Shown: in pieces, positions 1-64,000 of the stretch
Position numbering within the stretch: position 1 is the first letter of the stretch
Layout of the letters: each line of letters opens with the position of its first letter
NCBI GenBank assembly: GCA_028681135.1
Contig: JAQUJC010000007.1
Coordinates: 57-64,056 of the forward strand
Direction of reading: 5' to 3'
Origin: Kiritimatiellia bacterium
Lineage (GTDB): Bacteria; Verrucomicrobiota; Kiritimatiellia; CAIQIC01; Lenti-01
DNA length: 64,000 nucleotides
The notes under the pieces: generated by a model
What the model saw: only the letters and a program-made list of their open reading frames with translations
The model's database searches: none
Told to the model about the DNA's origin: nothing
Made by a program: the position numbers and the translations under genes

Positions 1-236
1 CAGGGGCGATTGATTTTGCATGTGGAGATGATGGGGGGGGGGATTGCGGTGGAAATTCCGCAGGGCGGCGTGGAAGTGGTCTCGTAGCCGGCCGTAGCGG
101 GTCCATGACGGGCATTGACATTGTTTAATCGAGGTAGGAATATGAGCCCCAAGGCATTGCAGATTCGTGTCGTGCGGCATGAGTTTCCATCGGCGTGCCC
201 AGATGCTAAAACACCAGACCAAAGGCGTGAGTCGCC

Positions 237-914
237 ATGACACATCAAATGAGCAGACGACGATTAAACTTCCTCAAACGGCGGGTGGCCGTGTGGGGGG
301 GGGGCTGCGTGCTGATCGCCCTTCTGGCGGGGTGTCGTTCCACACCGCTGTTTGGACGACCTGACGCGGACCCGTCCCAGGACGTGGTCAAGCTGCGTTC
401 GGGGCTGGTGATGAATATCGTGGTGTTGGTGGCGGGGGAGAAAGAAATCGATGAGCCCGCCGTACGCATTTTGGAAAACGGGGCGATTGTGCTGCCGTTG
501 CTGGGGAAGATTACCGTAGCGGGAATGGGGCTGGACGACCTGCGAGATCGACTGACCCGGCGTTATCAGTTGTATTATGTGCGCCCTCAGGTGATGGTGG
601 ATTTTGCGTCCGATACTAAGCGGGACGGCATCTCGCCTTGGGGGTTTGTGACGGTGCTGGGGCGGGTGAAGGAACCGGGGCGAATCGTGATTCCGGCCAC
701 CCGGGACCTGACCGTAAGCGGAGCCATTCAACAGGCGGGGGGATTTGACACGAGCGCCAAGGACAATGCCATTTTGGTGACGAGATCGCTGCCTGACGGC
801 ACGGCCGAATCGCGCACAATCAATTTGAAAGCCGTCGGCACTGCCGGGCGAGTGGACGATGACATCGTCCTGGAAGCGGATGATGTGGTCTTTGTGCCGG
901 AAGCCATGTTTTAG
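237..914 (+). CDS. Polysaccharide export outer-membrane lipoprotein, Wza-like (Poly_export + SLBB)
   Basis: 225-aa ORF. Lipobox-like LLAGC near the N-terminus. The sequence 'VVKLRSGLVMNIVV...ENGAIVLPLLGKITVAGMGLDDLRDRLTRRY' is a typical Poly_export/SLBB signature. It is the first gene of a co-directional EPS operon. It contains a G10 tract at 298-307. Confidence 0.8.
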   Translation: MTHQMSRRRLNFLKRRVAVWGGGCVLIALLAGCRSTPLFGRPDADPSQDVVKLRSGLVMNIVVLVAGEKEIDEPAVRILENGAIVLPLLGKITVAGMGLDDLRDRLTRRYQLYYVRPQVMVDFASDTKRDGISPWGFVTVLGRVKEPGRIVIPATRDLTVSGAIQQAGGFDTSAKDNAILVTRSLPDGTAESRTINLKAVGTAGRVDDDIVLEADDVVFVPEAMF

Positions 915-983
915 TCTGCAGTATTCCATCTGGAACCATAGAAGTGAGCCCGGCAGCCGTTCAGCTTCCAGGCGAGCGTTTCC

Positions 984-2471
984 ATGAATTATTCTTCACC
1001 TGATTCGTTAGCCCAGACCCGACGGGGTCCGGCCAGCAATCCCGGGGCGCTGGCCGTGCGCTTTTGGCTGGGGATACTGCTGGTCTATACGACTTGGGTC
1101 TGGGGCGGGTTGCGACCCTCGTTCCACTGGGGGGGGGGGGGCGTCGCTGTGATTCTGCTGGGGACGGTGGTCTATTACGCGTGGCGAACCATGGCGCGCG
1201 ATGCGGTATTTTGGCTGGGCCTGTGCTTTATGGGGTATCTGCTGGTGCAGTGGGGCAATGCGGGGCGAGAGTTGTATTTTGACGTCGGCTTTCAGCGCTG
1301 GAGGTATCTGCCGCCGCCGTGGCCGCATTGGCCGTCGGCCTTTGCGCGGGCCGATGCCTGGCAAATGGTGACCTGGTTTTTTCCTGCCTGGGTCGTGGCG
1401 GTCGCACTGAGGAGCCGGTTGATGACGCTCCGCGAAATGCGTGGGCTGCTCTTTTTTCTGGCCTGCCAGGCGGGGGCGTTGGCCGTGTTCGGGATTGTGC
1501 AAATGCTCAGCCGGACGACCGCCATATATTGGCTGCAACCGCTGAGGGGGCATTTCTTCGCTTCGTTTGCCTATGGCAATCACACCGCGCCTTATTTTGT
1601 ACTGGTGGGGTCGCTCACGGCGGGGTTGCTCTACAGCGATGTGTTGGATTCGCGTCTGAGGGAAGCCAATGGCGGCCGGACTCATCTACGCCATCCCATC
1701 CGCGTTGGGGTGTTGACAGTGCTGTTGCCCCTATGCCTGGCGGGCGCCCTGTTGGGGCTCAGCCGCACGGGGGTGATCCTAACGGTCGCCCTGATTGTGG
1801 GCATCCTGATCTATGGGGGTGCGCGCGGCTGGCTGATTCTCCCCCCCGCGGGCCGTCTGAATTTGGCGGCACTGAGCCTGGCGGTGCTGGGCACGTTGTA
1901 TTTTGGTGTCGTTAGCTTGGGCGAACGGGGCATTCAGAAAGAGTTCACGTTGCGGGGGCCTTTTGCGGGGCACGTTCCGCAGACGCTCTGGGAGCGCGTG
2001 AATCTGGAACTGGGCTATCGGCCCAAATTTGCGCAGGCGGCGGTGGCGATTTGGCAGGAGCAGCCCTGGTTTGGGGTGGGCGGCTGGGGCTATAAGTATC
2101 GGGTGGCTGAGCATGTGCCGAGAAAATTCTGGGGCCGTTTAGAGCGGCGGGGATGGGCCAATACCCATTTTGACTTTCTGCAATTTCTGGCGGAATTCGG
2201 TGTGGTGGGTATGGGATTGCTGCTGGGGGCGTTCGGGGTGATGGTTCGGCACCTTTGGCGGGTGCCCCATCGCGGTGCGCTCTGGACAATGGGGGTGGTA
2301 GGATTAGGGTTGGTGGTGGTGTTCAGTGTGATCGATATTCCGTTCCGTTGTCCGGCCATTTTGTTGACCTGGGTGGCGGTGCTGGGCGCTGTGCCCGTGG
2401 CGTGCGGAGCCCCGCACTCGACGCGGCGCAGGCCGACGAACGATTTGAATCCGAAAGGGCTAGATGTATGA
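984..2471 (+). CDS. O-antigen ligase family (Wzy_C) polytopic membrane protein
   Basis: 495 aa with many hydrophobic segments. Wzy_C-like motifs 'LSRTGVILTVALIVGILIYG' and 'FGVGGWGY...ANTHFDFLQFLAEFGVVG' are present. A G13 tract at 1129-1141 encodes GGGG. The stop overlaps the start of the next gene (ATGTATGA). Confidence 0.65.
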   Translation: MNYSSPDSLAQTRRGPASNPGALAVRFWLGILLVYTTWVWGGLRPSFHWGGGGVAVILLGTVVYYAWRTMARDAVFWLGLCFMGYLLVQWGNAGRELYFDVGFQRWRYLPPPWPHWPSAFARADAWQMVTWFFPAWVVAVALRSRLMTLREMRGLLFFLACQAGALAVFGIVQMLSRTTAIYWLQPLRGHFFASFAYGNHTAPYFVLVGSLTAGLLYSDVLDSRLREANGGRTHLRHPIRVGVLTVLLPLCLAGALLGLSRTGVILTVALIVGILIYGGARGWLILPPAGRLNLAALSLAVLGTLYFGVVSLGERGIQKEFTLRGPFAGHVPQTLWERVNLELGYRPKFAQAAVAIWQEQPWFGVGGWGYKYRVAEHVPRKFWGRLERRGWANTHFDFLQFLAEFGVVGMGLLLGAFGVMVRHLWRVPHRGALWTMGVVGLGLVVVFSVIDIPFRCPAILLTWVAVLGAVPVACGAPHSTRRRPTNDLNPKGLDV

Positions 2472-4678
2472 ATAATCAGCGACCCATCCCGCCGCCGCCG
2501 GTTACCCCGGACCCGGTGCCTGCACCGCCGATGTACTATGCAGAGACGCAAGTGGAGAGTGGGCCATTCCAGGGGTTGAACCCCCTGCGCCTGCTGCGGA
2601 TTGCCTGTAAAAAGTGGCTGACCATTTTGTTGACGGTCCTCTTTGTGGTCGGAGCGGCCGTTTTCTATCTGAGTCGAGCCCCCCGGATTTACCAGGCCTG
2701 GGCGACAATCGAACTGAGTGTCCGGCGCCCGCGTATTCTCAACAAGCAAGATGCCATGATCGAAGACCCGACCATGGCGATGCAGGTGGAACAAACGCTG
2801 AACACGCAAATCGAGAAATTTAAGAGCGAAGACATGCGGTCACATGCGTGGGCGTGCTACCGGAAACTTTATCCGGACGATCCCATCGGGGATGACGAAC
2901 TAGCTCGACGCATGACGGGACGGGCAAACTTCTCGCTGATGCGCAACACGCGATTGGTTCGAGTGTCCTACATGAGCCGAGACCCGGAATTTGCCATTCG
3001 GGCCTGCAATGCCTATGCCGCGGGAGCCGAAGCGAGTGCCCGGGCAGAAAACCGGGCCGTTTCCGATTCGGCGGTCGCCTGGCTGGAGGCCCAGGCCCAG
3101 GCCCAGAAGCAGGAGTTAGATATGGCGGACCAGGCGCTGTTGGATGCCCGCCAGCAATACCAGATTGATGTGCTCGAGGGGCAACGCAAGACGATGCAAA
3201 GCACACTGCTGAGTTTTAATGAGGCCATGGTCCAGATTGAGAACCGAGCGACGTTGGAAGGTAAGCTGTTGGCTGCGCTCAGCGCCATTGAGTTGGAGCC
3301 CGAAAAAGCCGGGGAGTTGCCGGTGGACATTCCACGGGCGGCCGACGTGGCCGATGCGCTAGACCGTTGGCGCTCAGCGGTGTCCGAGCGGGATGGGCTG
3401 ATGTCGCGCTATACCGAACGGCATCCGGCGGTACAGGCCCAAGACCAGGCCGTGAAAATGCTGCATCAGCAGGCGTTAGACGCATTGCAGCGCGCCAAGA
3501 ACACGGCGGCGGCCAACCTGGCGCTTTATGAAGATCAAGTGGCCAGTCTGCGTCACAAAAAGCAAGACCAGCTCAAACTGGCTTCAGATTTGGACCGCGA
3601 CATTCTGGACGCGACAATGAAAATCGCCGCGCTGGAACGGACGCGCAGTGCAGCCGACGCCTCCTTTCTGGGGGTCTTGTACCGTATTCAGGAAGCCCGG
3701 CTGTCGGCCGACGAGAACACCGCCACAGTCAAGCTAGTGGACCGCGCCCGGCGGAGCATCCAGGTGCATCCACGACCGTTACGGGTGTTGTTCATAGCGC
3801 TGTTGCTGGGGGGCGGGCTGGGCTTCGGTTTGGCGTTCCTCACGGACCTGCTGGAAGACCATGTGGTGGATGCCCAAGACATCGAAAGCGGTATGGGCGT
3901 CAAAATTTTGGCAATCATTCCGCATGTCAGCACGAGCGACCGCAAGGTGATCGCACTGGCCACCCTCACCCATTCGCATGGAGAGATGGCGGAAGCCTTC
4001 TCCGGTTTGCGGTCGGTGTTGGATTCCGCCGCCTATCGAGACCAATCGCGGGTCGTTTTAGTGGCCAGTTCGCTGCCGGAGGAAGGCAAGACGACCACTT
4101 GTTGCAATCTAGCGACGGCTTGCGCACGGATCGGCCAGCGGACCCTGCTGATCGACTTCGATCTTCGTCGACCGCGTATTAGCAGCATTTTTCCCATCCC
4201 GCGCGGGCATCAGGGGTTGCTGGAATACCTGGCCAGTCCCAACACCCAGCCGCAGGACATCACGTATGCCTCGGGCAGTGCCCACTTGGATATTATGGCT
4301 TCGCGGGCCTCCGGAGAAGCACGTCCCGCCGAACTGATCGGGGGTGCCAAGGTTGTGGACCTGCTGGCCTGGGCCCGGGCTAACTACGAGCGGGTGATCA
4401 TCGATGCGGCACCGCTGGGGATCGTCAGCGATGCCCTGTCCTTGGCGGGGCAGGCGGATTGCGTGCTGGTCATGGCCCGGCCGGGCACAAGTCGCAAGCG
4501 GGCCGTTCGGCATACGATCCGGCGTTTCCAGGATGTGGGCATTTCTGCACTGGCAGTGGTGATGAACGATGTGGACCATTCCCGCTTCACCTACCACGGT
4601 TACGGCCCATATTATCACTATCAGAAGCATTATCACTCCTATGCGGCGGACACCCCACCGGAGACTCCGCCCAGCTAG
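2468..4678 (+). CDS. Wzc-like polysaccharide co-polymerase / bacterial tyrosine (BY) kinase
   Basis: The N-terminal TM segment plus long coiled-coil region is GNVR/Wzz-like, followed by a second TM segment. The C-terminal P-loop ATPase has Walker A 'LPEEGKTTTCCNLA', A' 'LLIDFDLRRP' and Walker B 'VIIDAAP'. The C-terminal Tyr cluster is 'YHGYGPYYHYQKHYHSY'. I chose the internal ATG at 2468 (MNNQRP) rather than the 2255 extension, which overlaps the upstream gene. Confidence 0.85.
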   Translation: MNNQRPIPPPPVTPDPVPAPPMYYAETQVESGPFQGLNPLRLLRIACKKWLTILLTVLFVVGAAVFYLSRAPRIYQAWATIELSVRRPRILNKQDAMIEDPTMAMQVEQTLNTQIEKFKSEDMRSHAWACYRKLYPDDPIGDDELARRMTGRANFSLMRNTRLVRVSYMSRDPEFAIRACNAYAAGAEASARAENRAVSDSAVAWLEAQAQAQKQELDMADQALLDARQQYQIDVLEGQRKTMQSTLLSFNEAMVQIENRATLEGKLLAALSAIELEPEKAGELPVDIPRAADVADALDRWRSAVSERDGLMSRYTERHPAVQAQDQAVKMLHQQALDALQRAKNTAAANLALYEDQVASLRHKKQDQLKLASDLDRDILDATMKIAALERTRSAADASFLGVLYRIQEARLSADENTATVKLVDRARRSIQVHPRPLRVLFIALLLGGGLGFGLAFLTDLLEDHVVDAQDIESGMGVKILAIIPHVSTSDRKVIALATLTHSHGEMAEAFSGLRSVLDSAAYRDQSRVVLVASSLPEEGKTTTCCNLATACARIGQRTLLIDFDLRRPRISSIFPIPRGHQGLLEYLASPNTQPQDITYASGSAHLDIMASRASGEARPAELIGGAKVVDLLAWARANYERVIIDAAPLGIVSDALSLAGQADCVLVMARPGTSRKRAVRHTIRRFQDVGISALAVVMNDVDHSRFTYHGYGPYYHYQKHYHSYAADTPPETPPS

Positions 4679-4733
4679 ATGCCGCACTGGAATGCCGGAT
4701 CACCGCGCGCCATCTGAATAGAAAGAAACCACT

Positions 4734-5684
4734 ATGAAAACGATTGCTCTTATAGGATGCGGACGCATTCTGAATCGCCACATTGAAGCCATTGCCGCGA
4801 ATCCCGGGCTAGAAATTGCCCTCGTGTGCGACAAGGACGAGGCGAAAGCCCGGGCGGCGGCCGAGCGACTGGGGGTGCCTTTTTTGACGAATTACCGTCA
4901 AATCCGGGGAGTGGATATCGTCGCGGTGCTGACACCGTCGGGGTTGCATCCGCGCCACGTATCCAATGTGGCGGAGCTGACAGATGCCGCCTATATTGTG
5001 TGTGAAAAGCCGCTGTCGCTGACCTTGCGCGAAGCCTACGAGGTCTACCGGCGGGTGCACAAGGCCGGCAAAGTCCTGCTGCCCGTTTATCAGAACCGTT
5101 ACAATCCGCTCGTGGCCCATGTGAAGGAGCTGATCGACAGTGGGCGGCTGGGGGCCATTCATCAATTCATCTGCAATGTGCTTTGGAACCGCAACAACGA
5201 CTATTTCAAGATCGACTGGCATGGGACGGCAGAATTTGATGGCGGCGTGCTGTACACCCAGGCCAGTCACTATGTCGACATGCTGCACCACTTCTTCGGC
5301 GAGGTGGAATCGCACAAAGGCGAGGGCGGGGCCCTGCGCGGATTGCAAGTGTTTGACAGTGTCTCCGCCGTCCTACGCTTTCGCTCCGGCACCGTGGGCA
5401 CGCTCAACGCCACCGTTGACGTCTACGAGAAAAACTTTGCGACAGAATTTACCCTGATCGCGGAAAAGGGGACTATCCGCCTGTCGGGCACCAACCTCAA
5501 CCAAATCGACTTCTGGAATGTGCAGGGCCTGGAGAAGCCGGACATGGATTTCAAACTCGACCATCAGTACGGCAAGGGGCACGACACGCTCTATAAGTAT
5601 ATTGTGGAGGAGCAATGGGACATGTTCCCGTCGAAAGAAGATGTGCTGTCGGGGATTCGGCTGATGGAAATGCTGTCGTATTAG
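4734..5684 (+). CDS. Gfo/Idh/MocA-family NAD(P)-dependent sugar oxidoreductase (WbpB-like)
   Basis: N-terminal Rossmann segment 'MKTIALIGCGRILNRHIEAIAANPGLEIALVCDKD', 316 aa, followed by a hexapeptide acetyltransferase as in the WbpB-WbpD arrangement. Confidence 0.8.
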   Translation: MKTIALIGCGRILNRHIEAIAANPGLEIALVCDKDEAKARAAAERLGVPFLTNYRQIRGVDIVAVLTPSGLHPRHVSNVAELTDAAYIVCEKPLSLTLREAYEVYRRVHKAGKVLLPVYQNRYNPLVAHVKELIDSGRLGAIHQFICNVLWNRNNDYFKIDWHGTAEFDGGVLYTQASHYVDMLHHFFGEVESHKGEGGALRGLQVFDSVSAVLRFRSGTVGTLNATVDVYEKNFATEFTLIAEKGTIRLSGTNLNQIDFWNVQGLEKPDMDFKLDHQYGKGHDTLYKYIVEEQWDMFPSKEDVLSGIRLMEMLSY

Positions 5685-5795
5685 TTGTTGGTGGGTGGTT
5701 GTTGGTGGGTGGTTGTTGGTGGCCGGTAGCCGGTGGCCGGTAGCCGGTGGTCGGTGGTCGGTGGTCGGTAGCCGGTAGCCGGTGGTCAGTAGTCA
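5685..5795. repeat. Heptanucleotide tandem repeat (~16 units, pattern TNGNNGG: TTGTTGG/TGGGTGG/TGGCCGG/TAGCCGG/TGGTCGG...)
   Basis: Seen directly in the sequence between the oxidoreductase stop and the four-helix-bundle gene. It is G/T-rich on the + strand with a 7-nt period, so it is not a coding period. Confidence 0.85.
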
Positions 5796-5841
5796 GAGGA
5801 CTGAGAGCGGGAGACAGTGGGTAGTAAAAGAAGAGGCAGGG

Positions 5842-6225
5842 ATGCTAGCAAAATCGGCAAAAGACTTACGCGTTTACCAGCAGGCCTATTCCACCGCCAT
5901 GGAAATATTTGAGTTCAGCAAAAAATGGCCCAAGGAGGAGAAATACTCGTTAATCGATCAGATCAGGCGATCATCCAGATCCGTCTGTGCGAATCTGCGC
6001 GAAGCGTGGTGCAAAAGACGCTATGAGGCTCATTTTAAGAGCAAACTCACCGATGTAGATGCTGAAAATAGCGAGACTGACACTTGGTTAGATTTTGCGA
6101 AAGACTGCGGCTATCTCGATGCACCGACACACCAACGTCTTGTTGAGCAATGCCGTGCCGTCGGGAAAATGACCGGCGCCATGCTTCATTCCGCCAAGTC
6201 ATTCACACCACATTCAGATCATTGA
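5842..6225 (+). CDS. Four-helix-bundle protein (TIGR02436-type, '23S rRNA intervening-sequence protein' family)
   Basis: 128 aa from Met at 5842: 'MLAKSAKDLRVYQQAYSTAMEIFEFSKKWPKEEKYSLIDQIRRSSRSVCANLREAWCKRRYEAHFKSKL...'. This is the characteristic family signature. The gene is inserted between the oxidoreductase and the acetyltransferase. Confidence 0.75.
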   Translation: MLAKSAKDLRVYQQAYSTAMEIFEFSKKWPKEEKYSLIDQIRRSSRSVCANLREAWCKRRYEAHFKSKLTDVDAENSETDTWLDFAKDCGYLDAPTHQRLVEQCRAVGKMTGAMLHSAKSFTPHSDH

Positions 6226-6277
6226 CTTCTGACCACCGACTACTGCTCACCGACCACGGGCCATTGGACCCCATGCT

Positions 6278-6985
6278 ATGAAAAACATAATACCGACCCC
6301 CAACCACCAACCACCAACGGCTTTCTTCAAACACGAATCGGCCTACGTTGACGACGGCGCCCAAATTGGCGCGGGGACGAAGATTTGGCACTTCAGCCAC
6401 ATCATGAAGGGGGCAACGATTGGGGAGCGCTGTGTGTTTGGCCAGAACGTGAACGTCGATGGCGGTGTCATCATTGGCAGCAATGTGAAGGTGCAGAACA
6501 ACGTCTCGATCTATACGGGGACAGTCATTGAGGATGATGTTTTCCTCGGTCCCTCCTGTGTGCTGACCAATGTGACCAATCCCCGCAGCCAGGTGAATCG
6601 TCACAGCCTGTACGAAAAAACGCTTATCCGCCGCGGTGCCACCATCGGGGCCAATGCCACGATCGTGTGCGGCGTGACTCTCGGCCGCTACTGTTTCATT
6701 GCTGCGGGTAGCGTGGTGACCAAAGATGTTCCAGATTATGGTCTCGTGATGGGCAACCCCGCCCGCCAAAAGGGGTGGATGAGCCGCCACGGCCACATCC
6801 TCCGGCCACATCCTCCGGCCTCAACCAACAACCAGCAACCAACAACCATCATGGTGTGCCCCGAATCCGGCTTCCGCTACCAACTCACCGACGGCGTGAT
6901 GCGCTGTCTCGATCTGGACGAGGAATGTCCACTGCCGCCGGACCTGTCCCGCGGAAGCCAGTCCTATACGTCACTCAAACGCTGA
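6278..6985 (+). CDS. Left-handed beta-helix (hexapeptide) N-acetyltransferase, WbpD/PglD-like, with C-terminal Trm112-like zinc-ribbon tail
   Basis: Hexapeptide repeats 'GAQIGAGTKIWHFSHIMKGATIGERCVFGQNVNVDGGVIIGSNVKVQNNVSIYTGTVIEDDVFLGPSCVL', then 'GNPARQKGWMSRHGH'. The tail 'MVCPESGFRYQLTDGVMRCLD' resembles a CPxG...C zinc ribbon. Confidence 0.8.
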   Translation: MKNIIPTPNHQPPTAFFKHESAYVDDGAQIGAGTKIWHFSHIMKGATIGERCVFGQNVNVDGGVIIGSNVKVQNNVSIYTGTVIEDDVFLGPSCVLTNVTNPRSQVNRHSLYEKTLIRRGATIGANATIVCGVTLGRYCFIAAGSVVTKDVPDYGLVMGNPARQKGWMSRHGHILRPHPPASTNNQQPTTIMVCPESGFRYQLTDGVMRCLDLDEECPLPPDLSRGSQSYTSLKR

Positions 6986-7014
6986 CTCTCTATCTGTTTT
7001 CGCCGCCGTTAGCT

Positions 7015-8511
7015 ATGCCCTCCAACTCGCCCAAGAAACCCACTCGCACCAGCAACGTTCTCGCTCTTTCCTTTGGGAAGGGGTTGGCCACGGTTATCGC
7101 GCTCGTCTCGGGCATGGTCATGGCACGGATTCTGAGCCAAACAGAGCTGGCGACCTATCGCCAAACCATGTTGGCCTACAATGTGATGGTGCCGGTGTTG
7201 TCGCTGGGAATCGGTTCCGGCATCTATTACTTTCTGCCCACGGAAAAGCTGCGGGTGCGCGGCGTGGTGGTGGATGGGTTGCTGATGATGGTAGGCATGG
7301 GGTTGCTCTATGCCGTGTTTATTGCCGTGGGCGGCAACCATCTCCTGGCCAAGCGCTTTTCCAATCCCGCCATCGTGAACACACTGGCCTATCTGGTGCC
7401 GTTGCCGATCATCATGTTGCCCGCCGGACTGCTGGCATCCGTCATGGTGGTCCAGAACCAAGTTCAGAAGCTTACCGTTTACAACGTGCTGAGCAGCCTG
7501 TTGCTCGCCACCGGGGTAATCGTCGCTTGCGTGGCATGGAAAAGTCCCGATGCGATGATTCTCACACGGGTCGGAATCAGCGTGGCGACGGGGTTGGTCG
7601 CGATCTACTTGATTCTTCGGGCGGTCCCGGCGGATGCGTGGCAGCCATCCTTGACCAGTATGAAGCAGATGATTGCCTACAGCATTCCGTTGGTCCTAGC
7701 CGGGGCGTTGGGCACTATCTCGCTTCAGATCGACAAATTGATTGTGTCTTCCATGTGTTCCCCCGAGCAATTTGCGGTGTATTCTAACGGCGCTATAGAA
7801 ATCCCGCTGATCGGCATTTTAACCGGATCGATTGCCGCCGTGATCCAACCGGATTTGCGCCGGATGGTGGCGGACGGGAATTTTTCTGCCGCCTTGGCGT
7901 TATTTCGCCAGGCGGCCGGCAAGTCTGCCGTGGTCCTGATTCCGGTCATGATGTTTTTGCTTATCAGCGCCGAACCTTTCATCTTGACTCTGTTTTCATC
8001 AAAATATTCCGGTAGTGTCCTGCCGTTTCGGTTGTACCTGCTGATTCTGCCGGCTCGGATCGTCTATTACGGCGTCTTCATGATGGCCTTGGGACTGAAT
8101 AAAATGATCTTATACCGGACGGTGATCGGATTGATTGCCAATTTGGTCTTGAGCATTATATTGGTTCAGTGGCTGGGGTTTATCGGTGCGATTGTGGGCA
8201 CCATCCTGACCTTGTATCTGGTGGCCTGCGCGTGGAATTTTGCCGTAATCAGCCGGGCTGTCGGCTGTCGCTGGTGGCAAATCGTTCCGTTTGGGAGTCT
8301 GTTCCAGTTGGCGGGCATCTCGATATTGGCCGGTATCCCCCTAGCGATGATGACGCCGTTTGTGCACAAGGTGGTGCCGGTGGGTCAGTTGATGCTTTAT
8401 GCCGCCATCTTTTTTCCAACACTAGCGGCATTGGCTTGGCTGTTTCGGATTGAATTGTTGACCCGTGAATGCCGCAAGCTATGGAATCGCGGATTGGCCT
8501 TGTGGCGATGA
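7015..8511 (+). CDS. Wzx-like polysaccharide flippase (MOP/polysaccharide biosynthesis protein family)
   Basis: 498 aa from the internal ATG at 7015 (MPSNSPKK...), about 12 TM segments. The N-terminus 'LALSFGKGLATVIALVSGMVMARILSQTELATYRQ' is typical of Wzx/Polysacc_synt. Confidence 0.75.
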   Translation: MPSNSPKKPTRTSNVLALSFGKGLATVIALVSGMVMARILSQTELATYRQTMLAYNVMVPVLSLGIGSGIYYFLPTEKLRVRGVVVDGLLMMVGMGLLYAVFIAVGGNHLLAKRFSNPAIVNTLAYLVPLPIIMLPAGLLASVMVVQNQVQKLTVYNVLSSLLLATGVIVACVAWKSPDAMILTRVGISVATGLVAIYLILRAVPADAWQPSLTSMKQMIAYSIPLVLAGALGTISLQIDKLIVSSMCSPEQFAVYSNGAIEIPLIGILTGSIAAVIQPDLRRMVADGNFSAALALFRQAAGKSAVVLIPVMMFLLISAEPFILTLFSSKYSGSVLPFRLYLLILPARIVYYGVFMMALGLNKMILYRTVIGLIANLVLSIILVQWLGFIGAIVGTILTLYLVACAWNFAVISRAVGCRWWQIVPFGSLFQLAGISILAGIPLAMMTPFVHKVVPVGQLMLYAAIFFPTLAALAWLFRIELLTRECRKLWNRGLALWR

Positions 8512-8607
8512 GTTGGATAGAGACCCCAACCATGATGATATGCGGATTTTATACAGCGTGTTGGGGGGAGCTGTAATGAGTAAAGAACTTCATCCAGTCA
8601 TATATTA

Positions 8608-9156
8608 ATGAAAATTCGTTCAATTGTTATCCGCAGTTTCAAAGCAATGCGGTATCTATGGCCTTGGTTTCTTTTCGCTCGTTTTACACGGCCAATACCG
8701 CCCGGATTATGGTTGGCTAATGGGTTCCTACAACGAGTTCTCCGTATCGGGGGGAAGATACCATGGATGGTCCATTATACATCCTATGTAAGTGGCCATA
8801 TCCAAATCGGGGAAAATGTGTGGAAATCATTTGCGTTGAGCGGGGGGTGCTATATGCAAGGGCGTAATGGGATTTATTTGGGTGACAACGTGTTATTTGC
8901 GCCAGGCGTGAAAATAATTTCCGCCAACCATGATCCTCGGGATATGGCGACTTGGCTGCCGTCCCCACCGATCCGGATTGGTCACCGATGTTGGATTGGA
9001 GTGAATGCGGTCATTCTGCCCGGGGTAGAATTGGGGGACGAGTGTATTGTCGGAGCGGGTGCAGTTGTAACTCAGAGTTTCCCGACAGGTAGCATCATTG
9101 CGGGTGTTCCGGCAAAGACCATCGGATTCAACACGTCAGGGAAAACAAAACAGTGA
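8608..9156 (+). CDS. Hexapeptide-repeat O-acetyltransferase (WcaF / maltose O-acetyltransferase-like)
   Basis: 'NVLFAPGVKIISANHDP...IRIGHRCWIGVNAVILPGVELGDECIVGAGAVVTQSFPTGSIIAGVPAKTI' is a WcaF-like left-handed beta-helix. The stop overlaps the start of the next gene. Confidence 0.7.
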   Translation: MKIRSIVIRSFKAMRYLWPWFLFARFTRPIPPGLWLANGFLQRVLRIGGKIPWMVHYTSYVSGHIQIGENVWKSFALSGGCYMQGRNGIYLGDNVLFAPGVKIISANHDPRDMATWLPSPPIRIGHRCWIGVNAVILPGVELGDECIVGAGAVVTQSFPTGSIIAGVPAKTIGFNTSGKTKQ

Positions 9157-10232
9157 AGATCGTCACCATCGTCGGAGCCCGACCCCAGTTTATTAAGGCT
9201 GCGGCGGTGAGTCGAGTGCTCCGCCAGGATGTTCGCGAAGTTCTCGTTCATACCGGCCAACACTATGATGACAACATGTCACAGGTGTTTTTCGACGAAC
9301 TCGAGATTCCACGGCCGGACTACAACTTGGGCATCGGTTCCGGCGGCCATGGGGTGCAGACCGGCGCCATGCTGGCGGGCATCGAGGAGATTTTGCTGAA
9401 GGAGAAGCCGGACCGGGTGCTGGTCTATGGCGACACAAATTCGACGCTGGCGGGAACGCTGGCGGCGGCGAAATTGCATATCCCGGTGGCGCACGTGGAA
9501 GCGGGGTTGCGCAGCTTCAACCGGCGTATGCCGGAGGAAATCAACCGGGTGTTGACGGATCATGTGGCCGATCTTCTGTTTTGTCCCAGCAAGACGGCGG
9601 TTGCTAATCTGACTGCGGAGGGGGTGCATGACGGCGTTCATCTGGTGGGCGATGTGATGTACGAGGCACTGATGCATGCCGTTACCCTCGCACATCAAAA
9701 ATCCGATGTGCTGGAGCGCCTAAACCTAACGCCGAGCAGCTATGCGTTGGCGACCATCCACCGTGCCGAGAACACCGATGATCCGGAACGACTGGCCCGG
9801 TTGATGGCGGCCTTGCAGGAGGTTTCCTGCAAAATGCCGGTGATTTTCCCGGTCCATCCGCGGACGCGCGGCAAACTCGGGCCTTTGGCTGCCGGCGGGG
9901 ACTTGCGCTTGTTAGACCCCCAGGGCTATCTGGATATGGTCCGTCTGGAGGCAGGAGCATCCGTCATCCTGACCGACTCCGGCGGCATCCAAAAAGAGGC
10001 CTATTGGCTGCGAGTGCCGTGCGTGACCTTGCGCGACGAAACGGAGTGGGTCGAAACCGTGGCACAGGGATGGAATGTGGTGGCGGGAGCGGATTGCGAT
10101 GTAATCTTAGGCGCCGCCCGGCAGCCCGTTCGTCCGAAGACGCGCGACGATGCCTACCGGGGCGAAGGCAGTGTGATGCGGTTGACCGCAATTTTGGCCG
10201 GGAATGCCGGAGCGGGGGGGGGGGGCGAATAA
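9153..10232 (+). CDS. wecB: UDP-N-acetylglucosamine 2-epimerase (non-hydrolysing)
   Basis: 'MKIVTIVGARPQFIKAAAVSRVL...VHTGQHYDDNMSQVFFDELEIPRPDYNLGIGSG...DRVLVYGDTNSTLAG...HVEAGLRSFNRRMPEEINR' are canonical WecB/MnaA motifs. There is a G12 tract at 10214-10225 at the 3' end. Confidence 0.85.
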   Translation: MKIVTIVGARPQFIKAAAVSRVLRQDVREVLVHTGQHYDDNMSQVFFDELEIPRPDYNLGIGSGGHGVQTGAMLAGIEEILLKEKPDRVLVYGDTNSTLAGTLAAAKLHIPVAHVEAGLRSFNRRMPEEINRVLTDHVADLLFCPSKTAVANLTAEGVHDGVHLVGDVMYEALMHAVTLAHQKSDVLERLNLTPSSYALATIHRAENTDDPERLARLMAALQEVSCKMPVIFPVHPRTRGKLGPLAAGGDLRLLDPQGYLDMVRLEAGASVILTDSGGIQKEAYWLRVPCVTLRDETEWVETVAQGWNVVAGADCDVILGAARQPVRPKTRDDAYRGEGSVMRLTAILAGNAGAGGGGE

Positions 10233-10235
10233 TAT

Positions 10236-11564
10236 ATGAGTGCACCGCGTCCCAAACTGCTGTTTCTGGCGTATCCTTTCCCGCCGTCGCCGGCCATTGG
10301 CGGGGTGCGGGCTTGGGGGATGGCTAAATATCTGTCGCGGTTGGGCTGGCAGGTCACCGTCGTCACCCCTGATCCATCCGGGAGGGTCTCGCCAGCAGAG
10401 ATGGAAGAGGCGGAACGGCAGTGTCGCCAAGAGGGAATTACGCGGTTGTTCGCCGGGGAATTAGAGGTCCGCTCCGGCGAGGCGGCGCAGCGGCTGACTG
10501 TCGGACGTTGGGAACGGTGTCGGCGGCTTTTTGTTCGCCGTGTTTTCCGCTGCATGGGCATGGGATTGGAAGAACGCTGGTGGCGGACCTGTCTGGTGGC
10601 GTGTTCACGGCTGGCACCGGGCGATTGCGATGTGGTGCTGGCGACCGGATCACCGTTCAGTGTTTTTCTGGCTGCGCGCCGGATCGCCCGGCGGCTGGAG
10701 GTTCCCTTCGTGCTGGACTATCGGGATCCTTGGTCCTTGGCAATCCACGGTGCCGCCTGGAACAAACTCTGGCGGCGGCCCGTGGAACGCAGGGTGTTGC
10801 GCGAGGCGGCGGCCACGCTGATTGTTTCGCCGTCGTTGGCCCGGAGCCAGACGGAGGCCTTTCATCTTTCATGCCCACCGGTCGTGATTCCCAACGGCTA
10901 TGATCCCGAGTTGTCGAAAGCGGTCATTCCGGCGGTTTTTACCGATTTCAGCGTCGTGTATGCGGGTAATTTCTACGTGGGGCAACGAAAAATCGATTCA
11001 GTGGTGCGGGCGATCAAAAGGGCCTCCGAGATTTCGCGCGGAAAGATCCCAATGCCGATTCGGCTTCATTATTATGGGCGGGACATCCCGCACGTGGAAG
11101 CCGCCGTCCAACGTCACGGTGCCGAAGGACTGGTGGAGTGTCACGGCCGGGTGCCTCGGACGGAAGTGCTTGCGGCTATCAAGGGGGCGGGATGCGCGGT
11201 CGTCATCGCCAGTATTCGGGAACGCGTGGGGTTGACGGAACGCGGCATCGTGACGGGCAAGTTATTCGAGCCGCTGGGGCTGGGCGTGCCAATTTTACTG
11301 GTGGCCCCCGAGGACAGCGATGCAGCGAAGATCGTGGAGGGATCCGGTGCGGGGCGCAGTTTTCGCGCCTCGCAGGCAGAGGCGATGGCGCACTGGCTGG
11401 TCGAATGCGCGGACGGTAAATCCGGTCGGCGCTATGAACCGCCCGCCGCCTTTTCCTGGCCTGTTTTGGCTCAAACGGCGGAGGGCATCCTGGCGGCCTT
11501 GATGCGACAGGATCGCGCGGGTCTTCCCAATCCAGGGTGTGAAATGAATTCCCATGATGAGTAG
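10236..11564 (+). CDS. Glycosyltransferase (GT4-like)
   Basis: 442 aa. The N-terminus 'KLLFLAYPFPPSPAIGGVRAWGMAKYLSRLGWQVTVVTPD' is a GT-B fold N-domain signature. The C-terminal half has a Glycos_transf_1-like region. Confidence 0.6.
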   Translation: MSAPRPKLLFLAYPFPPSPAIGGVRAWGMAKYLSRLGWQVTVVTPDPSGRVSPAEMEEAERQCRQEGITRLFAGELEVRSGEAAQRLTVGRWERCRRLFVRRVFRCMGMGLEERWWRTCLVACSRLAPGDCDVVLATGSPFSVFLAARRIARRLEVPFVLDYRDPWSLAIHGAAWNKLWRRPVERRVLREAAATLIVSPSLARSQTEAFHLSCPPVVIPNGYDPELSKAVIPAVFTDFSVVYAGNFYVGQRKIDSVVRAIKRASEISRGKIPMPIRLHYYGRDIPHVEAAVQRHGAEGLVECHGRVPRTEVLAAIKGAGCAVVIASIRERVGLTERGIVTGKLFEPLGLGVPILLVAPEDSDAAKIVEGSGAGRSFRASQAEAMAHWLVECADGKSGRRYEPPAAFSWPVLAQTAEGILAALMRQDRAGLPNPGCEMNSHDE

Positions 11565-12936
11565 CCCTTTCAAGACCGTTCCCGTGCAGAAGGTCCAGAG
11601 CCGGGAAGATCGGCGCTGGTCGCGGCTGGCGTTCCTCGGGGCGCTCTATTATCTGATCGTCTATGCTTTGGCCACCAAATCGGAATATAATCTGCAAATC
11701 GTATGGTTGGGTGCCGCTTTGCTCGGACTGATCATGGTGCCTTTATTCGCGCAACATGTGAGGCTTTCTTCGCTGCCGCGTGAGGGTGTCTTGCTGGGTC
11801 TGTTTTTGCTGTGGTCCTCGACCGGCTATTTCGTTGTCGAGGAAAGATACTTGTTTGGCCGATATCTGCATTTGCTGGCGGAACTGTCTTTGATTGTCGT
11901 TGGCATATCGTTAATCCTCCAACATTCTGGCGCGGTAAAGTGGTTCCATCTCGCTTTCCTGATCGTGGCCATCGCCGCTATTTTATCCTTCGGCGAACCC
12001 ATAGCCATGTCTTCCTTGTCTGCGGTCGATCCGATGCGGGCGGAACTCGAGTCCGCTAATGCTTTTGGAGGTGCCAGCGCAATAGGGGTGATCAGCGCGT
12101 TGGCCCTGTTGCCGGAAGCCCGGCGCCTTTGGACCCGCGCCGCGCTTGTCGCCGGAGGGATACTGGCGTTCTATGGTGTTTTACTTTCGGCGTCGCGCAC
12201 GGCCTTTCTGACGCTGCTGGTGATCGCTGTTTGTTGGCCGACGCTTTGCCTGGCCAGTACCGGCCGGTTTAAATGGACGACGTTGATTGTCTCCGGGGCC
12301 GTTCTCCTGCTGGCGTACAGCGCCTACGTGTATATCATCCAGGAGACCTACATGGGCGAACGCTTCAGTAAGAGCGTGAACATGGAGGACAACAGCACCC
12401 GGATTCGCTTCGATTTGGCGATCACCGGCTTGAAGATATTCGCCAACAATCCTCTGGTCGGATGTGGCCTCGGGCAATTTGGGGTCGCCTCCGGAACGGG
12501 ATACTATGCACACAATGAATTCGTCGAGATTGCCGCTACCACGGGACTGCCCGGCTTGGCGTTGTATTATTCCATGTATGCCGTTGCCTGGCGGCGGTTG
12601 TCCAGAAGCCTGCGTGTGATCGTTGACCCCCTGGCTCGCTATCGCGTAAACATCGCCCGGGTGTCCCTGCTTATTCTGGTGATTACGGGATTGGTTTCCA
12701 CGCCCAACTTCCTCAGCAAACCCTCCATGTTCCTGCTGGCCACGGCCGTGGGCATCGCCCACTGGGCGGAGGGGGTGGCCCGGACCGCCGCGATGGGCAT
12801 TCCCCTCGCCGTCAGGCCGGGGCCAATTCCGCCTGGATTCCCGGGATGGGCGCGGCCTTTCCAGCCGTTTGCCGCTGGTGCGGCAAACGGGCTGGCCTCG
12901 GGAAAATGCGCGTGGAACGGCAGGACAAAGGAATGA
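11554..12936 (+). CDS. O-antigen polymerase/ligase family (Wzy_C) membrane protein
   Basis: 460 aa, polytopic. 'LLSASRTAFLTLLVIAV' and 'GCGLGQFGVASGTGYYAHNEFVEIAATTGLPGL' match the Wzy_C H-N-x-x-x-E motif. Confidence 0.7.
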   Translation: MMSSPFKTVPVQKVQSREDRRWSRLAFLGALYYLIVYALATKSEYNLQIVWLGAALLGLIMVPLFAQHVRLSSLPREGVLLGLFLLWSSTGYFVVEERYLFGRYLHLLAELSLIVVGISLILQHSGAVKWFHLAFLIVAIAAILSFGEPIAMSSLSAVDPMRAELESANAFGGASAIGVISALALLPEARRLWTRAALVAGGILAFYGVLLSASRTAFLTLLVIAVCWPTLCLASTGRFKWTTLIVSGAVLLLAYSAYVYIIQETYMGERFSKSVNMEDNSTRIRFDLAITGLKIFANNPLVGCGLGQFGVASGTGYYAHNEFVEIAATTGLPGLALYYSMYAVAWRRLSRSLRVIVDPLARYRVNIARVSLLILVITGLVSTPNFLSKPSMFLLATAVGIAHWAEGVARTAAMGIPLAVRPGPIPPGFPGWARPFQPFAAGAANGLASGKCAWNGRTKE

Positions 12937-12940
12937 CGCC

Positions 12941-15004
12941 ATGTTGAAAGCAGCATATTCGGTTTTGCCAGATCGCCTGAAGATCGAGGTTCGCCGCCTC
13001 CTCGACAACCGTGTGGATCGCAAGTTGCTCCGGGCAGAAGAACGGTTGCTGGTGAGGGAGGGGGAGTGGCTATCAGATCATGGTCTGGCCGATGTCCTCA
13101 CGCGGGAAGACTGGCGTCGCCGACAACCGATTTCCCGGCAGCGGTTGCGCTGGATGCTCGGTCTGGACCCGTGGCCGGAGCGGACGCCGCTGAAAGCAAC
13201 GATCACGGGCACGATAAAACAAGCGGATTGCCGGATCGAGAAAGTCGTCTTCGAAAGTCGGCCCGGGTTATTCGTTACAGCCAACTTCTACGTCCCGCAA
13301 GATGCTCCGGGACCGTTACCCTGCGTCATCTATCTCAATGGACATAGCACGGCACTCGACGGGGCGAAAACGGCCCACCAGACTCCGTCGCTATGGTATC
13401 CGGCAAACGGTTTTGCACTGCTGGTGGTCGATCCACTGGGGTTTGGCGAAATTCCCGGCATCCATGCGGGCACGCACCGGCTCAACTGGTGGCATTGGCT
13501 TTCGCAGGGCTACACGCCGGCCGGGGTGGAGGTGTGGAATGCCATGCGGGCCTTGGATTGGCTGGAAACCCGGCCAGAGATCGACTCGGCGCGGATTGGC
13601 GTGACCGGATTGTCCGGCGGTGGCGTGATGACCCAGTATCTGGCTGCTCTGGACGACCGGGTGGCCGCCGCCGCGCCGTCGTGTTCGACCTATACCCTCG
13701 GCACCCAGGTGGCCTTGGGGCTCATCCCCCGCCAGTGCGACTGCACGTTCTATCCCAACGTGTATCGAATGGATTTTCCCGAAGTCCTCGCGTTGATCGC
13801 GCCTCGGCCGCTGTTGATTCTCGGTGGCCGCAAGGACCCAATCTTTCCCCCGGTTGGGTTTGGGCAGGCGTACCGACGAACAAAACGGATCTACGATCTT
13901 TTCGATGAACAGGACGAAATGGAGCCCCGTATTCAGCTTGTGCAAACCGATGCCGGCCACACGGACACCCCGGCATCGCTCGTCAAAACGCACCAGTGGA
14001 TGTGCCGTTGGCTTCGGGATCGGGCGGAGAGTTCCTCACGCTTGGAGCGCCCAAAGCTCTTGCTCGAATCGCCCGAAACCTTGCGCTGTCTGAAAGAAAC
14101 TTCGGCTTCCGCCGTGAACGACCATGTCCACGACGTCTGGTTTGCGCCGTCGCCCGCGGTCCCATTGGACCGCGGCGAATGGGAGAGCCGCAAGAAAGAC
14201 CTGTCCGACATTCTCCGGACCCGTATTTTCGGATGGTTCCCGCCAGGTGACATTCCTTTCCGAACCCGGCGAATCCGCGCCAATGGCGGATATGCGGACA
14301 AATTCGCCGAGTTTGGTGCCTTTGAGTTCGACTCCGAGCCGGGAGTGCCGGTGCGGGCGTATTTGTTGCAGCCCAGGGAGCGGTCCGGCCCCGTGCCGCT
14401 CGTCGTTTGGATCAAACGGCCGGAGGAACACGTCCACTTTCCCGACGTGGACGAGTTCCATGCGCTCCTGCGCTCGCATGCGGTGCTGGTTCTGACGCCG
14501 CGGTTCGCGGCGCGTCCGCTGTCCGGGCGCGCGTTCACGCGAATCGAGCGGACGGCGGCGGTGGTCGGAAGAAGCGTCGCCGCCATGCGCGTTTGGGACG
14601 TGCGGCGGGCCGTGGCCTGGGCGCTCCTCGACCGTCGGCTGGCGATCTCTGAAACGACGGTGTATGGCTGTGGGGAGGCGGGTCTTGCGGGTCTGTATGC
14701 CGCCGTGCTGGATCCCGCCATCGAGCACGTGGTGTTGCGCGAGCCGCCCACGTCCCATTTGACCGGATTCGCCTTGCCGACCATCTTGCGCGATACCGAC
14801 GTCGATGAAGTCGCCGGGCTGCTGGCACCGCGCCGCTTGACGCTATTGGCCGCTCCTGAGGGCACGCTAGCGTGCACGCGCGCGATCTACGAACTGACCG
14901 GTGCCGGCCAGGCATTCGGCCGGGCGCCCAGCCTGCCCAAAGCCATTTCCAGGTCCCTGCGCCCCGTTGCGGTTACGCCTGGCCAAGGAGTCGAATCATG
15001 CTGA
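12941..15004 (+). CDS. Alpha/beta-hydrolase (acetyl-xylan-esterase/dienelactone-hydrolase-like), candidate polysaccharide esterase
   Basis: About 688 aa from Met 12941. A nucleophile-elbow 'GLSGGG' (GxSxG) sits after a beta-strand-rich region. It lies inside the EPS operon. The family assignment is tentative. Confidence 0.5.
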   Translation: MLKAAYSVLPDRLKIEVRRLLDNRVDRKLLRAEERLLVREGEWLSDHGLADVLTREDWRRRQPISRQRLRWMLGLDPWPERTPLKATITGTIKQADCRIEKVVFESRPGLFVTANFYVPQDAPGPLPCVIYLNGHSTALDGAKTAHQTPSLWYPANGFALLVVDPLGFGEIPGIHAGTHRLNWWHWLSQGYTPAGVEVWNAMRALDWLETRPEIDSARIGVTGLSGGGVMTQYLAALDDRVAAAAPSCSTYTLGTQVALGLIPRQCDCTFYPNVYRMDFPEVLALIAPRPLLILGGRKDPIFPPVGFGQAYRRTKRIYDLFDEQDEMEPRIQLVQTDAGHTDTPASLVKTHQWMCRWLRDRAESSSRLERPKLLLESPETLRCLKETSASAVNDHVHDVWFAPSPAVPLDRGEWESRKKDLSDILRTRIFGWFPPGDIPFRTRRIRANGGYADKFAEFGAFEFDSEPGVPVRAYLLQPRERSGPVPLVVWIKRPEEHVHFPDVDEFHALLRSHAVLVLTPRFAARPLSGRAFTRIERTAAVVGRSVAAMRVWDVRRAVAWALLDRRLAISETTVYGCGEAGLAGLYAAVLDPAIEHVVLREPPTSHLTGFALPTILRDTDVDEVAGLLAPRRLTLLAAPEGTLACTRAIYELTGAGQAFGRAPSLPKAISRSLRPVAVTPGQGVESC

Positions 15005-15855
15005 CTGTCGCCCAATTCGCGGAGCAGAAGAAACAACTCGGCCATCGCATCTACGAGCATGCGGGGTGGTATTGGGAGGAAACCTATCCGTTTTATTGCA
15101 AGTCGGCCTACGTGTTCAAACCCATCGACCGCGGCGCGGCGCAGCCGCCCTGGCTGCGCAGCCGGCTGGGGTACGACCACCAGGTGCATCGCCCGGAAGA
15201 CGGCAACCAATGGCGCGCCACGATGGTGATGGAACGCGAGGCTTTGGACGATTACAGCTTGCAGAAGCTGCCGTCGAAAAAACGCAATCAGGTGCGGCGC
15301 GGCCTCGACCATTGTGCGGTGCGGCCCATCGCCGACATCAACCAGTCTGTGGAACGAATGCGCGAAATTTCTGTGGCGCAGGTTCGCCGGCAAGAACAGG
15401 GGGCCGGCGCGCCGTATCCGGCCGCCAATCTGGTCCGCGGTGCCGAAGAATGGCGACAACGGGTCCGGCGCGAGTTCGCGTTGCCTGGCCGGGACTGGTG
15501 GGGGGCGTTCGTGGGCGACGAACTGGCCGCTTATGCGCGCACCTATTGGGTGGAGGGCGATTTGATTTTCCAGCAGACAAAAATTGATCTGGCCTTCAGC
15601 AAATCCTGCCCGATGGACGCCTTGTATTTTACGATTTTGACGGATGCCTCCCAAACGCCCGAATGCCAGCGCGTCATCAATGGTCGGCCGATGCACGAAT
15701 CGCTAAACCATTTCAAAAGCGAATATCTGTTCCGAGCGGTGCACTATCCCTATTACTACTCACACGCCCGATTCACGGAAGCGGCCAAAAAGATATGGCT
15801 TGGGTTCCGGCAGCTAGGCCACGCGGCAAAACGCCGTCCGAAAAACAGCCGATGA
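14998..15855 (+). CDS. FemAB-like / Acetyltransf_6 (GNAT-fold) family protein, paralog 1
   Basis: 285 aa from the ATG at 14998, overlapping the upstream stop. It is weakly similar to paralog 2, for example 'LPSKKRNQVRRGL' versus 'LESKRRSSIRKAL'. Operon context supports the assignment. Confidence 0.5.
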   Translation: MLTVAQFAEQKKQLGHRIYEHAGWYWEETYPFYCKSAYVFKPIDRGAAQPPWLRSRLGYDHQVHRPEDGNQWRATMVMEREALDDYSLQKLPSKKRNQVRRGLDHCAVRPIADINQSVERMREISVAQVRRQEQGAGAPYPAANLVRGAEEWRQRVRREFALPGRDWWGAFVGDELAAYARTYWVEGDLIFQQTKIDLAFSKSCPMDALYFTILTDASQTPECQRVINGRPMHESLNHFKSEYLFRAVHYPYYYSHARFTEAAKKIWLGFRQLGHAAKRRPKNSR

Positions 15856-16658
15856 CGGTTCACGACTATATTGCCGCTAAGCAGGTCGCCGGGTTCGACC
15901 TGCACCTTCACGACGGTGTCTGGTGGCAGACGCTGCGCCGGGGGTATTGCAAGCCGGCTATTCCTCTGGAGGAGGTCGATCCCGCGAAACAGCGGCCCGC
16001 ATTCGCCAAAATGGCGATCGGTTTTGCGCACCGCGTCCCGGAGGATGCCCCGCGCTCCGGATACTGGCGCCATTTGGTCGTCCGTCAGCCTCAAGTCGCC
16101 GAATTTGCGCTGGAGAAGCTCGAGTCCAAGCGCCGCAGCTCGATCCGGAAGGCCCTGCGTAATAACGAAATCATCCGGATCGACGATTTAGACCGATACC
16201 GCAGGGACATGACCGACATTGTCATCTCCACGGCTATCCGGAACAAGAAAGGCCATCTGCCTGAATATTATCGGGACAGCAACGACGAATGGTGGCAAAG
16301 CATTCGGCGGGTTTCGGGGTTCACCGAGTTCTGGGGCGCCATCCATGAAGGCCGCATGGTCGCCTATACGGCGATCCAGGTCGCCGGCCGCCGTGCCGTG
16401 TTCGATGCCAGCAAGAGCATGACCGAATATTTCCGGGCGCGGCCGAACGATGCCTTGCGCTTCACGCTGCTAGAATCGTGCAAAGCACGCGGGAATGTCG
16501 ATGAAATCATTTCGGGTGGGTGGAGCGCGGATAAGCCGACCTTGAACACCTTCAAGGAGAGTTTCGGCTTTTCCGGCCAGAACATCCCCTTTATCCGCAA
16601 AATGTGCTTCGGGTTGTTCAAGAATCCCGTCCGCGCTCCGGGTCATGTCGATGCCTAG
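15852..16658 (+). CDS. FemAB-like / Acetyltransf_6 family protein, paralog 2
   Basis: 268 aa, with an ATGA overlap to the upstream gene. 'LEKLESKRRSSIRKALRNNEIIRIDDL...FWGAIHEGRMVAYTAIQVAGRRAVFDASKS' is the FemAB-family pattern. Confidence 0.6.
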   Translation: MTVHDYIAAKQVAGFDLHLHDGVWWQTLRRGYCKPAIPLEEVDPAKQRPAFAKMAIGFAHRVPEDAPRSGYWRHLVVRQPQVAEFALEKLESKRRSSIRKALRNNEIIRIDDLDRYRRDMTDIVISTAIRNKKGHLPEYYRDSNDEWWQSIRRVSGFTEFWGAIHEGRMVAYTAIQVAGRRAVFDASKSMTEYFRARPNDALRFTLLESCKARGNVDEIISGGWSADKPTLNTFKESFGFSGQNIPFIRKMCFGLFKNPVRAPGHVDA

Positions 16659-16682
16659 CGCGAAAACCATGGAGAACCGGGA

Positions 16683-17837
16683 ATGATGGCGGCGTCTCTG
16701 CGCGGACTGAACATCTGCTTGGCCACCAGCGGTCACAATGCGACCGACGACCGGATTTTCTTCAAGGAGGCCCGGTCGCTGGCTAAAACCGGGGCCAACG
16801 TAGTCCTGCTATGCGCTCAGGGCAAGAAGCACCCCGATCATCCCGGTGGCGTCCGGGTCTTGAACTACGATGGCGGCGGGGCATTGAAGCAGCGGCTGGC
16901 CACTGTCGGGAAACTGGAACGGGCGATTGCCGATTTGAAGTGCGATGTGGTGCACTGCCACGAGCCGGACAGCCTGCTCGCTGCGCTCCGGGTAAAGCGG
17001 ACATCGGGGGTGAAAGTCATCTTTGACAGCCATGAACTGTGGGCCGGCTCATGGGCCGGTCGCTTTCCGCGTCCGCTCTGGCCGCTGGCGGGGGCCGCCT
17101 ACCGGTTCTGCGAGCGGCGCTGGCTCGCGGAGTGCGATGCGGCCATCGGTGCTAGCCATGCCATCACGGATTATCTCGCGGCGAGTCTCGGGCCGGAGCG
17201 GGTGGCGACGATCCTGAATGTCCCGGCGGTCGACGTGTTCGGCGAAATCGAACCCGCAGCATGGGGCGACTCGACGGTGATTTGTCACGAGGGGCATTTG
17301 ACCTTCGCCCGCGGCCTGAAGACGATGGTGCGGGCTATGCAACGGGTGGTGCAGCAGCACGCCGCAGTCTTGAAGATCGTCGGCGACGTATATGGCCCGG
17401 AGCGGGCGTGGCTGGAGGCCTATGTTTGCAAGCACGGACTGGAACACGCGATTGTGCGCACAGGCTGGCTGCCGTACCCGGAAGTGGGGCGGGCTATCGC
17501 GCCCTGCCAGATCGGCATCGTCGGGTTTCTGCCGTGTCCGAACCATTGGATTGCGGCGCCCAACAAGTGCTTCAACTATCTTCTCTACGGGTTGCCGGTT
17601 CTCGGACCCGCATTTCCGCACTCCCATTTCGCGATCCTGGAACGGGAAGGGTGCGGCGTACTGGCGGATCCCACCTCGCCGGAATCCTATGCCGAGGCAA
17701 TTTCTCGAATGATCACCGAAAAAAAAGCGACGCTCCAAATGGCCGCAACCGCCCACCGCCTGTCGCGGGAAAAATATCGCTGGACGCACATGGAGCCCAT
17801 TTTGTTCGACCTGTATCGCCGTGTTGTCTCCACGTGA
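16683..17837 (+). CDS. Glycosyltransferase family 4
   Basis: 'LNICLATSGHNATDDRIFFKEARSLAKTGANVVLL...CDVVHCHEPDSL' plus a C-terminal Glycos_transf_1-like region. Confidence 0.75.
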   Translation: MMAASLRGLNICLATSGHNATDDRIFFKEARSLAKTGANVVLLCAQGKKHPDHPGGVRVLNYDGGGALKQRLATVGKLERAIADLKCDVVHCHEPDSLLAALRVKRTSGVKVIFDSHELWAGSWAGRFPRPLWPLAGAAYRFCERRWLAECDAAIGASHAITDYLAASLGPERVATILNVPAVDVFGEIEPAAWGDSTVICHEGHLTFARGLKTMVRAMQRVVQQHAAVLKIVGDVYGPERAWLEAYVCKHGLEHAIVRTGWLPYPEVGRAIAPCQIGIVGFLPCPNHWIAAPNKCFNYLLYGLPVLGPAFPHSHFAILEREGCGVLADPTSPESYAEAISRMITEKKATLQMAATAHRLSREKYRWTHMEPILFDLYRRVVST

Positions 17838-17847
17838 AGAAGAACCA

Positions 17848-18834
17848 ATGAGCAAGAAGAAACTAACCGCCCGCCCCCTCGATCCCAGTGATCGCGAAAA
17901 GTGGGAGACGTTGGTGGCGCGGCACGGGTGCCTGTTCGATTCGGTGCGCTGGACAGACATCTTCGGCCCGGCCATGCGGCGCATCGGCATCTACAATGCC
18001 GGTGGGATCCTGCGCGGCGGATTCTGCGCACAGGAACAGCGCCGTTGGGGGCTGCGGATTTGGCGGAATCCCCCCTACACGCCCTACGGCGGTCCCTTCT
18101 ACGAGCCGCTGGCGTCCAATCCGGCCGCGCGCACGGACGAACAGCGGGACGTCGTGGACGCCATGGCGGACTATCTGTCGTCGCTGGGCGCGGCGGGCGT
18201 CTTCCTTGGTCTGCCCCCGGATGTCGCCGACGGACTGCCCTTCTACTGGCGGGGATGGAAAGTCGTGCCGCTCTACACATACCGGATCGATTTGATGCAA
18301 GGCGAGGATACCTTGCTGGCGACGATGTCGCCTGCGCAGCGGAGCCACGTCAAAAAGGCGGAACAGGCGGGCATTTCAGTTGACGAGTCGGCGGAGCCCA
18401 ACGACCTGCGGGAGTTGATTGGCAAAACCTATGCCCGGCAGCGGAAAACCTGGGATCATTCCACCTGGGACGGCATCGTGGCTGCATTTTCGCCGCCGCA
18501 CGGCAGCTTCTGCTGTATCGCGCGGCAGAACGGCGTCGCACTGGCCGGCGTGTTCGTCGTCCACGACTCGCGGACGGCCTACAACCTCGTTTCCGGATTC
18601 GATTCGGAACAGGGCAATGCGTCCGCCGGAGCGCTGGTGAGATGGCGAGCCATTCTTCATGCCCAGCGGCTGGGGCTGAAAGTTTTTGACTTCGAAGGGT
18701 CGGTCGTGCCGCGCATCGAGCGCTTCAACCGGGCGTTCGGCGGCGTCTTGACGCCGTGCCTCACGATTCAAAAAGCGTGGTTGCCGGTGGAAATGGCCCT
18801 GAAGCTCAATCCGCGCTATCGCAATCGGTTCTGA
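17848..18834 (+). CDS. FemAB-like / Acetyltransf_6 family protein, paralog 3
   Basis: 328 aa from MSKKK. 'MSPAQRSHVKKAEQAGISVDESAE...AYNLVSGFDSEQGNASAGALVRWRAILHAQRLGLKVFDFEGS' is a FemAB/lipid II-glycyltransferase-like C-terminal GNAT-fold signature. Confidence 0.6.
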   Translation: MSKKKLTARPLDPSDREKWETLVARHGCLFDSVRWTDIFGPAMRRIGIYNAGGILRGGFCAQEQRRWGLRIWRNPPYTPYGGPFYEPLASNPAARTDEQRDVVDAMADYLSSLGAAGVFLGLPPDVADGLPFYWRGWKVVPLYTYRIDLMQGEDTLLATMSPAQRSHVKKAEQAGISVDESAEPNDLRELIGKTYARQRKTWDHSTWDGIVAAFSPPHGSFCCIARQNGVALAGVFVVHDSRTAYNLVSGFDSEQGNASAGALVRWRAILHAQRLGLKVFDFEGSVVPRIERFNRAFGGVLTPCLTIQKAWLPVEMALKLNPRYRNRF

Positions 18835-18835
18835 A

Positions 18836-20074
18836 GTGAGTTTTCGCATGGACCATCGTATACCGACCAAACTAGATCACGTCGCGCTGCTGGCGACGAA
18901 CTATCCGTCGCCGGCCGAACCGGCGCGCGGCACGTTCGTCCGCCAATTCGCACAGGCGGTGGCGCGCCAAGGTGTGCGCTGCACGGTCATCCAGCCCGTC
19001 GCGTTCCACCGCGCCGGACGGCGGCCAGCCGAGTTCTTCCAAACCACGGAAAGTGCCGGCGGCGGGCGTACTGTGGAAATCTTTCGTCCGCGCTACTTGT
19101 CGCTGTCCGCGCGAGAATCCTTTGCCTGGCTGGGACCGCTGAATCCATCACTCTTCACCTTGAGTCGGTTCGCCGGGGCCGTGCGCCGTGTTCTCCGGGA
19201 GCAATGCCTGCGCCCCGACGCTTTGTACGGGCATTTTCTATTTCTGGCCGGTGCCGCCGCCGTTCGTGTGGGACGCGATCTGGACCTGCCGGCATTTCCA
19301 TGCGTGGGGGAGGGGGAGCTCTGGACCGTCCGACAATTCGGCGTAGCCAAAGCCCGTGCGGAGTTGGAGCTCGCCACCGGGTTTCTAGCCAATTCTTCGG
19401 CGCTTAAACAACTGCTGATCCGGGATCTAGATGTCGCGCCCGAGCGTATCGGCGTATTTCCAAACGGCGTGGATCTCGCCGAGTTCGCGCCGCACGACCG
19501 CGCCGCCGCGCGGCGTAAGCTCCAATTGCCGACCGATCAGTTCCTGGTGGCGTCCGCCGGCAATTTTCTGGTAAAAAAAGGAATCGTGCGAGTCGGGGAG
19601 GCCATCGCAGGGCTCGACGGCGTGGCTGGCGTGTTTGCCGGCTCGGGCCCCGCGCCACCGACGGCGCCCAACGTGGCCTTGTGCCGACGCGTATCCCACG
19701 CGGAAATGCCGGAACTGCTGTCCGCGTGCGACGTGTTCGTTCTCCCGACCGTGGTGGAGGGGTCGTGCAACGCCTTGGTCGAAGCCATGGCCTGCGGGTT
19801 GCCCATCATTAGTTCGCTCGGCGAGTTCAACGACGATTTGCTGGCCGACGATATGTCCCTGCGGGTGGATCCGCTGGACGTCGGCGCTATTCGGCAGGCC
19901 ATTGTGCGATTGCGGGATGACGCCACGCTGCGTGCCCAGATGTCCGCGGCGGCTTTGCGGCGGGCGCGGCAGTTCGACATCGGCGAACGTACACGCCGGA
20001 TGCTGGCTTTCATGAACAATCAGATGCATAAAAACATCGGAACGCGCTCGCCGGCGGTTGCGGAGGACACATGA
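18836..20074 (+). CDS. Glycosyltransferase family 4
   Basis: 'VALLATNYPSPAEPARGTFVRQFAQAVARQGVRCTVIQPVAF' and 'CDVFVLPTVVEGSCNALVEAMACGLPIISS' match the GT4 E-x7-E region. Confidence 0.7.
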   Translation: MSFRMDHRIPTKLDHVALLATNYPSPAEPARGTFVRQFAQAVARQGVRCTVIQPVAFHRAGRRPAEFFQTTESAGGGRTVEIFRPRYLSLSARESFAWLGPLNPSLFTLSRFAGAVRRVLREQCLRPDALYGHFLFLAGAAAVRVGRDLDLPAFPCVGEGELWTVRQFGVAKARAELELATGFLANSSALKQLLIRDLDVAPERIGVFPNGVDLAEFAPHDRAAARRKLQLPTDQFLVASAGNFLVKKGIVRVGEAIAGLDGVAGVFAGSGPAPPTAPNVALCRRVSHAEMPELLSACDVFVLPTVVEGSCNALVEAMACGLPIISSLGEFNDDLLADDMSLRVDPLDVGAIRQAIVRLRDDATLRAQMSAAALRRARQFDIGERTRRMLAFMNNQMHKNIGTRSPAVAEDT

Positions 20075-20757
20075 CGACGTACAGCGAACGGATTCTGAGC
20101 GGTGGCCGACTGGTTGCCTGGCAGCGGTTTGCGCGCTTCCGCGCAGCAGCGAAAGCGATCCAGCGTTTGGCCGGGCCTGTTGAAAAGCTGCTGGATATCG
20201 GGGCGGCGGACGGTATCGGGCTGCCCTTCCTGAAGACGGCTGCGAGACAGGTGGTCAGCGTCAACTACTACGAAAACCACACGCAGGAATTCCGGGCCGC
20301 ACATCCCGACGATCCGGTCCTGACCGCTGATGCCCGGGCCTTGCCGCTGGCCGATACGTCGTTCGACGCTTGCACGTCGTTTGAGACGCTGCACCTGGTG
20401 CCCGGACCGGCGGAACGGCGGAAATGCCTGGCGGAAATTTGGCGGGTGTTGCGGCCGGGCGGGCTTTTCGTCTGTTCGCTGCCGGTCGAGGTGGGCTATC
20501 CGGCCCTGATTAAGCTGGCGGCGCGCGCGGCCACGCGGCACCAGGTGGACGGCATGGGTTTCTCCCTGGCGCTGCGGCATTGCTGCTACCGGTGGAGCGA
20601 CCTCGAGCCATTCGACCGCGGCCGTCAGATCGGCTTCGACGTCCATCGTTTCGTGCGCGACGTCGGAAATATTTTTGTCGTTCTGCAAACCAAGGCGATC
20701 CCGATTCCCGTGCTTTTCCCCATGAATATGCTGGTCGTAGCCCGCAAACGTTCGTAA
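20071..20757 (+). CDS. Class I SAM-dependent methyltransferase
   Basis: 'LLDIGAADGIGLPFL' is motif I. 'LRPGGLFVCSLP' is the post-motif II region. The start overlaps the upstream stop. Confidence 0.65.
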   Translation: MTTYSERILSGGRLVAWQRFARFRAAAKAIQRLAGPVEKLLDIGAADGIGLPFLKTAARQVVSVNYYENHTQEFRAAHPDDPVLTADARALPLADTSFDACTSFETLHLVPGPAERRKCLAEIWRVLRPGGLFVCSLPVEVGYPALIKLAARAATRHQVDGMGFSLALRHCCYRWSDLEPFDRGRQIGFDVHRFVRDVGNIFVVLQTKAIPIPVLFPMNMLVVARKRS

Positions 20758-20771
20758 CTTTGTCCGTTGCC

Positions 20772-21722
20772 ATGGCACAAACCCAGTCATCCATTTGGCC
20801 GGAAGGGCGGTCGTTTGGACTGTTCCTGTCGCACGATATCGATCAAATCCACGACCGGGAACTCTGCCACGTCTTGGCGACGGCCAACCATATTCGCCGC
20901 ATCCTCGTGCAGGGCGAATCGGGACGCGTGGCGTTGGCGCTGCGGCGCCTGGGGCGGATTCTGTTCGCACCCAAACCGGTCGAGCAGGATTTTCAGACTA
21001 TTCTTGAAATCGAGGCGCGCCACGGCTTTCGCTCGACCTTCTTCGTGCTGCATGATCCTTATTGGAGCCGCAACGGTCCGCGCTATCGGCTGACCTGTCC
21101 CGAACTGCGGCGGATCGCAGATTTGATCCGCAAAGCCGGCGGCGAAATTGGGCTCCACGGCGGGGTCTCGTGCTTCAACCGGGCCGATTTGTATCGCGAG
21201 AGCCGTGCAGCGCTGCGCGCGGCGCTTGGTGTCGAAGTCGAGGGAATCCGCAATCATCTCCTGCAGTTTTCCGGCCCGGAGACCTGGTTGGCGCAGGAAG
21301 CCGCCGGATTCGTCTACGACGCCACGTTCGGATATTCCGACCGCCTGGGTCCGCGTGATGGCCGCACGCATCCATTTTTTCCCGTTGATCCCGCAACCGG
21401 GCGCACGCTCAAACTCGTTGCGCTGCCGTTGACGGTGATGGACGTGACCCTGTTCCGGTATTTGCGTATGGACGGCTCTGCGGCACTCGAAGCGGCCTGG
21501 ACTGCCATCGAACCCATTATCGCAGCGGGGGGGGTGGTTGCGTTACTGTGGCACAACAACTATTTCAATGATCCGGAATATCGCGACTGGCAGGCGACCT
21601 ACGAACACTTACTGGAGCGCCTGAGTGTGCGGAATCCCTGGTGTGCGACCGGCGCGGAAATCGCCGCTTGGTGGCGGCGCCGCGCTGATGTCTTGGACTC
21701 AAAAGAAACGGAACCATCATGA
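20772..21722 (+). CDS. Polysaccharide deacetylase-like (CE4/NodB-like) protein
   Basis: 316 aa from the ATG at 20772. 'GLFLSHDIDQ', 'RSTFFVL', 'EIGLHGG' and 'IRNHLLQFS' resemble NodB motifs 1-4. The assignment is tentative. Confidence 0.5.
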   Translation: MAQTQSSIWPEGRSFGLFLSHDIDQIHDRELCHVLATANHIRRILVQGESGRVALALRRLGRILFAPKPVEQDFQTILEIEARHGFRSTFFVLHDPYWSRNGPRYRLTCPELRRIADLIRKAGGEIGLHGGVSCFNRADLYRESRAALRAALGVEVEGIRNHLLQFSGPETWLAQEAAGFVYDATFGYSDRLGPRDGRTHPFFPVDPATGRTLKLVALPLTVMDVTLFRYLRMDGSAALEAAWTAIEPIIAAGGVVALLWHNNYFNDPEYRDWQATYEHLLERLSVRNPWCATGAEIAAWWRRRADVLDSKETEPS

Positions 21723-22603
21723 CCTCTACTCCTTCCGGGTCGTTCGAAGCCTGCGATCTTTGCGGGGCGACAGATTTCAAGCCGGTGGCCCAGCAGGGCG
21801 GATTCTGGATCTATCGCTGTCGCAATTGCGATTTGATTCAGGTCCGGCCTTTGCCCGCCGAGACTAAAGAGGTCAACCAGGACTACTGGCACGTCGATCT
21901 CGACAATCCCTCGACCCGCGTTTCCCGCTGGGGCAGCCGCTGCGTGTATCTCCACGGGTTGCGACGCATGGAAAAATGGACCGGCGCTGCGATCCGCGGG
22001 AAACGGCTGCTGGACGTCGGCTGCGGGATGGGTTTGTTTTTGGAAATCGCCCAGGAAGAGGGCGCGGTGCCCCATGGCCTCGATCTTACTCCGGAGGCGG
22101 TTGAAATGACCCGCCGGTTGTGTAAAATCGACACCGTGACGCAAGGCTATTTCGAGACGTGTGATGTGCCTCCCAACTCGTTCGACGTCGTCACTGGCTG
22201 GGGCGTGCTGCACCATACCCGGAGTCCCAGCCAATGGCTGGCGCAGGCCTACAACCTGCTGGTTCCGGGCGGCACACTGCTGGTGAAAATGCCCAATGTC
22301 GCCTTTACGGCAGCCGTTTCCAAGCTGAGCCCGGTGCTCCGGCGGCTGCATTTGCCGACCAGTCATTATTTGGCCTCGCGCCCGCCGTTGAACCTGTACG
22401 GATTTACCTGTCGAACGCTGACTGGCCTTTTGGAGAAAGCGTCCTTCGAGGTGCTGGCGGTCGAAAGCGCGCACATCCGCGGCAACGCGGGTTTTCTTGG
22501 CGGGCTCACGACGGCGGCGACGGTTCTGGCAACCGCTCTGACGCTGGGAAAAATCAATTTTAGCCCTGTTATTCTGGGTATTGCGAGAAAGTCGAAGAAA
22601 TAG
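21719..22603 (+). CDS. Class I SAM-dependent methyltransferase with N-terminal Cys4 zinc ribbon
   Basis: 'CDLCGAT...YRCRNCDL' precedes 'RLLDVGCGMGLFLEIAQEEGAVPHGLDL' (motif I) and 'LVPGGTLLVKMPN'. Confidence 0.75.
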   Translation: MTSTPSGSFEACDLCGATDFKPVAQQGGFWIYRCRNCDLIQVRPLPAETKEVNQDYWHVDLDNPSTRVSRWGSRCVYLHGLRRMEKWTGAAIRGKRLLDVGCGMGLFLEIAQEEGAVPHGLDLTPEAVEMTRRLCKIDTVTQGYFETCDVPPNSFDVVTGWGVLHHTRSPSQWLAQAYNLLVPGGTLLVKMPNVAFTAAVSKLSPVLRRLHLPTSHYLASRPPLNLYGFTCRTLTGLLEKASFEVLAVESAHIRGNAGFLGGLTTAATVLATALTLGKINFSPVILGIARKSKK

Positions 22604-22609
22604 AGAGCC

Positions 22610-24472
22610 ATGCACCCGGAATTCATCCTGATCGATAGCCTGTTGTCTCTGGGCGTTGCCGTAGTCCTTGCCGGCAGCGTCGGCGTGTTCTTGTTGAGCA
22701 AATGCTTCTTCCTGGCACCGTATCGCGCGGGGTGGCTGCTGCTGCTGCCCAACGTGTTCTACGAAACGGTGGAAATTAAACTGCATCTGCGCCGGGTGTG
22801 GATGGATAGCCTGTTGTTGTTCCTCGTCACGACGGGATCTGGTTTTCTGTGGGGTGGCTATGCAGCAGCGGGGGTGGCGCTAACGATGGGGGCCGCCTGG
22901 GTTGGCGCGTTGCTCGTGGACCTTCGCTGGCGTTCAGATCGACCCGCGCGGCAGCATGCAAAATACACTGGGCGCGTCCCCTTGCCGATTCCACGCCTGA
23001 TTGTGACCCTGCGGGGGGCCGTCATCCGGAGGACGAAGGCAGGGTATGATGTCGGCGACTGGCCGGAAGGATGGACGCAGACGTTTGAACTCCTGATTCT
23101 GAATCCGGGAACTGTCCGGCCGCAAGTCCCCCTTCAGGTCGAGGTCTCGACAACGTGTTCGAGTCTGGGTGTGACGGTGGAGGGGGGGGGCGAGCAGACA
23201 GGCCCGGATCCCGGACAAATCATTAGGTCATCATTCACCGTGAGTGCGGAGCGCGTGGGGCCAGGCGGTGACGTGCATCTGCGTGTCTCCCATGGCGATT
23301 GGACGTGGGAACGGACATTGTGCATGGGCTCGATTGTTGCCCGTGATTCGATCCGAATCCAAAGTGCCGCTATCCGCCGCTGGAAATATGGCGCGCGTGC
23401 CGGATTCGTTTGGCGGGGCGACAACGATCTATACGATCCCGCGACGTTTCAGTCGGCCGAGGGACTCCGCATCGCGCTGGGACTGGCCGCGCGGTTCCGG
23501 ATGCCGACCACCGTAATGCTGTCATCGCGACTGAGCCTGGATCGTGAGGCGCACGCGGCGTTCTGCAAGCGCTTTGGCTGGGATCGACACAGCGAAGACA
23601 TTCCCGCATTTATTCGCTTCTGGCGCGAGGAAGTGGACACCGCGACGGAGCAGGAATTTCCGATTCAGTGCGACAGCCCGCTATCGGCGGAAATCGGCAA
23701 TCATGGCCATCTGCATTGGGGAACACACGCCGCGGCCGACCCCGATAACGGCTGGACATCGCATGCGCGGTTGGGCGCGGGGAATTATCCGTGGCTGAAG
23801 GACTATCCGTGCGATTCCTTCGCAGAACAACGCGACAACATCGTCGCATGTACGCAGGCGATTGAAAAAAAACTGGGTGTGCAGACGACCTGCTACACGC
23901 CGCCGAGCGACATGTTTGATGCCCATACCGCACGGGCGGTGGAGGCCGCGGGCATCGAAATTGGCAACGAAACCGATGCCACCAAATGGCAAAAATTGCT
24001 CACGTTTCCTGCCGAACACCATCCGAAAGGGTGCGCCCGCCTGGTGGAACTGACGCGGATGCTGCCGCGCGACCCAGTGAATGCCCACCACATTGCCATG
24101 CTGAAATTCTGGGTTGGATTCGCACGCCGCCATGGCCGGGCGCTTGTGTTTTTGGCGCATCATCATCTGCTGATGTACCAGTCCAATGCTTGTTATGCCC
24201 TGACTGCGGAATTGCTGCGGCATGTGCTGGCCGATACCGAAGGGGATGTGTATCCGGCGACGTTGACCGCCATGGGCCGCTATTGGCGCGATGTGCTTAG
24301 CGAACGGACGCGTACCGTTCAGGTGCGGATCATCGGTCATACCGTCGAAGTTCAAAATGTCGGCGACCGTGATCTTTCGGGCCTGCCGTTGGAAATCAAA
24401 TTTCCGGAGGGTCGCGGCTGCATGTGCTTGGTCGATGTGGCGGCGCATTCGATGATCACCATCGAAACCTGA
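22610..24472 (+). CDS. Membrane-anchored protein with NodB/deacetylase-like domain, paralog A (function unknown)
   Basis: 620 aa with N-terminal TM helices. 'AGFVWRGDNDLYDPATFQSAEGLRIALGLAARF...EIGNHGHLHWGTHAAADPDNGWTSHARLGAGNYPWL' is ~55% identical in blocks to ORF 26783-28573. Confidence 0.5.
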   Translation: MHPEFILIDSLLSLGVAVVLAGSVGVFLLSKCFFLAPYRAGWLLLLPNVFYETVEIKLHLRRVWMDSLLLFLVTTGSGFLWGGYAAAGVALTMGAAWVGALLVDLRWRSDRPARQHAKYTGRVPLPIPRLIVTLRGAVIRRTKAGYDVGDWPEGWTQTFELLILNPGTVRPQVPLQVEVSTTCSSLGVTVEGGGEQTGPDPGQIIRSSFTVSAERVGPGGDVHLRVSHGDWTWERTLCMGSIVARDSIRIQSAAIRRWKYGARAGFVWRGDNDLYDPATFQSAEGLRIALGLAARFRMPTTVMLSSRLSLDREAHAAFCKRFGWDRHSEDIPAFIRFWREEVDTATEQEFPIQCDSPLSAEIGNHGHLHWGTHAAADPDNGWTSHARLGAGNYPWLKDYPCDSFAEQRDNIVACTQAIEKKLGVQTTCYTPPSDMFDAHTARAVEAAGIEIGNETDATKWQKLLTFPAEHHPKGCARLVELTRMLPRDPVNAHHIAMLKFWVGFARRHGRALVFLAHHHLLMYQSNACYALTAELLRHVLADTEGDVYPATLTAMGRYWRDVLSERTRTVQVRIIGHTVEVQNVGDRDLSGLPLEIKFPEGRGCMCLVDVAAHSMITIET

Positions 24473-24486
24473 CTGCCGATAGCGGA

Positions 24487-25524
24487 ATGTTGAATCGCAT
24501 GAACATCCTTACACTGACCTCCACACACCTCCCGCTCTGGGAGGAGTACGTGGCCCGGCAACCGGATGCAACCGTGTTCCATCTCGCGGGCTGGAAGCGG
24601 GTCATTGAACGCTCGACGGGCCATGTGGGCCATTACCTGATGGCCATGGAGCAGGAGCGGGTGGTGGGCATCTATCCGCTGTTTATGGTTTCCACGCGCC
24701 TGTTTGGCACGCGGGGCGTCAGCCTCCCGTTTGTCAGCTATGGCGGGTTGGTGGCCAATAACCTGGAGGTGGAACAGGCGCTGGGGGAGGCCGCCGTGCA
24801 TATTGCTCGCGCTGCTGGATGTGCCAGCATCGAATTGCGCCAACTCTACCCGGTGAAGTCCGCCTGGCCGACAACCGACCGAAAGGTGACAACGGAGATT
24901 TCAACGGAGGGCGGCGCCAACGCCGTGTTCGCCCGGCTGCACCAAAACGTGCGCAACAAAATCCGCAAGGCGGAGAAAAACGGCGTGATCGTCCAGCAGG
25001 GCCTGGAATTTTTGCCCGAATTTTATGCCATCTATTCCCGGAATCTCCGCGATCTGGGCACGCCCGTTCTGACGCGGCGCTTTTTCGAGGCCGTTCGGGA
25101 AGCCTTTCCAAGCCAGACCCGGATTTATCGGGCGGTGCGAAAAGGAACAACACTTGCTGCCAAAATGATCATTCGCGATGCCCGCACCTGTCATTTTGTC
25201 TGGTCTGCATCGCGGCGTGAGGCATTGCGCTATGCCCCGGTGCAGGCGATGAACTGGCGGGCGATCGAGGAGGCATGCGAAGCGGGGTGCGATCGCATCG
25301 ATCTTGGGCGCAGCACGGCCGAGTCCAGCCACTTCGATTTCAAAAAATACTGGGGCGGCGTGTCCCGCCCCTTGCCTTGGACTTATCAAGTGCTGGACCA
25401 GACGGCGACACCCGATTTGCACAAGGAAAACCCAAAATATGCGCTGGCGATCGCCTTGTGGAAACGGTTACCGCTGGGCGTGAGTCGAATTCTGGGACCG
25501 CCTATCGCTCGCGGTCTGCCTTGA
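24487..25524 (+). CDS. FemAB-family protein (resembles the PEP-CTERM/EPS-locus-associated FemAB subfamily), paralog 4
   Basis: 'FHLAGWKRVIERSTGHVGHYLMAMEQERVVGIYPLFMVSTRLFGTRGVSLPFVSYGGLV...RNKIRKAEKNGV...FDFKKYWGG' matches the EPS-associated FemAB-like pattern. Confidence 0.65.
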   Translation: MLNRMNILTLTSTHLPLWEEYVARQPDATVFHLAGWKRVIERSTGHVGHYLMAMEQERVVGIYPLFMVSTRLFGTRGVSLPFVSYGGLVANNLEVEQALGEAAVHIARAAGCASIELRQLYPVKSAWPTTDRKVTTEISTEGGANAVFARLHQNVRNKIRKAEKNGVIVQQGLEFLPEFYAIYSRNLRDLGTPVLTRRFFEAVREAFPSQTRIYRAVRKGTTLAAKMIIRDARTCHFVWSASRREALRYAPVQAMNWRAIEEACEAGCDRIDLGRSTAESSHFDFKKYWGGVSRPLPWTYQVLDQTATPDLHKENPKYALAIALWKRLPLGVSRILGPPIARGLP

Positions 25525-25535
25525 GGAATAGGACG

Positions 25536-26786
25536 ATGCATATTCTGTACATCCATCAATTTTATGCGGGTCCCGAAGCTCCCGGGCCGCGCCAGCCACG
25601 CGATCTTGTGCAGCGGCTGGCTGAGCGCGGCCATGTGGTGGAGGTGGTGGCGTGCGATCTGAATGCCTACAACGAACAGGCCGAGCCGGAGGAAACCAGG
25701 GCGGTTCCGGGAGGGGGCAGTATTCGCGTTCATCGTCTGCCGGTACCACGCGGCTTACGGGCCAGTTTGTTCAATCGTCTGAAAACCTATGGCTGGTTCG
25801 CGTGGTCAGCCTATCGCTTTGGCCGCCATCTGCCGATGCCCGATATCGTCATGGCAACCATTCAACCCCTGTTTGGCGGCGTGGCCGCCTTGCGGTTGGC
25901 CCGCCGCTGGAAACGGCCCTTTCTGCTGGAAGTCCGCGATTTATGGCCGGATGCGCTGGTGGTTAAAAAAGCCATTGCACGCTGGCAGGCGGCGCCGCTG
26001 CACGCGCTGGCGCGTTCGCTATATACCGGCGCGAATCGCGTCGTTGCCCTGACACCGGGCCTCAAAATCGAACTCCTGAAAAAAGGCATTCCACGCGACC
26101 GCTTGGATGTGTTCCCCAATGGGTACAACGAATCAACCTTTCAGTTGGAGCCCGGCACGCGGGAGCAGACGCGCAAAAAGTGGGGCTGGGCAGACCAATT
26201 CACAGCGGTATATGCCGGCTCACTGACTGAAGTGACAGCGGTCGAGACCCTCGTTCGTGCCGGAGCCTTTTTACGGTCGCGCCCGGATATCCGCCTCGAT
26301 CTGTTTGGCTACGGCCAAAGCAAACCCAAGGCGATGGCGCTGGCCAAGGAACTCAAATTGGAGCATGTTCATTTCCACGATGCGGTGCCCAAGACGCAGA
26401 TTCCCACGATTTTGGCGGGGGCGGATGCCGCACTGATGTCGCTGTTCCGCAGCCCACTGATCCACATCTATTTCGAGAATAAGTTTATCGACTACATGGG
26501 TTCGGGCCTGCCGATTTTGGCGTCCATGGAGGGCGTTCAAACCGACTTGATCCGCAAAGCTGGGGCGGGGGTCGTGGTGCCAACCTTCGACTCCGAGGCC
26601 CTGGCCCACGCCATTGCCAACGCGGCGGACCATCCGGAGCGGTGTCGGGAGATGGGTGCGGCAGGGCATCAGTTTATCAGCTCTAAACTGGACCAGAGTC
26701 TTATCCTGGATCGCTATGCGGATGTGCTCGAAGCTCTGGTGCAGGGCCGGGGTGACGCGGTGCCCACCTGGGATCCTTTTGAATGA
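25536..26786 (+). CDS. Glycosyltransferase family 4
   Basis: 416 aa from the ATG at 25536, with RBS-like 'aggaatagga' upstream. 'MHILYIHQFYAGPEAPGPRQPRDLVQRLAERGHVVEVV' is a GT4 N-domain signature, and the C-terminal half has a Glycos_transf_1-like region. Confidence 0.75.
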   Translation: MHILYIHQFYAGPEAPGPRQPRDLVQRLAERGHVVEVVACDLNAYNEQAEPEETRAVPGGGSIRVHRLPVPRGLRASLFNRLKTYGWFAWSAYRFGRHLPMPDIVMATIQPLFGGVAALRLARRWKRPFLLEVRDLWPDALVVKKAIARWQAAPLHALARSLYTGANRVVALTPGLKIELLKKGIPRDRLDVFPNGYNESTFQLEPGTREQTRKKWGWADQFTAVYAGSLTEVTAVETLVRAGAFLRSRPDIRLDLFGYGQSKPKAMALAKELKLEHVHFHDAVPKTQIPTILAGADAALMSLFRSPLIHIYFENKFIDYMGSGLPILASMEGVQTDLIRKAGAGVVVPTFDSEALAHAIANAADHPERCREMGAAGHQFISSKLDQSLILDRYADVLEALVQGRGDAVPTWDPFE

Positions 26787-28573
26787 ACAGTATTTTTTAT
26801 GTCATAGGCGGTATGCTACTGACGCCAGTCGTGCTGGCGCGCTTGTTTGCCTTGGCGCGCTTCCGCACCGGATGGGCGCTGTATCTGGCCAATGTTGTTT
26901 GGGAAGTATTTCCTAAAAAATTGGGGGTGGACCGCTTTTGGATCGAGGCCCTGGCTGTCGGGCTGGGATTGACGAGCCTTCGACTAGGCGGCGCGAGCTG
27001 GATCCTCGTAGGCGGGGTGACCGCAGGGATACTGGTGCTGGAGGCTGCGGATCGGCTTATCGTTCGGCTGCTGTTTGGGGAGTTGGGTGTGCCGCGCCTG
27101 GTCTACATGCTGGAAGGGCCGTTTGTGGCGCGGTTGCCGCGGTATCGGTTCGGCGTGTTGTGGGTGGGCCAGTCTGTTGCCCTTGAATTACGGGTGCTCA
27201 ATCCCACTCGGCAGCCATGGCCTAATCCGCTGCATGTGCAGTTGGATGTCCCCGCCGGCTGGTTGGAAAACGGAGCCGCCAAACAGACCATCGAGCCCTT
27301 GGCGTCTGGCGGTGTGGGGCAGGCAAGCTGGACCCTGCGACCACATGCGGCGTGCTCTGCCGGTGAATGTGCCATCCGAATCGATGGCGATCGATTGGTC
27401 CATGGTCTGCGTGTGCGGTTCGATGGCTGCCGGTGTGGCGGAGAGGCCCGGGTGGTACAGGCTGCCATTGCCCGTTACCCCGGGGGGCGCAACAGTGCGT
27501 TTGTCTGGCGTGGCGATATGGACCTCTACGATGTGCGCACGTTTCAGTCTATCGAAGGGCTGGAGACGACCCTGGGCTTGGCCGCGCGCTATGCGTTTCC
27601 CCAGACGATGTGTCTGTCTACACGGTTGTCACTCAATGAATCGGCCGCACGGGAATATGCGTCTCATGAAGGGATGGAGACCGGGGCAGATGAGATTCCA
27701 CGGTTCATTCAGTGGCTGAACCAAGCCGTTGACTTGTGCCATCGGGCGCCTTGGCCCGCCCGCAGGGCAGACAAACGATATGTCCTGGAGTTGGGTAATC
27801 ACGGGCATCTGCATTATGACACCGCGGCGGCGGCGGCGCCAGAAAATAACTGGACATCGCACGCCAAGATGGGCGCGGGGCGCTATCCGTGGCTGGGGGA
27901 GGACCGCTCATCTTTTGGAGAGCAGCGCGATAATATTCTCGAAGCGGCGCGTTGGTGCAGGCGGTTGCTGGGGTTTGCGCCGCGATCATGGGCCAAGCCG
28001 GGGCGCTGCAACGATGTCGACACGGCGCGGGCCGCCGAGGCCGCCGGCTGCGAGGTGCTGAGCGGCTCCGATATCCGCGCCCGCGATAACGTGCTCCTTC
28101 AGCCACCGCCCCACCATCCCGGCGGCACCAATGCTGTGGAACTGACCTCGCGCTATCCGCCCGATCCGCAGCATGGTTTTCATTTCTTTATGTTGGTCTT
28201 TTGGCTGAATCGATCCCGGCGGTTAGGCCGCCCGATGGTCTTCATGTGCCATCAGCACATGCGGCAGTGGGAGGGGCCCAACTGCGCGCGCTTTACAGAG
28301 GCCTTGATCCGACGCGTGTTGCTCGATTTCCACGGCGAGTATTACATCGATACACTTTTCGGCGTGGGCAAGTATTGGCGTGAAGTGCTCAGCCCCCAGA
28401 CACGGCGGCTGAGCGTGTCGCTGGCGGGGACGCGCCTAATCGTCGAAAACCGTAGCGATGTGAGCTTTGATCAGGTGCCCGTGGATTTGGAACTGGAAGA
28501 TGGGGCTCGCTCTACTGTGCTGGTTTCCGTCCGCAGTGGGCAGACAATAGAAGTGAAGTTGCAGGAGCAGTAG
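26783..28573 (+). CDS. Membrane-anchored protein with NodB/deacetylase-like domain, paralog B
   Basis: 596 aa. 'SAFVWRGDMDLYDVRTFQSIEGLETTLGLAARY...ELGNHGHLHYDTAAAAAPENNWTSHAKMGAGRYPWL' is a paralog of 22610-24472. Confidence 0.5.
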   Translation: MNSIFYVIGGMLLTPVVLARLFALARFRTGWALYLANVVWEVFPKKLGVDRFWIEALAVGLGLTSLRLGGASWILVGGVTAGILVLEAADRLIVRLLFGELGVPRLVYMLEGPFVARLPRYRFGVLWVGQSVALELRVLNPTRQPWPNPLHVQLDVPAGWLENGAAKQTIEPLASGGVGQASWTLRPHAACSAGECAIRIDGDRLVHGLRVRFDGCRCGGEARVVQAAIARYPGGRNSAFVWRGDMDLYDVRTFQSIEGLETTLGLAARYAFPQTMCLSTRLSLNESAAREYASHEGMETGADEIPRFIQWLNQAVDLCHRAPWPARRADKRYVLELGNHGHLHYDTAAAAAPENNWTSHAKMGAGRYPWLGEDRSSFGEQRDNILEAARWCRRLLGFAPRSWAKPGRCNDVDTARAAEAAGCEVLSGSDIRARDNVLLQPPPHHPGGTNAVELTSRYPPDPQHGFHFFMLVFWLNRSRRLGRPMVFMCHQHMRQWEGPNCARFTEALIRRVLLDFHGEYYIDTLFGVGKYWREVLSPQTRRLSVSLAGTRLIVENRSDVSFDQVPVDLELEDGARSTVLVSVRSGQTIEVKLQEQ

Positions 28574-28574
28574 G

Positions 28575-29432
28575 ATGCCGTTGGTTTGCACTGTGGACGT
28601 CGAGGACTGGGCGCAGTCCACCCTCGATACCGCCATGCCCATTTCGGACCGGGCGGGGCCCAACATGGAGCGCGTGCTGGATGTGCTGGCTGAAGAAAAC
28701 GTCCAGGCCACCTGCTTTGTCTTGGGAAAGTTTGCCGAGAAGTTTCCAGACACGGTCCGGCGCATCGCGGCGGAAGGCCACGAAGTCGCCTCCCATGGCT
28801 ACGGGCATGTGGATGTGTTTCAGATGTCGCCCACCCAGTTCAGGGAAGATATCCGCCGCTCAAAAGACCAATTGGAAACACTGACTGGTGTGGGGGTAAA
28901 GGGCTATCGCGCGCCAGATTTTTCCATCGTTAAGGAATCGCTGTGGGCGCTGGATGTTCTGGCGGAAGAAGGGTTTATTTATGACGCCAGCATCAATCCG
29001 GCTGTACTGGCACGCTTCGGTGTGCCGGGGTTTCCATCGCAGCCGGTGCGAATGCCAGTGAGTGGCGGCTTGACCCTGGTGGAGTTGCCGGTGGCGACGC
29101 TGCGTGTGATGGGACGGCATCTGCCCGTGGCCGGGGGGGGGTATCATCGCCTTTTGCCGTATTCGCTCATCCGTTGGGTGATCGAAAGGACTGTGCTGGC
29201 CGAAGAAGTCTTCATGGCCTACTGCCATCCCTATGAATTTGATCCGGACGAATTTAAACATTTGAAATTCCCACTGCCGCTGAAAACTCGCCTGCACCAA
29301 GGCCTCGGACGGCGAGGATTCGAGAATAAATTCCGCCAGATGCTCCGGCAATTCGAGACGACCCTGGCGGCAACCGTCGCGGAAAAGGCGCTGGACGCTG
29401 CACCGAGTTTCTCCGAATTACTAAAGAGTTAA
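28575..29432 (+). CDS. Polysaccharide deacetylase family protein (PEP-CTERM/EPS-locus subfamily-like)
   Basis: 'MPLVCTVDVEDWAQS...ENVQATCFVLGKFAEKFPDTVRRIAAEGHEVASHGYGHVDV...GYRAPDFSI' has the N-terminal VDVEDW motif typical of the EPS-locus NodB subfamily. There is a G9 tract at 29133-29141. Confidence 0.75.
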   Translation: MPLVCTVDVEDWAQSTLDTAMPISDRAGPNMERVLDVLAEENVQATCFVLGKFAEKFPDTVRRIAAEGHEVASHGYGHVDVFQMSPTQFREDIRRSKDQLETLTGVGVKGYRAPDFSIVKESLWALDVLAEEGFIYDASINPAVLARFGVPGFPSQPVRMPVSGGLTLVELPVATLRVMGRHLPVAGGGYHRLLPYSLIRWVIERTVLAEEVFMAYCHPYEFDPDEFKHLKFPLPLKTRLHQGLGRRGFENKFRQMLRQFETTLAATVAEKALDAAPSFSELLKS

Positions 29433-29444
29433 GAATACGAGAAA

Positions 29445-29530
29445 CTACGGATTTCGCGGATCGCACGGATCTGAAAAAACATTGGATTAAATCCGCGTCA
29501 TCCGCGCAATCCGTAGTTAAATTTATTTCT
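29445..29530 (+). terminator. Imperfect 17-25 bp inverted repeat (ctacggatttcgcggat ... atccgcgcaatccgtag) followed by a T-rich tail; terminator and/or regulatory hairpin
   Basis: Seen in the sequence. The arms at 29445-29461 and 29500-29516 have one mismatch, and further imperfect pairing extends inward. A downstream 'ttaaatttatttcttctt' tail follows. The surrounding 110-nt intergenic region is AT-rich. Confidence 0.5.
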
Positions 29531-29543
29531 TCTTCGTAATGCC

Positions 29544-30230
29544 ATGACTTCTTTTCAACAAATCACCAAGCGGTTATTTGATCTTACCCTTGCTTTCGTG
29601 GGGCTGGTGGTGCTGACGCCGGTTCTGCTGATCGTGGCGGTGGTGGTTCGGGTTTCATCACCCGGGCCGGCGCTGTTCATCCAGGACCGAGTGGGGCGGC
29701 ATGGTCGGATGTTCCGCTGCGCGAAGTTTCGCACGATGCGGACCGGGATGGACCACCACGGCAGCGTGACGGCAGCAGGGGATGACCGGATCACGCCGGT
29801 GGGGCGGTTCCTGCGGCGGTGGAAGTTGGATGAGTTGCCGCAACTATGGCATGTTCTGACCGGACGAATGGCGCTGGTAGGACCGCGGCCCGATGTGCCG
29901 GGTTATGCCGACCGGCTCGAAGGGGACGCCCGCCGAGTATTGGTCCTGCGGCCAGGCATCACCGGTCCCGCCGCTCTCTTCTTTCGCGACGAAGAACGGC
30001 TGCTGGCACTGGCGCGCAATCCGCGCCGCTTTAATGACGAGGTTCTCTTTCCCGAAAAGGTGCGCATCAATCTGGAGTATTTGGCGCACGCCTCGTTCTG
30101 GCGCGATATCGGCTATTTGATATCTACCGTGGCGCCGGGGGCGGCGCGACGCCTGGGATTAGAGCGACGGCTGGGCTTGGACGATGCAGGATTTTTCACT
30201 CGCATGGAGCAGAACGCCATGCACTACTGA
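29544..30230 (+). CDS. Undecaprenyl-phosphate sugar phosphotransferase (small PglC/WbaP-C-terminal type priming transferase)
   Basis: 'LFDLTLAFVGLVVLTPVLLIVAVVVRVSSPGPALFIQDRVGRHGRMFRCAKFRTM...DELPQLWHVLTGRMALVGPRP' is the canonical Bac_transf signature. Confidence 0.85.
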   Translation: MTSFQQITKRLFDLTLAFVGLVVLTPVLLIVAVVVRVSSPGPALFIQDRVGRHGRMFRCAKFRTMRTGMDHHGSVTAAGDDRITPVGRFLRRWKLDELPQLWHVLTGRMALVGPRPDVPGYADRLEGDARRVLVLRPGITGPAALFFRDEERLLALARNPRRFNDEVLFPEKVRINLEYLAHASFWRDIGYLISTVAPGAARRLGLERRLGLDDAGFFTRMEQNAMHY

Positions 30231-30251
30231 CAGACAGAGGATGTTGACCCC

Positions 30252-31433
30252 ATGAAGAATCCAAGGATATTTCTTTCTCCGCCGCACATGAGTGGGCGGG
30301 AGCAGGCGTTTGTGAAGCAGGCGTTTGAGTCGAACTATATCGCGCCGCTGGGGCCCATGGTGGATGCTTTTGAAAAAGAGTTTGCGGAGGTTACGGGCAT
30401 TCCGCATTGCCTCGCGTTGGCCAGCGGTACCGCGGCCACTCATCTGGCGCTGCGTCATCTGGGGGTGGGGCCGGGCGATGAAGTGTTGGCCTCCACCTTG
30501 ACGTTTATCGGCAGCGTGACGCCGGTGATGTTCCAGGGTGCCACTCCGGTGTTCCTTGACTGCGATGAAGAAAGCTGGAACATGGACCCGGTGCTGCTGG
30601 AGCGGGCGTTGGACGATGCCGCCCAGCGTGGAAAAACACCCAAGGCGGTGATTCCCACCGATCTCTATGGCCAACCCTGTGAGCTGCCGCGAATACGGGC
30701 CCTCTGCGACCGTCATGGCGTACCGGTGTTATGTGATTCGGCGGAAGCGATGGGAGCGAAATATCGGGAGCCAGAGAGCAAATATCCAATATCCAACGGG
30801 ACCTCGGACCCCTGGCGGCACGCCGGTGCCGACGCGTGGGCATCGGTGTTTTCGTTCAACGGCAACAAAATCATCACGACCTCAGGCGGCGGGATGCTGG
30901 CTTCGCACGATCGGGAACTGATGGATCATGCCCGCAAGCTATCGCAGCAGGCGCGGGACCCGCTGCCGTGGTATGAGCACACTGAAATCGGATTCAATTA
31001 CCGCCTGAGTAATATCCTGGCGGCCATTGGACTCGGCCAGCTTGAAGTGCTGGAGGAACGGGTGCGTCGCCGGCGGGAGATTTTTGATGGCTATCGCCAA
31101 CGTCTGGGGGATGTGCCGGGCGTCTCCTTTATGCCCGAACCCGCCACCTGCCAGAGTAACCGTTGGCTTACGGTTGTGTTGATCGATCCTGTAGCCTTCG
31201 GGGCGGATACTAATGCAGTGCGCATCGCGCTCGAAGCAGAGAACATTGAAGCGCGGCCCGTATGGAAGCCCATGCATCTTCAACCCGTATTTAAGGGCTG
31301 CCGGTTTTGGGAAAGCGAGCAGGGCATTAGCGAGAAGCTATTTGATCAGGGCTTGTGCCTGCCCTCCGGGACGGCGATGACGGATACCGACCTTGACCGA
31401 GTGTGCGGGATTGTCCAAAAACTTCATGCCTGA
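30252..31433 (+). CDS. DegT/DnrJ/EryC1/StrS-family PLP-dependent sugar aminotransferase (PglE/WbpE-like)
   Basis: 'FESNYIAPLGPMVDAFEKEFAEVTGIPHCLALASGTAATHLAL...SFNGNKIITTSGGGML' includes the Lys-containing PLP motif region. Confidence 0.85.
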   Translation: MKNPRIFLSPPHMSGREQAFVKQAFESNYIAPLGPMVDAFEKEFAEVTGIPHCLALASGTAATHLALRHLGVGPGDEVLASTLTFIGSVTPVMFQGATPVFLDCDEESWNMDPVLLERALDDAAQRGKTPKAVIPTDLYGQPCELPRIRALCDRHGVPVLCDSAEAMGAKYREPESKYPISNGTSDPWRHAGADAWASVFSFNGNKIITTSGGGMLASHDRELMDHARKLSQQARDPLPWYEHTEIGFNYRLSNILAAIGLGQLEVLEERVRRRREIFDGYRQRLGDVPGVSFMPEPATCQSNRWLTVVLIDPVAFGADTNAVRIALEAENIEARPVWKPMHLQPVFKGCRFWESEQGISEKLFDQGLCLPSGTAMTDTDLDRVCGIVQKLHA

Positions 31434-31472
31434 GCCGACAGACGGATTGGCGAGGGACATTGCGACCACTGA

Positions 31473-31907
31473 GTGGTCGCAATAAGAGAGAGTAAAGGGT
31501 GCGCTGTGGACTATGCTGAATGGACATTTTCGCGGGGTCTCCGCCATTTGCTTTGCGGCCTGCATCTCGCGCTGATTGCCATTTTGTCGTTGCTTCCGGC
31601 TTGGCTTTTTCCCGCATCCGTGACGAGCGTGGCCGGCATGGATAAAGTGGTGCACGCCGGCCTGTATGGGATACTGGGGGCACTGGTGTATTGGGCGAGG
31701 GCGGCCGACCGCAAAGGCCCCCCCCGCGCCAGGTGGGCCCTGGGGGCAATAGGCTATGGCGTGTTGATGGAAATCTTGCAACTGACGCTCAGCGGTGCCA
31801 GCCGAGGATTCAGTTGGGGGGATATTCTGGCCAATGCGGTGGGGGTCGCCGCGGGCTGGCTTGTCATGCAGCGGCTCCTGGGGCGCGGCGACATTCATAA
31901 AACCTGA
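31473..31907 (+). CDS. VanZ-like small membrane protein
   Basis: 'MDKVVHAGLYGILGAL...VLMEILQLTLSGASRGFSWGDILANAVGVAAGW' is VanZ-family-like. The exact start is uncertain. A C8 tract lies at ~31718. Confidence 0.45.
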   Translation: MVAIRESKGCAVDYAEWTFSRGLRHLLCGLHLALIAILSLLPAWLFPASVTSVAGMDKVVHAGLYGILGALVYWARAADRKGPPRARWALGAIGYGVLMEILQLTLSGASRGFSWGDILANAVGVAAGWLVMQRLLGRGDIHKT

Positions 31908-31995
31908 ACATTTCCCTGTTCCTTTTCGGGGCGGCAGACTATACTCATCGCAATGTTGGGCGGTATTGTCTGCAACAAAATGGTTGGTTGAGGGT

Positions 31996-33897
31996 ATGCT
32001 TCAGCAATTCAAAAATCGTAATTTTTACATTATTTTGGTGGGCGACGTGGTCTTGTTCGCCGCGTCGCTGATCTTGGCCTATGGCTTGCGGTTTTCGCTG
32101 GAGATTCCGGGGTCGGAATGGCGTCAAATCGTTCTGCTGCTGCCGTGGCTGCTGATCATCAAAGTAGCTGTTTTTTATGCGATGGGGGTGTATCGCGGCA
32201 TGTGGCGCTATACCAGCGTGCCGGATGCGATTCGGTTGACCAAGGCGTCCATTATCGCGACGCTTGCTATCATGACGGCGCTGACCCTTGTCCATCAGTT
32301 TAAGGGCTTCTCGCGTTCCGTTTTTCTGGCGGATTGCATTTTTACCGTCTTTTTCTGTAGCGGTTCCCGACTGATCATTCGCGTGTTGAGCACAAAAAAG
32401 CGCGGTGGCTTAAAGTTTTGGGACCGGGAAGACGAAGACAGCCTGCCAGTTCGGCATGTGCGGCTCTTGATCATCGGGGCGGGGGATGCTGCGGCCAGCA
32501 TCATCCGGGAAATCCAGGGCAACCCCCATTCGCCCTACGATGTGGTGGCGTGCATCGATGACGATCTGCGCAAGCATGGACAGACCCTGCTTGAGGTGCC
32601 CGTGCGCGCGCCGATCGAGCGCCTGCTTTTTTATGTGAACCGGTTCCAGGTGGACGAAATCCTGATTGCGATGCCGTCGGTGGTGGGGGAAACCATGCGG
32701 CAGATTGTGAGTGCCTGCAAGGCGAGCGGCCTGCCGTTTAAGACCCTGCCCTCGCTGGGGTCACTGGTGGATGGCAAAGTCACAGTCAATGATGTCCGTA
32801 ATGTAGAGTACGAGGATATTCTAGGGCGTTCGCCGGTGCAGTTGGACCATGCCGGGATTGGCCGGTGCCTGACCGGGAAAACCGTGGCGGTGACCGGGGC
32901 GGGGGGGTCTATTGGATCGGAGCTGTGTCGCCAGATTCTGCGATTCAATCCGGCGGTGTTAGTGTTGATTGAGTCCAGCGAATTCAATTTGCACCAGATC
33001 GAGCAGGAACTGCGGCGCGAGAGCCGCTTCGAAGGGTTGCGCACCGTCCTGGGGCGGGTGCAGGATCGCGTGCTGATGGCCAATGTGTTCGACCGCTACC
33101 GGCCTCAGGTGGTGTTTCATGCGGCAGCGTGCAAGCATGTGCCGATTGTGGAATTGAATCGACGCGAGGGGATTCTGAATAATGTCCTCGGCAGCTTGAC
33201 CCTGATGGACGTGGCTGAGGAGTATGGCGTCGAACGCTTTGTGCAGGTCTCCACCGACAAGGCGGTGCGGCCGACAAACGTGATGGGTGCCAGCAAGCGT
33301 GTGGTGGAAATGGCCCTGCAGGCGCGAGTGCCGGGCAAGACGCGATTCATGGCCGTGCGCTTTGGCAACGTGCTGGGTTCCTCGGGATCGGTTATCCCGC
33401 TCTTCCAACGGCAGATTCAGACCGGGGGGCCCGTCACGGTGACCCATCCGGATATCACCCGCTATTTCATGATGATTCCCGAGGCCTGTCAGTTGATTCT
33501 ACAGGCGGGGGCCATGGGCGAGGGAGGCGAAATCTTCATTTTGGAGATGGGCACACCCGTCAAGATTGCCGACATGGCGCGTGATATGATCCGGCTGTCC
33601 GGCAAGGTGCCGGAGCAGGACATCCAGATCGTTTATACCGGATTGCGCCCCGGCGAGAAGCTCCACGAAGAACTGATCACCCAGGGCGAGGGCATCGTGG
33701 CGACCGCCCATGAAAAGATCATGGTGCTCCGGCGCGATGGGCCCGCCGCAACGGATGCCGATTCGGATCGGCGGATTCGCGCTCAGATCGACCGCCTGGT
33801 GCAAACGGCAGACACGTTCGATGCCGGGCAGGTTAAGGATACCTTGCAAGACATCGTGCCGGAATATCTCCCGGAGTTGCCCGCGGCGGGGTCATGA
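31996..33897 (+). CDS. Membrane-bound UDP-GlcNAc 4,6-dehydratase (PglF/CapD/WbpM family)
   Basis: 633 aa from the ATG at 31996, with 4 N-terminal TM helices. 'VTGAGGSIGSELCRQIL' is a Rossmann motif. 'VSTDKAVRPTNVMGASKRVVE' matches the YxxxK region (here MGASK), and 'RFGNVLGSSGSVIP' follows. Confidence 0.85.
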   Translation: MLQQFKNRNFYIILVGDVVLFAASLILAYGLRFSLEIPGSEWRQIVLLLPWLLIIKVAVFYAMGVYRGMWRYTSVPDAIRLTKASIIATLAIMTALTLVHQFKGFSRSVFLADCIFTVFFCSGSRLIIRVLSTKKRGGLKFWDREDEDSLPVRHVRLLIIGAGDAAASIIREIQGNPHSPYDVVACIDDDLRKHGQTLLEVPVRAPIERLLFYVNRFQVDEILIAMPSVVGETMRQIVSACKASGLPFKTLPSLGSLVDGKVTVNDVRNVEYEDILGRSPVQLDHAGIGRCLTGKTVAVTGAGGSIGSELCRQILRFNPAVLVLIESSEFNLHQIEQELRRESRFEGLRTVLGRVQDRVLMANVFDRYRPQVVFHAAACKHVPIVELNRREGILNNVLGSLTLMDVAEEYGVERFVQVSTDKAVRPTNVMGASKRVVEMALQARVPGKTRFMAVRFGNVLGSSGSVIPLFQRQIQTGGPVTVTHPDITRYFMMIPEACQLILQAGAMGEGGEIFILEMGTPVKIADMARDMIRLSGKVPEQDIQIVYTGLRPGEKLHEELITQGEGIVATAHEKIMVLRRDGPAATDADSDRRIRAQIDRLVQTADTFDAGQVKDTLQDIVPEYLPELPAAGS

Positions 33898-35315
33898 CCC
33901 CCGACACCCTCAGCAACTATTGGCGCCGACGCTCACAGGTGTCCGCTTGTCGCGAGGGGGACAACCTCATTCTGTTCGATCCGGATTCCGGCCGCGAAAA
34001 AACAATCAATCATGCGGGATATGCCGTGTGGGAGGCCATGGATGGCTCTCGCCAAACCCAGGAACTGGCCCGTGCACTGGCCCGGCGTTACGACTTGGCC
34101 GTGACGGACGCCATTCGCTCCGATGCCACGGCTTTTGCCGAAGAACTCCTCCGTGATGGTTACGCGGAAACCCTGGAAGTACCTGCAGAGGTGGCCTTGC
34201 CGCCCGACGCCTATTCCTGGCTGCGCGAAGCGCCGCGCAATTTCGATGTGTCGCTGACCGGACGATGCAACCTGCGCTGCGCCTATTGCTTCTATGCCGA
34301 CGAAATGGTGGGGCGCCGTGACTTGCCGGGAGAACGCTGGCAGGTATTTTTTGCCGAGTTAAAAACGCTGGCGGTCCGGGGGCTGACTCTCAGCGGCGGC
34401 GAAGTCTTCATGCGGCCGGACCTATGGGAGTTGGTCGATGCGCTGATCGACGCGCGCATGCGCTACAGCCTGTTGACAAACGGCACGTTGATCACCGATG
34501 CCACTCTGGATGCCCTCGGGTCGGCGCGTCGCCGACAGCGGCTGGACTCGATCCAGGTGTCCATCGATGGCTCCTGCGCGGCGGTACATGACGCCTCGCG
34601 GGGGGTGGGCAGCTTTGACAAAGCCATTCGAGGGTTGCGCCTGTTGCAAGAAGCCGGGGTGCCCGTGACCGCCCGCATCACGGTGAATCAGCACAATGTC
34701 GGCGATCTGGAAAATACGGTGGGGTTGCTGCTGGACGACGTTGGTTTGGCCGGGATTGGCACCAACGACGCCATGCCCATGGGGACGGGATGCGCCCATC
34801 GCAACGACGTGGTGCTCACGCCCGGACAGCGCGTAACCGCGATGGAAACGCTGGTGCGTCTGGAGCAGCGGTATCCGGGCCGCATTCAGGCCACGGCGGG
34901 GTCCCTGGCGTTGTGGCACATGTTCCGGGAAATGGAGGAGGCGAAAGCCACCGGGGTGAAGACCCAGCGCTGGAAAATGGGATTCCTCTCTTCTTGCGGC
35001 TGCATGTTCTGCAAGTTGGCGGTACACCATGATGGCATGATTGTGCCTTGCAACATGCTGGCGTCGGCATCGTTGGGAACCATTGGTGAGACGCCGGTAC
35101 GTTCCATCTGGCAGGATCATCCGTTGCTGCAAGAGATGCGCAGTCGCCGAAATATCCCAATGGAGCAGGTGCCCGGCTGTGAAGACTGCGAATGGGCACC
35201 CTATTGCAACGGGGGCTGCCCTGCCGCCGAGCATGCCCGAATCGGCGATATGAACGTGGCGAATCCCGAGTGCTGCTACCGGCGGTTTCTCAATGAGTGT
35301 GGCGAGTTGCCTTGA
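33894..35315 (+). CDS. Radical SAM/SPASM-domain enzyme with fused N-terminal PqqD/RRE-like domain (RiPP-maturase-like)
   Basis: N-terminal ~95 aa 'GDNLILFDPDSGREKTINHAGYAVWEAMDGSRQTQELARALARRYDLAVTDAIRSDATAFAEELLRDGYAE' has the PqqD-family pattern. 'LTGRCNLRCAYCFY' is the CxxxCxxC motif. The C-terminal Cys-rich SPASM region is 'CGCMFCKLAVHHDGMIVPCN...CEDCEWAPYCNGGCPA'. Confidence 0.8.
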   Translation: MTPDTLSNYWRRRSQVSACREGDNLILFDPDSGREKTINHAGYAVWEAMDGSRQTQELARALARRYDLAVTDAIRSDATAFAEELLRDGYAETLEVPAEVALPPDAYSWLREAPRNFDVSLTGRCNLRCAYCFYADEMVGRRDLPGERWQVFFAELKTLAVRGLTLSGGEVFMRPDLWELVDALIDARMRYSLLTNGTLITDATLDALGSARRRQRLDSIQVSIDGSCAAVHDASRGVGSFDKAIRGLRLLQEAGVPVTARITVNQHNVGDLENTVGLLLDDVGLAGIGTNDAMPMGTGCAHRNDVVLTPGQRVTAMETLVRLEQRYPGRIQATAGSLALWHMFREMEEAKATGVKTQRWKMGFLSSCGCMFCKLAVHHDGMIVPCNMLASASLGTIGETPVRSIWQDHPLLQEMRSRRNIPMEQVPGCEDCEWAPYCNGGCPAAEHARIGDMNVANPECCYRRFLNECGELP

Positions 35316-35917
35316 AAGCAAAATCTGAATATCCAATATCCAATACCCAATCATCATGGGGCAATCTGCGGTTTGCGCTCCGTACGGATGTCGTACTTGA
35401 GCATTTTGGTGAACGCTCATTGGCGCTGCTGTGCCATGCCCTTAAACTGTGCGAAATCAACGCGTCGGGGCAGCAGATGCTGGCGCGTCTTGACGGGAAG
35501 CGAACGGTGCAGGATATTGCCGATGAACTCGGCTTGCCGCCTCAGGCGATTAGTGAGCCGTTGATGGAGATGGAGCAGCAGGGGGTCGTGCGCCGCGTGG
35601 TGAGTTTGAGTAAAGAAAGGTACGGGAACATGAGTGAAGCAAGATACCTGGCCGATCCGGACGTGTCGTTCCGGCAGGAAGACAACGATGGCGGGCTGCT
35701 CTACAATGCCGAAACGGATACGCTGGAAGTGATCAACCCCGTCGCAGTGGAAATCTGGAAATTCTTGGCGGCACCGCAGACCCAGGCAGACGTCGTGGCG
35801 CATCTGCACCAGGCTTGCGAGGGCGTCCCTCATGACCAAGTGGCAGCGGATGTGGCTGAATTTCTCGATGGCATGGTCCAAAAGGGATTCATCGGTGTGA
35901 TCGAGGAGTCTGTCTAA
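35297..35917 (+). CDS. Stand-alone protein with two tandem PqqD-like (RRE/peptide-chaperone-like) domains
   Basis: Domain 1 is 'VLEHFGERSLALLCHALKLCEINASGQQMLARLDGKRTVQDIADELGLP...EMEQQGVV'. Domain 2 is 'LLYNAETDTLEVINPVAVEIWKFLAAPQTQADVVAHLHQACEGVPHDQVAADVAEFLDGMVQKGFI'. The start is uncertain because the ORF overlaps the upstream gene by 19 nt. Confidence 0.6.
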   Translation: MWRVALKAKSEYPISNTQSSWGNLRFALRTDVVLEHFGERSLALLCHALKLCEINASGQQMLARLDGKRTVQDIADELGLPPQAISEPLMEMEQQGVVRRVVSLSKERYGNMSEARYLADPDVSFRQEDNDGGLLYNAETDTLEVINPVAVEIWKFLAAPQTQADVVAHLHQACEGVPHDQVAADVAEFLDGMVQKGFIGVIEESV

Positions 35918-37080
35918 TGGGGGCGGCGGGGCCTTGCGATGGGCAGACAGACCTCCCAACCATGCCGGTGGTGGACATGCCCCCGGATGTCCCGGCACTC
36001 AGGACCTTCTACCTCTATCTCTCCGCGGGCTGTAATCTGCATTGTCAGCATTGCTGGATCACCCCGACCTTTGTGCACGGCAAACCGGTGCCGGGTGATT
36101 GCCTCGAATTGCGCCTGCTGCAGGCGGCGGTAGAGGAAGCCCGCCCGTTGGGGCTGTCGGCCGCCAAACTCACCGGCGGTGAGCCCCTGTTGCATCCGGA
36201 TTTCCGGCGCGTGGTCGACTATCTGACCGCACAGGAGTTGGAACTTTCCATGGAAACCAACGCAACGCTGATCGACCGCGAGTTGGCCGTGCATCTCGTC
36301 AAACACACCACGTTGAAGCGAGTTGCGGTCAGTCTGGACAGCCCCGTGGAGCAGGATCATGACCGCTTTCGCGGGAAACCCGGGGCCTTTCGGGAAGCCG
36401 TCCGTGGAATTGAGCATTTGGTGGCGGCCGGGATGCATCCGCAAATCATCATGTCGGTCTATCGTGGCAACCTGAAGCAGATCGACGGCTTGATCGAATT
36501 GGCCATGAAACTGGGCGCGAGTTCGGTCAAGTTCAATCCGATAACAAAATCGGGGCGGGGGGCGGAGATGCACCGGCAGGGGCAGGGGCTGGACTTCGAT
36601 GCGCATATCGCACTGATACGGCACATTCGCGGCCCGCTGCAGGACCGCTATCCCATATATCTCAGTGCGATGGTGCCCCCGGCCATGTCCACCGTGAAGG
36701 AACTCCTGCGCTATGGCGGGGAGGGGGCGGGCTGCCATGTGCGCCATATCCTGGGAATTTTGGGAACAGGGGAAATGGCTCTGTGCGGCATCGGACGCAG
36801 CATCCCGGAGCTGTGTTTTGGCCGACTGGGGCAGGACAGTCTGCGCGAAGCCTGGATGACCCATCCCGTGCTGGTCCAGATGCGCAAGGATATGAAGGGC
36901 CCGTTCCCCGGCGTGTGCGGCGATTGCCTGCATGTCGGCCGCTGCCTGACCCATTGCCTGGCACAAAATTATGAAGCCAACGGTAAGCTGGTGTCGCCCT
37001 CGCCACTGTGCGCGGAAGCCGTACGGCGTGGCGTTTTTCCTGATACACGGCGGATTTCGTGGTCGAGTGGTGAGTGGTGA
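35917..37080 (+). CDS. Radical SAM/SPASM-domain enzyme (second maturase-like protein, no fused RRE)
   Basis: 'YLYLSAGCNLHCQHCW' is the radical-SAM cluster motif. The C-terminal SPASM-like region is 'CHVRHILGILGTGEMALCGIG...GVCGDCLHVGRCLTHC'. The 3' end runs into the heptanucleotide repeat. Confidence 0.8.
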   Translation: MGAAGPCDGQTDLPTMPVVDMPPDVPALRTFYLYLSAGCNLHCQHCWITPTFVHGKPVPGDCLELRLLQAAVEEARPLGLSAAKLTGGEPLLHPDFRRVVDYLTAQELELSMETNATLIDRELAVHLVKHTTLKRVAVSLDSPVEQDHDRFRGKPGAFREAVRGIEHLVAAGMHPQIIMSVYRGNLKQIDGLIELAMKLGASSVKFNPITKSGRGAEMHRQGQGLDFDAHIALIRHIRGPLQDRYPIYLSAMVPPAMSTVKELLRYGGEGAGCHVRHILGILGTGEMALCGIGRSIPELCFGRLGQDSLREAWMTHPVLVQMRKDMKGPFPGVCGDCLHVGRCLTHCLAQNYEANGKLVSPSPLCAEAVRRGVFPDTRRISWSSGEW

Positions 37081-37149
37081 GTAGTGAGTCGTGAGTAGTG
37101 AGTGGGGAGTGGGGAGTGGTGAGTGGTGAGTCGTGAGTGGGGAGTAGGG
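37063..37149. repeat. Heptanucleotide tandem repeat (~12 units, TNGNGAG: TGGTGAG/TAGTGAG/TCGTGAG/TGGGGAG)
   Basis: Seen directly in the sequence. It overlaps the last codons of the rSAM gene and ends ~27 nt before the second four-helix-bundle gene. On the minus strand it generates the spurious low-complexity ORFs 'SPLTTHHSPL...'. Confidence 0.85.
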
Positions 37150-37175
37150 AAGAACGATACGAGTGGAGGTGACAG

Positions 37176-37511
37176 ATGGCGGGGAATAGCGAGACGCATT
37201 CGCAGAACTTTGAAACCCTTGACTGTTGGAAAGCGTGCCGAGAATTACGGTTGTTTGTGGTGAAACAAGTTGTTCCTGTTTTGCCGCTTGAAGAAAAATA
37301 CAGGTTGGCGGACCAGTTGATCCGTGCAGGCCGATCCACGACGGCCAACATCGCGGAGGGTGATGGACGATTCCATTATCAGGATAATGCCAAGTTCTGT
37401 CGAAATGCCCGTGGCTCAAGCAAAGAAGTTCTCGACCACTTGATCACGGCTTACGACGAAGGTCTCCTAGAGGTGGACACCCTACTGCAAGGGCGTATAT
37501 TAGTTGAGTGA
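37176..37511 (+). CDS. Four-helix-bundle protein (TIGR02436-type), second copy
   Basis: 'CWKACRELRLFVVKQVVPVLPLEEKYRLADQLIRAGRSTTANIAEGDGRFHYQDNAKFCRNARGSSKEVLDHL' is the family signature. It is ~30% identical to the copy at 5842. Confidence 0.75.
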   Translation: MAGNSETHSQNFETLDCWKACRELRLFVVKQVVPVLPLEEKYRLADQLIRAGRSTTANIAEGDGRFHYQDNAKFCRNARGSSKEVLDHLITAYDEGLLEVDTLLQGRILVE

Positions 37512-38179
37512 GCCGTCAAACTGTTGAGCGCATACATTCGATATCTGACCCAAGCCAAGCGGGATTCCACGTCTTGACCATTCCCCACTCCCTACTCGAC
37601 CACTCCCCGGCTTTAGGTCTCTTCCTTCATGCCTCGGCCGTGGCAGTGAATGGCGGGGCCATCCTCTTTCTCGGCCATTCCACGGCGGGCAAAAGCACGA
37701 TCGCGCGGCTGACGGGAACGGCGCATCCGGTGCTGGCCGATGATTCGGTGTTTGTCTCCCCGGGGGGAGACGGGGCCTGGCGGGTTGTCGATGGCAGTTT
37801 TCGCTTCGGGCGGGACGAGGTGCCAGACTTTCAAAACAAAATCCGTCGCCGTGCCGCAGGGGAGGGGGCCGTGCCGTTGCGAGGCTGCTTTCGAATCCAC
37901 AAGGCCGCAGCGACGCGAATCGAACCGCTGGCTCCGATTGATTTGGCACGATATTTAATGGATGCCGTCATGGAAGTCGACCTCCAGCGCAAAGGGCTCG
38001 GAGTCCGGGACTCAACTCAGTCGTTGCGGGAGCTTCATCGGGGAATCCTAGAATCACGAAAGGCCTGGTTTAGTCAGGTCGCTGCCATCGCAAGGTCTGT
38101 TCGCGGATGGCATTTATGGTTTCCTCTGGATTTGGGTATTCAGCAATGGAATCGCCTACTCGTTGAGACCTTGTCCTGA
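37508..38179 (+). CDS. HprK-related (HPr kinase C-terminal-domain-like) P-loop kinase
   Basis: 'LFLHASAVAVNGGAILFLGHSTAGKSTIARL' matches the HprK C-domain P-loop context (GxSGxGKS-type). 223 aa. Starts with GTG overlapping the upstream stop. The assignment is from the motif only. Confidence 0.5.
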   Translation: MSRQTVERIHSISDPSQAGFHVLTIPHSLLDHSPALGLFLHASAVAVNGGAILFLGHSTAGKSTIARLTGTAHPVLADDSVFVSPGGDGAWRVVDGSFRFGRDEVPDFQNKIRRRAAGEGAVPLRGCFRIHKAAATRIEPLAPIDLARYLMDAVMEVDLQRKGLGVRDSTQSLRELHRGILESRKAWFSQVAAIARSVRGWHLWFPLDLGIQQWNRLLVETLS

Positions 38180-38215
38180 CGGGGCCTTTCGCACAGGCCC
38201 CCCCCCCCATTCTTT

Positions 38216-38278
38216 GGGGTCAGCCCTTAAAATATGAATCTTGAGATTCATATTTTAAGGGCTGACCCCATTTTTCTT
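38216..38278 (+). terminator. Perfect 25-bp inverted repeat (GGGGTCAGCCCTTAAAATATGAATC-ttga-GATTCATATTTTAAGGGCTGACCCC) + T-tract: intrinsic terminator; member of a palindromic element family
   Basis: Seen directly. It is followed by 'atttttctt' and preceded by a C11 tract (38198-38208). It shares the GGGGTCAGCCCTT core and the internal gaatcttga with the palindrome at 53896. Confidence 0.85.
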
Positions 38279-38413
38279 AACACATAACTCATATGAAATT
38301 AACTGTAATATTACCGTATAAGGGTTGCGCCCAAAATGAAATATATTTGATAATGAGCTGTATCAATAGGAGGTCGCGGGAGAGTTCTCAAGCGGCTCAC
38401 AAAGTTTTGTGTC

Positions 38414-41400
38414 ATGAAACATTTACGCTCAAGCCAGTATCGGAATGGCTGTCGGTCGGTGCCAACAGCCTGTGGCCGCGTGCTGAGTCGCGTGCGTCGG
38501 CAGCGCGATGCGGGCGTCGGTCTTGTCGTGTTGGTTCTCTGCGGGCTGGGGGCAGTGGGCGCACAGGCGCAGGTGCAGTCGATCGCGGGAATCACCGTCA
38601 CATATCAGACCGTCGCCAATACTAACCAGAATTATTCAACGCAGGGCGGCGGCAGTTCTAGTTTCCCAGCCGACACAACGTATAACATCCGTTTCAATGA
38701 GGGGTCGTCGAACCATATGTACCTCGCGGAGGTCATGGTTGGCGGGCGCACGTTCGACAGTATCGCGCTGGCGGGACAGATCAACATTGCCCGGTCATCA
38801 AGGGCGGCAATCACGGGGGCGCACCATATCGTGCTCTACGAACAGGCGTCTGTTTCCGGTACAAACCTCTTGTTGAAATCCAGCTATGCGGCGACGATGG
38901 AAGAGTCGTTGCGCAGTGCGATGATCAACCACGGGGCTGACAACGTATTTTCGGATCAGGGCGATGGCAACGGGAACAACAACAACATTCAGCGCATCGA
39001 CTATCTGTTCCCTGACGGCCTGCCGGTGCACAGCCACATTGAGCAGCGCGGGTTCCTAGTGATGGATCGTGGGGGAAACGACCGGTTCAAGATTGCGGCG
39101 GTCACGGCGCTGGACGCCAATGGAAAGCCCGCGGGTTTCGGGCCGGTGGTCAGTGTGCTGGAGACGCAGTGGGGGACCTCCGGCATCACCCTGGACACGA
39201 TCGTGATGCGGGGCTATACCGAGGACGGCGACGTTCAGCATCCGTCGGCCAGCCTGGGGTCTCAGCCGCTCTCAGGCGTTTTTCTGAGTTGGCAGGCATT
39301 GGGGTTGAAGACCAACGATTTGATTTATGGCTATGCGCTGGCGGCCAACGACGCAACCACGAATGGGGCGTATTGGACGCAAACCGATAATCCGGCCTAT
39401 TTCCCTATCAACACGTCGCCGTCTTCGACGTATGGCGGCCTGGACCTGATCAGCGGGGGGTTGATGTTCTATGACGAGGAGCTGAACGTGACGCTAGGCG
39501 ACCGGGCCTGGGAGGACCTTAACGCCAATGGCCTTCAGGACGCAGGGGAGCCGGGGCTTTCCAATGTGCTGGTGCACGTCTATGACAGCGTCAGCAATCT
39601 GGCGGCCGTGGTCCGCACTGATACCAATGGCGTGTGGAGGTCGCCGGGACACGGCCCGGGCGCCTATTTCGCGACCTATGTCTGTCCAGAGGGGTATCAA
39701 TTCACAACGCGTTATGCCGGGACCAACTCGGCGATCGACAGCAATGCTGACCCGCTCACGGGTCAAACGGCGGTATACCCGATGAGCAACGGGCAGACCA
39801 ACCTGACACTGGACGCAGGGTTTTACCGTCTGGCCTCGCTGGGCGATCTCACGTGGGAAGACAGCAATGTCGATGGGCAGCAGGACATCGGCGAGCCGGG
39901 CCTTGGGGGTGTAGTGGTGCGGTTGTACGACGCGATGTCCAACGTGATTGCCACGAGCACCTCGTCGATGGTGGGGGCTTATGCTTTCAATGATGTGCGG
40001 CCGGGGACGTATTCCGTGGGCTTCACGGCCCCCGCGGGGTATCAGTTCACGGCGGCGGATATCGGCAACGACGCCACGGACAGCGATGCGGATCTGGCCA
40101 CCGGCGAGACGGTGCCCATCACGCTGACGAGCGGACAGACGAACCTCTCCGTGGATGCGGGGTTCTACCAGCCGGTATCCCTGGGGGATTTCACGTGGGT
40201 GGACACGAATGGAAACGGACAGCAGGATGCCGGGGAGCCGGGACTGGCGGGTGTGGTGGTGCGGCTGTATGACGCGGCCTCGAACGTGACCGCCACGACG
40301 ACCTCGTCGGTGGCGGGGGCCTACGCTTTTACGGATCTGTTGCCGGGTTCGTATTCCGTGGGTTTTACGGCTCCTGCGGGCTATCAACTTACCACGGCGA
40401 ATGCGGGTAATGATGCCACAGACAGCGATGCCCATCCGGCCACTGGCCGGACCGGAACCTATGCGCTGCTGAGCGGCCAGGCCAACACCACCGTGGACGC
40501 GGGGTTCTGCCGTCCGGCGAGCCTGGGGGATTTCACCTGGCTCGATAACAACTTCAACGGACAGCAGGATGCCGGTGAGCCGGGCCTACCCGGTATGGTC
40601 GTTCGGTTGTACAATGCGGCGTCCAATGTGATGGGCACGACGACGTCGTCGGTGGCGGGGGCCTATGCCTTCTCGAATTTGTTGCCGGGAACATATTTTG
40701 TCGGGTTCACGGTTCCAGTGGGCTATCAACTCACCACGGCGAATGCGGGCAACGACGCTACAGACAGCGATGCTAACCCGGCCACTGGGTGGACCGGGAC
40801 TTATGTGCTCACGAATGGCCAGGCGAACACCACCGTGGATGCGGGGTTCTACAGTTCAGGCAGCACCGGCTTGAGACTCTACAAATCGAGCAGCGTGACC
40901 GGCAACTGGAATCTGGACGACACCAATGCCTATTACATCACGATTCAAAACACCGGGACGGTAGCCCTGACGGGTATCGATCTGAGCGATCTGCTGCCGG
41001 GCGGCGTGAGCTTTGTGGAGGGCAGTGCCCAGATCGTCCAACTGCTGTCGCAGACCACCATGCCGTTCACGGAAACGGTTTCGGACAATTTCGGGACGGT
41101 TTCGTACGGCAACAATGACGGGATTGTCAACTGGTTGGGGAATTGGATCGAAACAGGCGATGATGGGTCCGCCGCGAGCGGCAACGTGCTGGTGCAGTCC
41201 GGGGCGTTGGTGTTCCAGGATCGCAATGCGCGCAACGATACTGTCACCCGCACCCACCGCCGCTCGACAGCTACAAACCGGGTGTATACGAACTCCGTGC
41301 TGAGTTTTTCCTATCGGCGCATCAACTGGGACTGGAATGACAGCATGGAGATATCTGTTTCCACCAACGGGTTTGCTGGCCAGTCCGATTTGGTCTACAC

Positions 41401-44400
41401 GGTTCCGGGCGAGTCAACAACCGATCCCAGTTTCATCCCGATCACCACCAACATCACCGCGTTCATGGGAGCCGACCTGGCGGTGAGAATTGAGGCGGGA
41501 CGGCGATTCAGCAATAACGACCAATGTCATTTCGATTTCATCACGATCACTCAGTCAGGCTACGACACTCAGAATCAGCCGCAACTGGTTTATACCAACG
41601 GAATGACGGTGAACGTGATATCGAACCTGCCTGCGGCGACGCCGACGAACGTGTTGGAAAACTATACGTTGCCGGCGGGTACCAGCGTGACCATCCGTAT
41701 CCAGACCACACTGGATGTGCCATTGGTTTCTACGCAATTCATCAACGTTGCAACCGCGCAGGCACCTACCACACCACCGGCGGTGGCCGCCGTCACGAAT
41801 TATGCCGTGTCGCATTCGGTGGGCGACTGGGTGTGGTTCGATACGGATGGAAACGGGATTCAAGACAGCGGTGAGACCGGCCTGGCGGACGTGTCGGTGC
41901 GCCTCTACAGTGCGGCGTCCAACCTGGTGGCGGAGACGGTCAGCGGCCCCAACGGGGCCTATGGCTTCTCTGGCCTGCCGACCGGGGCATATTTTCTGGA
42001 GTTTGTCACGCCATCCAACTATCTGGCGACCGCGCAGAATCAGGGCAGCAGCGAGGCGCTGGACAGCGATATGGACCCGGCGACTGGTCGTACGGCCGTC
42101 TTTACGCTGAGTGGCGGAACGAACGACACGAGCCGGGATGCCGGCTTCTATCAGCCCAGTTCGAGTCTCGGCGATTTCGTGTGGCGCGATGTGAACGTGG
42201 ATGGCATCCAAAGTGGGGGGAGCGAAACGGGGATGCCGGGCGTGGTGGTGCGGCTGTACGACACCACTTCGAATGTGGTGGCGACCACGGCAACCTCCGC
42301 CGCCGGAATTTATAGTTTCACAAATTTGGCGCCGGGAACCTACTTCCTGGAATTTGTGGCACCGTCTGGCTTCACCTTCACGTTGCGCAATCGGGGGGGC
42401 AATGACGAACTCGATAGCGACGTGGATATCGCCACCGGGCGCACGGCGCTGTTTTATCTGCCGCCGGGCACACATGATCTGAGCTGGGATGCCGGCCTGA
42501 CGGAAGTCATCAGCGGACTGTCCATTGTCAAAGTCTCGGATGCCTCGAGCTGCCTGACGCCCGGCGACACGATCACCTATACCGTGACCGTTGTGAACAC
42601 CGGCAACGTGGCGCAAGCGGGCGTGGCGATCAGCGATGTGCTGCCGCCGGGACTGACCTATGTGACGAACTCGGCGCAGGTGATCAGTACCAATACGGTT
42701 GTAAATACGGTGTTAGATGAATTCAACGACGTGGCCTATGACAATCAAGATGGCACCCGGAACTGGTCCGTGGATTGGCAGGAGAGCGATCCCTATGGCA
42801 CCGTCGGCCCAGTCGGCGACTATGTCGGCATCGTCGGCGAGCGCCTACAGTTCTATTGGGCCTATGTTGGAAGCGAGGCGGCGTGGCGCTGGGCGGACCT
42901 GAGCGCTGAGACCAATGCCACGTTGTCTTTCGACTGGGAGACGGTCGGGCTGGATGCCAACGAGTATTTGAGCGTCCAAATTGCCACGAATTCCAGCGGC
43001 CCATTTGTGCAACTGGTCCAACTGGGCGGCACGGCCAGCGGCAGCACTAATTTTAACATCACGGCCTACATCTCCACCACCACCACGATTCGGGTCGAGC
43101 CCACGCCGGGCAGTTCCGATTGGGAGCGGAACGAGTATGGTTATCTGGACAACATCGAGTTTTCGAGCATCTGCTCGACCATCACAACCAACCCGGCCGC
43201 AGCCCCCCCGCTGATGGTGTTCGACCAGACGCTGGCCCCCGAGGGCTCGTTGACGGTGAGCTTCCAGGCGACGGTGGATGTGCCCTCCACAGTGACGCAA
43301 TTGGTCAACACCGCCACGATCTATAGTGCGGTGCAGCCGCCGCTGGAGGCCGTCATCACCAATTGCGTGGAGGTGGCCGATGTGGGCGTCCACAAGGTCG
43401 TCAGCGACAGCACCCCGGACATGCTGTCCGACATTGCGTATACCCTGGTGGCGTCGAACAACGGACCGGCCACGGCGACGGGGGTGGTCATCACCGATGT
43501 GCTACCGCCGCAGATGCAATACAGCAGCCACTCCAACGGCGCCTACAGCGCGGCCACAGGGGAGTGGACCATCGGCACGCTGGCCGTGGGCGCTTCCACG
43601 ACGCTGGTGGTGAGCGCGACCGTCAACGAGGGCACCGCGGGGCACAGCATCACCAATGTCGCCAGCGTGACCGGCCGCGATCTCTTCGATCCGGTTCCTG
43701 CCAACGACGTCAGTGCGGTTGTGATCCTTCCCAATCCCGGGATCACTATCGGCAGTCGAATCTGGTTCGACGCCAATGGGGATGGCATTCAGGATGCCAA
43801 CGAAACCAACGGCGTGGCCAATATCCCCGTCGCTCTGGTGGATACGAACGGTAATATGCGGGCCACAACCCACACGGATGCTCAGGGCACCTATCTGTTC
43901 GAAGGCATGTTGCCCGGGACGTATACGGTACAGTTTGATCTGTCCGCGCTCACCACCAACGAAATACTCAGTCCATCCAAGCAAGGCGATGATCCGACGC
44001 GGGATAGCGATGCGTTGGCGGGCAACACGTGCGATCTCGCCTGGACCGAGCCACTACTCTTCAACGTGGACAGAGCAGGGGACCATCTGCATGTCGATTT
44101 GGGCATTGCCACGCGCGGCACGACGCGCGCGGAAGTGGTGGAAGTGTGGGGCGAGTGGAGCGGGGACGAAGGTCGGGTGGTGTGGCGGACGGATTCCGAA
44201 TTCGGCACCGCGGGATTCTTTGTCTATCGGGTCGATCCGCAGACGGGCGCTGAGACGCGCTTGAGTCCGCTCCTGTTGCCGTCGGCCTTCCGGGAGTCCG
44301 GTGCCACCTATTGGCAGGCGGACCCGGCGGCGCGCCGGGGTGAAGCCGGAACCTATCGGCTGGAGGAAAAGGAACTCTCGGGAGACTTCCGCGACCTGGG

Positions 44401-47400
44401 GGTGCATGATGTCCGCTTCGCCGTTGCGAAGAAGGCGACACCGCGATCGCCGATGCGTCTGCCGACGGCCCCAGCGCGAACACGGCAGCCGCGGGCGGTG
44501 CCGCGCGGGGGCGCAACCACGACATCAGCCGTGCAGAAAGTGTTGGTTTGTGAGGAGGGAGTCTATGGCGTGAGTTTGCAATCCCTCGCGGAGGGGATGG
44601 GGCTTCCGCTGGAAGCCGTGCAAGCCCTGGCGGCCACCAACGGCCTTGTGATTAAAACACAAGGGGCGCCCGTACCCGCGATTTATGATGCCGCGCGTGA
44701 GCAAATAGTGTTCTACGGCGAAGCGCCGCCACCCAACTGGTACGTGCATGACGCGGCCTATTTGATTTCGGCGGGCGAGGGCCGGGCCATGGCGCGGCGC
44801 GAGCCGGGGGCAACCGGCGGCACCCCCCTCTTGCCGGTGCGGCTCCACTTCGAAGAGGACGTGTTCCTTTTCAACATGAACCAGATGCCGGACGATTTCT
44901 ATTTCTGGATTCCGGTGATGAGTGGCTTTGGACCACTTTCCATCAATCCCATCCCGCTGGATTTAAGCGGCTATGCGGGCGGTGATGTGACCTTGAAGGT
45001 GCGGCTGATGGGCTGGTCGAGTTCGCCGAATAATCCAGACCATTTGGCGGTGTTTGGTTTCAATGGGACCGAGGTGGGGTCGATCACCTTCGATGGCCAG
45101 GAGGCCGTGGAAGTGGACCTGACGATTCCGGCGTCTGCCGTCATCAGTGGCGAGAATACCCTGACCGTGGAAGGTGTGTTGCAGCCCGGATATACCGAGA
45201 GCTTTTTTGTCGTGGATTGGGTCGAGGCGGCATTTAATCGCCAGGTGGCGCCTCGGGCCGAGGCCGCCTTCTTCCGCGCGGGCGGCGTGAGCGCGGTTTC
45301 CGCCGCGGCGTTTACAAACCCGTTGGTGCTATCGCTGGATGATAACGGATGGGCCACCTGGATTGCGGATGAGAACGGGACATTGGACACTAAGGCATGG
45401 GCCGCACAAGCGGATGACGAGCGTTTTGCCGTGATCGAAGCGGATGCCGTGCCGCTGTTGGCGCCGGAGCCGGCGGCGGCCGATGCCTGGTTTTTGGCTC
45501 CGACGAACCGGATCGACTATCTGGTGATCGCGTCCCGGGCGCTGGCCCCAGCGGCACAGGAGTTAGCGGAGTACCGCGCTGGCCAGGAGTTGCGCACCGG
45601 TGTGGCCGTGTTCGAGGAGGTCTGCGATCTGATGACCGGCGGCGAGCGCACCCCGGAAGCCATTCCGGAATTGTTGGCCTATGCACAGGCGACGTGGGCG
45701 CGTCCCCCGCACATGGTGGTCCTGGTGGGTAATGGACACTATGATTATCGTGGCATTAACTATGCGGAAGTGAACCATCTGCCGCCGATGATGATTCAGA
45801 CCCATGCCGGGGTTTGCGCGGTGGATGGACTGCTGGCGGATGCCGGCGGCGATGAGTTGCCCGATGTGGCCATCGGCCGTCTGCCCGCGCGCAACGCCAG
45901 CGACTTGTCCGCCATGATCGCCAAAATCAAGGCCTACGAGACCGGGTTTGGTGCCGCGTGGCAGAACGAGTTGGTGCTGGTGGCGGATACGGCGGATGCC
46001 GCGGGTCAATTCCCGGATGCCAATACCCAGATCGAGCAGTTGGTGGCCGCTCCGTACCGCGTGGCCGAGCGGATCGAACTGGATGAGACCGATGTTGAAA
46101 CGGCCCGCGTACAGTTGCTGAATCAGTTCCAGTCCGGCGCGGGCTTTATCCACTATACGGGCCATGGCGGATTGCACAATTACAGCAGCCAGAATTTGCT
46201 CAAGGGGTCGGACGTGGCCGCGATGACCAATGCCTTGCGTTCGCCCGTAACGGTGGCGCTGAGCTGCGTGGTGGGGCGTTTTGAAGTCCCTGGGGCCACC
46301 AGTTTGGGCGAGGTCCTGATGCAACACGCTTCAGGCGGCGCGGTGGCAGTACTGGGACCCTCGGGGTTGTCACAACATACGCCGGCGACAGAATTGGGGG
46401 AGGCGTTTTATCAGGCCATCCTCCAAGAGGGCGAAGGTCGACTCGGATTGGCGTTCCTTCAGGCGCGCCGGTCGTTGTCGGAAACGGTATTCTGCCGGGA
46501 CACGTTGTCTTTGTATAATTTGCTTGGCGACCCGGCCTTGCGAATCGCGGGCAACCCCATTGCTGACATGCCGTTGGACCTGGCCCGGGTCCGGTTGCAG
46601 GATGTGGACCAAGTCTATGACGGTACCCCCCGCTGTGTCACGGCGCAGACGGACCCGGCCGGTCTCGCAGTCGAGTTCACGTATGATGGAGCGCCTACGC
46701 CGCCGACCGCGGTCGGGCGCTATGCCGTGGTTGCCACAGTGGTGGATGCCACCTACGAAGGCAGTGCCAGCGGCACGCTGACGGTAGAAAAGGGAACCGC
46801 AGACCTGACGTTAGACGACTTGACGCAAACCTATGACGGCACGCCGCGCGTGGTGTCGGCCACGACGATTCCGGCCGGGCTCGCACTCGAGGTGACCTAT
46901 GATGGACAGGCCATGCCGCCGACGGTGGCGGGGAACTATGCCGTGGTTGCCGCGGTGGCAGATGCCAATTACGAAGGCCGTGCCTCGGGCCTGTTGACCG
47001 TGGAGAAGGCAGCGGCGACTATCGTGCTCGGGGAGATGACACAGACCTATGATGGCACACCGCGCATGGTGTCGGCCTCGACAATGCCAGCGGGCTTGCC
47101 GGTGGCCTTGTCCTATAACGGCGAGCCGGTTGCCCCGACCGCCGCCGGCATCTATGTGGTGGAGGCTGTCGTGAACACCGCCAATAGGGAAGGCGGGCAG
47201 ACCGGATTGCTGACCGTGGCCAAAGCGCCGGTCGCGGTGGCGCTGGCAAATCTGGAGCAGGCCTATGACGGCGAAACCAAACAGGTCACCGCTCTGGCAA
47301 ACGCGCCTGACGTGGCGATTGCCGTCACCTACAACGGCGGCGAGTTGTTGCCCTCGCGGATTGGCTCGTATGAGGTCGTGGCCCACGTGGACGACCCGAA

Positions 47401-47806
47401 CTTTACCGGGACTGCGGCCGGGACGCTTTCGATCCTGCCGACCAGGGACCCGTTCAAGGTCTGGCTGGAATCCAAAGGTCTGAATCCGCAGGAGCAATAC
47501 GATGCCGGGAATGAGGATATCGACGGCGATGGGCTCACCACCTATCAAGAGTATATTGCCGATACCCACCCCGACGACTTGACCAGTGTGTTCGAACTGT
47601 TGAGCGACTATAATGCCAAAGCAGGGGAATTGAGCCTGATCTTCTTTGGCAGTTCCAACCGCATCTACGAATTACTGGTGAGTACCAATTTGTTCCAAAC
47701 GACCGAGGTCATCGATCTTGGCCGCGGGCAGGGACCGATGGTCGTGACAACCAATGTCCCGGGGAGTTGGGTCGGAACCGTTCGTGTTCGGATGCCGTCA
47801 CCTTAG
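38414..47806 (+). CDS. Giant (3130-aa) secreted multi-repeat surface protein: SdrD-B/Cna-B-like repeats, DUF11-like domains, gingipain-like C25 cysteine-peptidase domain, 5 YDG/MBG repeats, C-terminal Ca-binding (dockerin/TSP3-like) motif
   Basis: Signal-like hydrophobic stretch 'VGLVVLVLCGLGAVGAQAQ'. At least 8 SdrD-B-like units ('GD.(T)W.D.N.NG.QD.GEPG...VV(R)LYD...'). DUF11-like repeats (three 'TGNVA...LPPGL'-type units). C25-like region 'DYLVIASRALA...HMVVLVGNGHYD...YTGHGG...LSCVVGRF'. Five 'YDGTPR.V.A....AGL.V..TYDG...PT.AG.Y.VVA.V.D.NYEG...G.L.VEK' repeats. 'DIDGDGLTTYQEY' near the C-terminus. The start codon is uncertain (first ATG at 38414; the signal region begins ~30 aa later). Confidence 0.85.
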   Translation: MKHLRSSQYRNGCRSVPTACGRVLSRVRRQRDAGVGLVVLVLCGLGAVGAQAQVQSIAGITVTYQTVANTNQNYSTQGGGSSSFPADTTYNIRFNEGSSNHMYLAEVMVGGRTFDSIALAGQINIARSSRAAITGAHHIVLYEQASVSGTNLLLKSSYAATMEESLRSAMINHGADNVFSDQGDGNGNNNNIQRIDYLFPDGLPVHSHIEQRGFLVMDRGGNDRFKIAAVTALDANGKPAGFGPVVSVLETQWGTSGITLDTIVMRGYTEDGDVQHPSASLGSQPLSGVFLSWQALGLKTNDLIYGYALAANDATTNGAYWTQTDNPAYFPINTSPSSTYGGLDLISGGLMFYDEELNVTLGDRAWEDLNANGLQDAGEPGLSNVLVHVYDSVSNLAAVVRTDTNGVWRSPGHGPGAYFATYVCPEGYQFTTRYAGTNSAIDSNADPLTGQTAVYPMSNGQTNLTLDAGFYRLASLGDLTWEDSNVDGQQDIGEPGLGGVVVRLYDAMSNVIATSTSSMVGAYAFNDVRPGTYSVGFTAPAGYQFTAADIGNDATDSDADLATGETVPITLTSGQTNLSVDAGFYQPVSLGDFTWVDTNGNGQQDAGEPGLAGVVVRLYDAASNVTATTTSSVAGAYAFTDLLPGSYSVGFTAPAGYQLTTANAGNDATDSDAHPATGRTGTYALLSGQANTTVDAGFCRPASLGDFTWLDNNFNGQQDAGEPGLPGMVVRLYNAASNVMGTTTSSVAGAYAFSNLLPGTYFVGFTVPVGYQLTTANAGNDATDSDANPATGWTGTYVLTNGQANTTVDAGFYSSGSTGLRLYKSSSVTGNWNLDDTNAYYITIQNTGTVALTGIDLSDLLPGGVSFVEGSAQIVQLLSQTTMPFTETVSDNFGTVSYGNNDGIVNWLGNWIETGDDGSAASGNVLVQSGALVFQDRNARNDTVTRTHRRSTATNRVYTNSVLSFSYRRINWDWNDSMEISVSTNGFAGQSDLVYTVPGESTTDPSFIPITTNITAFMGADLAVRIEAGRRFSNNDQCHFDFITITQSGYDTQNQPQLVYTNGMTVNVISNLPAATPTNVLENYTLPAGTSVTIRIQTTLDVPLVSTQFINVATAQAPTTPPAVAAVTNYAVSHSVGDWVWFDTDGNGIQDSGETGLADVSVRLYSAASNLVAETVSGPNGAYGFSGLPTGAYFLEFVTPSNYLATAQNQGSSEALDSDMDPATGRTAVFTLSGGTNDTSRDAGFYQPSSSLGDFVWRDVNVDGIQSGGSETGMPGVVVRLYDTTSNVVATTATSAAGIYSFTNLAPGTYFLEFVAPSGFTFTLRNRGGNDELDSDVDIATGRTALFYLPPGTHDLSWDAGLTEVISGLSIVKVSDASSCLTPGDTITYTVTVVNTGNVAQAGVAISDVLPPGLTYVTNSAQVISTNTVVNTVLDEFNDVAYDNQDGTRNWSVDWQESDPYGTVGPVGDYVGIVGERLQFYWAYVGSEAAWRWADLSAETNATLSFDWETVGLDANEYLSVQIATNSSGPFVQLVQLGGTASGSTNFNITAYISTTTTIRVEPTPGSSDWERNEYGYLDNIEFSSICSTITTNPAAAPPLMVFDQTLAPEGSLTVSFQATVDVPSTVTQLVNTATIYSAVQPPLEAVITNCVEVADVGVHKVVSDSTPDMLSDIAYTLVASNNGPATATGVVITDVLPPQMQYSSHSNGAYSAATGEWTIGTLAVGASTTLVVSATVNEGTAGHSITNVASVTGRDLFDPVPANDVSAVVILPNPGITIGSRIWFDANGDGIQDANETNGVANIPVALVDTNGNMRATTHTDAQGTYLFEGMLPGTYTVQFDLSALTTNEILSPSKQGDDPTRDSDALAGNTCDLAWTEPLLFNVDRAGDHLHVDLGIATRGTTRAEVVEVWGEWSGDEGRVVWRTDSEFGTAGFFVYRVDPQTGAETRLSPLLLPSAFRESGATYWQADPAARRGEAGTYRLEEKELSGDFRDLGVHDVRFAVAKKATPRSPMRLPTAPARTRQPRAVPRGGATTTSAVQKVLVCEEGVYGVSLQSLAEGMGLPLEAVQALAATNGLVIKTQGAPVPAIYDAAREQIVFYGEAPPPNWYVHDAAYLISAGEGRAMARREPGATGGTPLLPVRLHFEEDVFLFNMNQMPDDFYFWIPVMSGFGPLSINPIPLDLSGYAGGDVTLKVRLMGWSSSPNNPDHLAVFGFNGTEVGSITFDGQEAVEVDLTIPASAVISGENTLTVEGVLQPGYTESFFVVDWVEAAFNRQVAPRAEAAFFRAGGVSAVSAAAFTNPLVLSLDDNGWATWIADENGTLDTKAWAAQADDERFAVIEADAVPLLAPEPAAADAWFLAPTNRIDYLVIASRALAPAAQELAEYRAGQELRTGVAVFEEVCDLMTGGERTPEAIPELLAYAQATWARPPHMVVLVGNGHYDYRGINYAEVNHLPPMMIQTHAGVCAVDGLLADAGGDELPDVAIGRLPARNASDLSAMIAKIKAYETGFGAAWQNELVLVADTADAAGQFPDANTQIEQLVAAPYRVAERIELDETDVETARVQLLNQFQSGAGFIHYTGHGGLHNYSSQNLLKGSDVAAMTNALRSPVTVALSCVVGRFEVPGATSLGEVLMQHASGGAVAVLGPSGLSQHTPATELGEAFYQAILQEGEGRLGLAFLQARRSLSETVFCRDTLSLYNLLGDPALRIAGNPIADMPLDLARVRLQDVDQVYDGTPRCVTAQTDPAGLAVEFTYDGAPTPPTAVGRYAVVATVVDATYEGSASGTLTVEKGTADLTLDDLTQTYDGTPRVVSATTIPAGLALEVTYDGQAMPPTVAGNYAVVAAVADANYEGRASGLLTVEKAAATIVLGEMTQTYDGTPRMVSASTMPAGLPVALSYNGEPVAPTAAGIYVVEAVVNTANREGGQTGLLTVAKAPVAVALANLEQAYDGETKQVTALANAPDVAIAVTYNGGELLPSRIGSYEVVAHVDDPNFTGTAAGTLSILPTRDPFKVWLESKGLNPQEQYDAGNEDIDGDGLTTYQEYIADTHPDDLTSVFELLSDYNAKAGELSLIFFGSSNRIYELLVSTNLFQTTEVIDLGRGQGPMVVTTNVPGSWVGTVRVRMPSP
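39490..40860 (+). repeat. Four tandem ~342-bp coding repeats (SdrD-B-like units, ~75-85% identical) inside the giant gene
   Basis: Translated units begin LGDRAWEDLNANG / LGDLTWEDSNVDG / LGDFTWVDTNGNG / LGDFTWLDNNFNG and end DAGFY(R/Q)(L/P)(A/V)S. This is a nucleotide-level tandem duplication. Confidence 0.8.
46580..47410 (+). repeat. Five tandem ~180-bp coding repeats (YDG/MBG-like Ig-fold units) inside the giant gene
   Basis: Repeated 'QTYDGTPR(V/M)VSA(T/S)T(I/M)PAGL...TYDG...PPT.AG.YAVVA.V.DANYEG.ASG.LTVEK' units. Confidence 0.75.
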
Positions 47807-47872
47807 CAGAGGGGGCTTGATGTGCAGGCGCAGCCGTGATAAACAAGTTCCCACCACAAAGGAGCGTTCCGC

Positions 47873-48277
47873 ATGTCTGAAAAACCGCGCTTGCCATATG
47901 AAAAACCTGTCAGTATTGACCTGGGCCGTGTGGCCCCGATTTTGGGTGATACGTGCAGCGTCGGCAATGGTGCGGCCGATTGTCCGGCGGGCATGAACAA
48001 CGCGATGGTGGCGATTTGTCAACCTTCCGGAGCCAGCGCCGATAATGACTGTCGCACCGGGTCCAATGCCGGCACATTCTGTTGGCCCTCGGGCTCGGGG
48101 GCTGCTGTCTATTGTTTGATGGGGAGTGGCTTTAAAACGGAGTCGTCGTATGGCGATGGAAACGCAGCGCCGTCGTCGTTTGGCGGCACCTTGGACTCCC
48201 TGGGTGAAACGGAGCCCCCCCCCAGCCTGGGAGGCACACCGGGCGGTGAAGGGATCAGTGGGCCGGGGGCCTTTTAG
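47873..48277 (+). CDS. Small Cys/Gly/Ser-rich protein (134 aa) with strong SD; candidate modified-peptide precursor or secreted Cys-rich peptide
   Basis: 'aaaggagcg' sits 8 nt upstream of the ATG. There is no obvious signal peptide. The N-terminal ~28 aa 'MSEKPRLPYEKPVSIDLGRVAPILGDT' is leader-like. The core has 6 Cys (CSVG..DCPAG..AICQP..DCRTG..FCWPSG..YCLMG) embedded in G/S/A/N-rich sequence. A C9 tract at 48215-48223 encodes PPP. Confidence 0.5.
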   Translation: MSEKPRLPYEKPVSIDLGRVAPILGDTCSVGNGAADCPAGMNNAMVAICQPSGASADNDCRTGSNAGTFCWPSGSGAAVYCLMGSGFKTESSYGDGNAAPSSFGGTLDSLGETEPPPSLGGTPGGEGISGPGAF

Positions 48278-48358
48278 GGCGATGTTCTGGAGTGCGGTCG
48301 GCGGTGCCGAGGGGCCTCTTAGCGTAACCAACTGTGACCGGATCGTCCAAAGAGACCC

Positions 48359-49009
48359 TTGTGGAGCGTGAGGGAAGCAAATGGGGCATTGCAACCGGAG
48401 ATGTTTGTGCAAATCATGGACCGGCAAATCCACTATAGCGGGTTGACGGCCCCAGCTCAGGGCGTCAGCATGCGCGGCACGCTGGCACCCGGCGATTGCC
48501 TGCGGGTGCGAGCGCTCCCGCTGGGCGAACTGCAGGCTGGGGATGTGGTCGCCTTCCGCCGTGGGGGACGCGTCTGGGCGCACCGGGTGGTGGCGCTTCA
48601 AGATGGGCACGGGTGGACCCAGGGTGATGGCAACTGGCGGCGGGATGCTGAACCGCTGGCCCCAGAAGAATTCATCGGGCGCGTCGAGGAAGCCGACGGG
48701 CCGTTGGGCCGACGGCCTGTGGTCGGTGGTGCCCGAGGATTGCGCCGAGCGCGTGCGCGACACGTGGTCGCCTTTGTCCGCTGGGGTGTGCTGTCTGTGG
48801 CAGCGCCGTTTTATCGTGTGCTACGGGCCAGCCGGATCGTATCGTGTCTGTGGCGGCCGGAGGTCCAGGTGGCGCAGTTTGCCGCGACGGGCGGCATCCA
48901 GACCAAATTCATCCATCGGGGGCAGACGATCGCCTGCTGGCAACGCCAGACGCGAGTGTGGACCTGCCAAGCGCCCTATGACTTGATCTTGTTCCCGCCC
49001 ACATCATGA
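48359..49009 (+). CDS. S24/S26-family (signal-peptidase/LexA-fold) serine peptidase-like protein
   Basis: 'GVSMRGTLAPGDCLRVRALPLGELQAGDVVAFRRGGRVWAHRVVAL' matches the S26 pattern (SMxPTL ... GD.v.f ... xRvv). The position equivalent to the catalytic Lys (KRV) is His-Arg (AHRVV), suggesting a Ser/His-type (SipW/Sec11-like) variant. The assignment is tentative. Confidence 0.45.
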   Translation: MWSVREANGALQPEMFVQIMDRQIHYSGLTAPAQGVSMRGTLAPGDCLRVRALPLGELQAGDVVAFRRGGRVWAHRVVALQDGHGWTQGDGNWRRDAEPLAPEEFIGRVEEADGPLGRRPVVGGARGLRRARARHVVAFVRWGVLSVAAPFYRVLRASRIVSCLWRPEVQVAQFAATGGIQTKFIHRGQTIACWQRQTRVWTCQAPYDLILFPPTS

Positions 49010-50202
49010 TCCCATCGGTTGCAGCGCTGCCCCGTTCGCCGGAAATGGCGTTGCTGCTGTGCTGCATCAGTCCGCTACCGACACCAGCAGAGGTGGCGGC
49101 CGTGGATTGGCCGCGATTCCAGGCCGTGGTCACCCACCATCATCTGCTGCCTTTGGTCTATCGCTGTTTGAAATCGGCCGCGGACAACGGCGCCGCCGTG
49201 CCGCCCGAATGGCTGGCGTTCTTTAAGCAACAAGCCTATGACATCGCGGCATTCAATTTACGAGCTACGGGGATATTGCGCCGTCTGCAACGTCTCGCCC
49301 GGGAAAGGGGGGTGGCGCTCATCCCGGTCAAGGGGCCTGCCTTGGCTATGTGGGCCTATGCCAGCACCTCGCTGCGGCAATTCGAGGATTTGGACCTCGT
49401 GGTTCGCCCGGCAGAGCTGCTGGTGGCGGTTGAGCTGCTGGAGCAGGAGGGCTATCAGTTGCGCGAGCTGTCGCCCAGAACCGATCGGCAACGCTACCTG
49501 CGCTCGCGTCAGGACTGGTCCTTGCAACGCCCCGCAGAGGCACCCCATCTGGACCTCAAGCCGGTCTTGATTTCCCATACGTTGTGTGGACCGGAATCCG
49601 CCGATTACCTCCTTGAAACGTCCCGGCGAATCGACACCGGTGATGATGGCGATCTGGAGTCACCGGGACCGGAGGCCATGTTGCTGGCGGTGTGCGTGGA
49701 TGGCGCCAACGAAAGCTGGCCCAAACTGTCGGCGGTGGCGGATGTGGCCGCTCTGCTGGCAAACCACTCCAACGCCGACTGGACCGGACTGGTGGCCGAG
49801 GCCAAGCGCTTGGGACAATGGCGCAGCTTGCTCGTCGGCGTGGCCTTGGCGGATATCCTGTTGAGTGGTCCCATGCCATCGGTTTTTGCGGAGGCGATCG
49901 ACCGTGATGCGACGGCTCAGCGGCTGGCGTTGGCGGCGGCCCGCCTCCTGGCCGCAGGCCGGTTGCCGCGGGATGAGGGCGTGCAGGCCGCGCGCTTTGC
50001 CTGGAAAACTCGCGATGACTGGCGCGGTCGCCTGCGCTTGTTGCGGCGTTTGCTGTTTATTCCCGGGGCTGCGGATTTGGATTGGGTGGCTCTGCCATCG
50101 GCGTTGTATCCACTGTATGCCGGGCTGCGGCCCTGTCGCCTGGCCTGGGACGCGGTGCGGCGCCGCCCCCGCCGTATCTGTTCCGGTGCAGGGGGCGCCT
50201 GA
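49006..50202 (+). CDS. Nucleotidyltransferase-family protein (NTP_transf_5-like, of the kind seen in peptide-modification clusters)
   Basis: 'MALLLCCISPLP...VDWPRFQAVVTHHHLLPLVYRCL...RERGVALIPVKGPALAMWAYASTSLRQFEDLDLVV' matches the uncharacterised-nucleotidyltransferase N-terminal pattern, including the D-x-D of a pol-beta-type NTase. Confidence 0.5.
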   Translation: MIPSVAALPRSPEMALLLCCISPLPTPAEVAAVDWPRFQAVVTHHHLLPLVYRCLKSAADNGAAVPPEWLAFFKQQAYDIAAFNLRATGILRRLQRLARERGVALIPVKGPALAMWAYASTSLRQFEDLDLVVRPAELLVAVELLEQEGYQLRELSPRTDRQRYLRSRQDWSLQRPAEAPHLDLKPVLISHTLCGPESADYLLETSRRIDTGDDGDLESPGPEAMLLAVCVDGANESWPKLSAVADVAALLANHSNADWTGLVAEAKRLGQWRSLLVGVALADILLSGPMPSVFAEAIDRDATAQRLALAAARLLAAGRLPRDEGVQAARFAWKTRDDWRGRLRLLRRLLFIPGAADLDWVALPSALYPLYAGLRPCRLAWDAVRRRPRRICSGAGGA

Positions 50203-50204
50203 TC

Positions 50205-52004
50205 ATGAATACCCCGCGAACCCGCTTGAAGCATATCCGCCAATCTGTCCGGCTGGTCTGGACCAGTGCACCGGGCTGGACTGTTTTGCAGGGGCTGTTG
50301 GTGCTCGTTCAGGGGGTGTTGCCTGTGGCGACGTTGTTCCTGACCCGGCAGGTGGTGGATGCGGCGAGCGCATTTTTGGGTCAAGCGCCCGGCGCGCGCG
50401 AGCCGTGGTCCCTGCTGGCCCTGGCCCCGTGGGTCGCGGCCGTGGCGGTCGCCGGTTGGCTATGCCGAGCCTTTTCATCCTTGGTGGTGGCGGCCCAGGT
50501 CGAGGTGGTGGCCGATACCGTGCAGGATGCCTTGCAGGCCAAGTCGGTGGATGTGGATTTGGCCTACTACGAGACGTCGTCCTATCATGACCAGATGCGC
50601 TTGGCGCAGGCGGAAGCGACGGGCCGTGCCACCAGCATCGTGCGCAACTTGGTGCAACTGGGCAGCGGCAGTATCATGCTGGTGTCTGTGGCCAGCGTCT
50701 TGGCGGGGACCCAGGGGCTGCTGCTGCCGCTGCTGCTGCTGGCGGCGGTGCCGGGGGCGCTGGCCCGCCTATACAATGCCCGGCGCTGGAATCGCTGGCG
50801 TATGCAGCAGAACACAACCAGCCGCTACGCCGGCTATCTACATGTGCTGTTGACCAGTCTGCCCTTTGCCAAGGAAATTCGCCTGTTTGGATTGGCCGAC
50901 GAATTGCGCGGGCAATCGCGCCGCCTGCGCGACCGGTTGCGGCATAGTCGCTTGATCTTGTTGCGCCGTCGCGCCGCTGCCGAAATTGCTGCGGATGCGG
51001 TCTCGGCGGGGGTGCTGGTGGCGGGCCTGGGTCTGGTCTATGCGCGTTTGCAGACGGGCGGTGCCACGTTGGGCGATTTGGCTTTGCTCTATGGCGGATT
51101 TCAAAAGGGACGGGGGGCCTTTGCGGGGGTCCTGGGCGGACTGGCCTCGCTCTATGAAGACTCGTTGTTCATTGCCCACTTTTATCGCTTTATGGAGTTA
51201 CCCCGACGAATCCAGTCGCCGAGCACCCCCCGGCCCGTTCCGCAATCCTTGAAACACGGCATCCACTTCGAGCATGTCTCCTTTCGCTATCCGGGGACGG
51301 ACCGCGATGTGTTGCGCGAGATCAACCTGGAGATTCGTCCGGGCGAGCATGTGGCGCTGGTGGGCGAGAATGGTTCGGGCAAAACCACCCTGGTGAAGCT
51401 TCTCTGCCGGCTCTACGATCCGACCGCAGGCCGGATTCTGCTGGAGGGAATCGATCTGCGCGAGTTCGCCCCTGACGAGCTGCGCGCGGCCTACAGCGGG
51501 GTGTTTCAGGACTTTGCCCGCTACCAAATGAGCGCAGAGGAAAATATCCGGCTGGGTCACGTGACGGTGCCGCCGGGTGATGCCCGCGTGGTAGCAGCGG
51601 CGAAACGGGCGGGCGCGGACGAGATCATTTCCCGCCTGCCCACAGGCTATGAAACCCGACTCGGACGGCTGTTTTTTGGGGGGGTGGAACTCAGCGAGGG
51701 CCAATGGCAGCGGGTGGCGCTTGCGCGCGCGCTGCTGCGGTCAGCGCCGATCCTGCTGCTGGATGAACCCACCAGCGCTCTCGATGCCCGGGCCGAACGG
51801 CAGTTGCTCGATACCATACTGACAGAAGCACGCGACCAAATTTTGCTGATGGTCAGCCATCGATTTTCTACCGTCCAGGCCGCCGACCGCATCGTGATGC
51901 TCACGGAGGGGCAGGTGACAGAAACCGGGGTGCATGAGCAATTGATCCAAGCCAATGGGGGGTATGCGCAACTGTTTACTAAGTGTTCACGCGGACCCGG
52001 CTGA
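50205..52004 (+). CDS. ABC exporter, fused transmembrane + ATP-binding domains (peptide/lipid exporter type)
   Basis: 599 aa with 6 N-terminal TM helices. Walker A 'GENGSGKTT', signature 'LSEGQWQRVALARAL', Walker B 'ILLLDEPTSALD'. The ATG at 50205 overlaps the upstream stop. Confidence 0.85.
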   Translation: MNTPRTRLKHIRQSVRLVWTSAPGWTVLQGLLVLVQGVLPVATLFLTRQVVDAASAFLGQAPGAREPWSLLALAPWVAAVAVAGWLCRAFSSLVVAAQVEVVADTVQDALQAKSVDVDLAYYETSSYHDQMRLAQAEATGRATSIVRNLVQLGSGSIMLVSVASVLAGTQGLLLPLLLLAAVPGALARLYNARRWNRWRMQQNTTSRYAGYLHVLLTSLPFAKEIRLFGLADELRGQSRRLRDRLRHSRLILLRRRAAAEIAADAVSAGVLVAGLGLVYARLQTGGATLGDLALLYGGFQKGRGAFAGVLGGLASLYEDSLFIAHFYRFMELPRRIQSPSTPRPVPQSLKHGIHFEHVSFRYPGTDRDVLREINLEIRPGEHVALVGENGSGKTTLVKLLCRLYDPTAGRILLEGIDLREFAPDELRAAYSGVFQDFARYQMSAEENIRLGHVTVPPGDARVVAAAKRAGADEIISRLPTGYETRLGRLFFGGVELSEGQWQRVALARALLRSAPILLLDEPTSALDARAERQLLDTILTEARDQILLMVSHRFSTVQAADRIVMLTEGQVTETGVHEQLIQANGGYAQLFTKCSRGPG

Positions 52005-52071
52005 AATCCTAACAAGAATTTAATCTGCAACCTATTGCGGTGAAACCGGTTTAGGCGCATAGTGTGCCACT

Positions 52072-53340
52072 GTGAGGAGGTGTCTCCATTTTTTTGCTGC
52101 GCTAGCGGGATTTTATTTCTCGCTGCTGTTGCGTTTTACTGTCGCCGGTCCCGGCGATGGCATTGTCGTGGGGTCCTGGGTGCTCAGTCCCTATGTGGAG
52201 TTGAATACCACCTATGATTCCAATGTTTACAAGGACTACCAAGACGAGATCGCCGACTGGTTTTTTGAGCCGGAGCTGGGCTTGCGCTTCAGTTCTGCCG
52301 CGGAAACCAACCGCATTTCTATCCGAGGGAATGTGTACTATTCTGATCGGCAGTATCAGCAGGAGAAAAATCGGGCGTTCAACACTTATGGCGACCACAT
52401 CACGCTGCGCCATGGCAATGGCCAGCGGGCCTTGATCGAACTGATCCAAAGCTTCCGTCATTTGGACGACAATGACCGCCATGCAGCCGACATTGAGGGT
52501 TCCATGCTCTCTGCCGAAATGGTTGAAGACAGCAACACGCTGGATTTAGAGCGCGACGTTCATCAGTTGGGCGCAGAGGTGTCCCGGCGGATGAGTGACA
52601 AGCTCAACCTGGCGCTGGCCTATCGTTATGCGGGGGTTCAGTATGAGAACGAGACCCATGATCGCCTGGACCCCAAGCAGTTGGGCGTACCGCAGGGGCT
52701 GAATTTGGATGGGCATATTCTTGAGCTGAATGGCGCCTTGGGACTCACCGACAAAACGGATGCCTTTGTGACCTTGCGGTATGGCCAGCAATATCAGGAA
52801 GACACTCCGGGGGCTGCCAAGTTGTCGACCATCCGAGTGGGGTTGAACTCGCACGGGACCGACAAACTAATGTATACGGCGGCAATCGGGATCGAGCGCT
52901 ATCAGCGTCCCATCGAGTCTGAAGCGGATGCGGACATCTATTTCAGTTTTAATGCGTCAGCCGACTGGTTCATCACCGAAAAACTGACCTTCCGTTGCGG
53001 GGGCTTTAACGGCACCCAGTTTTCGTCATTCTATCTGGGCAATGGGATGGAGTACATCAGTGGCTGGGCCGGCATGGGCTACCGCTGGAAACCGAGCATC
53101 ACCTTTTCCGTTCGCGGGGTCTATCGCCGGGATGACTATCTGGACCCGGTGACGCATCTGGGCGAGACCAAGGATCGGATGGATGACCGTGTCGAGGGGC
53201 ATGCGCGCGTGGATTATGTGGCCCCCGGCGGCTTTCTGCGTCTTTATCTGGAGGGCACCTATGACGAGGTTGATTCCAATTTCGATTTTGTGGATTATGT
53301 GGACCAGCGGATCATGCTGGGCGCAATTATCCGCTACTAG
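52072..53340 (+). CDS. Putative outer-membrane beta-barrel protein (EPS/PEP-CTERM-locus-associated type)
   Basis: Signal-like N-terminus, alternating hydrophilic/aromatic beta-strand pattern, C-terminal '...LGAIIRY' ending in an aromatic residue as in OMPs. The assignment is tentative. Confidence 0.45.
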   Translation: MRRCLHFFAALAGFYFSLLLRFTVAGPGDGIVVGSWVLSPYVELNTTYDSNVYKDYQDEIADWFFEPELGLRFSSAAETNRISIRGNVYYSDRQYQQEKNRAFNTYGDHITLRHGNGQRALIELIQSFRHLDDNDRHAADIEGSMLSAEMVEDSNTLDLERDVHQLGAEVSRRMSDKLNLALAYRYAGVQYENETHDRLDPKQLGVPQGLNLDGHILELNGALGLTDKTDAFVTLRYGQQYQEDTPGAAKLSTIRVGLNSHGTDKLMYTAAIGIERYQRPIESEADADIYFSFNASADWFITEKLTFRCGGFNGTQFSSFYLGNGMEYISGWAGMGYRWKPSITFSVRGVYRRDDYLDPVTHLGETKDRMDDRVEGHARVDYVAPGGFLRLYLEGTYDEVDSNFDFVDYVDQRIMLGAIIRY

Positions 53341-53348
53341 GAGGAACC

Positions 53349-53888
53349 ATGATGAAAAAAAATAAAATCGGCGCTCTGGTGGTCGCCAGCGTACTCGTGG
53401 CCACATTCGCTTGCGGCGCTTTTCAAAAACCGTCCGCTGAACAGCTAAAGGCTACGGCCAAAGACCCGGCCCTTTTGGCGGGGCTCTTGGTGGATGCTTC
53501 GATCGATCAGGCGGCCGAAACAACCAAGGATGTCGTGGCGGAAATCGTCAAACTGGACCTCGAACCCGACGAGCGCGATCTGCGAACAATATGGCTGGTG
53601 CGTATCCTGTTTCAGGCCATGTCGGAGGATGTCTGGACCGATGTGGCCATCTCGTTGGGCAAATTTGTGGCGGCCAGCCCCAAGGCCAGTGTCACGCCGT
53701 CACTGGTGTCGGCCATTCAAAGGTCCATTATTCAAACCGCCGAGTTGAAAAACGGGAACGCGTTCGGCAATGCCTTTATCATGGCCATGCAGACGGTGGC
53801 CGGTGCCCCGGGGGGAGGCAAAAATGTGCCGCCCCAACCGCCGCCCCCACCCGTCGCCTTGCCCTACGAAGCCCAGCGCTTCCGCTAA
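53349..53888 (+). CDS. Small secreted/lipoprotein of unknown function (Pro-rich C-terminus)
   Basis: 'MMKKNKIGALVVASVLVATFACG' is a signal peptide with a lipobox-like FAC. It is 179 aa and has no recognisable domain. Confidence 0.4.
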   Translation: MMKKNKIGALVVASVLVATFACGAFQKPSAEQLKATAKDPALLAGLLVDASIDQAAETTKDVVAEIVKLDLEPDERDLRTIWLVRILFQAMSEDVWTDVAISLGKFVAASPKASVTPSLVSAIQRSIIQTAELKNGNAFGNAFIMAMQTVAGAPGGGKNVPPQPPPPPVALPYEAQRFR

Positions 53889-53895
53889 AACGCCC

Positions 53896-53959
53896 TTGGG
53901 GTCAGCCCTTGAATCTTGAATTTGGAATGCCAAATTCAAGATTCAAGGGCTGACCCCAA
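53896..53959. terminator. Perfect 30-bp inverted repeat with 4-nt loop (TTGGGGTCAGCCCTTGAATCTTGAATTTGG-aatg-CCAAATTCAAGATTCAAGGGCTGACCCCAA): bidirectional terminator between convergent genes; second member of the palindromic family
   Basis: Seen directly. It sits between the + strand lipoprotein gene (stop at 53888) and the minus-strand prfC. Its right arm overlaps the last 7 codons plus stop of prfC (53936-53959). Confidence 0.8.
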
Positions 53960-55528
53960 AGCGTGCAGGATGACCGCCGGATTTTTCTCTTGGAAAAATC
54001 GCCGTTCCCACTCGGCGGAAAAGAGGGCGACGGGACGTTGTTGGGAGTCGAGGGCCAGGCGGCAACTGCTGGGGAGCAGATCGGGGGTGACGGGCGCGCC
54101 CGCCGGATCGATCCAGCGCAGGATGGTCCACGAGGCGGGTTCGAGACGGGTTGTCGCTCCATATTCATTTTCGAGGCGGTGTTGGAGGACGTCGAATTGG
54201 AGGGGGCCCACGGCACCCAGCAGCGGCACCCGCGTGCCGGAGTCGGGAATCTGAAAAGCCTGCACCGCGCCCTCTTGCAGCAGGTGATCGAGCCCCGCCC
54301 GAAACCGTTTGAATTGCGCCGGGCTCGAATGGTGTAAATAGGCAAAGCATTCTGCCGCGAACTGGGGCAGGGGGGGGTAGACAATCGCCGGGTCTTCCGT
54401 CAGCGTGTCGCCGATACCAAACTCCGGGTGCCCAACAAGGCCAATGACATCGCCCGGGAACGCTTTGTTTACCGTGTCACGGCTGCGGGCAAACATTTTG
54501 CGTGAATTGGACATGCGGATGACTTTGCCGGAGCGGGGATGGGTGGCCTTCATGTCGCGCGTGAAAATGCCCGAGCAGACCCGCAAGAACGCAATCTGAT
54601 CGCGATGTTGGGGGTCCATATTGGACTGGATTTTAAAGATAAAGCCGGAGAAGGCCGGGTGGGTTGGTGCGATGGCCTGGTCGCCGGCATGACGGGGGCC
54701 GGGGGGGGGCGCATGAGTTAGGAAAAAGTCTAGCAGGAGCTGTACACCAAAATTGTTGAGCGCGCTGCCAAAAAAAATGGGCGTCATGTCGCCGGCCTGT
54801 ACGGCGGCCGCATCGAAGCGCTCGCCAGCCGCCTCTAGCATCTCGATTTCCTCGGCCAGTGTGCGGAAGGCGTCAGGCGTCATACGCTCGCGGACGCGGG
54901 GGTCGGTCACGGCATGGAGCGCTTCGGGGGCGCGGTAGGCGCCCCCGGCCGTGCGCTCAAAAAAGTGCGCCTGCTGGCTTTCGCGGTCATACACGCCCCG
55001 GAAATCAACCCCGTCGCCCATGGGCCAATTCATGGCGCAGACGTTGAGCTGTAGGGTCTGTTCGATTTCATCGATCAATTCGAGCGGGTCCCGCGCCGGG
55101 CGGTCGAGCTTGTTGATAAAAGTAAAGATAGGAATGCCGCGCAGGCGGCAAATCTCGAAGAGTTTGAGCGTTTGGCTTTCGATGCCTTTGGCGGCGTCAA
55201 TCACCATGATGACCGCATCGACGGCCATCAGAACGCGGTAGGTGTCTTCAGAAAAATCATGGTGTCCGGGTGTGTCCAACAGATTGACCACGCAGTCGTG
55301 GTACTCAAACTGCAAGACTGTGGAACTGACGGAGATGCCGCGTTGTTTCTCCAACTCCATCCAGTCGGAAGTTGTGGCGCGTTGATTTTTGCGCGCAGTG
55401 ACGGAGCCGGCCAGTTGGACCGCGCCGCCGTAGAGCAGCAATTTTTCGGTGAGAGTCGTTTTGCCGGCATCCGGGTGTGAGATGATGGCCAGCGTACGCC
55501 GCCGAGCGATTTCCTGCGCGGCGTTCAT
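53936..55528 (-). CDS. prfC: Peptide chain release factor 3 (translational GTPase)
   Basis: 'RRRTLAIISHPDAGKTTLTEKLLLYGGAVQLAGSV...DWMELEKQRGISVSSTVLQFEY...NLLDTPGHHDFSEDTYRVLMAVDAVIMVIDAAKGIESQTLKLFEICRLRGIPIFTFINKLDR' is the canonical RF3 G-domain. The start is taken at MNAAQEI. It contains a C9 (plus-strand G9) tract at 54701-54709. Confidence 0.9.
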   Translation of the reverse strand: MNAAQEIARRRTLAIISHPDAGKTTLTEKLLLYGGAVQLAGSVTARKNQRATTSDWMELEKQRGISVSSTVLQFEYHDCVVNLLDTPGHHDFSEDTYRVLMAVDAVIMVIDAAKGIESQTLKLFEICRLRGIPIFTFINKLDRPARDPLELIDEIEQTLQLNVCAMNWPMGDGVDFRGVYDRESQQAHFFERTAGGAYRAPEALHAVTDPRVRERMTPDAFRTLAEEIEMLEAAGERFDAAAVQAGDMTPIFFGSALNNFGVQLLLDFFLTHAPPPGPRHAGDQAIAPTHPAFSGFIFKIQSNMDPQHRDQIAFLRVCSGIFTRDMKATHPRSGKVIRMSNSRKMFARSRDTVNKAFPGDVIGLVGHPEFGIGDTLTEDPAIVYPPLPQFAAECFAYLHHSSPAQFKRFRAGLDHLLQEGAVQAFQIPDSGTRVPLLGAVGPLQFDVLQHRLENEYGATTRLEPASWTILRWIDPAGAPVTPDLLPSSCRLALDSQQRPVALFSAEWERRFFQEKNPAVILHALGSALES

Positions 55529-55698
55529 CGGCGATAGGGGTGGAGGTACGGAGATGACATGCGGCGCGGATTCTTGCACAGGCGCTGGAAAAGAAAAGCG
55601 AAAAACAAAAAGGAATCGTTCTCACCCCCCCCCCCCGTGCGCCATCCGGGATGGGGGGCATGGGCTTACGCCGCCCTATGTCTGCCGGGCTTCCGGAG

Positions 55699-56400
55699 TC
55701 AGCGGGGGATAAAGTGCATCGTGATGGGCGTGCCGTAGGGCGGCACCTGGCGAGGATTGGCATGGAGGGCCTCGTCATTAGCGCCCGCGGGATGGTTGAT
55801 GTTGATCAAGGCGTAGGGGTCCCAATAGGTGGCCACAAGCGATTCTTCAGCGAATCCCATGAAGCGCCCTTCTTTGACCATAGAGCCATTGAATATCCAC
55901 GGGGCATTGGGCAAAACGGCGTCCTCCTTGATCTGCCAGATAAATGTTTCGGCTCGTTCGCGCCGGAGGTCGCCATCCGCGTCCCATTCCACAAAAATAT
56001 CCACGGGGGATCCTGTCGGGGGCCCCTTGCCTAGATCGGGCATGGGCTCGCCCCCTTTGAGCCCGGCCAGCAGCAGCGCCGCTTGCAAATCAATGGGATT
56101 CACCGACAAGACAAAGACGCACTCATGCACCTTGCCTTTGGGGCCGCAGGCCAGCAGTTCGATGGCGCCATGCGTCTGGTTGACCCACCCGGTGGCAGTG
56201 ACCGTTTTGGTGGCAGAATGAACCCGGACCTCGCCCAGATGGGCGATGGGGCCATCCCAGCACACAGGGGAGGGGGGGGGCTGGGGCTCGGAGCCGGCCG
56301 GATAAATGACAATCGGCTCCTCGTGCTCTGCCGCGGGAGCGGTTGTGGCAAGCGTGAGGGTCAGTCCAAGGGCGAAAAAACAGATTGTGCGTCGTGACAT
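55699..56400 (-). CDS. Secreted hypothetical protein
   Basis: Signal peptide 'MSRRTICFFALGLTLTLATTAPAA'. 233 aa with no recognised family. A plus-strand G9 tract at 56272-56280 encodes PPP. Confidence 0.4.
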   Translation of the reverse strand: MSRRTICFFALGLTLTLATTAPAAEHEEPIVIYPAGSEPQPPPSPVCWDGPIAHLGEVRVHSATKTVTATGWVNQTHGAIELLACGPKGKVHECVFVLSVNPIDLQAALLLAGLKGGEPMPDLGKGPPTGSPVDIFVEWDADGDLRRERAETFIWQIKEDAVLPNAPWIFNGSMVKEGRFMGFAEESLVATYWDPYALININHPAGANDEALHANPRQVPPYGTPITMHFIPR

Positions 56401-56960
56401 GCGATCTCCTGTTGGTGATAGTGGGCCGTGGTTTCGGGGTCGGAAGGATATCGGGCATCGAGGATGAGCGCCTGCCGGGCCGCGTCGAGGGCTTCGGCAT
56501 AGTTGCCATCAAGATGAAGGAGGACAGATTGGGCGTGCCAGGCATCAGGATTGTCCGGTTGTAACTCCATGGCACGTTGGGCGGCGGCTAAACCGTCGTG
56601 AATATCCGCGCGACGGGGGGCTGCAAGCCGGGCCGTGGCATGGGCGATTAAAATATGAATCGAGGCGTCGTTGGGAAACAGGCTGTCCATGTGCCGAAAA
56701 ATCTTCAGCGCGTCGGTGGCGCGTCCCTGTTCGAGCAGGGTTAGGCCAAATCCATGCAGGGCGGGGCCATTGGTGGCGCAGACGCGCAAGGATCGGGCGT
56801 AAAGGCGGGCGGCGGTATCAAAGGAGGCCGCCGCGTTAGCGGTGCGGTTGAGCCGTTCGGCTTCAGGGGGCAGCGGTGCGGTGCGCCAGGTGGGGACTTG
56901 AGCGGCTCCTTGCGCCAGGGCGATCCCCCACGCTCCAATAAGGATGGCCAGGATGCGCAT
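56361..56960 (-). CDS. TPR-repeat protein (secreted)
   Basis: The signal peptide is followed by 3-4 34-residue TPR-like units, for example 'ALKIFRHMDSLFPNDASIHILIAHATA' and 'ALDAARQALILDARY'. Confidence 0.55.
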   Translation of the reverse strand: MRILAILIGAWGIALAQGAAQVPTWRTAPLPPEAERLNRTANAAASFDTAARLYARSLRVCATNGPALHGFGLTLLEQGRATDALKIFRHMDSLFPNDASIHILIAHATARLAAPRRADIHDGLAAAQRAMELQPDNPDAWHAQSVLLHLDGNYAEALDAARQALILDARYPSDPETTAHYHQQEIACHDAQSVFSPLD

Positions 56961-56962
56961 GA

Positions 56963-57916
56963 TTATTCCTTGAGTTCGATTGTCACCGTAGCCGGGTCCG
57001 TTCGCAGCACGGCCAGGCCACTGGGCAGAACCGCCTGGATGGGCAGGCGCATGGGCCCAGTGGTTTCCACGTCTCCGGCATCCACGAATAGGCGGATTTC
57101 CTCGGCCACCAAGGCATTGACCAATTTGGGACGCCCTTTGATTGTCACGTTCGCGACACTGGGTTCAAGATCGGCGCGCACGTTGCGGCCTGCGGGCAGC
57201 AGCGTCAGAATCGGCAGATCGGTAAAACGGAGGGATACGGACCGCTCTACGATGATCATGTCCAGGGTGACCGCGGTGGGGTCGAGGGTGACCCCGGCCA
57301 GTTCGTCTCCCGCCATCAGGGCGATCCGACGCTTGTTAATGGACCGGATGCGGCCATCCAGGTCAATGGGCATGGTGCTGATGGCGTCGAGGCCTTCCAC
57401 TATCTGGGCCGGGCCGGAGAGTTGAACCGTGGCGGGGGTGACGGCTGTTTTTTCGATTTCATAGCCGTCCAGGAGTAAGTTTTGGGTTTCAACTTTGACC
57501 GGAACCTGTTTGGTGATTTCCCGGTCCAAACGAATAAATAGGGTGGCAGGCCGAATAAACTCAATGCGGGCATTGCCGGGGGCATTGATATTGGCGGCAC
57601 TCAAGGTAACCGTAAAGCCTTGGCTGTCCGTGTGGGTGCGGGCATCGACCGTGGCTTTGATGAGTTCGCGGTTGAGATAGCGCAAATCTTCGCGGGTTCC
57701 CATAAACGCCACATCGATGGTGCGGGTGGATCGATCCACAATAGTCCAGTCCGGCGGGGGCTGAATGGCCAACGGGATGTCGGTGACCAGAGTCGGATTG
57801 CTGGTGGCGGCACGAATGGCATACCAAACAGCAATGGCCGCCAGGAACGACATGAGCCGAATGCCGTTACGGGTGTCCAGAAATTCAAGCGGTTTTCGTG
57901 GAATCTTCAAATTCAT
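56963..57916 (-). CDS. YbbR-domain protein (CdaR-like regulator of diadenylate cyclase)
   Basis: N-terminal TM helix plus repeated YbbR-like beta-rich segments. It sits immediately downstream of cdaA, as in cdaA-cdaR operons. Confidence 0.7.
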   Translation of the reverse strand: MNLKIPRKPLEFLDTRNGIRLMSFLAAIAVWYAIRAATSNPTLVTDIPLAIQPPPDWTIVDRSTRTIDVAFMGTREDLRYLNRELIKATVDARTHTDSQGFTVTLSAANINAPGNARIEFIRPATLFIRLDREITKQVPVKVETQNLLLDGYEIEKTAVTPATVQLSGPAQIVEGLDAISTMPIDLDGRIRSINKRRIALMAGDELAGVTLDPTAVTLDMIIVERSVSLRFTDLPILTLLPAGRNVRADLEPSVANVTIKGRPKLVNALVAEEIRLFVDAGDVETTGPMRLPIQAVLPSGLAVLRTDPATVTIELKE

Positions 57917-58769
57917 GTTCCATTAATTCTTCCGTGCGAGCCACCCCCTCGGGGGTCAGGTCCAGGGATTGCCGCAGGCGTTGCCAGCGACTCTTGCTCT
58001 TGGCTGCCCGCAGCAAAACCGATGACAGGATACGGCGCAGGCGGGTGTCGTCCAGACCGCGGATCAGTCGCCCCTTGTAGGCCAGGGAGATGGCTCCGGT
58101 TTGCTCGGAGACCACGATCACGACCGAATCCGTTTCCTCAGAGATGCCCACGGCCGCACGGTGGCGGGTGCCGATTTTGCCAATATCGCGCGTGGACAGG
58201 GGGAAAACACAAGCGGCGGCACGGATGCGGTTGCCGGAAATAATGACGCCGCCGTCGTGCAACGGGGTGTTCGGAAAGAATATGGTGGCCAGCAACTCGG
58301 CCGTGACGGCTGAATCCATGCGGGTGCCGGTTTCCTGGACGGACCGTGTTCCAATTTCGCGCTCTATGGCGATCAAAGCCCCAATTTTATCGTCTGCCAA
58401 ACGCGAGGTGGCCTGCAAAATTTCATCCAGTACGCCGCGCTCGCGCAGAGTGGTGTCGAATACATGCTGTTTGCCCAGCTCGGCCAGGGCGCGCCGGATT
58501 TCCGGCTGGAAGATGATCAGGAAGGCAATGACGAGATAAACGGACAGTTGCTGCAGCAGCCAGTTGAGCGTGTCGAGGTTGAAGATGCGTGTCAACACCA
58601 GCATGATGATGACACTGGTGACAAACCCCAACAGCACCTGCGCGCCGCGAGTGCCGCGCAGAAACTGGATGACATAGTAAAACATGATGGTCAGCACCAA
58701 AATTTCCAGCAGGCCGCCTGCTGCGGGCAGAGGGACACGCTGAACAAATTCTAACCATTCAGGGTTCAT
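57885..58769 (-). CDS. cdaA: Diadenylate cyclase CdaA (DisA_N/DAC domain, membrane-anchored)
   Basis: Three N-terminal TM helices. The DAC domain is 'DKIGALIAIEREIG...TAELLATIFFPNTPLHDGGVIISGNRIRAAACVFPLSTRD...GTRHRAAVGISEETDSVVIVVSEQTGAISLA' with the DGA and RHRAA motifs. The start is taken at MNPEWLEF. Confidence 0.85.
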   Translation of the reverse strand: MNPEWLEFVQRVPLPAAGGLLEILVLTIMFYYVIQFLRGTRGAQVLLGFVTSVIIMLVLTRIFNLDTLNWLLQQLSVYLVIAFLIIFQPEIRRALAELGKQHVFDTTLRERGVLDEILQATSRLADDKIGALIAIEREIGTRSVQETGTRMDSAVTAELLATIFFPNTPLHDGGVIISGNRIRAAACVFPLSTRDIGKIGTRHRAAVGISEETDSVVIVVSEQTGAISLAYKGRLIRGLDDTRLRRILSSVLLRAAKSKSRWQRLRQSLDLTPEGVARTEELMEHEFEDSTKTA

Positions 58770-58956
58770 CCCAACAGTTTGCCACGCATGCGCGTGCGGC
58801 GCAAGCGGCAAGAATAATCTGTTTGAATCTGTTGGATTTGCTGGATTGGCTTGGACATGATCTGCTCCTGTCTCTGCTCCTGTGTCACGTGGGCCCGTGG
58901 AGTGCGGAACGCTTCATGTGGTGGGCGGCGCTCCCGCGTCACCCTTTTTGGGCAAG

Positions 58957-59781
58957 TCATTTGATGCCGGCCGTGAGCTGGCTGGCGACAATATGGCGCT
59001 GGGCCAGGCGGAAGACCACCAGAACGGGTAGGGTGGTCATGACGGCACAGGCGAGGATGTCCCCCCACTGGATGGGGGGTTGGGTGAAGAGGTTGGAGAG
59101 AGCAATCTGGACCGTACGGGTTTCCTCCCGGGTGCAGATGACCAAGGGCCAGATAAAGTCGCTCCAATGGGTCAGCATATCAAGGACCAACACGGTCGCC
59201 AGCGCGGGCCGGATGGCCGGAAGGCCCACGCTCCAGTAGATGCGGAAGGGGCCCGCGCCATCCATGATGGCGGCTTCTTCCAAATCGCGCGGCAGGGCCA
59301 AAAAATGCTGGCGGAGAAAGTAGATATTGAACGCCTTGACCGCGAAGGGCAATACCAGTGCAGCCAGGGTGCGCCCGTGGCCACCAACCAGCCCGAGGTC
59401 GCGCACGGTCAGCAGCAGGGGCACCACCAGCACTTCTACCGGCAGGATGATCAGCACAATCACCAGGGCGAAGAGGCCCGCCCGCCCTGGAAAATCGAAC
59501 CGGGCCAGCGCAAACGCGGCCATGCTGTTGAAGAGCAGGCCTAGCCCCAGAATGCCCGCGACTTGCAGCAGGGAATTCAACAGCCCAATGCCCATCGCTG
59601 CACGGCGCCACGCGGCGACATAATGTTCCAAATGCAGACCGCGGAAATCGAATAGCGATTTGAGCCCCCCGGTGAATATGGCGGATTCAGGCCGGAATGA
59701 GGCGTGCAGCATCCATAGCAGCGGCAGCAAAAACCCCAGCGCCACCACAACGGCCACCAGCCAACCCGCGATTCGTTTCAT
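58957..59781 (-). CDS. Carbohydrate ABC transporter permease (MalG-like)
   Basis: 6 TM helices. 'ALPRDLEEAAIMDGAGPFRIYWSVGLPAIRPAL' is the EAA loop. Confidence 0.8.
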   Translation of the reverse strand: MKRIAGWLVAVVVALGFLLPLLWMLHASFRPESAIFTGGLKSLFDFRGLHLEHYVAAWRRAAMGIGLLNSLLQVAGILGLGLLFNSMAAFALARFDFPGRAGLFALVIVLIILPVEVLVVPLLLTVRDLGLVGGHGRTLAALVLPFAVKAFNIYFLRQHFLALPRDLEEAAIMDGAGPFRIYWSVGLPAIRPALATVLVLDMLTHWSDFIWPLVICTREETRTVQIALSNLFTQPPIQWGDILACAVMTTLPVLVVFRLAQRHIVASQLTAGIK

Positions 59782-60668
59782 GAGCGAACCTCCCGGGCAA
59801 AGGCCCGCTGCAGCAGGGCCAGTCCCGCCACCAGCAGTAGAAACAGCATGGCACCTGCACTGGCCCGGCCGAGTTCACGCCCGAGGAACGTTGTCTCATA
59901 GATAAACTGAATGATGGACAGGGTGGCATCTTCGGGACCGCCGCGGGTCATCAGGTAGGGTTGGGCAAACAATCGGAAGGATAAGATCAAGGTGGCGGTC
60001 ATGACAAAAATAATCGAAGGGCGCATGGCCGGAAGAATGACGTGCCGCAAACGCTGGAACGCGCCGGCACCATCGATCCGGGCCGCCTCAAGTTGGGCGC
60101 GGGACAGGGACTGGAGCCCCGCCAGAAAAATCATCATTTGAAACCCGACGCCTTGCCAAACGGACATGAAGGCAATGGCGGGCAGGGCGAGATGGGGCTG
60201 TTGAAGCCACTCCTGCGCCGGGAGTCCGATACTGCCGATCAGGGCGTTGATCAGTCCCGTCTGTCCGCCGCGCAAGGGCTGATAAAGCATGGTCCACAGG
60301 ACGGCCAGCACGGGCATGGACACGATAATGGGCAGAAAAAAGGCGGTCCGCAGCCAGCGCCAATACCGTTCTGGACGATTGACCCAAAGCGCCAGGAAAA
60401 AGGCCAGGGTGGCCTGCACCGGGACGACCATCAATGCAAAGCAGGCCGTGTTGAAAAAGGCGCGACGGAAGCGCGGATCGGACAGCAGCTCGGAATAGTT
60501 GGCCGCGCCGGTCCATACGGCGGCATCCGTGCGCAGCAGATCTGCATTGGTCAGGCTCCACCACGCGCCACGCAACAGGGGGAAGAGGGCAAACGTGCCC
60601 AGCAGCAGGAGGGCGGGGGCCAGGAACAGCCAGGGGACGATTCGCGGAATGGTGAGGCGTTGTTTCAT
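59778..60668 (-). CDS. Carbohydrate ABC transporter permease (MalF-like)
   Basis: 'LAGLQSLSRAQLEAARIDGAGAFQRLRHVILPAMRPS' is the EAA loop. The start is at the internal ATG (MKQRLT). Confidence 0.8.
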   Translation of the reverse strand: MKQRLTIPRIVPWLFLAPALLLLGTFALFPLLRGAWWSLTNADLLRTDAAVWTGAANYSELLSDPRFRRAFFNTACFALMVVPVQATLAFFLALWVNRPERYWRWLRTAFFLPIIVSMPVLAVLWTMLYQPLRGGQTGLINALIGSIGLPAQEWLQQPHLALPAIAFMSVWQGVGFQMMIFLAGLQSLSRAQLEAARIDGAGAFQRLRHVILPAMRPSIIFVMTATLILSFRLFAQPYLMTRGGPEDATLSIIQFIYETTFLGRELGRASAGAMLFLLLVAGLALLQRAFAREVRS

Positions 60669-61936
60669 GGTGAGCCGTGATGGCGATTTACTCGATTTTG
60701 AATCTGGTGCGCAGCGCGATTCAGGCATTCCTGCGGGTCTGCACCGTGAGCCGTGTCGCGCAAAGCGGCCGCAAAATGGCGGGTCAACGTAGGGTAAAAC
60801 GGGGTGCGGGGACGGGGATGGCCCGCGGTTTCCTGGAGATGTCGGAAAAGCCCAAAGGGCGGCGCGTGATAATCGGGAAAGAGCGCATAGGCAGAGCGGC
60901 GGGCGGGTACTGCGCCATTGGCGCCGATAATCGGTTCAATGCCCCGAACGGGATCAGTCACCCAGCGCAACCATAGCGCGGCGAGATCGGGGGATCGCGC
61001 ATCCCGGGTTAGCCCCCAACACCAACTTCCGCAGGCGGCAACGGGGCGGTCGCCCATGCGGGGCAAGGGCATCGCGCCCAGCCGCTCGCCCTTGACGGCC
61101 AGATGCGACCGGGCCATCCAGTGCCCCGTCCAATCCAGGGCCGTGTGGCCGTTGCCGAATGGGTTGGGGTCGATCGGCGCACGCGCCGCATAATCGCGCG
61201 CGAATACCTCAGCCCAGCGACGCAAGACCGTCACATTGCCGGGCGCGTTCAAAACGCCTTCAACGCGTCCATCGTCGCCAATTAAACGCCCGCCCGCAGA
61301 CCAGATCAGCGGGCTGAAGGCATAGGTATACCACTCGTCTCCGGCGTCATCCATGTGCATAGCCACGGGATCGATGCTGGCGGCCTTCAGCCGGGCGCAG
61401 GCCGCCAGAAATTCATCCCAGGTCCAGCCATTGAAGTCCGGGGGCGGTGTCACCCCGGCCTGGGCCAGCAGATCGCGGTCATAGTAGAGCACCATGGCGG
61501 AGTCGAAGGCGCCCAGCGCATAAAGCGTGCCGTCCACAGTGCCCTGAGCGCGGATGGTCGGGGCAAAATCGGCCAGTTCCTCGTCCGTGAAGTAGCGGGC
61601 AATGGGCTGCAGCAAGTCGGCGTCCACAAACTGAGCCACGGTGGGGCCATCCAGCGCGAGGACATCGGGCAAGTCGTGCGCCGCGGACGCAATCGATACT
61701 TTTTCGGTGTATTGGAAATCGGGGAAGAAGGTGAGATGGACGGCAAGACCCTCTTCGTCATGCGCCCGGTTGAAGGCAGCCGCCATCGCACGCATGGCAA
61801 GATTTTCAGCCTCCTGGCCCTGCTGGCACCAGACGCGTAGGGGCGACCGAACCGGCTCCCGCGCGCATCCCGCCCCCAGCACGGCGCAGAGACACAGCGC
61901 GATCCGTAGGCCATGAAATGGATTGTTTCCGGGCAC
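60665..61936 (-). CDS. ABC transporter extracellular solute-binding protein (family 1, sugar-type), lipoprotein
   Basis: Signal + 'LGAGC' lipobox. 423 aa SBP-like. It is the first gene of the minus-strand SBP-permease-permease operon. Confidence 0.7.
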   Translation of the reverse strand: MPGNNPFHGLRIALCLCAVLGAGCAREPVRSPLRVWCQQGQEAENLAMRAMAAAFNRAHDEEGLAVHLTFFPDFQYTEKVSIASAAHDLPDVLALDGPTVAQFVDADLLQPIARYFTDEELADFAPTIRAQGTVDGTLYALGAFDSAMVLYYDRDLLAQAGVTPPPDFNGWTWDEFLAACARLKAASIDPVAMHMDDAGDEWYTYAFSPLIWSAGGRLIGDDGRVEGVLNAPGNVTVLRRWAEVFARDYAARAPIDPNPFGNGHTALDWTGHWMARSHLAVKGERLGAMPLPRMGDRPVAACGSWCWGLTRDARSPDLAALWLRWVTDPVRGIEPIIGANGAVPARRSAYALFPDYHAPPFGLFRHLQETAGHPRPRTPFYPTLTRHFAAALRDTAHGADPQECLNRAAHQIQNRVNRHHGSP

Positions 61937-62049
61937 CTTTTCACCCTAACGCCGGTCTCCGGCAGTGGCCAGGAAAAATGCCATTGCATCATGTTTTGGA
62001 TTGGGCATGGACGCTATAGGAGGGGGCATGTTACGGTGGGTGGCCAAGG

Positions 62050-62982
62050 ATGGTGAGTACCATGAATGAACTGGGAATGGAGTGCTTAAGATGGATGCAG
62101 ATGAATCGGACGCCGGGCGGCGACGATTTCTTTCTGTTTCTAACGCAGTGGGGCGCAGGATTTTGGCTGATGGCCATTCTGGGGGTGCTGTTCTGGGTGT
62201 GGGGGCCGGCGGTGGGATATCGAGCCGGATTGGCCCTGATGACGGGCGATCTCATGAATAGCGTGGTGAAAAATGCGTTCTGCATTCCGCGCCCCTGGGT
62301 GCGCGATCCAACGCTGCTGCCGGTTGGAGATGCAAAGTGGGGGGCTTTTGGATATTCATTCCCCAGTGGTCACGCGACGAGTTCGGCATCGCTATGGGGC
62401 GGCATTGCCGCGGCGTCAAAACGCTGGTGGCTGTGGGTCCTGGTGTTGGGATGGATTGGATTGACGGGGTTTTCCCGAATCTATCTGGGCGTGCATACGC
62501 CCGTGGACGTGGTGACGTCCTGGCTTTTGGCAATCCCGGTGGTCTGGGGGGCGATGAGAGCGGTGACGTGGACCGAACGTTATCCGTCGCGAACCTGGAT
62601 GGTCCTGGGGGGGGTGGCGTTGCTGGCGGTGGCGGGAGGGGTGTTCATGCACGCCCGCCCGGTGCCGGAAGGGGCCGACGTGTTTCGCTTCGGACGCGAC
62701 ACCTACCGTGCCGTGGCCGCGCTGTTGGCCTTTGTGGCCGCGTGGCACATTGAACGGACCTATATTCGTTTTGATCCGGCCCGCCTGGGGGCCTACCGTA
62801 TCGTGGCCGTGGCGGTGGGGGTCCTGGTGCTGTCGCTGATGATGGCGCATCTGCGGCGCTTGGTCGCACCGTGGCTGGGCGAAAACGGCGCGATGTACGC
62901 CCTGGCGGTCGCCTGCCCCGTCTGGATTTTTGTGGTGTGGCCTTTCCTGCTCAAAGGGCTGGAAAAACCCTTGCCGCGCTAA
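62050..62982 (+). CDS. PAP2-family membrane phosphatase
   Basis: 'KNAFCIPRPW', 'SFPSGHATSSASLWGG' and 'SRIYLGVHTPVDVVTSW' are PAP2 motifs KxxxxxxRP / PSGH / SRxxxxxHxxxD. Confidence 0.7.
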   Translation: MVSTMNELGMECLRWMQMNRTPGGDDFFLFLTQWGAGFWLMAILGVLFWVWGPAVGYRAGLALMTGDLMNSVVKNAFCIPRPWVRDPTLLPVGDAKWGAFGYSFPSGHATSSASLWGGIAAASKRWWLWVLVLGWIGLTGFSRIYLGVHTPVDVVTSWLLAIPVVWGAMRAVTWTERYPSRTWMVLGGVALLAVAGGVFMHARPVPEGADVFRFGRDTYRAVAALLAFVAAWHIERTYIRFDPARLGAYRIVAVAVGVLVLSLMMAHLRRLVAPWLGENGAMYALAVACPVWIFVVWPFLLKGLEKPLPR

Positions 62983-63693
62983 ATCAGGAGGGGGCGACTA
63001 GGCGCCGTGTTTAGAACTTTCTTCGATCCCGACTATCCCACGCATACGCAGAAGTAAAAGCCCATAATCCTTCCCCCCCCTCTGCGCGGCCTTGCTTCCC
63101 CCCATGCCTCCGCCTTTCCCTTTTGCGCAGTTTTGCTTCCCCCGTGAGCCGTTCCTCCCATGCGCCCGACCTTCCTTGCCCCCCTTCGCACCTGAGAGCG
63201 CGAACAATCCCCAACCTCGCGGCCAGAAAACGGCCGCGCCCTACGCCGCACCCGAGGCGGTCGCGGCTGAGGGCGCTGACCGCCTGCGGCGGTCGCCGTT
63301 TTCTCGGCCGCTTCGGTCGGTCGCGCTCTACGGCTCACATGGGGCGCCGCGCGCTCCGCTCAACAGCCCCCGGAGAACAGCCCCGTGCGCCCGTGGCGCA
63401 CTCAAATACAGCCCAAAACCCGAGTTTTCCACACCATGGAACAGCCGAGTGCCGAGCCCGAGCTGCAAGGCGATGGGGGAACGCGATGGTCTATAGCGAA
63501 GTGCCCCGCGCTTCGAGCGAGAGAGCCCCGCGAACGCAGCGGCAAACATTTCTTCCATAGTATGGTGCCACCGACAAAAGTTTTCCCGTGCCACAATCGT
63601 CTGTGGCGGAACAAAATACGTTGTTTTTAAGCTTGACTTATCCCGTCCTGTTGTGTAGCGTAACCCCATGATCAGCAACAGGATATGCGCAGA

Positions 63694-63999
63694 ATGAAAC
63701 ATAAGATCGATCCTCAACAAAAGGGCTTGTTCGACCCCGAACGCCAGAACTTCAGTCCGGTCGGCTATGACCGCCTCGACCAGGGCTGGCAAGGCATCTT
63801 CCGACGCAGCCTGCTGGCGGTCATGCCGGCAGACGAGTTGGCCAAGGAGTTTTCCGGCGACCTGGGCCGCCGCACCAAGGAACTCTATTCCATGGCCGGC
63901 CTGATCGTGATCGCCGAGATGCGCGGCTGGACTTCGCAAGAAGCCGCCGACGCCTACATGTTCGATCTGTCGGTCCAATATGCGCTGAACGTCGGGCAT
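63694..63999 (+). mobile_element. Truncated (window-edge) ORF resembling the N-terminal DUF772-type domain of IS5/IS1182-like transposases
   Basis: 'MKHKIDPQQKGLFDPERQNFSPVGYDRLDQ...LLAVMPADELAKEFSGDLGRRTKELYSMAGLIVIAEMRGWTSQEAADAYMFDLSVQYALNV' has an L...GRp...ll..l...SdeE......dl..ry.l pattern like transposase N-termini. There is no stop within the window. The assignment is tentative. Confidence 0.35.
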
Positions 64000-64000
64000 C

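Follow-up and report, generated by a model that had tools for sequence, protein, structure and literature searches.

Four-helix-bundle genes enclosed by complementary short tandem repeats at operon gene junctions: probable selfish cassettes resembling rRNA intervening sequences

We analyzed a 64-kb stretch of DNA from a Kiritimatiellia bacterium (the window), in which an initial annotation had described a G/T-rich heptamer tract ahead of a four-helix-bundle (4HB) gene and the recurrence of this arrangement, with a different heptamer, near 37063-37511. Both observations were borne out: 16 heptamers occupy 5685-5796, and a GTGAGTG-type array (37059-37150) precedes a PF05635 open reading frame (ORF) at 37176-37511. 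A period-7 autocorrelation scan of the whole 64 kb recovered no arrays of 35 nt or longer other than those of units 1 and 2, to which TRF assigned period 7 and copy numbers of 9.7 and 12.3, and tblastn over the window returned these two 4HB genes only; the co-location of arrays and 4HB genes is therefore not due to chance. The tract originally described was incomplete, being the 5' arm only. Each 4HB ORF is followed by a reverse-complement array, at 6226-6263 and 6291-6318 in unit 1 and at 37577-37608 in unit 2. All features below lie on the + strand.

The upstream host gene of unit 1 (4734-5684) encodes a WbpB-like UDP-2-acetamido-2-deoxyglucuronate dehydrogenase (Gfo/Idh/MocA), as assigned by Pfam and by a 100% identical protein (P0121) so named by JGI and NCBI. 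Its TAG stop (5682-5684) directly abuts the first of the 16 consecutive heptamers, 14 of which match TNGNNGG exactly while the last two carry A at position 6. The inverted-repeat search and RNA folding divide the tract into an outer 5' arm of five TTGTTGG/TGGGTGG units (5685-5719), the partner of 6291-6318, and an inner 5' arm of 11 units (TGGCCGG/TAGCCGG/TGGTCGG.../TAGTCAG; 5720-5796), the partner of 6226-6263. A leader (5797-5841) then carries a purine-rich, Shine-Dalgarno-like AAGAGG 6-11 nt ahead of the ATG, and a promoter scan found no sigma-70-like promoter on its + strand. The 4HB gene itself (5842-6225) encodes 127 aa. Just 3' of it lies the inner 3' arm (CTGACCA CCGACTA CTGCTCA CCGACCA...; 6226-6263), the reverse complement of 5720-5796; the inner pair has 50-nt arms that are 76% complementary. 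Because this C-rich tract is complementary to the 5' arm, a long imperfect hairpin results, with the ORF in its loop. The outer 3' arm (CCGACCC CCAACCA CCAACCA CCAAC; 6291-6318) is 86% complementary to 5701-5728.

The downstream host gene (6278-6985) encodes a hexapeptide-repeat, WbpD/WlbB-like acetyltransferase whose start codon falls between the inner and outer 3' arms. The outer 3' arm thus falls within this ORF, where it encodes an N-terminal extension, PTPNHQPPT; in relatives with an empty site, the protein begins MSDYFKHES or MDYFAHAS. Unit 1 contains two nested arm pairs that extend into the flanking genes, a newer cassette within older arms. Judging from comparison with the TTGGTCG/TTGATCG arms of three relatives (L085, L091 and L216), the outer 5' arm appears to be left over from an older cassette, of a type still found in L085. 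An in-frame "satellite" array within the acetyltransferase gene (two copies of CAACCAACAACCAG; 6822-6848) codes for STNNQQPTT and is 92% complementary to 5696-5720; its site is hypervariable among relatives. No known RNA family and no promoter or terminator consensus was found in unit 1, and no rRNA match was found within 5500-7000.

Unit 2 (37059-37608) repeats this layout of array, PF05635 ORF and reverse-complement array. Its upstream host gene (35917-37080) encodes the radical SAM/SPASM protein ScmF; the gene runs into the 5' arm, which holds its last five codons and TGA stop, and the C-terminus reads RRISWSSGEW* in the window versus RRISWGGGKAGA* in the relative L227, where the junction is empty. 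The 5' arm (37059-37150), located by repeat and inverted-repeat searches, has approximately 13 units of GTGAGTG, GTGAGTA and GGGAGTG. The 4HB gene (37176-37577) carries a nonsense TGA at 37509-37511, where the relative L225 has CGA, giving a truncated reading of 111 aa (37176-37511), and its original frame ends at the TGA at 37575-37577. The truncated product covers positions 1-89 of the 106-position profile and read-through restores 104/106; the L225 copy is intact, with 133 aa. The 3' arm (ACCATTC CCCACTC CCTACTC GACCACT CCCC; 37577-37608) is complementary to the 5' arm and is probably translated as a new N-terminus of the ScmC-like protein encoded downstream (37574-38179). The start codon of this gene is likely a TTG overlapping the original 4HB stop (cTTGAcc); in L225, gene calling places the start of the orthologue at this same position, and the orthologue matches PF27840 (ScmC). 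RNA folding predicted a long stem for both units (z = -6.3 for unit 1 and -3.0 for unit 2).

Both 4HB proteins exceeded the curated profile cut-offs. Unit 1 scored 103.5 bits against PF05635 (E 9e-30; cut-off 33.8) and 95.1 bits against TIGR02436 (cut-off 24), and unit 2 scored 78 and 69.7 bits, respectively. The AF2 model of the unit 1 protein (p1) has four helices (pLDDT 91.9), and Foldseek matched it to 2gsc (TM 0.85/0.92), 2rld (0.76/0.88) and 4dwl; phmmer also retrieved 2gsc (XCC0516) at E 3e-5, while 2rld corresponds to BT_0352. The crystals of 2gsc and 2rld contain five chains, like those of the Avd protein 4dwl. The conserved family motif is GxxRxxxSxxxNxxE (PMC3936711); p1 reads QIRRSSRSVCANLRE, that is, QxxRxxxSxxxNxxE, and differs at the first position only. 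Across our 4HB alignment, R43, N51 and E54 are invariant and S47 is nearly so. The unit 1 gene is under purifying selection (dN/dS 0.087 against L001), and other copies are decayed, namely that of unit 2 and those of L086, L091 and L216. PADLOC defence-system models gave no match to three 4HB proteins.

To place these units in a wider context, we examined 80 loci from at least eight phyla, a sample biased toward the 4HB gene. In 56 of the 80 loci, an array lay no more than 300 nt from the 4HB gene. A test independent of period detected complementary flanks at 50/76 4HB loci versus 0/73 control positions, with about one third of the 4HB genes lacking arms, and the complementarity of two-armed units exceeded all shuffles in 33 of 36 cases. 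Arrays accompany both 4HB copies in the window and most of their relatives in other genomes, so this condition, set out in the initial annotation as one that could refute its reading, came out in favour of it. ORF-sized loops (369-540 nt) contained a 4HB gene in 31/33 cases, and no other cargo was found in hairpins of this 4HB-biased sample. The 7-nt period noted at the outset held for both window arrays and failed as a general rule: arm units measure 6-8 nt, 7 being the commonest, and a strictly heptameric period was rejected, with octamers in Chloroflexota and Cyanobacteria and periods of 6 or 13 (= 6+7) nt in Bacteroidota. Arm sequence tracked the clade of the enclosed ORF (Mantel test; 0/500 permutations reached the observed value), and p1-type ORFs with RRRTCRG-like arms occurred in Desulfobacterota, Verrucomicrobiota and Kiritimatiellia. 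The same architecture was present in isolates (Desulfosarcina BuS5, and plasmids of Nostoc punctiforme and Tolypothrix); the N. punctiforme example is NPUN_RS36250 on pNPUN02. In Xanthomonas campestris, XCC0516 adjoins GGGAATC repeat #15 (supplement of PMC4692102).

The orientation of the units is also conserved. The 4HB gene was co-oriented with the upstream gene in 66/71 loci (p = 1e-5), and the stop codon of the upstream gene fell inside the array or within 8 nt of it in 34/54. The G-rich strand ran 5' to 3' toward the loop on both sides in 43 of 49 informative 5' arms (51 counted). We abandoned an attempt to orient the ORF by this G/C polarity, because an inverted repeat has equal polarity on both strands; polarity is a property of the hairpin only. 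A "three-frame stop" role of the 5' arm was likewise not general, with all-frame stops in 14/51 arms and the same number in 3' arms. Mismatches between the arms showed no wobble excess (29 G.U versus 36 A.C) and thus no specific signature of selection on a sense-RNA stem.

Comparison of orthologous junctions showed that the cassettes are insertions, replaced or lost between close relatives, and that arms and ORF move together. In relatives with 82% and 74% identity, no cassette occupies the WbpB|acetyltransferase junction. Empty sites are represented by L219, L220 and, for the ScmF|ScmC site, L227; empty junctions carry no hairpin. The proposal that the 4HB genes are inserted passengers thus held at both sites, and the gene is not an ancestral operon member. 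In other relatives, the WbpB|acetyltransferase junction holds three different 4HB genes, roughly 30% identical, each with different arms. The unit 1 cassette hardly differs from its counterpart in a relative at 95% identity (dS 0.013, versus 0.34-0.81 for the flanking genes), and the block 5754-6293 (98-100% identity) comprises arms and ORF shared as one recently exchanged unit. Three unrelated cassettes at one junction, and a cassette far more similar than its flanks, agree with the earlier suggestion of a small mobile or selfish cassette. In L225, p1-type cassettes occupy another junction. We found no transposase, integrase, reverse transcriptase or nuclease in or adjoining the cassette, so the case for mobility is a comparative one only; homologous recombination of the ordinary kind, in a polysaccharide locus whose flanks are themselves mosaic, could also account for the exchange.

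Between filled and empty junctions, the stop, spacer and start are replaced; the WbpB stop codon, for example, is TAG at filled and TGA or TAA at empty junctions. A MITE or an insertion sequence was rejected as a classification, as the ORF is not a transposase and there is no target-site duplication. Empty WbpB junctions showed no sequence similarity to the arms and no target-site rule. The empty ScmE junction natively reads GGACCTCGGACTTCGG, resembling an arm of the cassette present there in L225; this single case may represent either microhomology or a scar.

Taken together, each unit is probably a compact, promoter-less selfish cassette of the rRNA intervening sequence (IVS) kind, lodged at gene junctions in protein-coding operons. 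The cassette comprises a 5' arm of tandem 6-8-nt units, a short leader with a ribosome-binding site, an Avd-like 4HB ORF and a reverse-complement 3' arm. It sits co-oriented behind a host gene, and its arms rebuild the ends of its neighbours, the 5' arm supplying the upstream gene with its final codons and stop and the 3' arm being read as a new start and N-terminus of the downstream gene. Transcription would occur by read-through from the host operon, after which the arms could pair into a stem of 30-110 bp. By analogy with rRNA IVSs, RNase III may cut this stem, and such cutting would allow the host operon to tolerate the insertion. The pentameric 4HB protein may recognise the arms, one unit per repeat period, and may be needed for spread.

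The closest precedents are the ORF-carrying IVSs of 23S rRNA in Leptospira and in Coxiella burnetii, whose PF05635 protein (S23p) is likewise encoded in the loop. The Coxiella IVS is a 428-nt element with a 28-bp terminal stem, an S23p ORF and excision by RNase III; the same study suggests that Coxiella does not produce S23p in vivo (PMC4990558). Shared features are the size class (loops of approximately 370-540 nt here versus the 428-nt IVS), complementary termini forming a long stable stem around the ORF in both units, a sporadic distribution with horizontal transfer, the lack of a recombinase of their own and tolerance inside an essential transcript. Unlike 23S rRNA IVSs, our units lie at gene junctions of mRNA operons rather than in helices 9, 25 or 45, their arms are nestable 6-8-nt tandem arrays of up to approximately 110 nt that have been co-opted as stop codons and terminal codons of neighbours, and RNase III processing, known for IVSs, is only predicted for the cassette.

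Another explanation, which we consider rather unlikely, is that the arrays are autonomous short-period repeats, like the cyanobacterial STRR, Beggiatoa TAACTGA and Xanthomonas GGGAATC repeats, that seed and expand themselves at junctions and in permissive coding loops, the 4HB gene being cargo that landed or survived in existing hairpins. Arrays vastly outnumber 4HB genes; among 87 GGTCGGT-type (x3) arrays with room for one, only two had a 4HB gene nearby. There are also ORF-less tight hairpins (gaps of 6-76 nt) and ORF-less in-frame arrays inside the acetyltransferase and a PqqD-like gene, the unit 1 cassette lies within older arms, and IVS elements in rRNA take the place of pre-existing helix tips (PMC4990558). 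However, arm sequence follows the 4HB clade across phyla, arms and ORF were recently exchanged as one block, and the empty junctions offer no hairpin to land in. The named repeats (TAACTGA in Beggiatoaceae, Cyanobacteria and Bacteroidetes, PMC4679880; GGGAATC in Xanthomonas and GGGGAYT in Nostoc, PMC4692102) do resemble our arms as degenerate tandem heptamers, mostly at gene junctions and in many cases terminating at a start or stop codon, that are translated in "reverse" orientation, frequently form convergent inverted pairs (70-75 in Xanthomonas) and show a patchy cross-phylum distribution with no known mechanism. Here, unlike in those papers, a specific ORF family occupies the loop of inverted pairs; their main texts tie no gene family to the repeats and do not contain the terms "helix bundle", "S23" or "intervening".

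It is improbable that the 4HB gene is a vertically inherited accessory gene whose expression is tuned by the repeats as a regulatory leader or insulator (a G-quadruplex, attenuator or mRNA stabiliser). Arrays do lie in the would-be 5' UTR, the protein is under purifying selection, and several relatives have the same junction filled. Yet junctions are empty at both sites, which already contradicts vertical inheritance, and the same junction can hold 4HB genes roughly 30% identical to one another. Pseudogenised copies exist, and the host operons are unrelated (polysaccharide, SynChlorMet and cas loci (PMC3936711), and accB in Xanthomonas). Of the initial reading, then, the inserted cassette stands, whereas the structured upstream leader does not, the repeat being half of an inverted pair with the ORF between its arms. 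The suggested G-quadruplex fares no better: GG runs permit a two-tetrad motif in the window and in 17/45 arms, but the window tracts lack four GGG runs, the canonical G3 motif occurs in 0/45 upstream arms, and many arms are not G-rich (e.g., AACTGCA and GCGTAAA).

It is very improbable that the 4HB protein is the Avd accessory protein of a diversity-generating retroelement with the arrays as template and variable repeats (TR and VR). The four-helix-bundle fold is homologous to that of Avd (4dwl), pentameric in crystals, and there are weak matches to bAvd (PF22296, 41 bits) and DivGenRetAVD; the latter (NF033474, 40.5 bits) is far below the equivalog cut-off of 80. Moreover, the genes immediately on either side encode sugar and RiPP enzymes (oxidoreductase and acetyltransferase; ScmF and ScmC), no reverse transcriptase, TR or VR is present, and inverted 7-nt tandem arrays are not a pair of approximately 100-nt repeats with A-specific differences. 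There is hardly any chance that the arrays were created by faulty assembly or binning of metagenomic contigs: many homologues do lie on contigs of approximately 1 kb that end in the repeat, which may be explained by arms breaking short-read assemblies, but the same architecture recurs in independent assemblies of the same lineage and in finished genomes and plasmids of isolates (CP087952, NC_010632, NZ_CP050442 and X. campestris).

The selfish cassette also invites comparison with other mobile systems. Like REP/RAYT elements (REPtrons), it places a gene between inverted copies of a short repeat amid many dispersed ORF-less copies, with a similar ratio of few genes to many repeats; unlike them, it encodes a 4HB protein without a Y1-transposase or other catalytic fold, it uses arrays of 6-8-nt period rather than single palindromes, and the relation between protein and repeat is hypothetical. 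Integron cassettes are similarly promoter-less single ORFs, co-directional behind host transcription, with an imperfect palindrome and replaceable at a fixed site. In contrast to these, our units have no integrase or attI of their own and lie directly between biosynthetic genes, the ORF is enclosed by the palindrome rather than followed by it, and the sites are ordinary gene junctions across the genome.

A more far-reaching proposal, which we advance tentatively and regard as unlikely, is that the Avd-like 4HB pentamer is the sequence-specific factor of an unrecognised class of mobile elements with self-complementary 6-8-nt tandem-array ends, and that the orphan STRR, TAACTGA and GGGAATC repeats, including translated ones, are its ORF-less derivatives in the manner of REP/RAYT. 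The conserved polarity fits arrays made by reiterative, telomerase- or reverse transcriptase-like 3'-end synthesis at both sides of a break; arrays arising by ordinary slippage would not obviously display this G-strand polarity toward the loop.

ORF-carrying rRNA IVSs have been known since 1993, with their origin and mobility unexplained, and tandem heptanucleotide repeats have been reported since 1990 in cyanobacteria, Xanthomonas, Beggiatoa and Bacteroidetes with "no mechanism evident". Our data tie both puzzles to one architecture and one very large, Avd-homologous gene family with thousands of members, and the two may share one answer. A full-text search of the openly accessible literature returned no paper linking the 4HB family to short tandem or heptamer repeats. 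XCC0516, BT_0352 and the Nostoc plasmids provide cultivable systems for testing this link. Where 4HB genes occur in cas, polysaccharide or RiPP operons, they are probably hitchhiking rather than taking part in the pathway, and the cassettes change the termini of the proteins encoded beside them and give these proteins variable peptide repeats in frame.

The heptamer tract lies where the initial annotation had placed it, at 5685-5796, and consists of 16 consecutive heptamers, 14 of which read TNGNNGG, with an A at position 6 in the final two. It directly abuts the TAG stop codon (5682-5684) of a WbpB-like oxidoreductase gene (Gfo/Idh/MocA) and precedes an ORF of 127 aa (5842-6225; protein p1) that clearly belongs to PF05635 and TIGR02436, the four-helix-bundle (4HB) family of 23S rRNA intervening sequence (IVS) proteins. 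The recurrence of this pairing with another heptamer was confirmed, as GTGAGTG-type units at 37059-37150 stand upstream of a PF05635 ORF at 37176-37511 (unit 2). A period-7 scan of the entire 64-kb window detected no other long array, and a tblastn search no other 4HB gene; the pairing is not due to chance. The unit 2 ORF carries a TGA nonsense codon at 37509, which is CGA in a 90% relative, and reading through it restores the full family profile.

Both ORFs are also followed by an array that is the reverse complement of their own upstream array, a feature missed in the initial annotation. These 3' arms, at 6226-6263 and 6291-6318 in unit 1 and at 37577-37608 in unit 2, are complementary to the 5' arms, and each unit is therefore a long imperfect hairpin whose loop holds the ORF. 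RNA folding yielded a single long stem (dG -256 kcal/mol, z = -6.3 for unit 1; z = -3.0 for unit 2). Unit 1 contains two nested arm pairs, an outer one (TTGTTGG/TGGGTGG versus CCAACCA) and an inner one (TGGTCGG/TAGCCGG versus CCGACCA).

Orthologous junctions in relatives of the source, a Kiritimatiellia MAG, bore out the proposal that the 4HB genes are inserted passengers. Downstream of WbpB, the site is empty in L220 and L219 (82% and 74% oxidoreductase identity to the window), where the stop codon is followed by a spacer of 13 or 17 nt and the ATG of a WbpD/WlbB-like acetyltransferase of 218 or 217 aa. At the second site, ScmF and ScmC overlap by ATGA in L227, an 82% relative, and the cassette is absent. 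The filled WbpB junctions demonstrate turnover: L089 (95%) carries a p1-type cassette as in the window; L085-L088 (93%) carry another 4HB subfamily with TTGGTCG/CGACCAA arms similar to the outer arms of the window; in L094 (88%), the 4HB is of a third kind, its arms are CAGAGGC/TCTGGCC, and the acetyltransferase start is native; and L091 and L216 (86% and 80%) retain decayed copies. All filled junctions have TAG followed by the array, and the empty ones have TGA or TAA. When the window was compared with L089, dS was 0.013 for the cassette versus 0.34 for the oxidoreductase and 0.81 for the acetyltransferase, and identity was 98-100% over 5754-6293 versus 80-95% in the mosaic flanks. Because the cassettes are far closer than their flanks, arms and ORF together are the recently shared unit. 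L089 also has two additional small ORFs between the acetyltransferase and flippase genes (5313-6057; 65 aa with a weak Rv0078B-like match, and 186 aa), absent from the window. In L217 (80%), the gene call at 3489-4568 fuses a decayed 4HB ORF to the acetyltransferase as a single 359-aa ORF; the same 400-nt sequence has no called gene in L216 (3452-3851).

Insertion eliminated the native junction at both window sites, with the gene ends rebuilt by the arms. The GTGAGTG array of unit 2 contains the TGA of ScmF, whose C-terminus is RRISWSSGEW* in the window versus RRISWGGGKAGA* in the empty relative. The probable ScmC start is a TTG that overlaps the original stop of the 4HB gene, with the C-rich arm then translated (TIPHSLLDHSP). 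In unit 1, the inner and outer 3' arms flank the acetyltransferase ATG (6278), so that the outer arm is translated (PTPNHQPPT) and the protein gains about 10 repeat-coded residues. A third, in-frame array inside this gene (6822-6848) has 92% complementarity to the outer 5' arm of unit 1. Directly 5' of this CAACCAA array, 6790-6815 is a perfect 13-nt direct duplication (CGGCCACATCCTC twice) coding GHILRPHPP. Among relatives, the acetyltransferase shows three hypervariable in-frame repeat insertions, one of them DRGQGTG x5 (21 nt, or three heptamers). In the L094 acetyltransferase gene, a 165-nt in-frame insertion (4981-5145), a GACAGGG array then a CCGACCA array, forms a hairpin-like pair whose translation gives DRGQGTG repeats.

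To investigate how general this architecture is, we scanned one genome per species and obtained 80 loci from Desulfobacterota, Bacteroidota, Acidobacteriota, Chloroflexota, Verrucomicrobiota/Kiritimatiellota, Cyanobacteriota, Cloacimonadota, and others. Period-7-type arrays lay at most 300 nt from the 4HB gene in 56 of the 80 loci (32 on both sides, 12 upstream only, 12 downstream only), and period-7 TRF rows were about 12-fold denser near the gene than in the flanks. In 33 of 36 two-armed units, the reverse complementarity of the downstream to the upstream unit exceeded that of all shuffles. A period-free test (SW score ≥30) found complementary flanks in 50 of 76 loci versus none of 73 controls placed 2.5 kb away. 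Conversely, 37 of 57 inverted array pairs enclose a 4HB gene, which is almost always present in ORF-sized loops (369-540 nt); the remaining 20 comprise 10 tight ORF-less hairpins and cross-pairs of neighboring arrays. Of 49 informative 5' arms (51 counted), 43 were G-rich (p = 6e-8), and since this polarity is identical on both strands, it is a property of the hairpin and not of ORF orientation. Units are mostly 7 nt long; several Chloroflexota and Cyanobacteria have 8-nt units, and units of 6 or 13 (6+7) nt occur in Bacteroidota. Arm sequence tracks 4HB clade (Mantel test, 0 of 500 permutations reached the observed value), with RRRTCRG-like arms on the p1 clade across three phyla.

The same architecture occurs in isolate-derived sequences, namely Desulfosarcina BuS5, plasmids of Nostoc punctiforme and Tolypothrix, and X. 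campestris. The Desulfosarcina sp. BuS5 locus (CP087952, 939311-945688) has only the 3' array and shares its island with toxin-antitoxin genes (PhdYeFM/PIN, ParE-like), a PDDEXK_3 gene, and transposases. As an exception to the rule, G-rich GGAGAGT-type arrays flank the 4HB gene of an Oscillatoria nigro-viridis plasmid (NC_019730, ~8981-9391) in direct orientation, apparently as in two further loci (L017 and L064). Most close 4HB homologues in the match list lie on contigs of ~0.5-1.5 kb, and one locus (L001) stops 16 nt before the 4HB ATG. Repeat arms probably break short-read assemblies, and 4HB context would therefore be under-sampled in metagenomes.

Of 71 loci, 66 had the 4HB gene co-oriented with its upstream neighbor (p = 1e-5 against 0.72), and co-orientation extended to both neighbors in 49 of 65. 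The upstream stop codon lay inside the array or at most 8 nt before it in 34 of 54. The coding strand of unit 1 yielded neither a sigma-70-like promoter nor an intrinsic terminator, and its leader is Shine-Dalgarno-like. The AF2 model of p1 is a four-helix bundle (pLDDT 91.9), closest to XCC0516 of X. campestris (2gsc, the best match), BT_0352 (2rld), and the diversity-generating retroelement (DGR) protein Avd (4dwl), each with five chains in the crystal entry. GGGAATC repeat #15, beside accB, overlaps the start of the XCC0516 gene, as listed without comment in a supplement of Rehm et al. 2015 (PMC4692102). A dN/dS of 0.087 against an 88% relative shows that the protein is functional. Several other 4HB copies are nonsense or frameshift mutants, as expected of a selfish gene decaying after landing. 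Assignment of p1 as a DGR Avd was rejected (40.5 bits against a cut-off of 80; no RT, TR, or VR nearby), and p1 had no match among PADLOC models.

Heptamer repeats at gene junctions have been described, explicitly without a mechanism (PMC4692102, PMC4679880), as have PF05635 genes in cas loci (PMC3936711) and CPR rRNA insertions (PMC11270868), and PF05635-Avd homology (PMC10053308). Open-access full texts, where absence is no proof, yielded no link of the family to repeats and no such cassette in operons. The 4HB genes between cmr3 and cmr2 in Pleurocapsa PCC 7327, reported as "CRISPR-associated" (PMC3936711), and between gmk and nadD in Flavobacterium columnare, reported as "phage elements" (PMC5524665), look like candidate further junction insertions of this type.

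The nearest described object is the ORF-carrying 23S rRNA IVS, which is 428 nt long, has a terminal stem of 28 bp, and contains an S23p ORF; it is excised by RNase III and horizontally acquired, with mobility unknown (PMC4990558). We read the units of the window as putative selfish elements of the IVS type resident in mRNA operons. The data establish the anatomy of the cassette and its generality, its insertion and turnover, the linkage of arms to ORF, co-orientation, and the repair of gene ends. In the scheme we infer, which extends to the mode of movement, cassettes would be transcribed by read-through, the arms would fold the transcript, which would probably be processed at the stem, possibly by RNase III, and the 4HB protein may recognize the arms and act on the repeats. 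Against this reading, no recombinase was found in or next to the cassettes, the mosaic flanks fit plain homologous recombination, the stems lack a G.U excess, and one-third of the 4HB genes have no arms. Arrays are also vastly more common than 4HB genes, which lie near only 2 of 87 GGTCGGT arrays with room, a ratio similar to that of REPs and RAYT genes; half of the GGTCGGT arrays are inside long open frames. Because of this excess, the rival view, in which the arrays are primary and the ORF is cargo, is kept alive. A single mobile system made up of 4HB genes and bacterial heptamer repeats is improbable.

The ScmF|ScmC site belongs to a SynChlorMet cassette (33894-38179) of ScmE-like (33894-35315) and ScmF (35917-37080) genes, both radical SAM/SPASM, with PqqD-like and ScmC-like genes. 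In L225, the 90% relative, a 4HB of 133 aa is intact between ScmF and ScmC, and a p1-type cassette occupies the neighboring ScmE|PqqD-like junction, which is empty in L227 and holds only a short AATATCC array in the window (35326-35351, 3.4 copies), translated within ORF 35297..35917. A second short AATATCC array lies at 30781-30796 (2.3 copies). Further downstream, a giant 3130-aa ORF (38414-47806) contains a 342-nt tandem repeat x3 and a 216-nt repeat x ~2 (39810-40852; 46655-47096), presumably repeated extracellular domains.

Follow-up and report, generated by a model that had tools for sequence, protein, structure and literature searches.

By interspecies complementation, Veith et al. (2020) found that VimA, a protein matching TIGR03019, decides whether serine or glycine is attached at N-2 of a 2,3-diamino uronic acid (PMC7468200). 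This transfer comes after deacetylation by VimE and gives 2-N-seryl or 2-N-glycyl sugars; the paper, which makes no mention of tRNA, extends this role, as a proposal, to the PEP-CTERM FemAB proteins (PMC7468200). In vitro, Orf11 uses Gly-tRNA to aminoacylate an amino sugar (PMC12945691), and Caulobacter HfsK acts together with the deacetylase HfsH (PMC5362036). The original prediction for the DNA described here held that the substrate of the exopolysaccharide-linked FemAB subfamily is not established, a statement that the VimA, Orf11 and HfsK precedents make partly out of date (PMC7468200, PMC12945691, PMC5362036). In the literature searched, we found no demonstration that VimA, HfsK or any other protein of the TIGR03019 kind depends on tRNA.

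The operon and its Fem-like genes

The window, the whole 64-kb stretch of DNA that was analysed, comes from an uncultured organism. By its predicted gene products, it carries a Wzx/Wzy-dependent exopolysaccharide operon with the following genes.

4734-5684, + strand: Gfo/Idh/MocA oxidoreductase, possible sugar 3-dehydrogenase (Pfam GFO_IDH_MocA 76.8 bits plus C-terminal domains; top NCBIfam matches below cutoff, including the archaeal UDP-GlcNAc 3-dehydrogenase model at 57.8 bits)
6278-6985, + strand: left-handed beta-helix (hexapeptide) sugar N-acetyltransferase-like protein (Pfam Hexapep 90.8 bits; NeuD/PglB/VioB family 90.6 bits, below cutoff)
6775-8511, + strand: Wzx-type flippase (Pfam Polysacc_synt_3 55.7 bits; longest ORF, the real start probably later)
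9153-10232, + strand: non-hydrolysing UDP-GlcNAc 2-epimerase, WecB type (Pfam Epimerase_2 350 bits; TIGR00236 314 bits, above cutoff)
11554-12936, + strand: Wzy-type polymerase (Pfam Wzy_C 64.4 bits)
12941-15004, + strand: Est711, alpha/beta-hydrolase resembling carbohydrate esterases (Pfam GCE_fung and AXE1)
14998-15855, + strand: F1, short Fem-like tandem-GNAT protein, 285 aa (paralog of F2, E 5e-25)
15852-16658, + strand: F2, short Fem-like tandem-GNAT protein, 268 aa
16683-17837, + strand: GT4b, GT4 glycosyltransferase (Pfam Glyco_transf_4 66.1 bits)
17848-18834, + strand: F3, FemABX-fold transferase, 328 aa
18836-20074, + strand: GT4c, TuaC-like GT4 glycosyltransferase (Pfam Glycos_transf_1 59.8 bits; TuaC model 118.9 bits, below cutoff)
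20071-20757, + strand: MT1, SAM-dependent methyltransferase (Pfam Methyltransf_11 68.7 bits)
20772-21722, + strand: VimE-like (CE4-type) deacetylase (NF053580 VimE model, E 1e-28)
21719-22603, + strand: MT2, SAM-dependent methyltransferase (Pfam Methyltransf_23 74.7 bits)
22610-24472, + strand: U620, conserved membrane protein, paralog of U596 (two N-terminal hydrophobic segments; sole family match a weak Polysacc_deac_1, E 0.012)
24487-25524, + strand: F4, TIGR03019 FemAB-family protein in the variable slot X
25275-26786, + strand: GT4d, GT4 glycosyltransferase (Pfam Glyco_trans_4_4 75.1 bits; longest ORF, the real start probably near 25520)
26783-28573, + strand: U596, conserved membrane protein (only a sub-threshold NPCBM_assoc match)
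28575-29432, + strand: CE4 polysaccharide deacetylase, XrtA-system type (TIGR03006 242.8 bits, slightly below the 276 cutoff)
29544-30230, + strand: small priming phosphoglycosyltransferase (TIGR03025 204.7 bits, matching the C-terminal catalytic part of the model)
30252-31433, + strand: DegT/LegC/PseC-type sugar aminotransferase (TIGR04181 342 bits, PseC 238 bits, both below cutoff)
31795-33897, + strand: membrane-anchored UDP-GlcNAc 4,6-dehydratase, PglF-like (PseB and FnlA models match residues 360-646)

Three Fem-like genes interleaved with GT4 genes, and a fourth at 24487-25524, had been predicted. All four ORFs were found at those positions on the + strand, and GT4 genes are indeed their neighbours: GT4b lies between F2 and F3, GT4c after F3 and a further one after F4. 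They sit within one + strand run of polysaccharide-synthesis genes whose neighbours abut or overlap, as in the ATGA overlap of F1 and F2. F1-F4 are real genes, each with full-length orthologs in other contigs (40-99% identity).

Two distant pairs of Fem-like proteins

The predicted FemAB/Acetyltransf_6 membership stands for F3 and F4 and fails for F1 and F2. F3 scores 40.1 bits with Acetyltransf_6 (cutoff 22) and 34.9 bits with FemAB (cutoff 24), and F4 scores 75.7 and 36.9 bits; F4 also reaches 304 bits with TIGR03019 (cutoff 260), a model that F3 matches at 26 bits only and F1 and F2 not at all. With Acetyltransf_6, F1 (14.8 bits) and F2 (19.1 bits) fall under the cutoff, and neither has a FemAB or any NCBIfam match. 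On this sequence evidence, F1 and F2 form a shorter family of their own. The four copies are divergent, as predicted. BLASTP does not connect F1/F2 with F3/F4, and identity between F3 and F4 is only 23.5% over 170 aa; the four proteins therefore fall into two distant pairs and are no set of close paralogs. We placed the F3 start at 17848, not at the longest-ORF start of 17821, because its homologs are 325-328 aa. One source annotates an F3 homolog as a lipid II:glycine glycyltransferase.

F4 matches FemX by phmmer (E 4e-6) and also an Sbb17-type enzyme by sequence; its score with the FemX equivalog model is 33 bits, far under the cutoff of 500. All of the top six structural matches to the F2 model are enzymes that depend on aminoacyl-tRNA, and for F3 acyl-CoA tandem GNATs score clearly lower than aminoacyl-tRNA users. 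An aromatic-Lys motif is present in F1 (F-K within LNHFKSEY), F2 and F4, with the Lys kept in 52 of 54 members of the F1/F2 family. The F3 family has an invariant Arg at this key position instead (28/28 members), which hhalign places opposite the F2 Lys. A basic helix, RRxxIRK, is conserved in the F1/F2 and F3 families and aligns with a basic stretch of FemX. The acetyl-CoA loop motif Q/RxxGxG/A is absent at the expected position in all four proteins. F1 and F2 have about 85 residues ahead of the second GNAT domain, compared to about 145 in FemX. Four of the 54 F1/F2-family members also match Acetyltransf_1, and in one protein (P0096) an F2-type domain is naturally fused to a GT4. No TM-like or signal-like segments were detected in F1-F4, whose pI values are 9.4-9.8 (F1, 9.5). 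Most likely, judging from these features, they are Fem-type tandem-GNAT enzymes that are basic, soluble and located in the cytoplasm.

Free amines, replaceable slots and the proposed pathway

The single DegT gene and the Gfo/Idh/MocA gene, to which the original prediction attributed the free sugar amines, are both present and may give a free amine. The likeliest sources are the VimE-like and the TIGR03006-like CE4 deacetylases, which it had missed along with Est711, perhaps a further source. The VimE-like protein has no Pfam match, and its homologs (60-80% identity, many lineages) are named polysaccharide deacetylase family; as it scores 99.9 bits against a VimE cutoff of 440, the VimE substrate is not transferable to it. 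The CE4 deacetylase has no signal peptide or TM-like segment, and its orthologs carry Polysacc_deac_1 and DUF3473. Est711, which lacks TM-like segments and is read as cytoplasmic, matches CE7 acetyl xylan esterase/cephalosporin C deacetylase and CE15 glucuronoyl esterase structures in the PDB. Its place is always directly upstream of F1, and the pair recurs in L001, L004, L009, L010, L015, L018 and L019.

The operon core is conserved across 18 related loci. The order GT4c - MT1 - VimE-like - (MT2) - U620 - [X] - GT4d - U596 - CE4 deacetylase - primer - DegT is found in 8 further loci, including Thiocapsa rosea, with MT2 present in the window, L014 and L017. Core orthologs of GT4c are 67-72% identical, and those of GT4d (about 416 aa) 63-77%; U620 orthologs (52-75%) come after the VimE-like gene, directly or across one methyltransferase gene as in the window, and U596 orthologs always have the CE4 deacetylase directly downstream. 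GT4b orthologs adjoin F3 orthologs. In 3 loci the occupant of slot X is an F4 ortholog (72-75% identity in L016 and L017). Another 4 (L013, L014, L015, L018) have an ATP-grasp enzyme there, similar to RimK, cyanophycin synthetase or Ddl, and 1 (L012) has a GNAT; the slot-X GNAT of T. rosea is an ordinary one of the Acetyltransf_1/9 type. The Wzy gene upstream of the esterase-like gene is kept in related loci, and the slot after it contains Est711 and F1 (with or without F2) or, alternatively, a PaaK-like adenylating enzyme and an ATP-grasp-like protein.

On balance, we lean towards the hypothesis that F1-F4 put amino acids on amino-sugar amines of the polysaccharide after cytoplasmic deacetylation, the best-supported form of the predicted N-acylation given fold, motifs and gene context. 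We infer the donor, the acceptor, the pairing of hydrolases with transferases and the product as follows. The priming transferase and GT4 enzymes would build a repeat unit of N-acetylated amino sugars; the VimE-like deacetylase, the CE4 deacetylase and possibly Est711 would remove an acyl group in the cytoplasm; and the neighbouring Fem-like enzyme would transfer an aminoacyl group, most probably from aminoacyl-tRNA, onto the exposed amine. As acceptor we envisage either a nucleotide sugar or the repeat unit on undecaprenyl diphosphate, prior to its flipping across the membrane, and the conserved Lys (Arg in F3), with an aromatic residue before it, may be the counterpart of FemX Phe304-Lys305. 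It is reasonable to suppose that four paralogs may correspond to four acyl groups or positions. Several observations count against this pathway: F3 has Arg at the key position, the 64-kb window has no tRNA gene, the GNAT in T. rosea suits simple acylation equally well, and the ATP-grasp enzymes could link the amine of an amino acid to a uronic acid carboxyl, a different linkage.

That F1-F4 instead use acyl-CoA to re-acylate the deacetylated amines with acetyl or small acyl groups, and no amino acids, seems unlikely to us. Their Pfam family bears an acetyltransferase name, a few F1/F2 relatives touch Acetyltransf_1, T. rosea has its GNAT in slot X, and the authors of the HfsK study caution that GNAT donors vary (PMC5362036). 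However, the solved structures nearest in fold all belong to enzymes that use aminoacyl-tRNA, the acetyl-CoA loop motif is missing at the expected position, the Fem-type aromatic-Lys/Arg motif is conserved, the commonest occupant of slot X is an ATP-grasp enzyme resembling amino-acid ligases, and it would be pointless to take off an acetyl group merely to restore it. It is less probable still that F1 and F2, working with Est711, esterify sugar hydroxyls with aminoacyl groups in the way that MprF modifies phosphatidylglycerol, with F3 and F4 still acting as N-aminoacylases. Est711 would then remove an O-acyl group to ready the site, or edit the product, but alpha/beta-hydrolases may equally be amidases, and no Fem-fold enzyme is known to us that attaches aminoacyl groups to a polysaccharide through an ester bond.

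We regard as very improbable a non-catalytic role for some of F1-F4, as regulators or scaffolds. The reduced N-terminal lobe of F1 and F2 speaks for it, as does the example of HfsK, which binds c-di-GMP and shifts between membrane and cytoplasm and would be the model for a c-di-GMP receptor; against it, the candidate catalytic Lys/Arg and the basic helix are kept across hundreds of family representatives, and HfsK is itself thought to be enzymatic too (PMC5362036). We give hardly any credence to action on peptidoglycan precursors in the manner of classical FemX, with the operon placement due to chance: the weak FemX equivalog match of F4 and the glycyltransferase annotation of the F3 homolog point that way, but the former is far below cutoff, all four genes lie inside a single polysaccharide-synthesis run, their arrangement alongside glycosyltransferase and deacetylase genes is retained in different phyla, and a Fem-like::GT4 fusion exists.

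Comparison with described systems

F1-F4 share with FemX, FemA, FemB and MurM the tandem GNAT fold, the aromatic-Lys motif and the basic helix opening the second domain. Several paralogs occur in both cases, and in S. aureus they act in series. The context here is polysaccharide, not peptidoglycan; there is no coiled-coil insertion, the first lobe of F1 and F2 is much smaller, and Arg replaces Lys in F3. F4 is a full member of TIGR03019, the XrtA/PEP-CTERM-associated FemAB family, and as in PEP-CTERM loci the genes near it include a TIGR03006-like deacetylase and stp-like GT4s, whereas neither an exosortase nor a PEP-CTERM protein was found in the 64-kb window. Orf11/Sbb17 (PDB 9wqx) carries out Gly-tRNA-dependent aminoacylation of the streptothrisamine amino sugar (PMC12945691), but on a small molecule in an actinomycete antibiotic pathway, and identity is only 15-17%.

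The Wbp/Vim system of Porphyromonas gingivalis and Tannerella forsythia likewise has a deacetylase gene near a TIGR03019-related tandem-GNAT gene in a glycan locus, and WbpS-like asparagine-synthase genes occur in relatives of our locus (L001, L016, L019). The common logic would be removal of an N-acetyl group followed by placement of an amino acid on the sugar amine. In contrast, the deacetylase here is a distant VimE relative without about 160 N-terminal model residues, four transferases stand in place of one, the window has no WbpA gene, no clear WbpE gene and no T9SS in evidence, and the setting is a Wzx/Wzy exopolysaccharide operon rather than an A-LPS linker. HfsK and its paralogs CC2278 and CC1244 in Caulobacter crescentus are, by published description, FemX-like tandem-GNAT proteins genetically tied to exopolysaccharide (PMC5362036). 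Their proposed role is to acylate the amines that the cytoplasmic deacetylase HfsH exposes, and several serve one polymer; their genes are scattered in the genome, and HfsK, extended at its C-terminus, binds c-di-GMP. By analogy, deacetylation followed by aminoacylation at our locus would match the VimE/VimA and HfsH/HfsK systems and the in vitro case of Orf11. The idea of amino-acid decoration has already been published for other bacteria, and the present locus, with its probable decoration, extends it and does not open a new one.

Gene layout of the exopolysaccharide operon

One plus-strand run of abutting or overlapping genes, from 237 to about 33900, encodes a Wzx/Wzy-dependent exopolysaccharide system. 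Export, polymerisation and flipping are represented by a Wza-like exporter, a Wzy-like protein, a Wzc-like chain-length regulator, a Wzx flippase and a second Wzy. The sugar-nucleotide genes encode a Gfo/Idh/MocA oxidoreductase, two hexapeptide acetyltransferases, a WecB-type epimerase, a DegT aminotransferase and a PglF-like dehydratase, and the assembly and decoration genes encode five GT4 glycosyltransferases, two methyltransferases and a small priming phosphoglycosyltransferase. Four genes for Fem-like proteins (F1-F4) lie in this run, and three hydrolase genes adjoin them:

12941-15004, + strand: Est711, a cytoplasmic alpha/beta-hydrolase
14998-15855, + strand: F1
15852-16658, + strand: F2, overlapping F1 at ATGA
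17848-18834, + strand: F3, its start placed nine codons inside the longest ORF as set by homologs of 325-328 aa
20772-21722, + strand: VimE-like deacetylase (NCBIfam VimE NF053580, 99.9 bits, E 1e-28; no Pfam match)
24487-25524, + strand: F4
28575-29432, + strand: CE4 deacetylase of the XrtA-system type (TIGR03006, 243 bits vs a cutoff of 276)

One GT4 gene separates F2 from F3, one lies 3′ of F3 and one lies 3′ of F4, so the original prediction had both the positions of the Fem-like genes and their interleaving with GT4 genes right. The three hydrolase genes had gone unmentioned there. A search of the window for a dedicated tRNA gene found none.

The operon also contains a gene for a 23S rRNA intervening-sequence/bAvd-like four-helix-bundle protein (5782-6225, +; 102.9 bits), which recurs at other positions in related loci (L003, 344-706; L015, 12826-13194).

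On the 3′ side of the polysaccharide genes lies a SynChlorMet-type cassette (33894-38179, +) encoding two radical SAM/SPASM enzymes (ScmE-like, 380 bits; ScmF-like, 331 bits), a PqqD-like ScmD and a weak ScmC-like protein, all scoring below the equivalog cutoffs. Beyond it, about 4.5 kb downstream of the polysaccharide genes, 38414-47806 (+) encodes a 3130-aa secreted protein with seven SdrD B-like repeats, DUF11, SpaA-like and four MBG domains, and a Peptidase_C25 domain (gingipain/PorU family, 234.8 bits). PorU is the C25 enzyme that serves as the T9SS sortase, joining cargo to a seryl sugar. The closeness of this C25-bearing protein to the polysaccharide genes may be due to chance. The genes that follow (48359-52004, +) encode a signal-peptidase-I-like protein, an NTP_transf_5 family protein and an ABC transporter ATPase fusion, and resemble a peptide maturation and export set.

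Family membership and conserved residues of F1-F4

All four proteins had been described as FemAB/Acetyltransf_6 paralogs. Pfam HMM scoring upheld this assignment for F3 (Acetyltransf_6, PF13480, 40.1 bits vs a cutoff of 22; FemAB, PF02388, 34.9 bits vs a cutoff of 24) and F4 (75.7 and 36.9 bits against the same cutoffs). F1 and F2 reach only 14.8 and 19.1 bits for Acetyltransf_6, both under the gathering threshold of 22, and searches for FemAB matches even at E 10, or for any NCBIfam match, returned none. Thus two of the four fall in a different, unannotated family.

F4 is a full-length member of TIGR03019, the XrtA/PEP-CTERM-associated FemAB family (304.3 bits vs a curated cutoff of 260.35); F3 scores 26 bits with this model and F1 and F2 have no match to it. 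Among solved structures, F4 matches W. viridescens FemX (E 4e-6) and the Sbb17-type aminoacyl-tRNA-dependent peptide synthase (E 4e-5). A tandem pair of GNAT domains with solved Fem enzymes as the nearest folds, the arrangement of the FemABX type, was found. By BLASTP, F3 and F4 share 23.5% identity over 170 aa only. No exosortase family match was detected among the ORFs scanned in the window, and a six-frame search of the 64 kb for PEP-CTERM-like C-termini gave three chance PEP strings and no credible sorting signal. F4 is therefore a TIGR03019 member by score that lacks the family's name-giving system, at least within these 64 kb.

F1 and F2 are evidently paralogous (BLASTP E 5e-25, with 25% identity over 256 aa), and BLASTP against F3 and F4 gave nothing significant. 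The close F2 family comprises 26 clusters, none of which has a name or a precomputed Pfam domain. An exhaustive profile search retrieved 914 representative clusters at E ≤1e-3 (325 at ≤1e-10), mostly of 260-320 aa, so the F1/F2 family is sizeable as well as unannotated. It is widespread and is missed by the Pfam and NCBIfam thresholds. In one representative, P0096 (654 aa), a short Fem-like domain of the F2 type (residues 2-259) is naturally joined to a GT4 glycosyltransferase (residues about 338-652).

An AlphaFold model of F2 built from the family alignment was confident (pLDDT 93.2), with a complete second GNAT domain and a first lobe reduced to about 85 residues. With hhalign, a narrow F1/F2 alignment gave 27% probability against the F3 family and 4% against F4, and a broad profile of 54 diverse F1/F2 members gave 93% against the F3 family (E 3e-7, 163 columns). 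Acetyltransf_6 was matched at E <0.01 by 28/54 of these broad members, the strongest match having E 2e-7. A profile of the close F2 family searched against PDB sequences returned only chance alpha-amylase matches (E >1) and no Fem link. The predicted structure and the profile comparisons link F1 and F2 to the Fem fold.

As a motif reference we used FemX Lys305 and DhpH-C Lys329, each with an aromatic residue just before it. In DhpH-C, Lys329, which follows Phe328, is reported to be essential (PMC12945691). The aromatic-Lys pair is kept in F1 (LNHFKSEY), F2 (LNTFKESFGF) and F4 (HFDFKKYWGG), reading HFK, TFK and DFK, and in the FemX alignment the F4 pair falls where the chain runs on into Phe304-Lys305. 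Of the 54 broad F1/F2 members, 52 keep the Lys (Lys235 in F2) and 52 keep the Phe/Tyr before it. F3 reads IERFNRAFGG instead, with an Arg (Arg295) that is invariant in its family (28/28) and that hhalign sets opposite the F2 Lys. Equivalence of these Lys and Arg residues to the FemX position refers to sequence and profile alignment, not to structural superposition.

A conserved basic helix opens the second domain (KRRSSIRKAL in F2, with Arg95 in 53/54 members and the matching Arg165 of F3 in 28/28) and aligns with a lysine-rich stretch of FemX; by one proposal, a positively charged second-domain helix is where the tRNA acceptor stem binds (PMC12945691). Because none of the four proteins has the Q/RxxGxG/A acetyl-CoA loop motif at the expected position, and because all are basic (pI 9.4-9.8; no hydrophobic segments), aminoacyl-tRNA has indirect support as the candidate acyl donor of F1-F4.

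Neighboring hydrolases, acceptor sugar and variable slots in related loci

The original prediction took the sugar amines to arise from DegT and the Gfo/Idh/MocA oxidoreductase. With three hydrolase genes adjoining the Fem-like genes, this is probably not the main source. The VimE model describes a UDP-2,3-diacetamido-2,3-dideoxy-glucuronate deacetylase. The VimE-like protein scores far under the NF053580 cutoff of 440 and covers only model positions 162-429 (the C-terminal two thirds); as judged from its sequence, it is a distant homolog of VimE and not an ortholog. Its homologs, named polysaccharide deacetylases in the source records, number at least 250 clusters and reach 60-80% identity in Kiritimatiellia, Verrucomicrobiota, Competibacter and Thiocapsa. 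Among the matches listed, all were close (at least 56% identity) and none came from Porphyromonas. A PDB sequence search with the VimE-like protein gave no match. A 442-aa DUF7033 protein in one related locus (L014, 1-664), which is 31% identical to the VimE-like protein across 182 aa, may resemble full-length VimE more closely than does the 316-aa protein of the window.

The first domain of Est711 resembles CE7 acetyl xylan esterases/cephalosporin C deacetylases and CE15 glucuronoyl esterases. This esterase-family match is confined to residues about 100-330; the C-terminal half (about 350 residues) is without a match, carries GCGEAG at the point where one would look for a second nucleophile elbow, and may be a degenerate second hydrolase domain.

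A complete Wbp set, which makes the 2,3-diacetamido uronic acid, comprises WbpA, WbpB, WbpE and WbpD. The Gfo/Idh/MocA oxidoreductase and a hexapeptide acetyltransferase are assignable to neither WbpB nor WbpD. A Wbp pathway assembled from these two enzymes and DegT was rejected: no model reached its cutoff, and the UDP-GlcNAc 6-dehydrogenase WbpA was not found in the window. Because the single DegT gene sits with the PglF-like dehydratase and the priming transferase, the probable product is a sugar of the bacillosamine type and not a 2,3-diamino uronic acid.

Two conserved membrane proteins, U620 (22610-24472, +) and U596 (26783-28573, +), are paralogs of about 600 aa with 35% identity and two N-terminal hydrophobic segments; neither has a family or PDB match. 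U620 follows the VimE-like gene, with only the methyltransferase gene MT2 between them in the window, and U596 lies directly 5′ of the CE4 deacetylase. This pairing with deacetylases is kept in all related loci examined.

To compare loci, 18 relatives were fetched via F2 homologs and VimE-like homologs, and the window proteins were mapped onto them by tblastn. A core is kept at 45-85% identity in eight further loci, one of them in the cultured gammaproteobacterium Thiocapsa rosea. Its order is GT4c, methyltransferase MT1, VimE-like, (MT2), U620, slot X, GT4d, U596, CE4 deacetylase, priming transferase, DegT and, in some cases, PglF-like, where GT4c and GT4d are GT4 glycosyltransferases and slot X is the F4 position. 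MT2 lies within the core in the window, L014 and L017.

Slot X holds an F4 ortholog (72-75% identity) in L016 and L017, a 396-401-aa ATP-grasp enzyme resembling RimK, cyanophycin synthetase, LysX and D-Ala-D-Ala ligase in L013, L014, L015 and L018, and a plain GNAT in Thiocapsa rosea. A second variable slot, after Wzy, holds Est711 and F1, usually then F2, in the window and in L001, L004, L009, L010, L015, L018 and L019; in L012, L014 and L017 it holds a PaaK-like adenylate-forming enzyme and a weakly ATP-grasp-like protein instead. F3 orthologs always lie 3′ of an ortholog of the GT4 glycosyltransferase GT4b. Other genes found among the relatives encode asparagine-synthase-like amidotransferases, a formyltransferase and HisH/HisF-like proteins. 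Taken together, these comparative observations (the slots, the GT4b-F3 adjacency, the P0096 fusion and the amidotransferase and formyltransferase genes) mark the locus type as a platform on which amino sugars would receive varied acyl and amide decorations.

In L016 (1-5610 and 9238-10014), asparagine-synthase-like and HisH/HisF-like genes accompany a formyltransferase gene directly 5′ of the VimE-like gene. Sets of HisH/HisF-like and asparagine-synthase-like genes are used for acetamidino sugars. The L016 genes suggest formyl and amidino decorations within the same framework.

Proposed amino-acid decoration of sugar amines, its alternatives and its precedents

In the simplest reading of these loci, every variable slot would encode an amide-forming enzyme, and Fem-type, ATP-grasp, adenylating and GNAT enzymes would be alternatives for one role on amines exposed by the neighboring hydrolases. 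From fold, motifs and gene context, we lean toward F1-F4 decorating sugar amines of the polysaccharide with amino acids. This part of the original prediction stands as the best explanation of the locus; it is less novel than proposed, given the Wbp/Vim precedent, and the main amine source probably differs.

The linkage could differ from that simplest reading in two places. The ATP-grasp enzymes may join amino acids to uronic carboxyl groups and not to sugar amines; therefore, the slot argument backs amino-acid decoration more firmly than it does the exact linkage. F1 and F2 may, for their part, aminoacylate hydroxyl groups, in keeping with their esterase partner Est711 and a near-equal match to MprF. 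Amine aminoacylation remains our preferred reading for all four Fem-like proteins.

A more elaborate proposal, which we consider improbable, takes FemX, FemA and FemB of S. aureus, which act in series, as its model. F1-F4 would likewise act serially, extending a short peptide from a single amino sugar of the repeat unit, and a sortase-like enzyme would attach surface proteins to the free N-terminus of this stem, in parallel to the seryl sugar that anchors T9SS cargo. F1/F2 with Est711 would form a new class of glycan aminoacyl transferase. If so, the polymer would be a peptide-bearing polysaccharide.

Amino-acid-decorated sugars alter polymer charge and, in Porphyromonas, are the covalent anchor of secreted proteins. 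For the enzymes that add the amino acids, what is known comes only from genetics (VimA) or from association (TIGR03019, HfsK). A literature search on the tRNA dependence or donor of VimA, TIGR03019 proteins and HfsK found no biochemical study, and the Veith paper on VimA nowhere mentions tRNA (PMC7468200). The locus type described here would make the question testable, with a highly conserved core shared by Kiritimatiellia, Verrucomicrobiota and the cultured Thiocapsa rosea, and two slots with interchangeable enzymes: the polymers of strains differing only in a slot should show what each enzyme adds.

New here are the presence of four Fem-fold genes within a single operon, the family of short F1/F2 proteins together with its partner esterase and its fusion to GT4, and a widely conserved locus whose slots can change occupants. 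Other elements have precedents. PEP-CTERM FemAB proteins have already been suggested to make amino-acid-modified sugars, and vimA-vimE pairs have been noted in glycan loci of Pseudomonas, Aeromonas and Vibrio (PMC7468200, PMC13086638). Glycine transfer from Gly-tRNA to the amino sugar of streptothrisamine has been achieved in vitro with Orf11 (PMC12945691). Caulobacter HfsK is a FemX-like tandem GNAT protein with two paralogs, for which acylation of amines freed by the deacetylase HfsH has been proposed (PMC5362036). In the Wbp/Vim pathway, VimE is the proposed enzyme for removal of the 2-N-acetyl group, and VimA (PGN_1056, BFO_2568), which like F4 matches TIGR03019, sets serine versus glycine, as became evident when the T. 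forsythia gene was exchanged into P. gingivalis (PMC7468200). The Wbp/Vim pathway thus follows the same logic as that proposed for the slots here, in which an amine would be exposed by a deacetylase and then acylated.

Follow-up and report, generated by a model that had tools for sequence, protein, structure and literature searches.

Two membrane proteins of related sequence, here called paralogs A and B, are encoded on either side of a FemAB-family gene and a GT4 glycosyltransferase gene in a 64,000-nucleotide stretch of DNA from a Kiritimatiellia bacterium (the window). What reaction do they perform, and at which stage of glycan synthesis? The explanation that we favor, and to which we give about an even chance, is that A and B diverged long ago within an unnamed family of the CE4 (NodB-fold) deacetylase superfamily, acting as membrane-tethered de-N-acetylases that would feed N-re-acylation in a manner analogous to the Wbp/Vim system.

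The features of the locus are shown in Table 1. The ORF listing confirmed the coordinates of the four open reading frames A, FemAB, GT4, and B, all on the forward strand. The frames of FemAB (24424..25524) and GT4 (25275..26786) extend upstream of the likely true starts, about 24499 and 25536 (MHILYIHQ), respectively; the start of the VimE-like gene is uncertain (GTG 20754 or ATG 20772; the ORF opens at 20580). The genes form a polysaccharide-synthesis operon in which packing is tight, with intergenic gaps of 1–27 nt or overlaps: 6 nt separate the MT2 stop from the A start, the GT4 stop and B start overlap by 4 nt (ATGA), and the DUF3473-CE4 gene starts 1 nt past the B stop. The locus also encodes a Wza/Wzc/Wzx export apparatus, and the window has Wbp-type genes (a WbpB-like oxidoreductase, hexapeptide acetyltransferases, a WecB/WbpI-like epimerase, and the DegT aminotransferase). 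The domain assignments in Table 1 bear out the sequence-only reading in placing a FemAB and a glycosyltransferase between the paralogs.

Table 1. Features of the locus in the window, with the evidence for each
Feature	Positions	Strand	Basis
VimE-like soluble CE4-type deacetylase	20754..21722	+	NCBIfam NF053580 (VimE), 99.9 bits, far below the equivalog cut-off of 440
MT2, class I SAM methyltransferase	21719..22603	+	Pfam Methyltransf_23/11/12/25
Paralog A, 620 aa, membrane-anchored, predicted CE4 fold, unnamed family	22610..24472	+	AF2, Foldseek, homologues
A membrane segment, residues 3-108	22616..22933	+	AF2 helices, hydrophobicity, K/R distribution, conservation
A beta-sandwich (NEW3/NPCBM_assoc-like), residues 113-243	22946..23338	+	All-beta in model, PF10633
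A CE4/NodB-like alpha/beta catalytic domain (predicted), residues 252-565	23363..24304	+	Foldseek, HHalign, PF01522
A candidate CE4 motif 1, D271-N-D273-L-Y-D276	23420..23437	+	End of strand 264-272, W-R-G-D-x-D-L-Y-D block
A candidate CE4 motif 2, H365-G-H-L-H369, two putative metal-binding His, i/i+4	23702..23716	+	Invariance, P0371 alignment
A candidate CE4 motif 5, H517-H-H519, candidate catalytic acid His	24158..24166	+	Follows strand 511-515
A C-terminal beta-sandwich, residues 570-619	24317..24466	+	AF2 strands 570-619
FemAB-family (VimA-like) aminoacyl/acyl transferase (gene X here)	24499..25524	+	TIGR03019 (304.3 bits, cut-off 260.35), Acetyltransf_6, FemAB
GT4 glycosyltransferase	25536..26786	+	Pfam Glyco_trans_4_4 and Glycos_transf_1
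Paralog B, 596 aa, architecture as A	26783..28573	+	AF2, Foldseek, 264 homologues
B TM segment	26786-27085	+	
B beta-sandwich	27101-27433	+	
B CE4-like domain (predicted)	27452-28390	+	
B C-terminal beta-sandwich	28409-28558	+	
Canonical soluble CE4 with DUF3473, XrtA-system polysaccharide-deacetylase-like	28575..29432	+	PF01522 (84.7 bits), PF11959 (99.7 bits)
Small polyprenyl-phosphate glycosyl-1-phosphate transferase (Bac_transf type)	29544..30230	+	TIGR03025 C-terminal half, 204.7 bits
DegT/LegC/PseC-type sugar aminotransferase	30252..31433	+	TIGR04181, 342 bits, below the cut-off of 420

BLASTP aligned A and B at 35% identity and 50% positives over 601 aa (E = 3e-103), a similarity far beyond chance, and the two proteins are paralogs. 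The common blocks first quoted for them were found: FVWRGD(N/M)DLYD, FQS(A/I)EGL, LGLAAR, E(I/L)GNHGHLH, and (G/N)WTSHA(R/K)(L/M)GAG(N/R)YPWL; only the quoted “NWTSHA” needs correction, as A has “NGWTSHA”. All 184 homologues of A were annotated as hypothetical, and none had Pfam domains. Neither A nor B reached threshold with a sequence model of Pfam, NCBIfam, or PDB (Pfam matches were sub-threshold only), and PDB sequence searches, a profile query included, returned no match. The paralogs belong to no curated family, in agreement with the claim that they have no close resemblance to characterised enzymes. A duplicated cassette had also been proposed. Our results showed that the duplication is confined to the A/B gene; the Fem/Fem2, GT4/GTu, and VimE-like/DUF3473 pairs have family-level kinship only (23–28% identity). 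Nor is the duplication local or recent. It is ancient: A and B represent two deep clades, which are found together, with the gene order kept, in many phyla.

The AlphaFold2 (AF2) models of A (pLDDT 95.6, pTM 0.94) and B (pLDDT 93.9, pTM 0.93) are very confident and have the same domain order: first a TM segment, then the NEW3-like beta-sandwich and the alpha/beta domain, and finally a second beta-sandwich at the C terminus. Of 55 family members, 15 matched PF10633 (best E = 3.5e-7), and B scored 23.3 bits against the cut-off of 24.4 for this model. In Foldseek searches with both models, only CE4 structures reached substantial TM-scores. The matches were 3rxz (TMt 0.65 for A, with E = 7e-9, and 0.65 for B), ArnD (0.61 and 0.59), and HP0310 (0.56 for B; TM 0.52–0.56 across the A and B models), with BA3943, IcaB, and the Xyl-CE4 domain among the other listed matches and NDST1 (N-deacetylase/N-sulfotransferase) also listed for B. 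The Pfam CE4 model matched no family member above threshold; residues 361–450 of A matched PF01522 below it, and 12 of 55 members and several distant relatives fell just under it at the same motif positions. Protein P0371, which exceeds the cut-offs of both PF01522 and PF10096 and is a bona fide CE4/DUF2334 protein, matched the family profile (E = 8e-4). HHalign aligned residues 354–455 of A to P0371 across HxxxH (probability 96.9%, E = 1.4e-10), the only significant sequence link of the family; with the profile of the locus's own DUF3473 CE4 it gave no link (probability 0.3). The NodB-like domain suggested from the sequence was thus recovered by structure prediction and by profile alignment, and the check for a match to an unrelated characterised family found none. 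As judged from the models and alignments, A and B are built on the NodB/CE4 deacetylase fold.

The resemblance to CE4 enzymes (PF01522; PgdA, PplD, IcaB) includes the distorted (beta/alpha) barrel, an Asp-rich motif closing the first barrel strand, H-x-x-x-H after a strand ending in (I/L)GN, a His straight after a late strand, and a home in glycan-biosynthesis loci. Unlike these enzymes, A and B have a conserved 30-residue insertion past motif 2 (invariant T372, N380, W382, and W395), and their barrel, predicted to be cytoplasmic, lies between two beta-sandwich domains and is joined to a multi-helix membrane segment. The family shares with DUF2334 (PF10096) 85 aligned columns over EIxxHGxLH, EQR, and TPPSxxxD-T-RA-E-G, but A and B do not match that model above threshold, and its members, P0371 among them, are small, soluble proteins (about 270 aa) with a single domain.

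The gene order VimE-like, A, X, GT4, B, DUF3473-CE4, in which X is a FemAB, GNAT, or ATP-grasp gene, recurs for both clades in numerous phyla and classes. Wherever downstream sequence exists, X follows the A-clade gene at 5–560 nt (FemAB in 8 distinct loci, ATP-grasp in at least 20, GNAT in 3). A GNAT gene comes next after basal single-copy B-clade genes, and a FemAB/Acetyltransf_6 gene overlaps a distant family member. A VimE-like homologue was present in 27 of 34 loci (at least 15 kb and carrying a family member), GT4 lay immediately upstream of B in 30 of 38, and in 35 of 37 a CE4 gene was found downstream of B at a distance of up to 2.5 kb (up to 300 nt in 25). The Bac_transf-type transferase is syntenic across most loci, and the aminotransferase gene is also syntenic; MT2 occurs in some related loci only. 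The A subclades track X type and B does not: locus L026, whose X is an ATP-grasp, shares 81% identity with the window in B and 86% in the CE4, but 52% in A. This co-variation could reflect mere physical linkage. All three X types depend on cytoplasmic donors (aminoacyl-tRNA, acyl-CoA, or ATP). Either the VimE-like or the DUF3473 soluble CE4-type deacetylase could already supply the amine for FemAB, and the role of A and B may differ.

It is possible, if unlikely, that A and B hydrolyse another group: an O-acetyl ester, an N-formyl group (as ArnD does), or an acyl or aminoacyl group installed by X, in trimming or proof-reading. O-acetyl esterases and the deformylase ArnD both belong to the CE4 superfamily and are among the structural matches (7fbw, 7ax7, 8t0j), two soluble deacetylases are already in the locus, and A subclades co-varying with X type are expected if A recognises the product of X. 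In a further variant the substrate is a nucleotide sugar and the membrane segment serves for localisation only. Against this variant, the whole-chain pTM of 0.93–0.94 argues for a functional TM part rather than a mere tether, and invariant polar residues (R62, E52, N48, and D66 in A) lie within the membrane segment.

That segment (residues 3–108 in A and 2–101 in B) supports the earlier claim of N-terminal TM helices, both by the AF2 helices and by mean Kyte-Doolittle values of 1.5–2.1 for three of them. In A it consists of a TM helix (H1), an amphipathic helix (H2), and a hairpin (H3–H4). By the positive-inside rule, the catalytic domain is predicted to be cytoplasmic: predicted-inside segments have a K+R of about 10 and those outside about 0, and 4.2 K/R come after the last TM helix, a distribution that strongly favors C-in in the 3-TM and 4-TM readings alike. 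Distant relatives, in which H1 is missing, combine the hairpin with an N-terminus and a linker that are both K/R-rich, and are thus unambiguously N-in/C-in. We consider it quite unlikely, then, that A and B are helix-anchored enzymes with a periplasmic CE4 domain, acting at the polymer level like PgaB, IcaB, PelA, or PplD to de-N- (or de-O-) acetylate a finished or nascent polysaccharide or a flipped lipid-linked form. Such a placement fits the CE4 fold common to IcaB and other secreted deacetylases, the export apparatus, and PplD, a TM-anchored extracellular CE4 that acts on linkage-unit GlcNAc (PMC8807736). NEW3/CARDB-like beta-sandwich domains are usually found outside the cytoplasm, which counts against a cytoplasmic placement. 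However, A and B lack an n-region like that of a cleavable signal peptide, as well as a conserved Cys pair (C528 is the sole nearly invariant Cys), and their coupling to enzymes able to work only in the cytoplasm is tight and spans phyla. A and B lie in a cassette for sugar tailoring, together with an acyltransferase and a glycosyltransferase. The label “polysaccharide-modifying”, however, implies that the polymer is the substrate and should be adjusted: the predicted topology and the obligatory cytoplasmic partners point to a membrane-bound precursor at the cytoplasmic face.

Conservation was assessed in 80 sequences from taxonomically diverse loci (39 A-clade and 41 B-clade) and in alignment A1, with 55 sequences. 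D271, D273, D276, H365, H369, H471, D488, H517, and H519 were invariant, and the invariant columns across both clades total more than 40. The Asp residues of motif 1 are candidates for the catalytic base and a metal ligand; like the CE4 TFDD, they lie at the C-terminal end of a strand. The H365–H369 block aligned to QHGFLH of P0371, and the spacing equals that of the PplD Zn ligands H223/H227 (PMC8807736). H517 and H519 are separated by H in clade A but by Q in clade B; distant relatives have H-P-H. From motif order and invariance we infer a metal triad in A and B. There is a slim chance that one or both are inert scaffolds, perhaps as an A–B heterodimer, which hold the soluble FemAB/GNAT/ATP-grasp, GT4, and CE4 enzymes together at the membrane. 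The CE4 pseudoenzyme BA3943 is a structural match, motif 1 departs from the consensus (G-D-x-D, not D-D), as does motif 3, whose Arg is not conserved, and the paralogs are kept together in 23 of 29 loci. But single-copy loci exist, so a heterodimer is not obligatory, and invariance of this kind is typical of active sites; with every candidate catalytic Asp/His invariant in both clades, both paralogs are probably active. It is very improbable that the barrel belongs to a glycoside hydrolase or transglycosylase (GH66, GH13, GH27, or GH2-like): dextranase, cyclomaltodextrinase, alpha-galactosidase, and GH2 enzymes do appear among the Foldseek matches (E = 1e-7 to 1e-5), but at TM 0.2–0.25 and rmsd 15–27 Å these share only the beta-sandwich/barrel/beta-sandwich order, whereas CE4 structures reach TMt 0.56–0.65 and CE4/DUF2334 is the only significant sequence link.

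ArnD, the 4-deoxy-4-formamido-L-arabinose-phosphoundecaprenol deformylase (PDB 8t0j), acts at the cytoplasmic face of the membrane, where it takes a small N-acyl group off an amino sugar linked to polyprenyl phosphate. It is a top structural match of both models, but has no sequence similarity to A or B (the NCBIfam ArnD model gives no match), lacks the TM hairpin and beta-sandwich domains, and belongs to lipid A modification rather than to Wzx/Wzy polysaccharide loci. The vim operon is not known to encode an A/B-type membrane protein. In Porphyromonas gingivalis and Tannerella forsythia, the Wbp/Vim system comprises the deacetylase VimE, the FemAB-like transferase VimA, and the glycosyltransferase VimF (PMC7468200). 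VimA matches TIGR03019 and moves Ser/Gly onto a de-acetylated amino sugar, for which VimE was proposed to supply the amine, a precedent for deacetylation, aminoacylation, and glycosyl transfer in that order (PMC7468200). The window resembles this system in its VimE-like CE4, TIGR03019 FemAB, GT4, and Wbp-type genes, but the window's VimE-like protein is far under the equivalog cut-off, and in A/B loci the FemAB slot is exchangeable with GNAT or ATP-grasp. XrtA/PEP-CTERM EPS loci pair a TIGR03019 FemAB with a TIGR03006 deacetylase; the window's FemAB passes its cut-off, and its DUF3473 deacetylase is close at 242.8 bits, under the TIGR03006 cut-off of 276.2. No exosortase or PEP-CTERM protein was found in the 64-kb window, and the XrtA gene set as described does not include A or B.

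In the de-N-acetylase scheme that we prefer, the membrane part (TM helix, amphipathic interfacial helix, and TM hairpin with invariant Arg, Glu, and Asn) would carry a rigid cytoplasmic unit of NEW3-like beta-sandwich, CE4-like (beta/alpha) barrel, and C-terminal beta-sandwich. An Asp of W-R-G-D-x-D and both His of N-H-x-x-x-H would form a divalent-metal site, and a His of the H-x-H block would be the general acid. A and B would hydrolyse the N-acetyl (or another small N-acyl) group of a membrane-held amino sugar, most likely an undecaprenyl-diphosphate-linked intermediate of a Wzx/Wzy repeat unit. The freed amine would be re-acylated by the product of the gene directly after A (the VimA-like FemAB transferase in the window, a GNAT or ATP-grasp ligase elsewhere) and, as in Wbp/Vim, an amino acid could thus replace the acetyl group. 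The chain would then be extended by GT4, and B would act at a second position or residue together with GT4 and the DUF3473 deacetylase. In many phyla, a gene of this family almost always has one for an amide-bond-forming enzyme after it, which suggests that the family removes the N-acetyl group to allow a different acyl group.

The sequence-only reading had placed four genes here, in the order of a membrane-anchored protein (paralog A), a FemAB-type gene, a GT4 glycosyltransferase, and a second membrane-anchored protein (paralog B), and we found four ORFs at those positions, all on the forward strand (see the table). Their spacing is operon-like: 6 nt separate the stop codon of the upstream methyltransferase from A, the stop of the GT4 gene and the start of B overlap (ATGA), and the next gene begins 1 nt past the B stop. 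Because the TIGR03019 match begins only at residue 39 of the FemAB ORF, the internal ATG is probably its true start.

Coordinates of the features in the window and of the parts of paralog A (residues)
Feature	Position	Strand	Size or basis
Two Wzy_C proteins	984-2471 and 11554-12936	+	
bAvd-like gene	5782-6225	+	PF05635, 102.9 bits
Protein with esterase-like domain	12869-15004	+	711 aa
Two FemAB/Acetyltransf_6-like genes	15663-16658 and 17821-18834	+	
Paralog A, membrane-anchored CE4-fold protein	22610..24472	+	620 aa
A, N-terminal helices	residues 3-108		AF2 model
A, beta-sandwich	residues 113-243		AF2 model
A, alpha/beta domain	residues 252-565		AF2 model
A, C-terminal beta-sandwich	residues 570-619		AF2 model
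FemAB-type gene	ORF 24424..25524, probable true start ATG 24499	+	TIGR03019
GT4 gene	ORF 25275..26786, probable true start 25536 (MHILYIHQ)	+	
Paralog B	26783..28573	+	596 aa
SynChlorMet-like cassette	33894-38179	+	
Secreted protein	38414-47806	+	3130 aa
Nucleotidyltransferase, exporter, and porin genes	48359-53340	+	

A and B align from end to end with 35% identity and 50% positives over 601 residues (E = 3e-103), and the shared sequence blocks that had been quoted for them were all found. The proposal that the whole module had been duplicated was not borne out: the other gene pairs of the window (FemAB and a further FemAB-like gene, Fem2; GT4 and a further glycosyltransferase; the VimE-like and DUF3473 deacetylases; the two methyltransferases) are only 23-28% identical, over partial lengths. 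A recent local duplication is likewise rejected by the cross-phylum synteny and by the neighbour-joining tree of the family, which has two deep clades, A and B, with the single-copy loci basal. The deep clades and the low identity of the other pairs argue for an old duplication of one gene.

Neither paralog had a threshold-level match in any curated library searched (Pfam, NCBIfam). Against PF01522 (Polysacc_deac_1), A scored 16 bits (gathering threshold 23.1) and B did not match; 12 of 55 family members matched at E < 0.1, all under the cut-off. B reached 23.3 bits with PF10633 (NEW3; cut-off 24.4), and a single one of the 55 members matched DUF2334 (PF10096; threshold 26 bits) at E = 0.086, the distant relative P0297 scoring 15.1 bits. 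NCBIfam returned nothing for A or B at E up to 0.1, including the ArnD equivalog model NF011923, and the resemblance to ArnD appears confined to the predicted fold. No match to PDB sequences was obtained by phmmer with A and B or by the 55-sequence profile search. Homologues formed 184 (A) and 264 (B) clusters at 90% identity, about 450 in the family, nearly all of about 600-625 aa. They are spread over Verrucomicrobiota, Kiritimatiellia, Lentisphaerae, Planctomycetota, Chlorobiaceae, Acidobacteriota, Myxococcota, Chromatiales, and other groups. Where named, they are "hypothetical protein" or, once, "NEW3 domain-containing protein", and precomputed Pfam domains are almost absent. An HMM search of 1.84 billion representatives gave only 134 matches, many of them fragments. 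As judged by these searches, the family is compact and well isolated; our literature searches turned up no paper on it.

AlphaFold2 models built from the 55-sequence alignment had a pLDDT of 95.6 and pTM of 0.94 for A, and 93.9 and 0.93 for B, with the same four parts in both. The NodB-like fold suspected by the sequence-only reading was upheld by structure prediction and the remote-homology check, as a distorted (beta/alpha)7-8 barrel of CE4/NodB type is present in each model. Foldseek searches of the PDB with both models gave substantial TM-scores from CE4 structures only: the putative polysaccharide deacetylase 3rxz (TMt 0.65), ArnD (8t0j; TMt 0.59-0.61), and HP0310 (TMt 0.52-0.56), with further entries for BA3943, IcaB, a xylan CE4, and the N-deacetylase/N-sulfotransferase NDST1. 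Glycoside hydrolases were matched too, but a glycoside-hydrolase identity was rejected, since those matches (TM 0.2-0.25, rmsd 15-27 Å) reflect only the domain order sandwich-barrel-sandwich.

When the family profile was compared by HHalign with a 13-sequence profile of the DUF3473 CE4, the canonical soluble enzyme encoded after B, there was no signal (probability 0.3), so the link to CE4 was obtained through the fold search and an intermediate sequence. Distant relatives of the family repeatedly gave PF01522 matches slightly under threshold, at identical motif positions. P0371, of 273 aa, was retrieved by the family profile at E = 8e-4 and passes both PF01522 (27.2 > 23.1) and DUF2334 (42.3 > 26). 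HHalign matched it to residues 354-455 of A with a probability of 96.9% and E = 1.4e-10, over only 85 columns. The alignment pairs EIGNHGHLH of A with EINQHGFLH (CE4 motif 2, with the two metal His), EQRD with EQRA, and, in the motif 3 region, YTPPSDMFD..TARAVEAAG with FTPPSNKYD..TLRAMEDLG.

In CE4 enzymes, motif 1 (T-F-D-D) holds the catalytic base Asp and a metal Asp, motif 2 (H-(S/T)-x-x-H) is the source of two metal ligands, the Arg of motif 3 (R-x-P-Y) orients the base, and the His of motif 5 (L-x-H) is the catalytic acid. The candidate for motif 2, N-H365-G-H-L-H369 (numbering of A), is conserved without exception in 80 of 80 sequences, and HHalign pairs it with QHGFLH of P0371, a bona fide CE4; its two His are spaced (H-x-x-x-H) like H223/H227, the Zn ligands in the CE4 enzyme PplD (PMC8807736). 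At the end of predicted strand 264-272, outside the segment aligned by HHalign, the invariant W-R-G-D271-x-D273 is a candidate variant of motif 1 by its position relative to the predicted strands. L-A-H517-H-H519, which follows predicted strand 511-515 and in which H517 and H519 are invariant, is a candidate for motif 5 by position only. Motif 3 has no conserved Arg: A has Y-T-P-P432-S and B has W-A-K-P-G, the Pro being invariant, and the invariant R408 and R269 might be stand-ins. Across 39 A-clade and 41 B-clade sequences from many phyla, D271, D273, D276, H365, H369, H471, D488, H517, and H519 do not vary, and from this conservation neither paralog looks like a pseudoenzyme. The two clades have fixed differences, namely H518 in A versus Q491 in B, Y/H367 versus H342, and, inside a transmembrane helix, D66 versus E55, which suggest different specificities.

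The N-terminal region has three hydrophobic helices (mean Kyte-Doolittle 2.1, 1.6, and 1.5) and an amphipathic one, H2 (0.36). As means over 55 sequences, Lys plus Arg counts are 1.3 in the H1-H2 loop, 2.7 in H2, 1.7 in the H2-H3 loop, and 4.2 in the 20 residues after H4. Essentially nothing precedes H1, and the H3-H4 turn is Gly-Gly. The globular part is predicted to be cytoplasmic under the 3-TM and 4-TM readings alike. In the distant relatives P0266 and P0275, which lack H1, a K/R-rich N-terminus is followed by a hairpin and a K/R-rich linker, for which the predicted topology is unambiguously N-in/C-in. R62, E52, N48, and D/E66 are invariant polar residues within the membrane region; together with the whole-chain pTM of 0.93-0.94, they make this region look like an integral part of the machine and not a loose tether.

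A genome scan found 63 loci with family members, in Verrucomicrobiota, Kiritimatiellia, Lentisphaerales/Victivallales, Planctomycetota, Chlorobiaceae, Holophagales, Thermoanaerobaculia, Myxococcales, other deltaproteobacteria, Ectothiorhodospira/Chromatiales, Gaiellales, Dehalococcoidales, and GN15; a Thiocapsa rosea member came from the protein search. Mapping by tblastn revealed a conserved order: VimE-like deacetylase, (methyltransferase), A, the gene directly after it (gene X), GT4, B, DUF3473 CE4, small phosphoglycosyl transferase, and aminotransferase. B lay within 6 kb of A in 23 of the 29 loci with enough sequence, GT4 was immediately upstream of B in 30 of 38, in 35 of 37 a CE4 gene lay no more than 2.5 kb after B, 25 of these at 300 nt or less, and the VimE-like gene was found in 27 of 34 long loci. 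The order is GT4-CE4-B in Ectothiorhodospira, and A and B are adjacent in locus L033. Some loci (L028, L031, L033, L039, and L055) carry an extra, more divergent DUF3473-like CE4 (33-42% identity).

Wherever sequence was available, an amide-bond-forming enzyme was encoded 5-560 nt after the A-clade gene, and it was of three unrelated kinds. Gene X is a TIGR03019 FemAB in this window and eight distinct loci, and the A proteins encoded beside it group in a single tight subclade (71-76% identity). In at least 20 loci gene X is an ATP-grasp ligase (about 400 aa), and in Thiocapsa and two further cases it is a GNAT (about 360 aa). It is the GNAT type that comes after the basal single-copy B-clade genes, and the start of the P0266 gene is overlapped by a FemAB/Acetyltransf_6 gene. 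Subclades of A track the type of X; B does not. In the Kiritimatiellia MAG BF2_42 (locus L026), B, the DUF3473 CE4, the phosphoglycosyl transferase, and the aminotransferase are 81-86% identical to those of the window, whereas A is only 52% identical and an ATP-grasp replaces the FemAB. A and X thus move as a unit, which points to exchange of this cassette by recombination within otherwise closely related loci. Each of the three kinds of enzyme is able to acylate an amine, and all need cytoplasmic donors (aminoacyl-tRNA, acyl-CoA, or ATP plus acid).

The window is a Wzx/Wzy-type heteropolysaccharide locus. It encodes a Wza-like export protein, a Wzc-like tyrosine autokinase, a Wzx-like flippase, and two separate Wzy_C (O-antigen ligase/polymerase-like) membrane proteins, with a WbpB-like oxidoreductase, two hexapeptide acetyltransferases, a WecB/WbpI-like epimerase, several GT4, up to three FemAB-like genes, two methyltransferases, and the VimE-like deacetylase; downstream of B are the DUF3473 CE4, the small phosphoglycosyl transferase, a DegT aminotransferase, and a PglF-like dehydratase. 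The two additional FemAB/Acetyltransf_6-like genes lie upstream of the cassette. Fem2 matches PF13480 with 40 bits and is 24% identical to the TIGR03019 gene; the match of the other is very weak. With these genes, the polysaccharide may carry several different N-acyl or aminoacyl groups. The locus also holds a "23S rRNA-intervening sequence protein"/bAvd-like four-helix-bundle gene, between the WbpB-like oxidoreductase and a hexapeptide acetyltransferase, and a protein with an acetyl-xylan/glucuronyl-esterase-like alpha/beta-hydrolase domain. All identified ORFs from 237 to 53340 are on the forward strand, GC skew is positive over almost the whole window, and cumulative skew rises nearly monotonically, which fits a single long block of genes in one orientation.

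The EPS genes are followed immediately by a SynChlorMet-like peptide-maturation cassette with two radical SAM/SPASM proteins (ScmE-like, 379.7 bits, and ScmF-like, 331.4, each against a cut-off of 400), a PqqD/ScmD-like protein, and a weak ScmC-like protein, all just under the equivalog cut-offs. The secreted protein beyond it has a signal peptide, seven SdrD_B repeats, DUF11, SpaA, four MBG domains, and a Peptidase_C25 (gingipain-family) domain; neither PEP-CTERM nor another recognisable sorting signal was found at its C-terminus. Since the gingipains of Porphyromonas gingivalis are attached via the Vim sugar, a C25-peptidase protein beside a Wbp/Vim-like pathway is intriguing. A weak signal-peptidase-I-like ORF, an NTP_transf_5 "uncharacterised nucleotidyltransferase", an MsbA/HlyB-type ABC exporter, and a putative beta-barrel porin (BBP2_2) follow; they may be an export or maturation set for the radical SAM peptide or the 3130-aa protein.

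Two known systems resemble the locus in part. The window's FemAB belongs to TIGR03019 of the XrtA/PEP-CTERM EPS system (304.3 bits; cut-off 260.35), whereas its DUF3473 deacetylase is close to TIGR03006 but under the cut-off (242.8 versus 276.2 bits). No exosortase was found by NCBIfam or Pfam among about 45 ORFs scanned across the window, and the C25-peptidase protein has no PEP-CTERM tail, so an XrtA/PEP-CTERM identity is unsupported within the window; such genes could lie beyond its ends. The other is the Wbp/Vim pathway of P. gingivalis and Tannerella forsythia, in which the CE4 enzyme VimE is proposed to take the 2-N-acetyl off a di-N-acetyl-glucuronic acid, VimA adds Ser or Gly to the freed amine, and VimF is the associated glycosyltransferase (PMC7468200). 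VimA matches TIGR03019 (PMC7468200), the family of the window's FemAB, which is a candidate VimA-type transferase. The window's VimE-like protein scores 99.9 bits against NF053580 (cut-off 440), as a relative and not an equivalog.

Taken together, A and B very probably represent a new family of CE4-superfamily hydrolases dedicated to sugar tailoring in EPS synthesis. They are homologous to CE4 enzymes but fail membership of PF01522, PF10096, ArnD, and TIGR03006 and deviate in motifs 1 and 3. They also have features absent from the comparators examined: the anchor has several helices and carries conserved polar residues, a beta-sandwich flanks the barrel on each side, motif 2 is followed by a conserved insertion of 30 residues, the location is predicted to be cytoplasmic, and the amide-forming partner is obligatory yet interchangeable.

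How they would act is a more evenly balanced question. ArnD deformylates an undecaprenyl-phosphate-linked amino sugar at the cytoplasmic face, and the fold-level resemblance of A and B to it fits a role as metal-dependent de-N-acetylases that are tethered to the membrane and face the cytoplasm. In this scheme they would free an amine on a membrane-bound amino sugar, which is probably linked to Und-PP; X would acylate this amine anew, and GT4 would then lengthen the chain. A second site would fall to B, acting with GT4 and the DUF3473 enzyme. The Wbp/Vim pathway offers a precedent for this mechanism (PMC7468200). We give this scheme, de-N-acetylation by A and B with re-acylation by X, about an even chance, a difficulty being that either of the two soluble CE4 deacetylases encoded in the locus could serve the FemAB. 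More tentatively, and with the balance somewhat against it, the family could be an unrecognised integral-membrane, cytoplasm-facing class of CE4 enzymes that de-N-acetylates Und-PP-linked repeat-unit intermediates and, with a FemAB, GNAT, or ATP-grasp, makes up a portable "N-acyl swapping" cassette, the transmembrane Arg, Glu, and Asn binding the polyprenyl-diphosphate head group. If so, this cassette would diversify the N-acyl decoration of surface polysaccharides across many phyla, and A and B may work as a heteromeric pair, each on its own amino group (such as N-2 and N-3 in a 2,3-diamino uronic acid).

The finding does not amount to a new biological principle. What is new is the architecture and probably the substrate class, both inside a known superfamily. 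The present labels, "hypothetical protein" or "NEW3 domain-containing protein", make the family an annotation target, and, if the proposal is correct, an uncurated family without a Pfam or NCBIfam model becomes defined. The non-orthologous replacement of X, among FemAB, GNAT, and ATP-grasp, gives testable predictions on the acyl group of the sugar. A and B are members of a well-defined, testable, and widely distributed uncharacterised enzyme family. If correct, the proposal would have the family perform the opening half of an "N-acetyl out, new N-acyl in" edit on membrane-bound glycan precursors and would account for the presence of unusual N-aminoacyl or N-acyl amino sugars in exopolysaccharides. 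The Wbp/Vim logic, described to date from periodontal Bacteroidota, would then apply to a far wider range of environmental bacteria.
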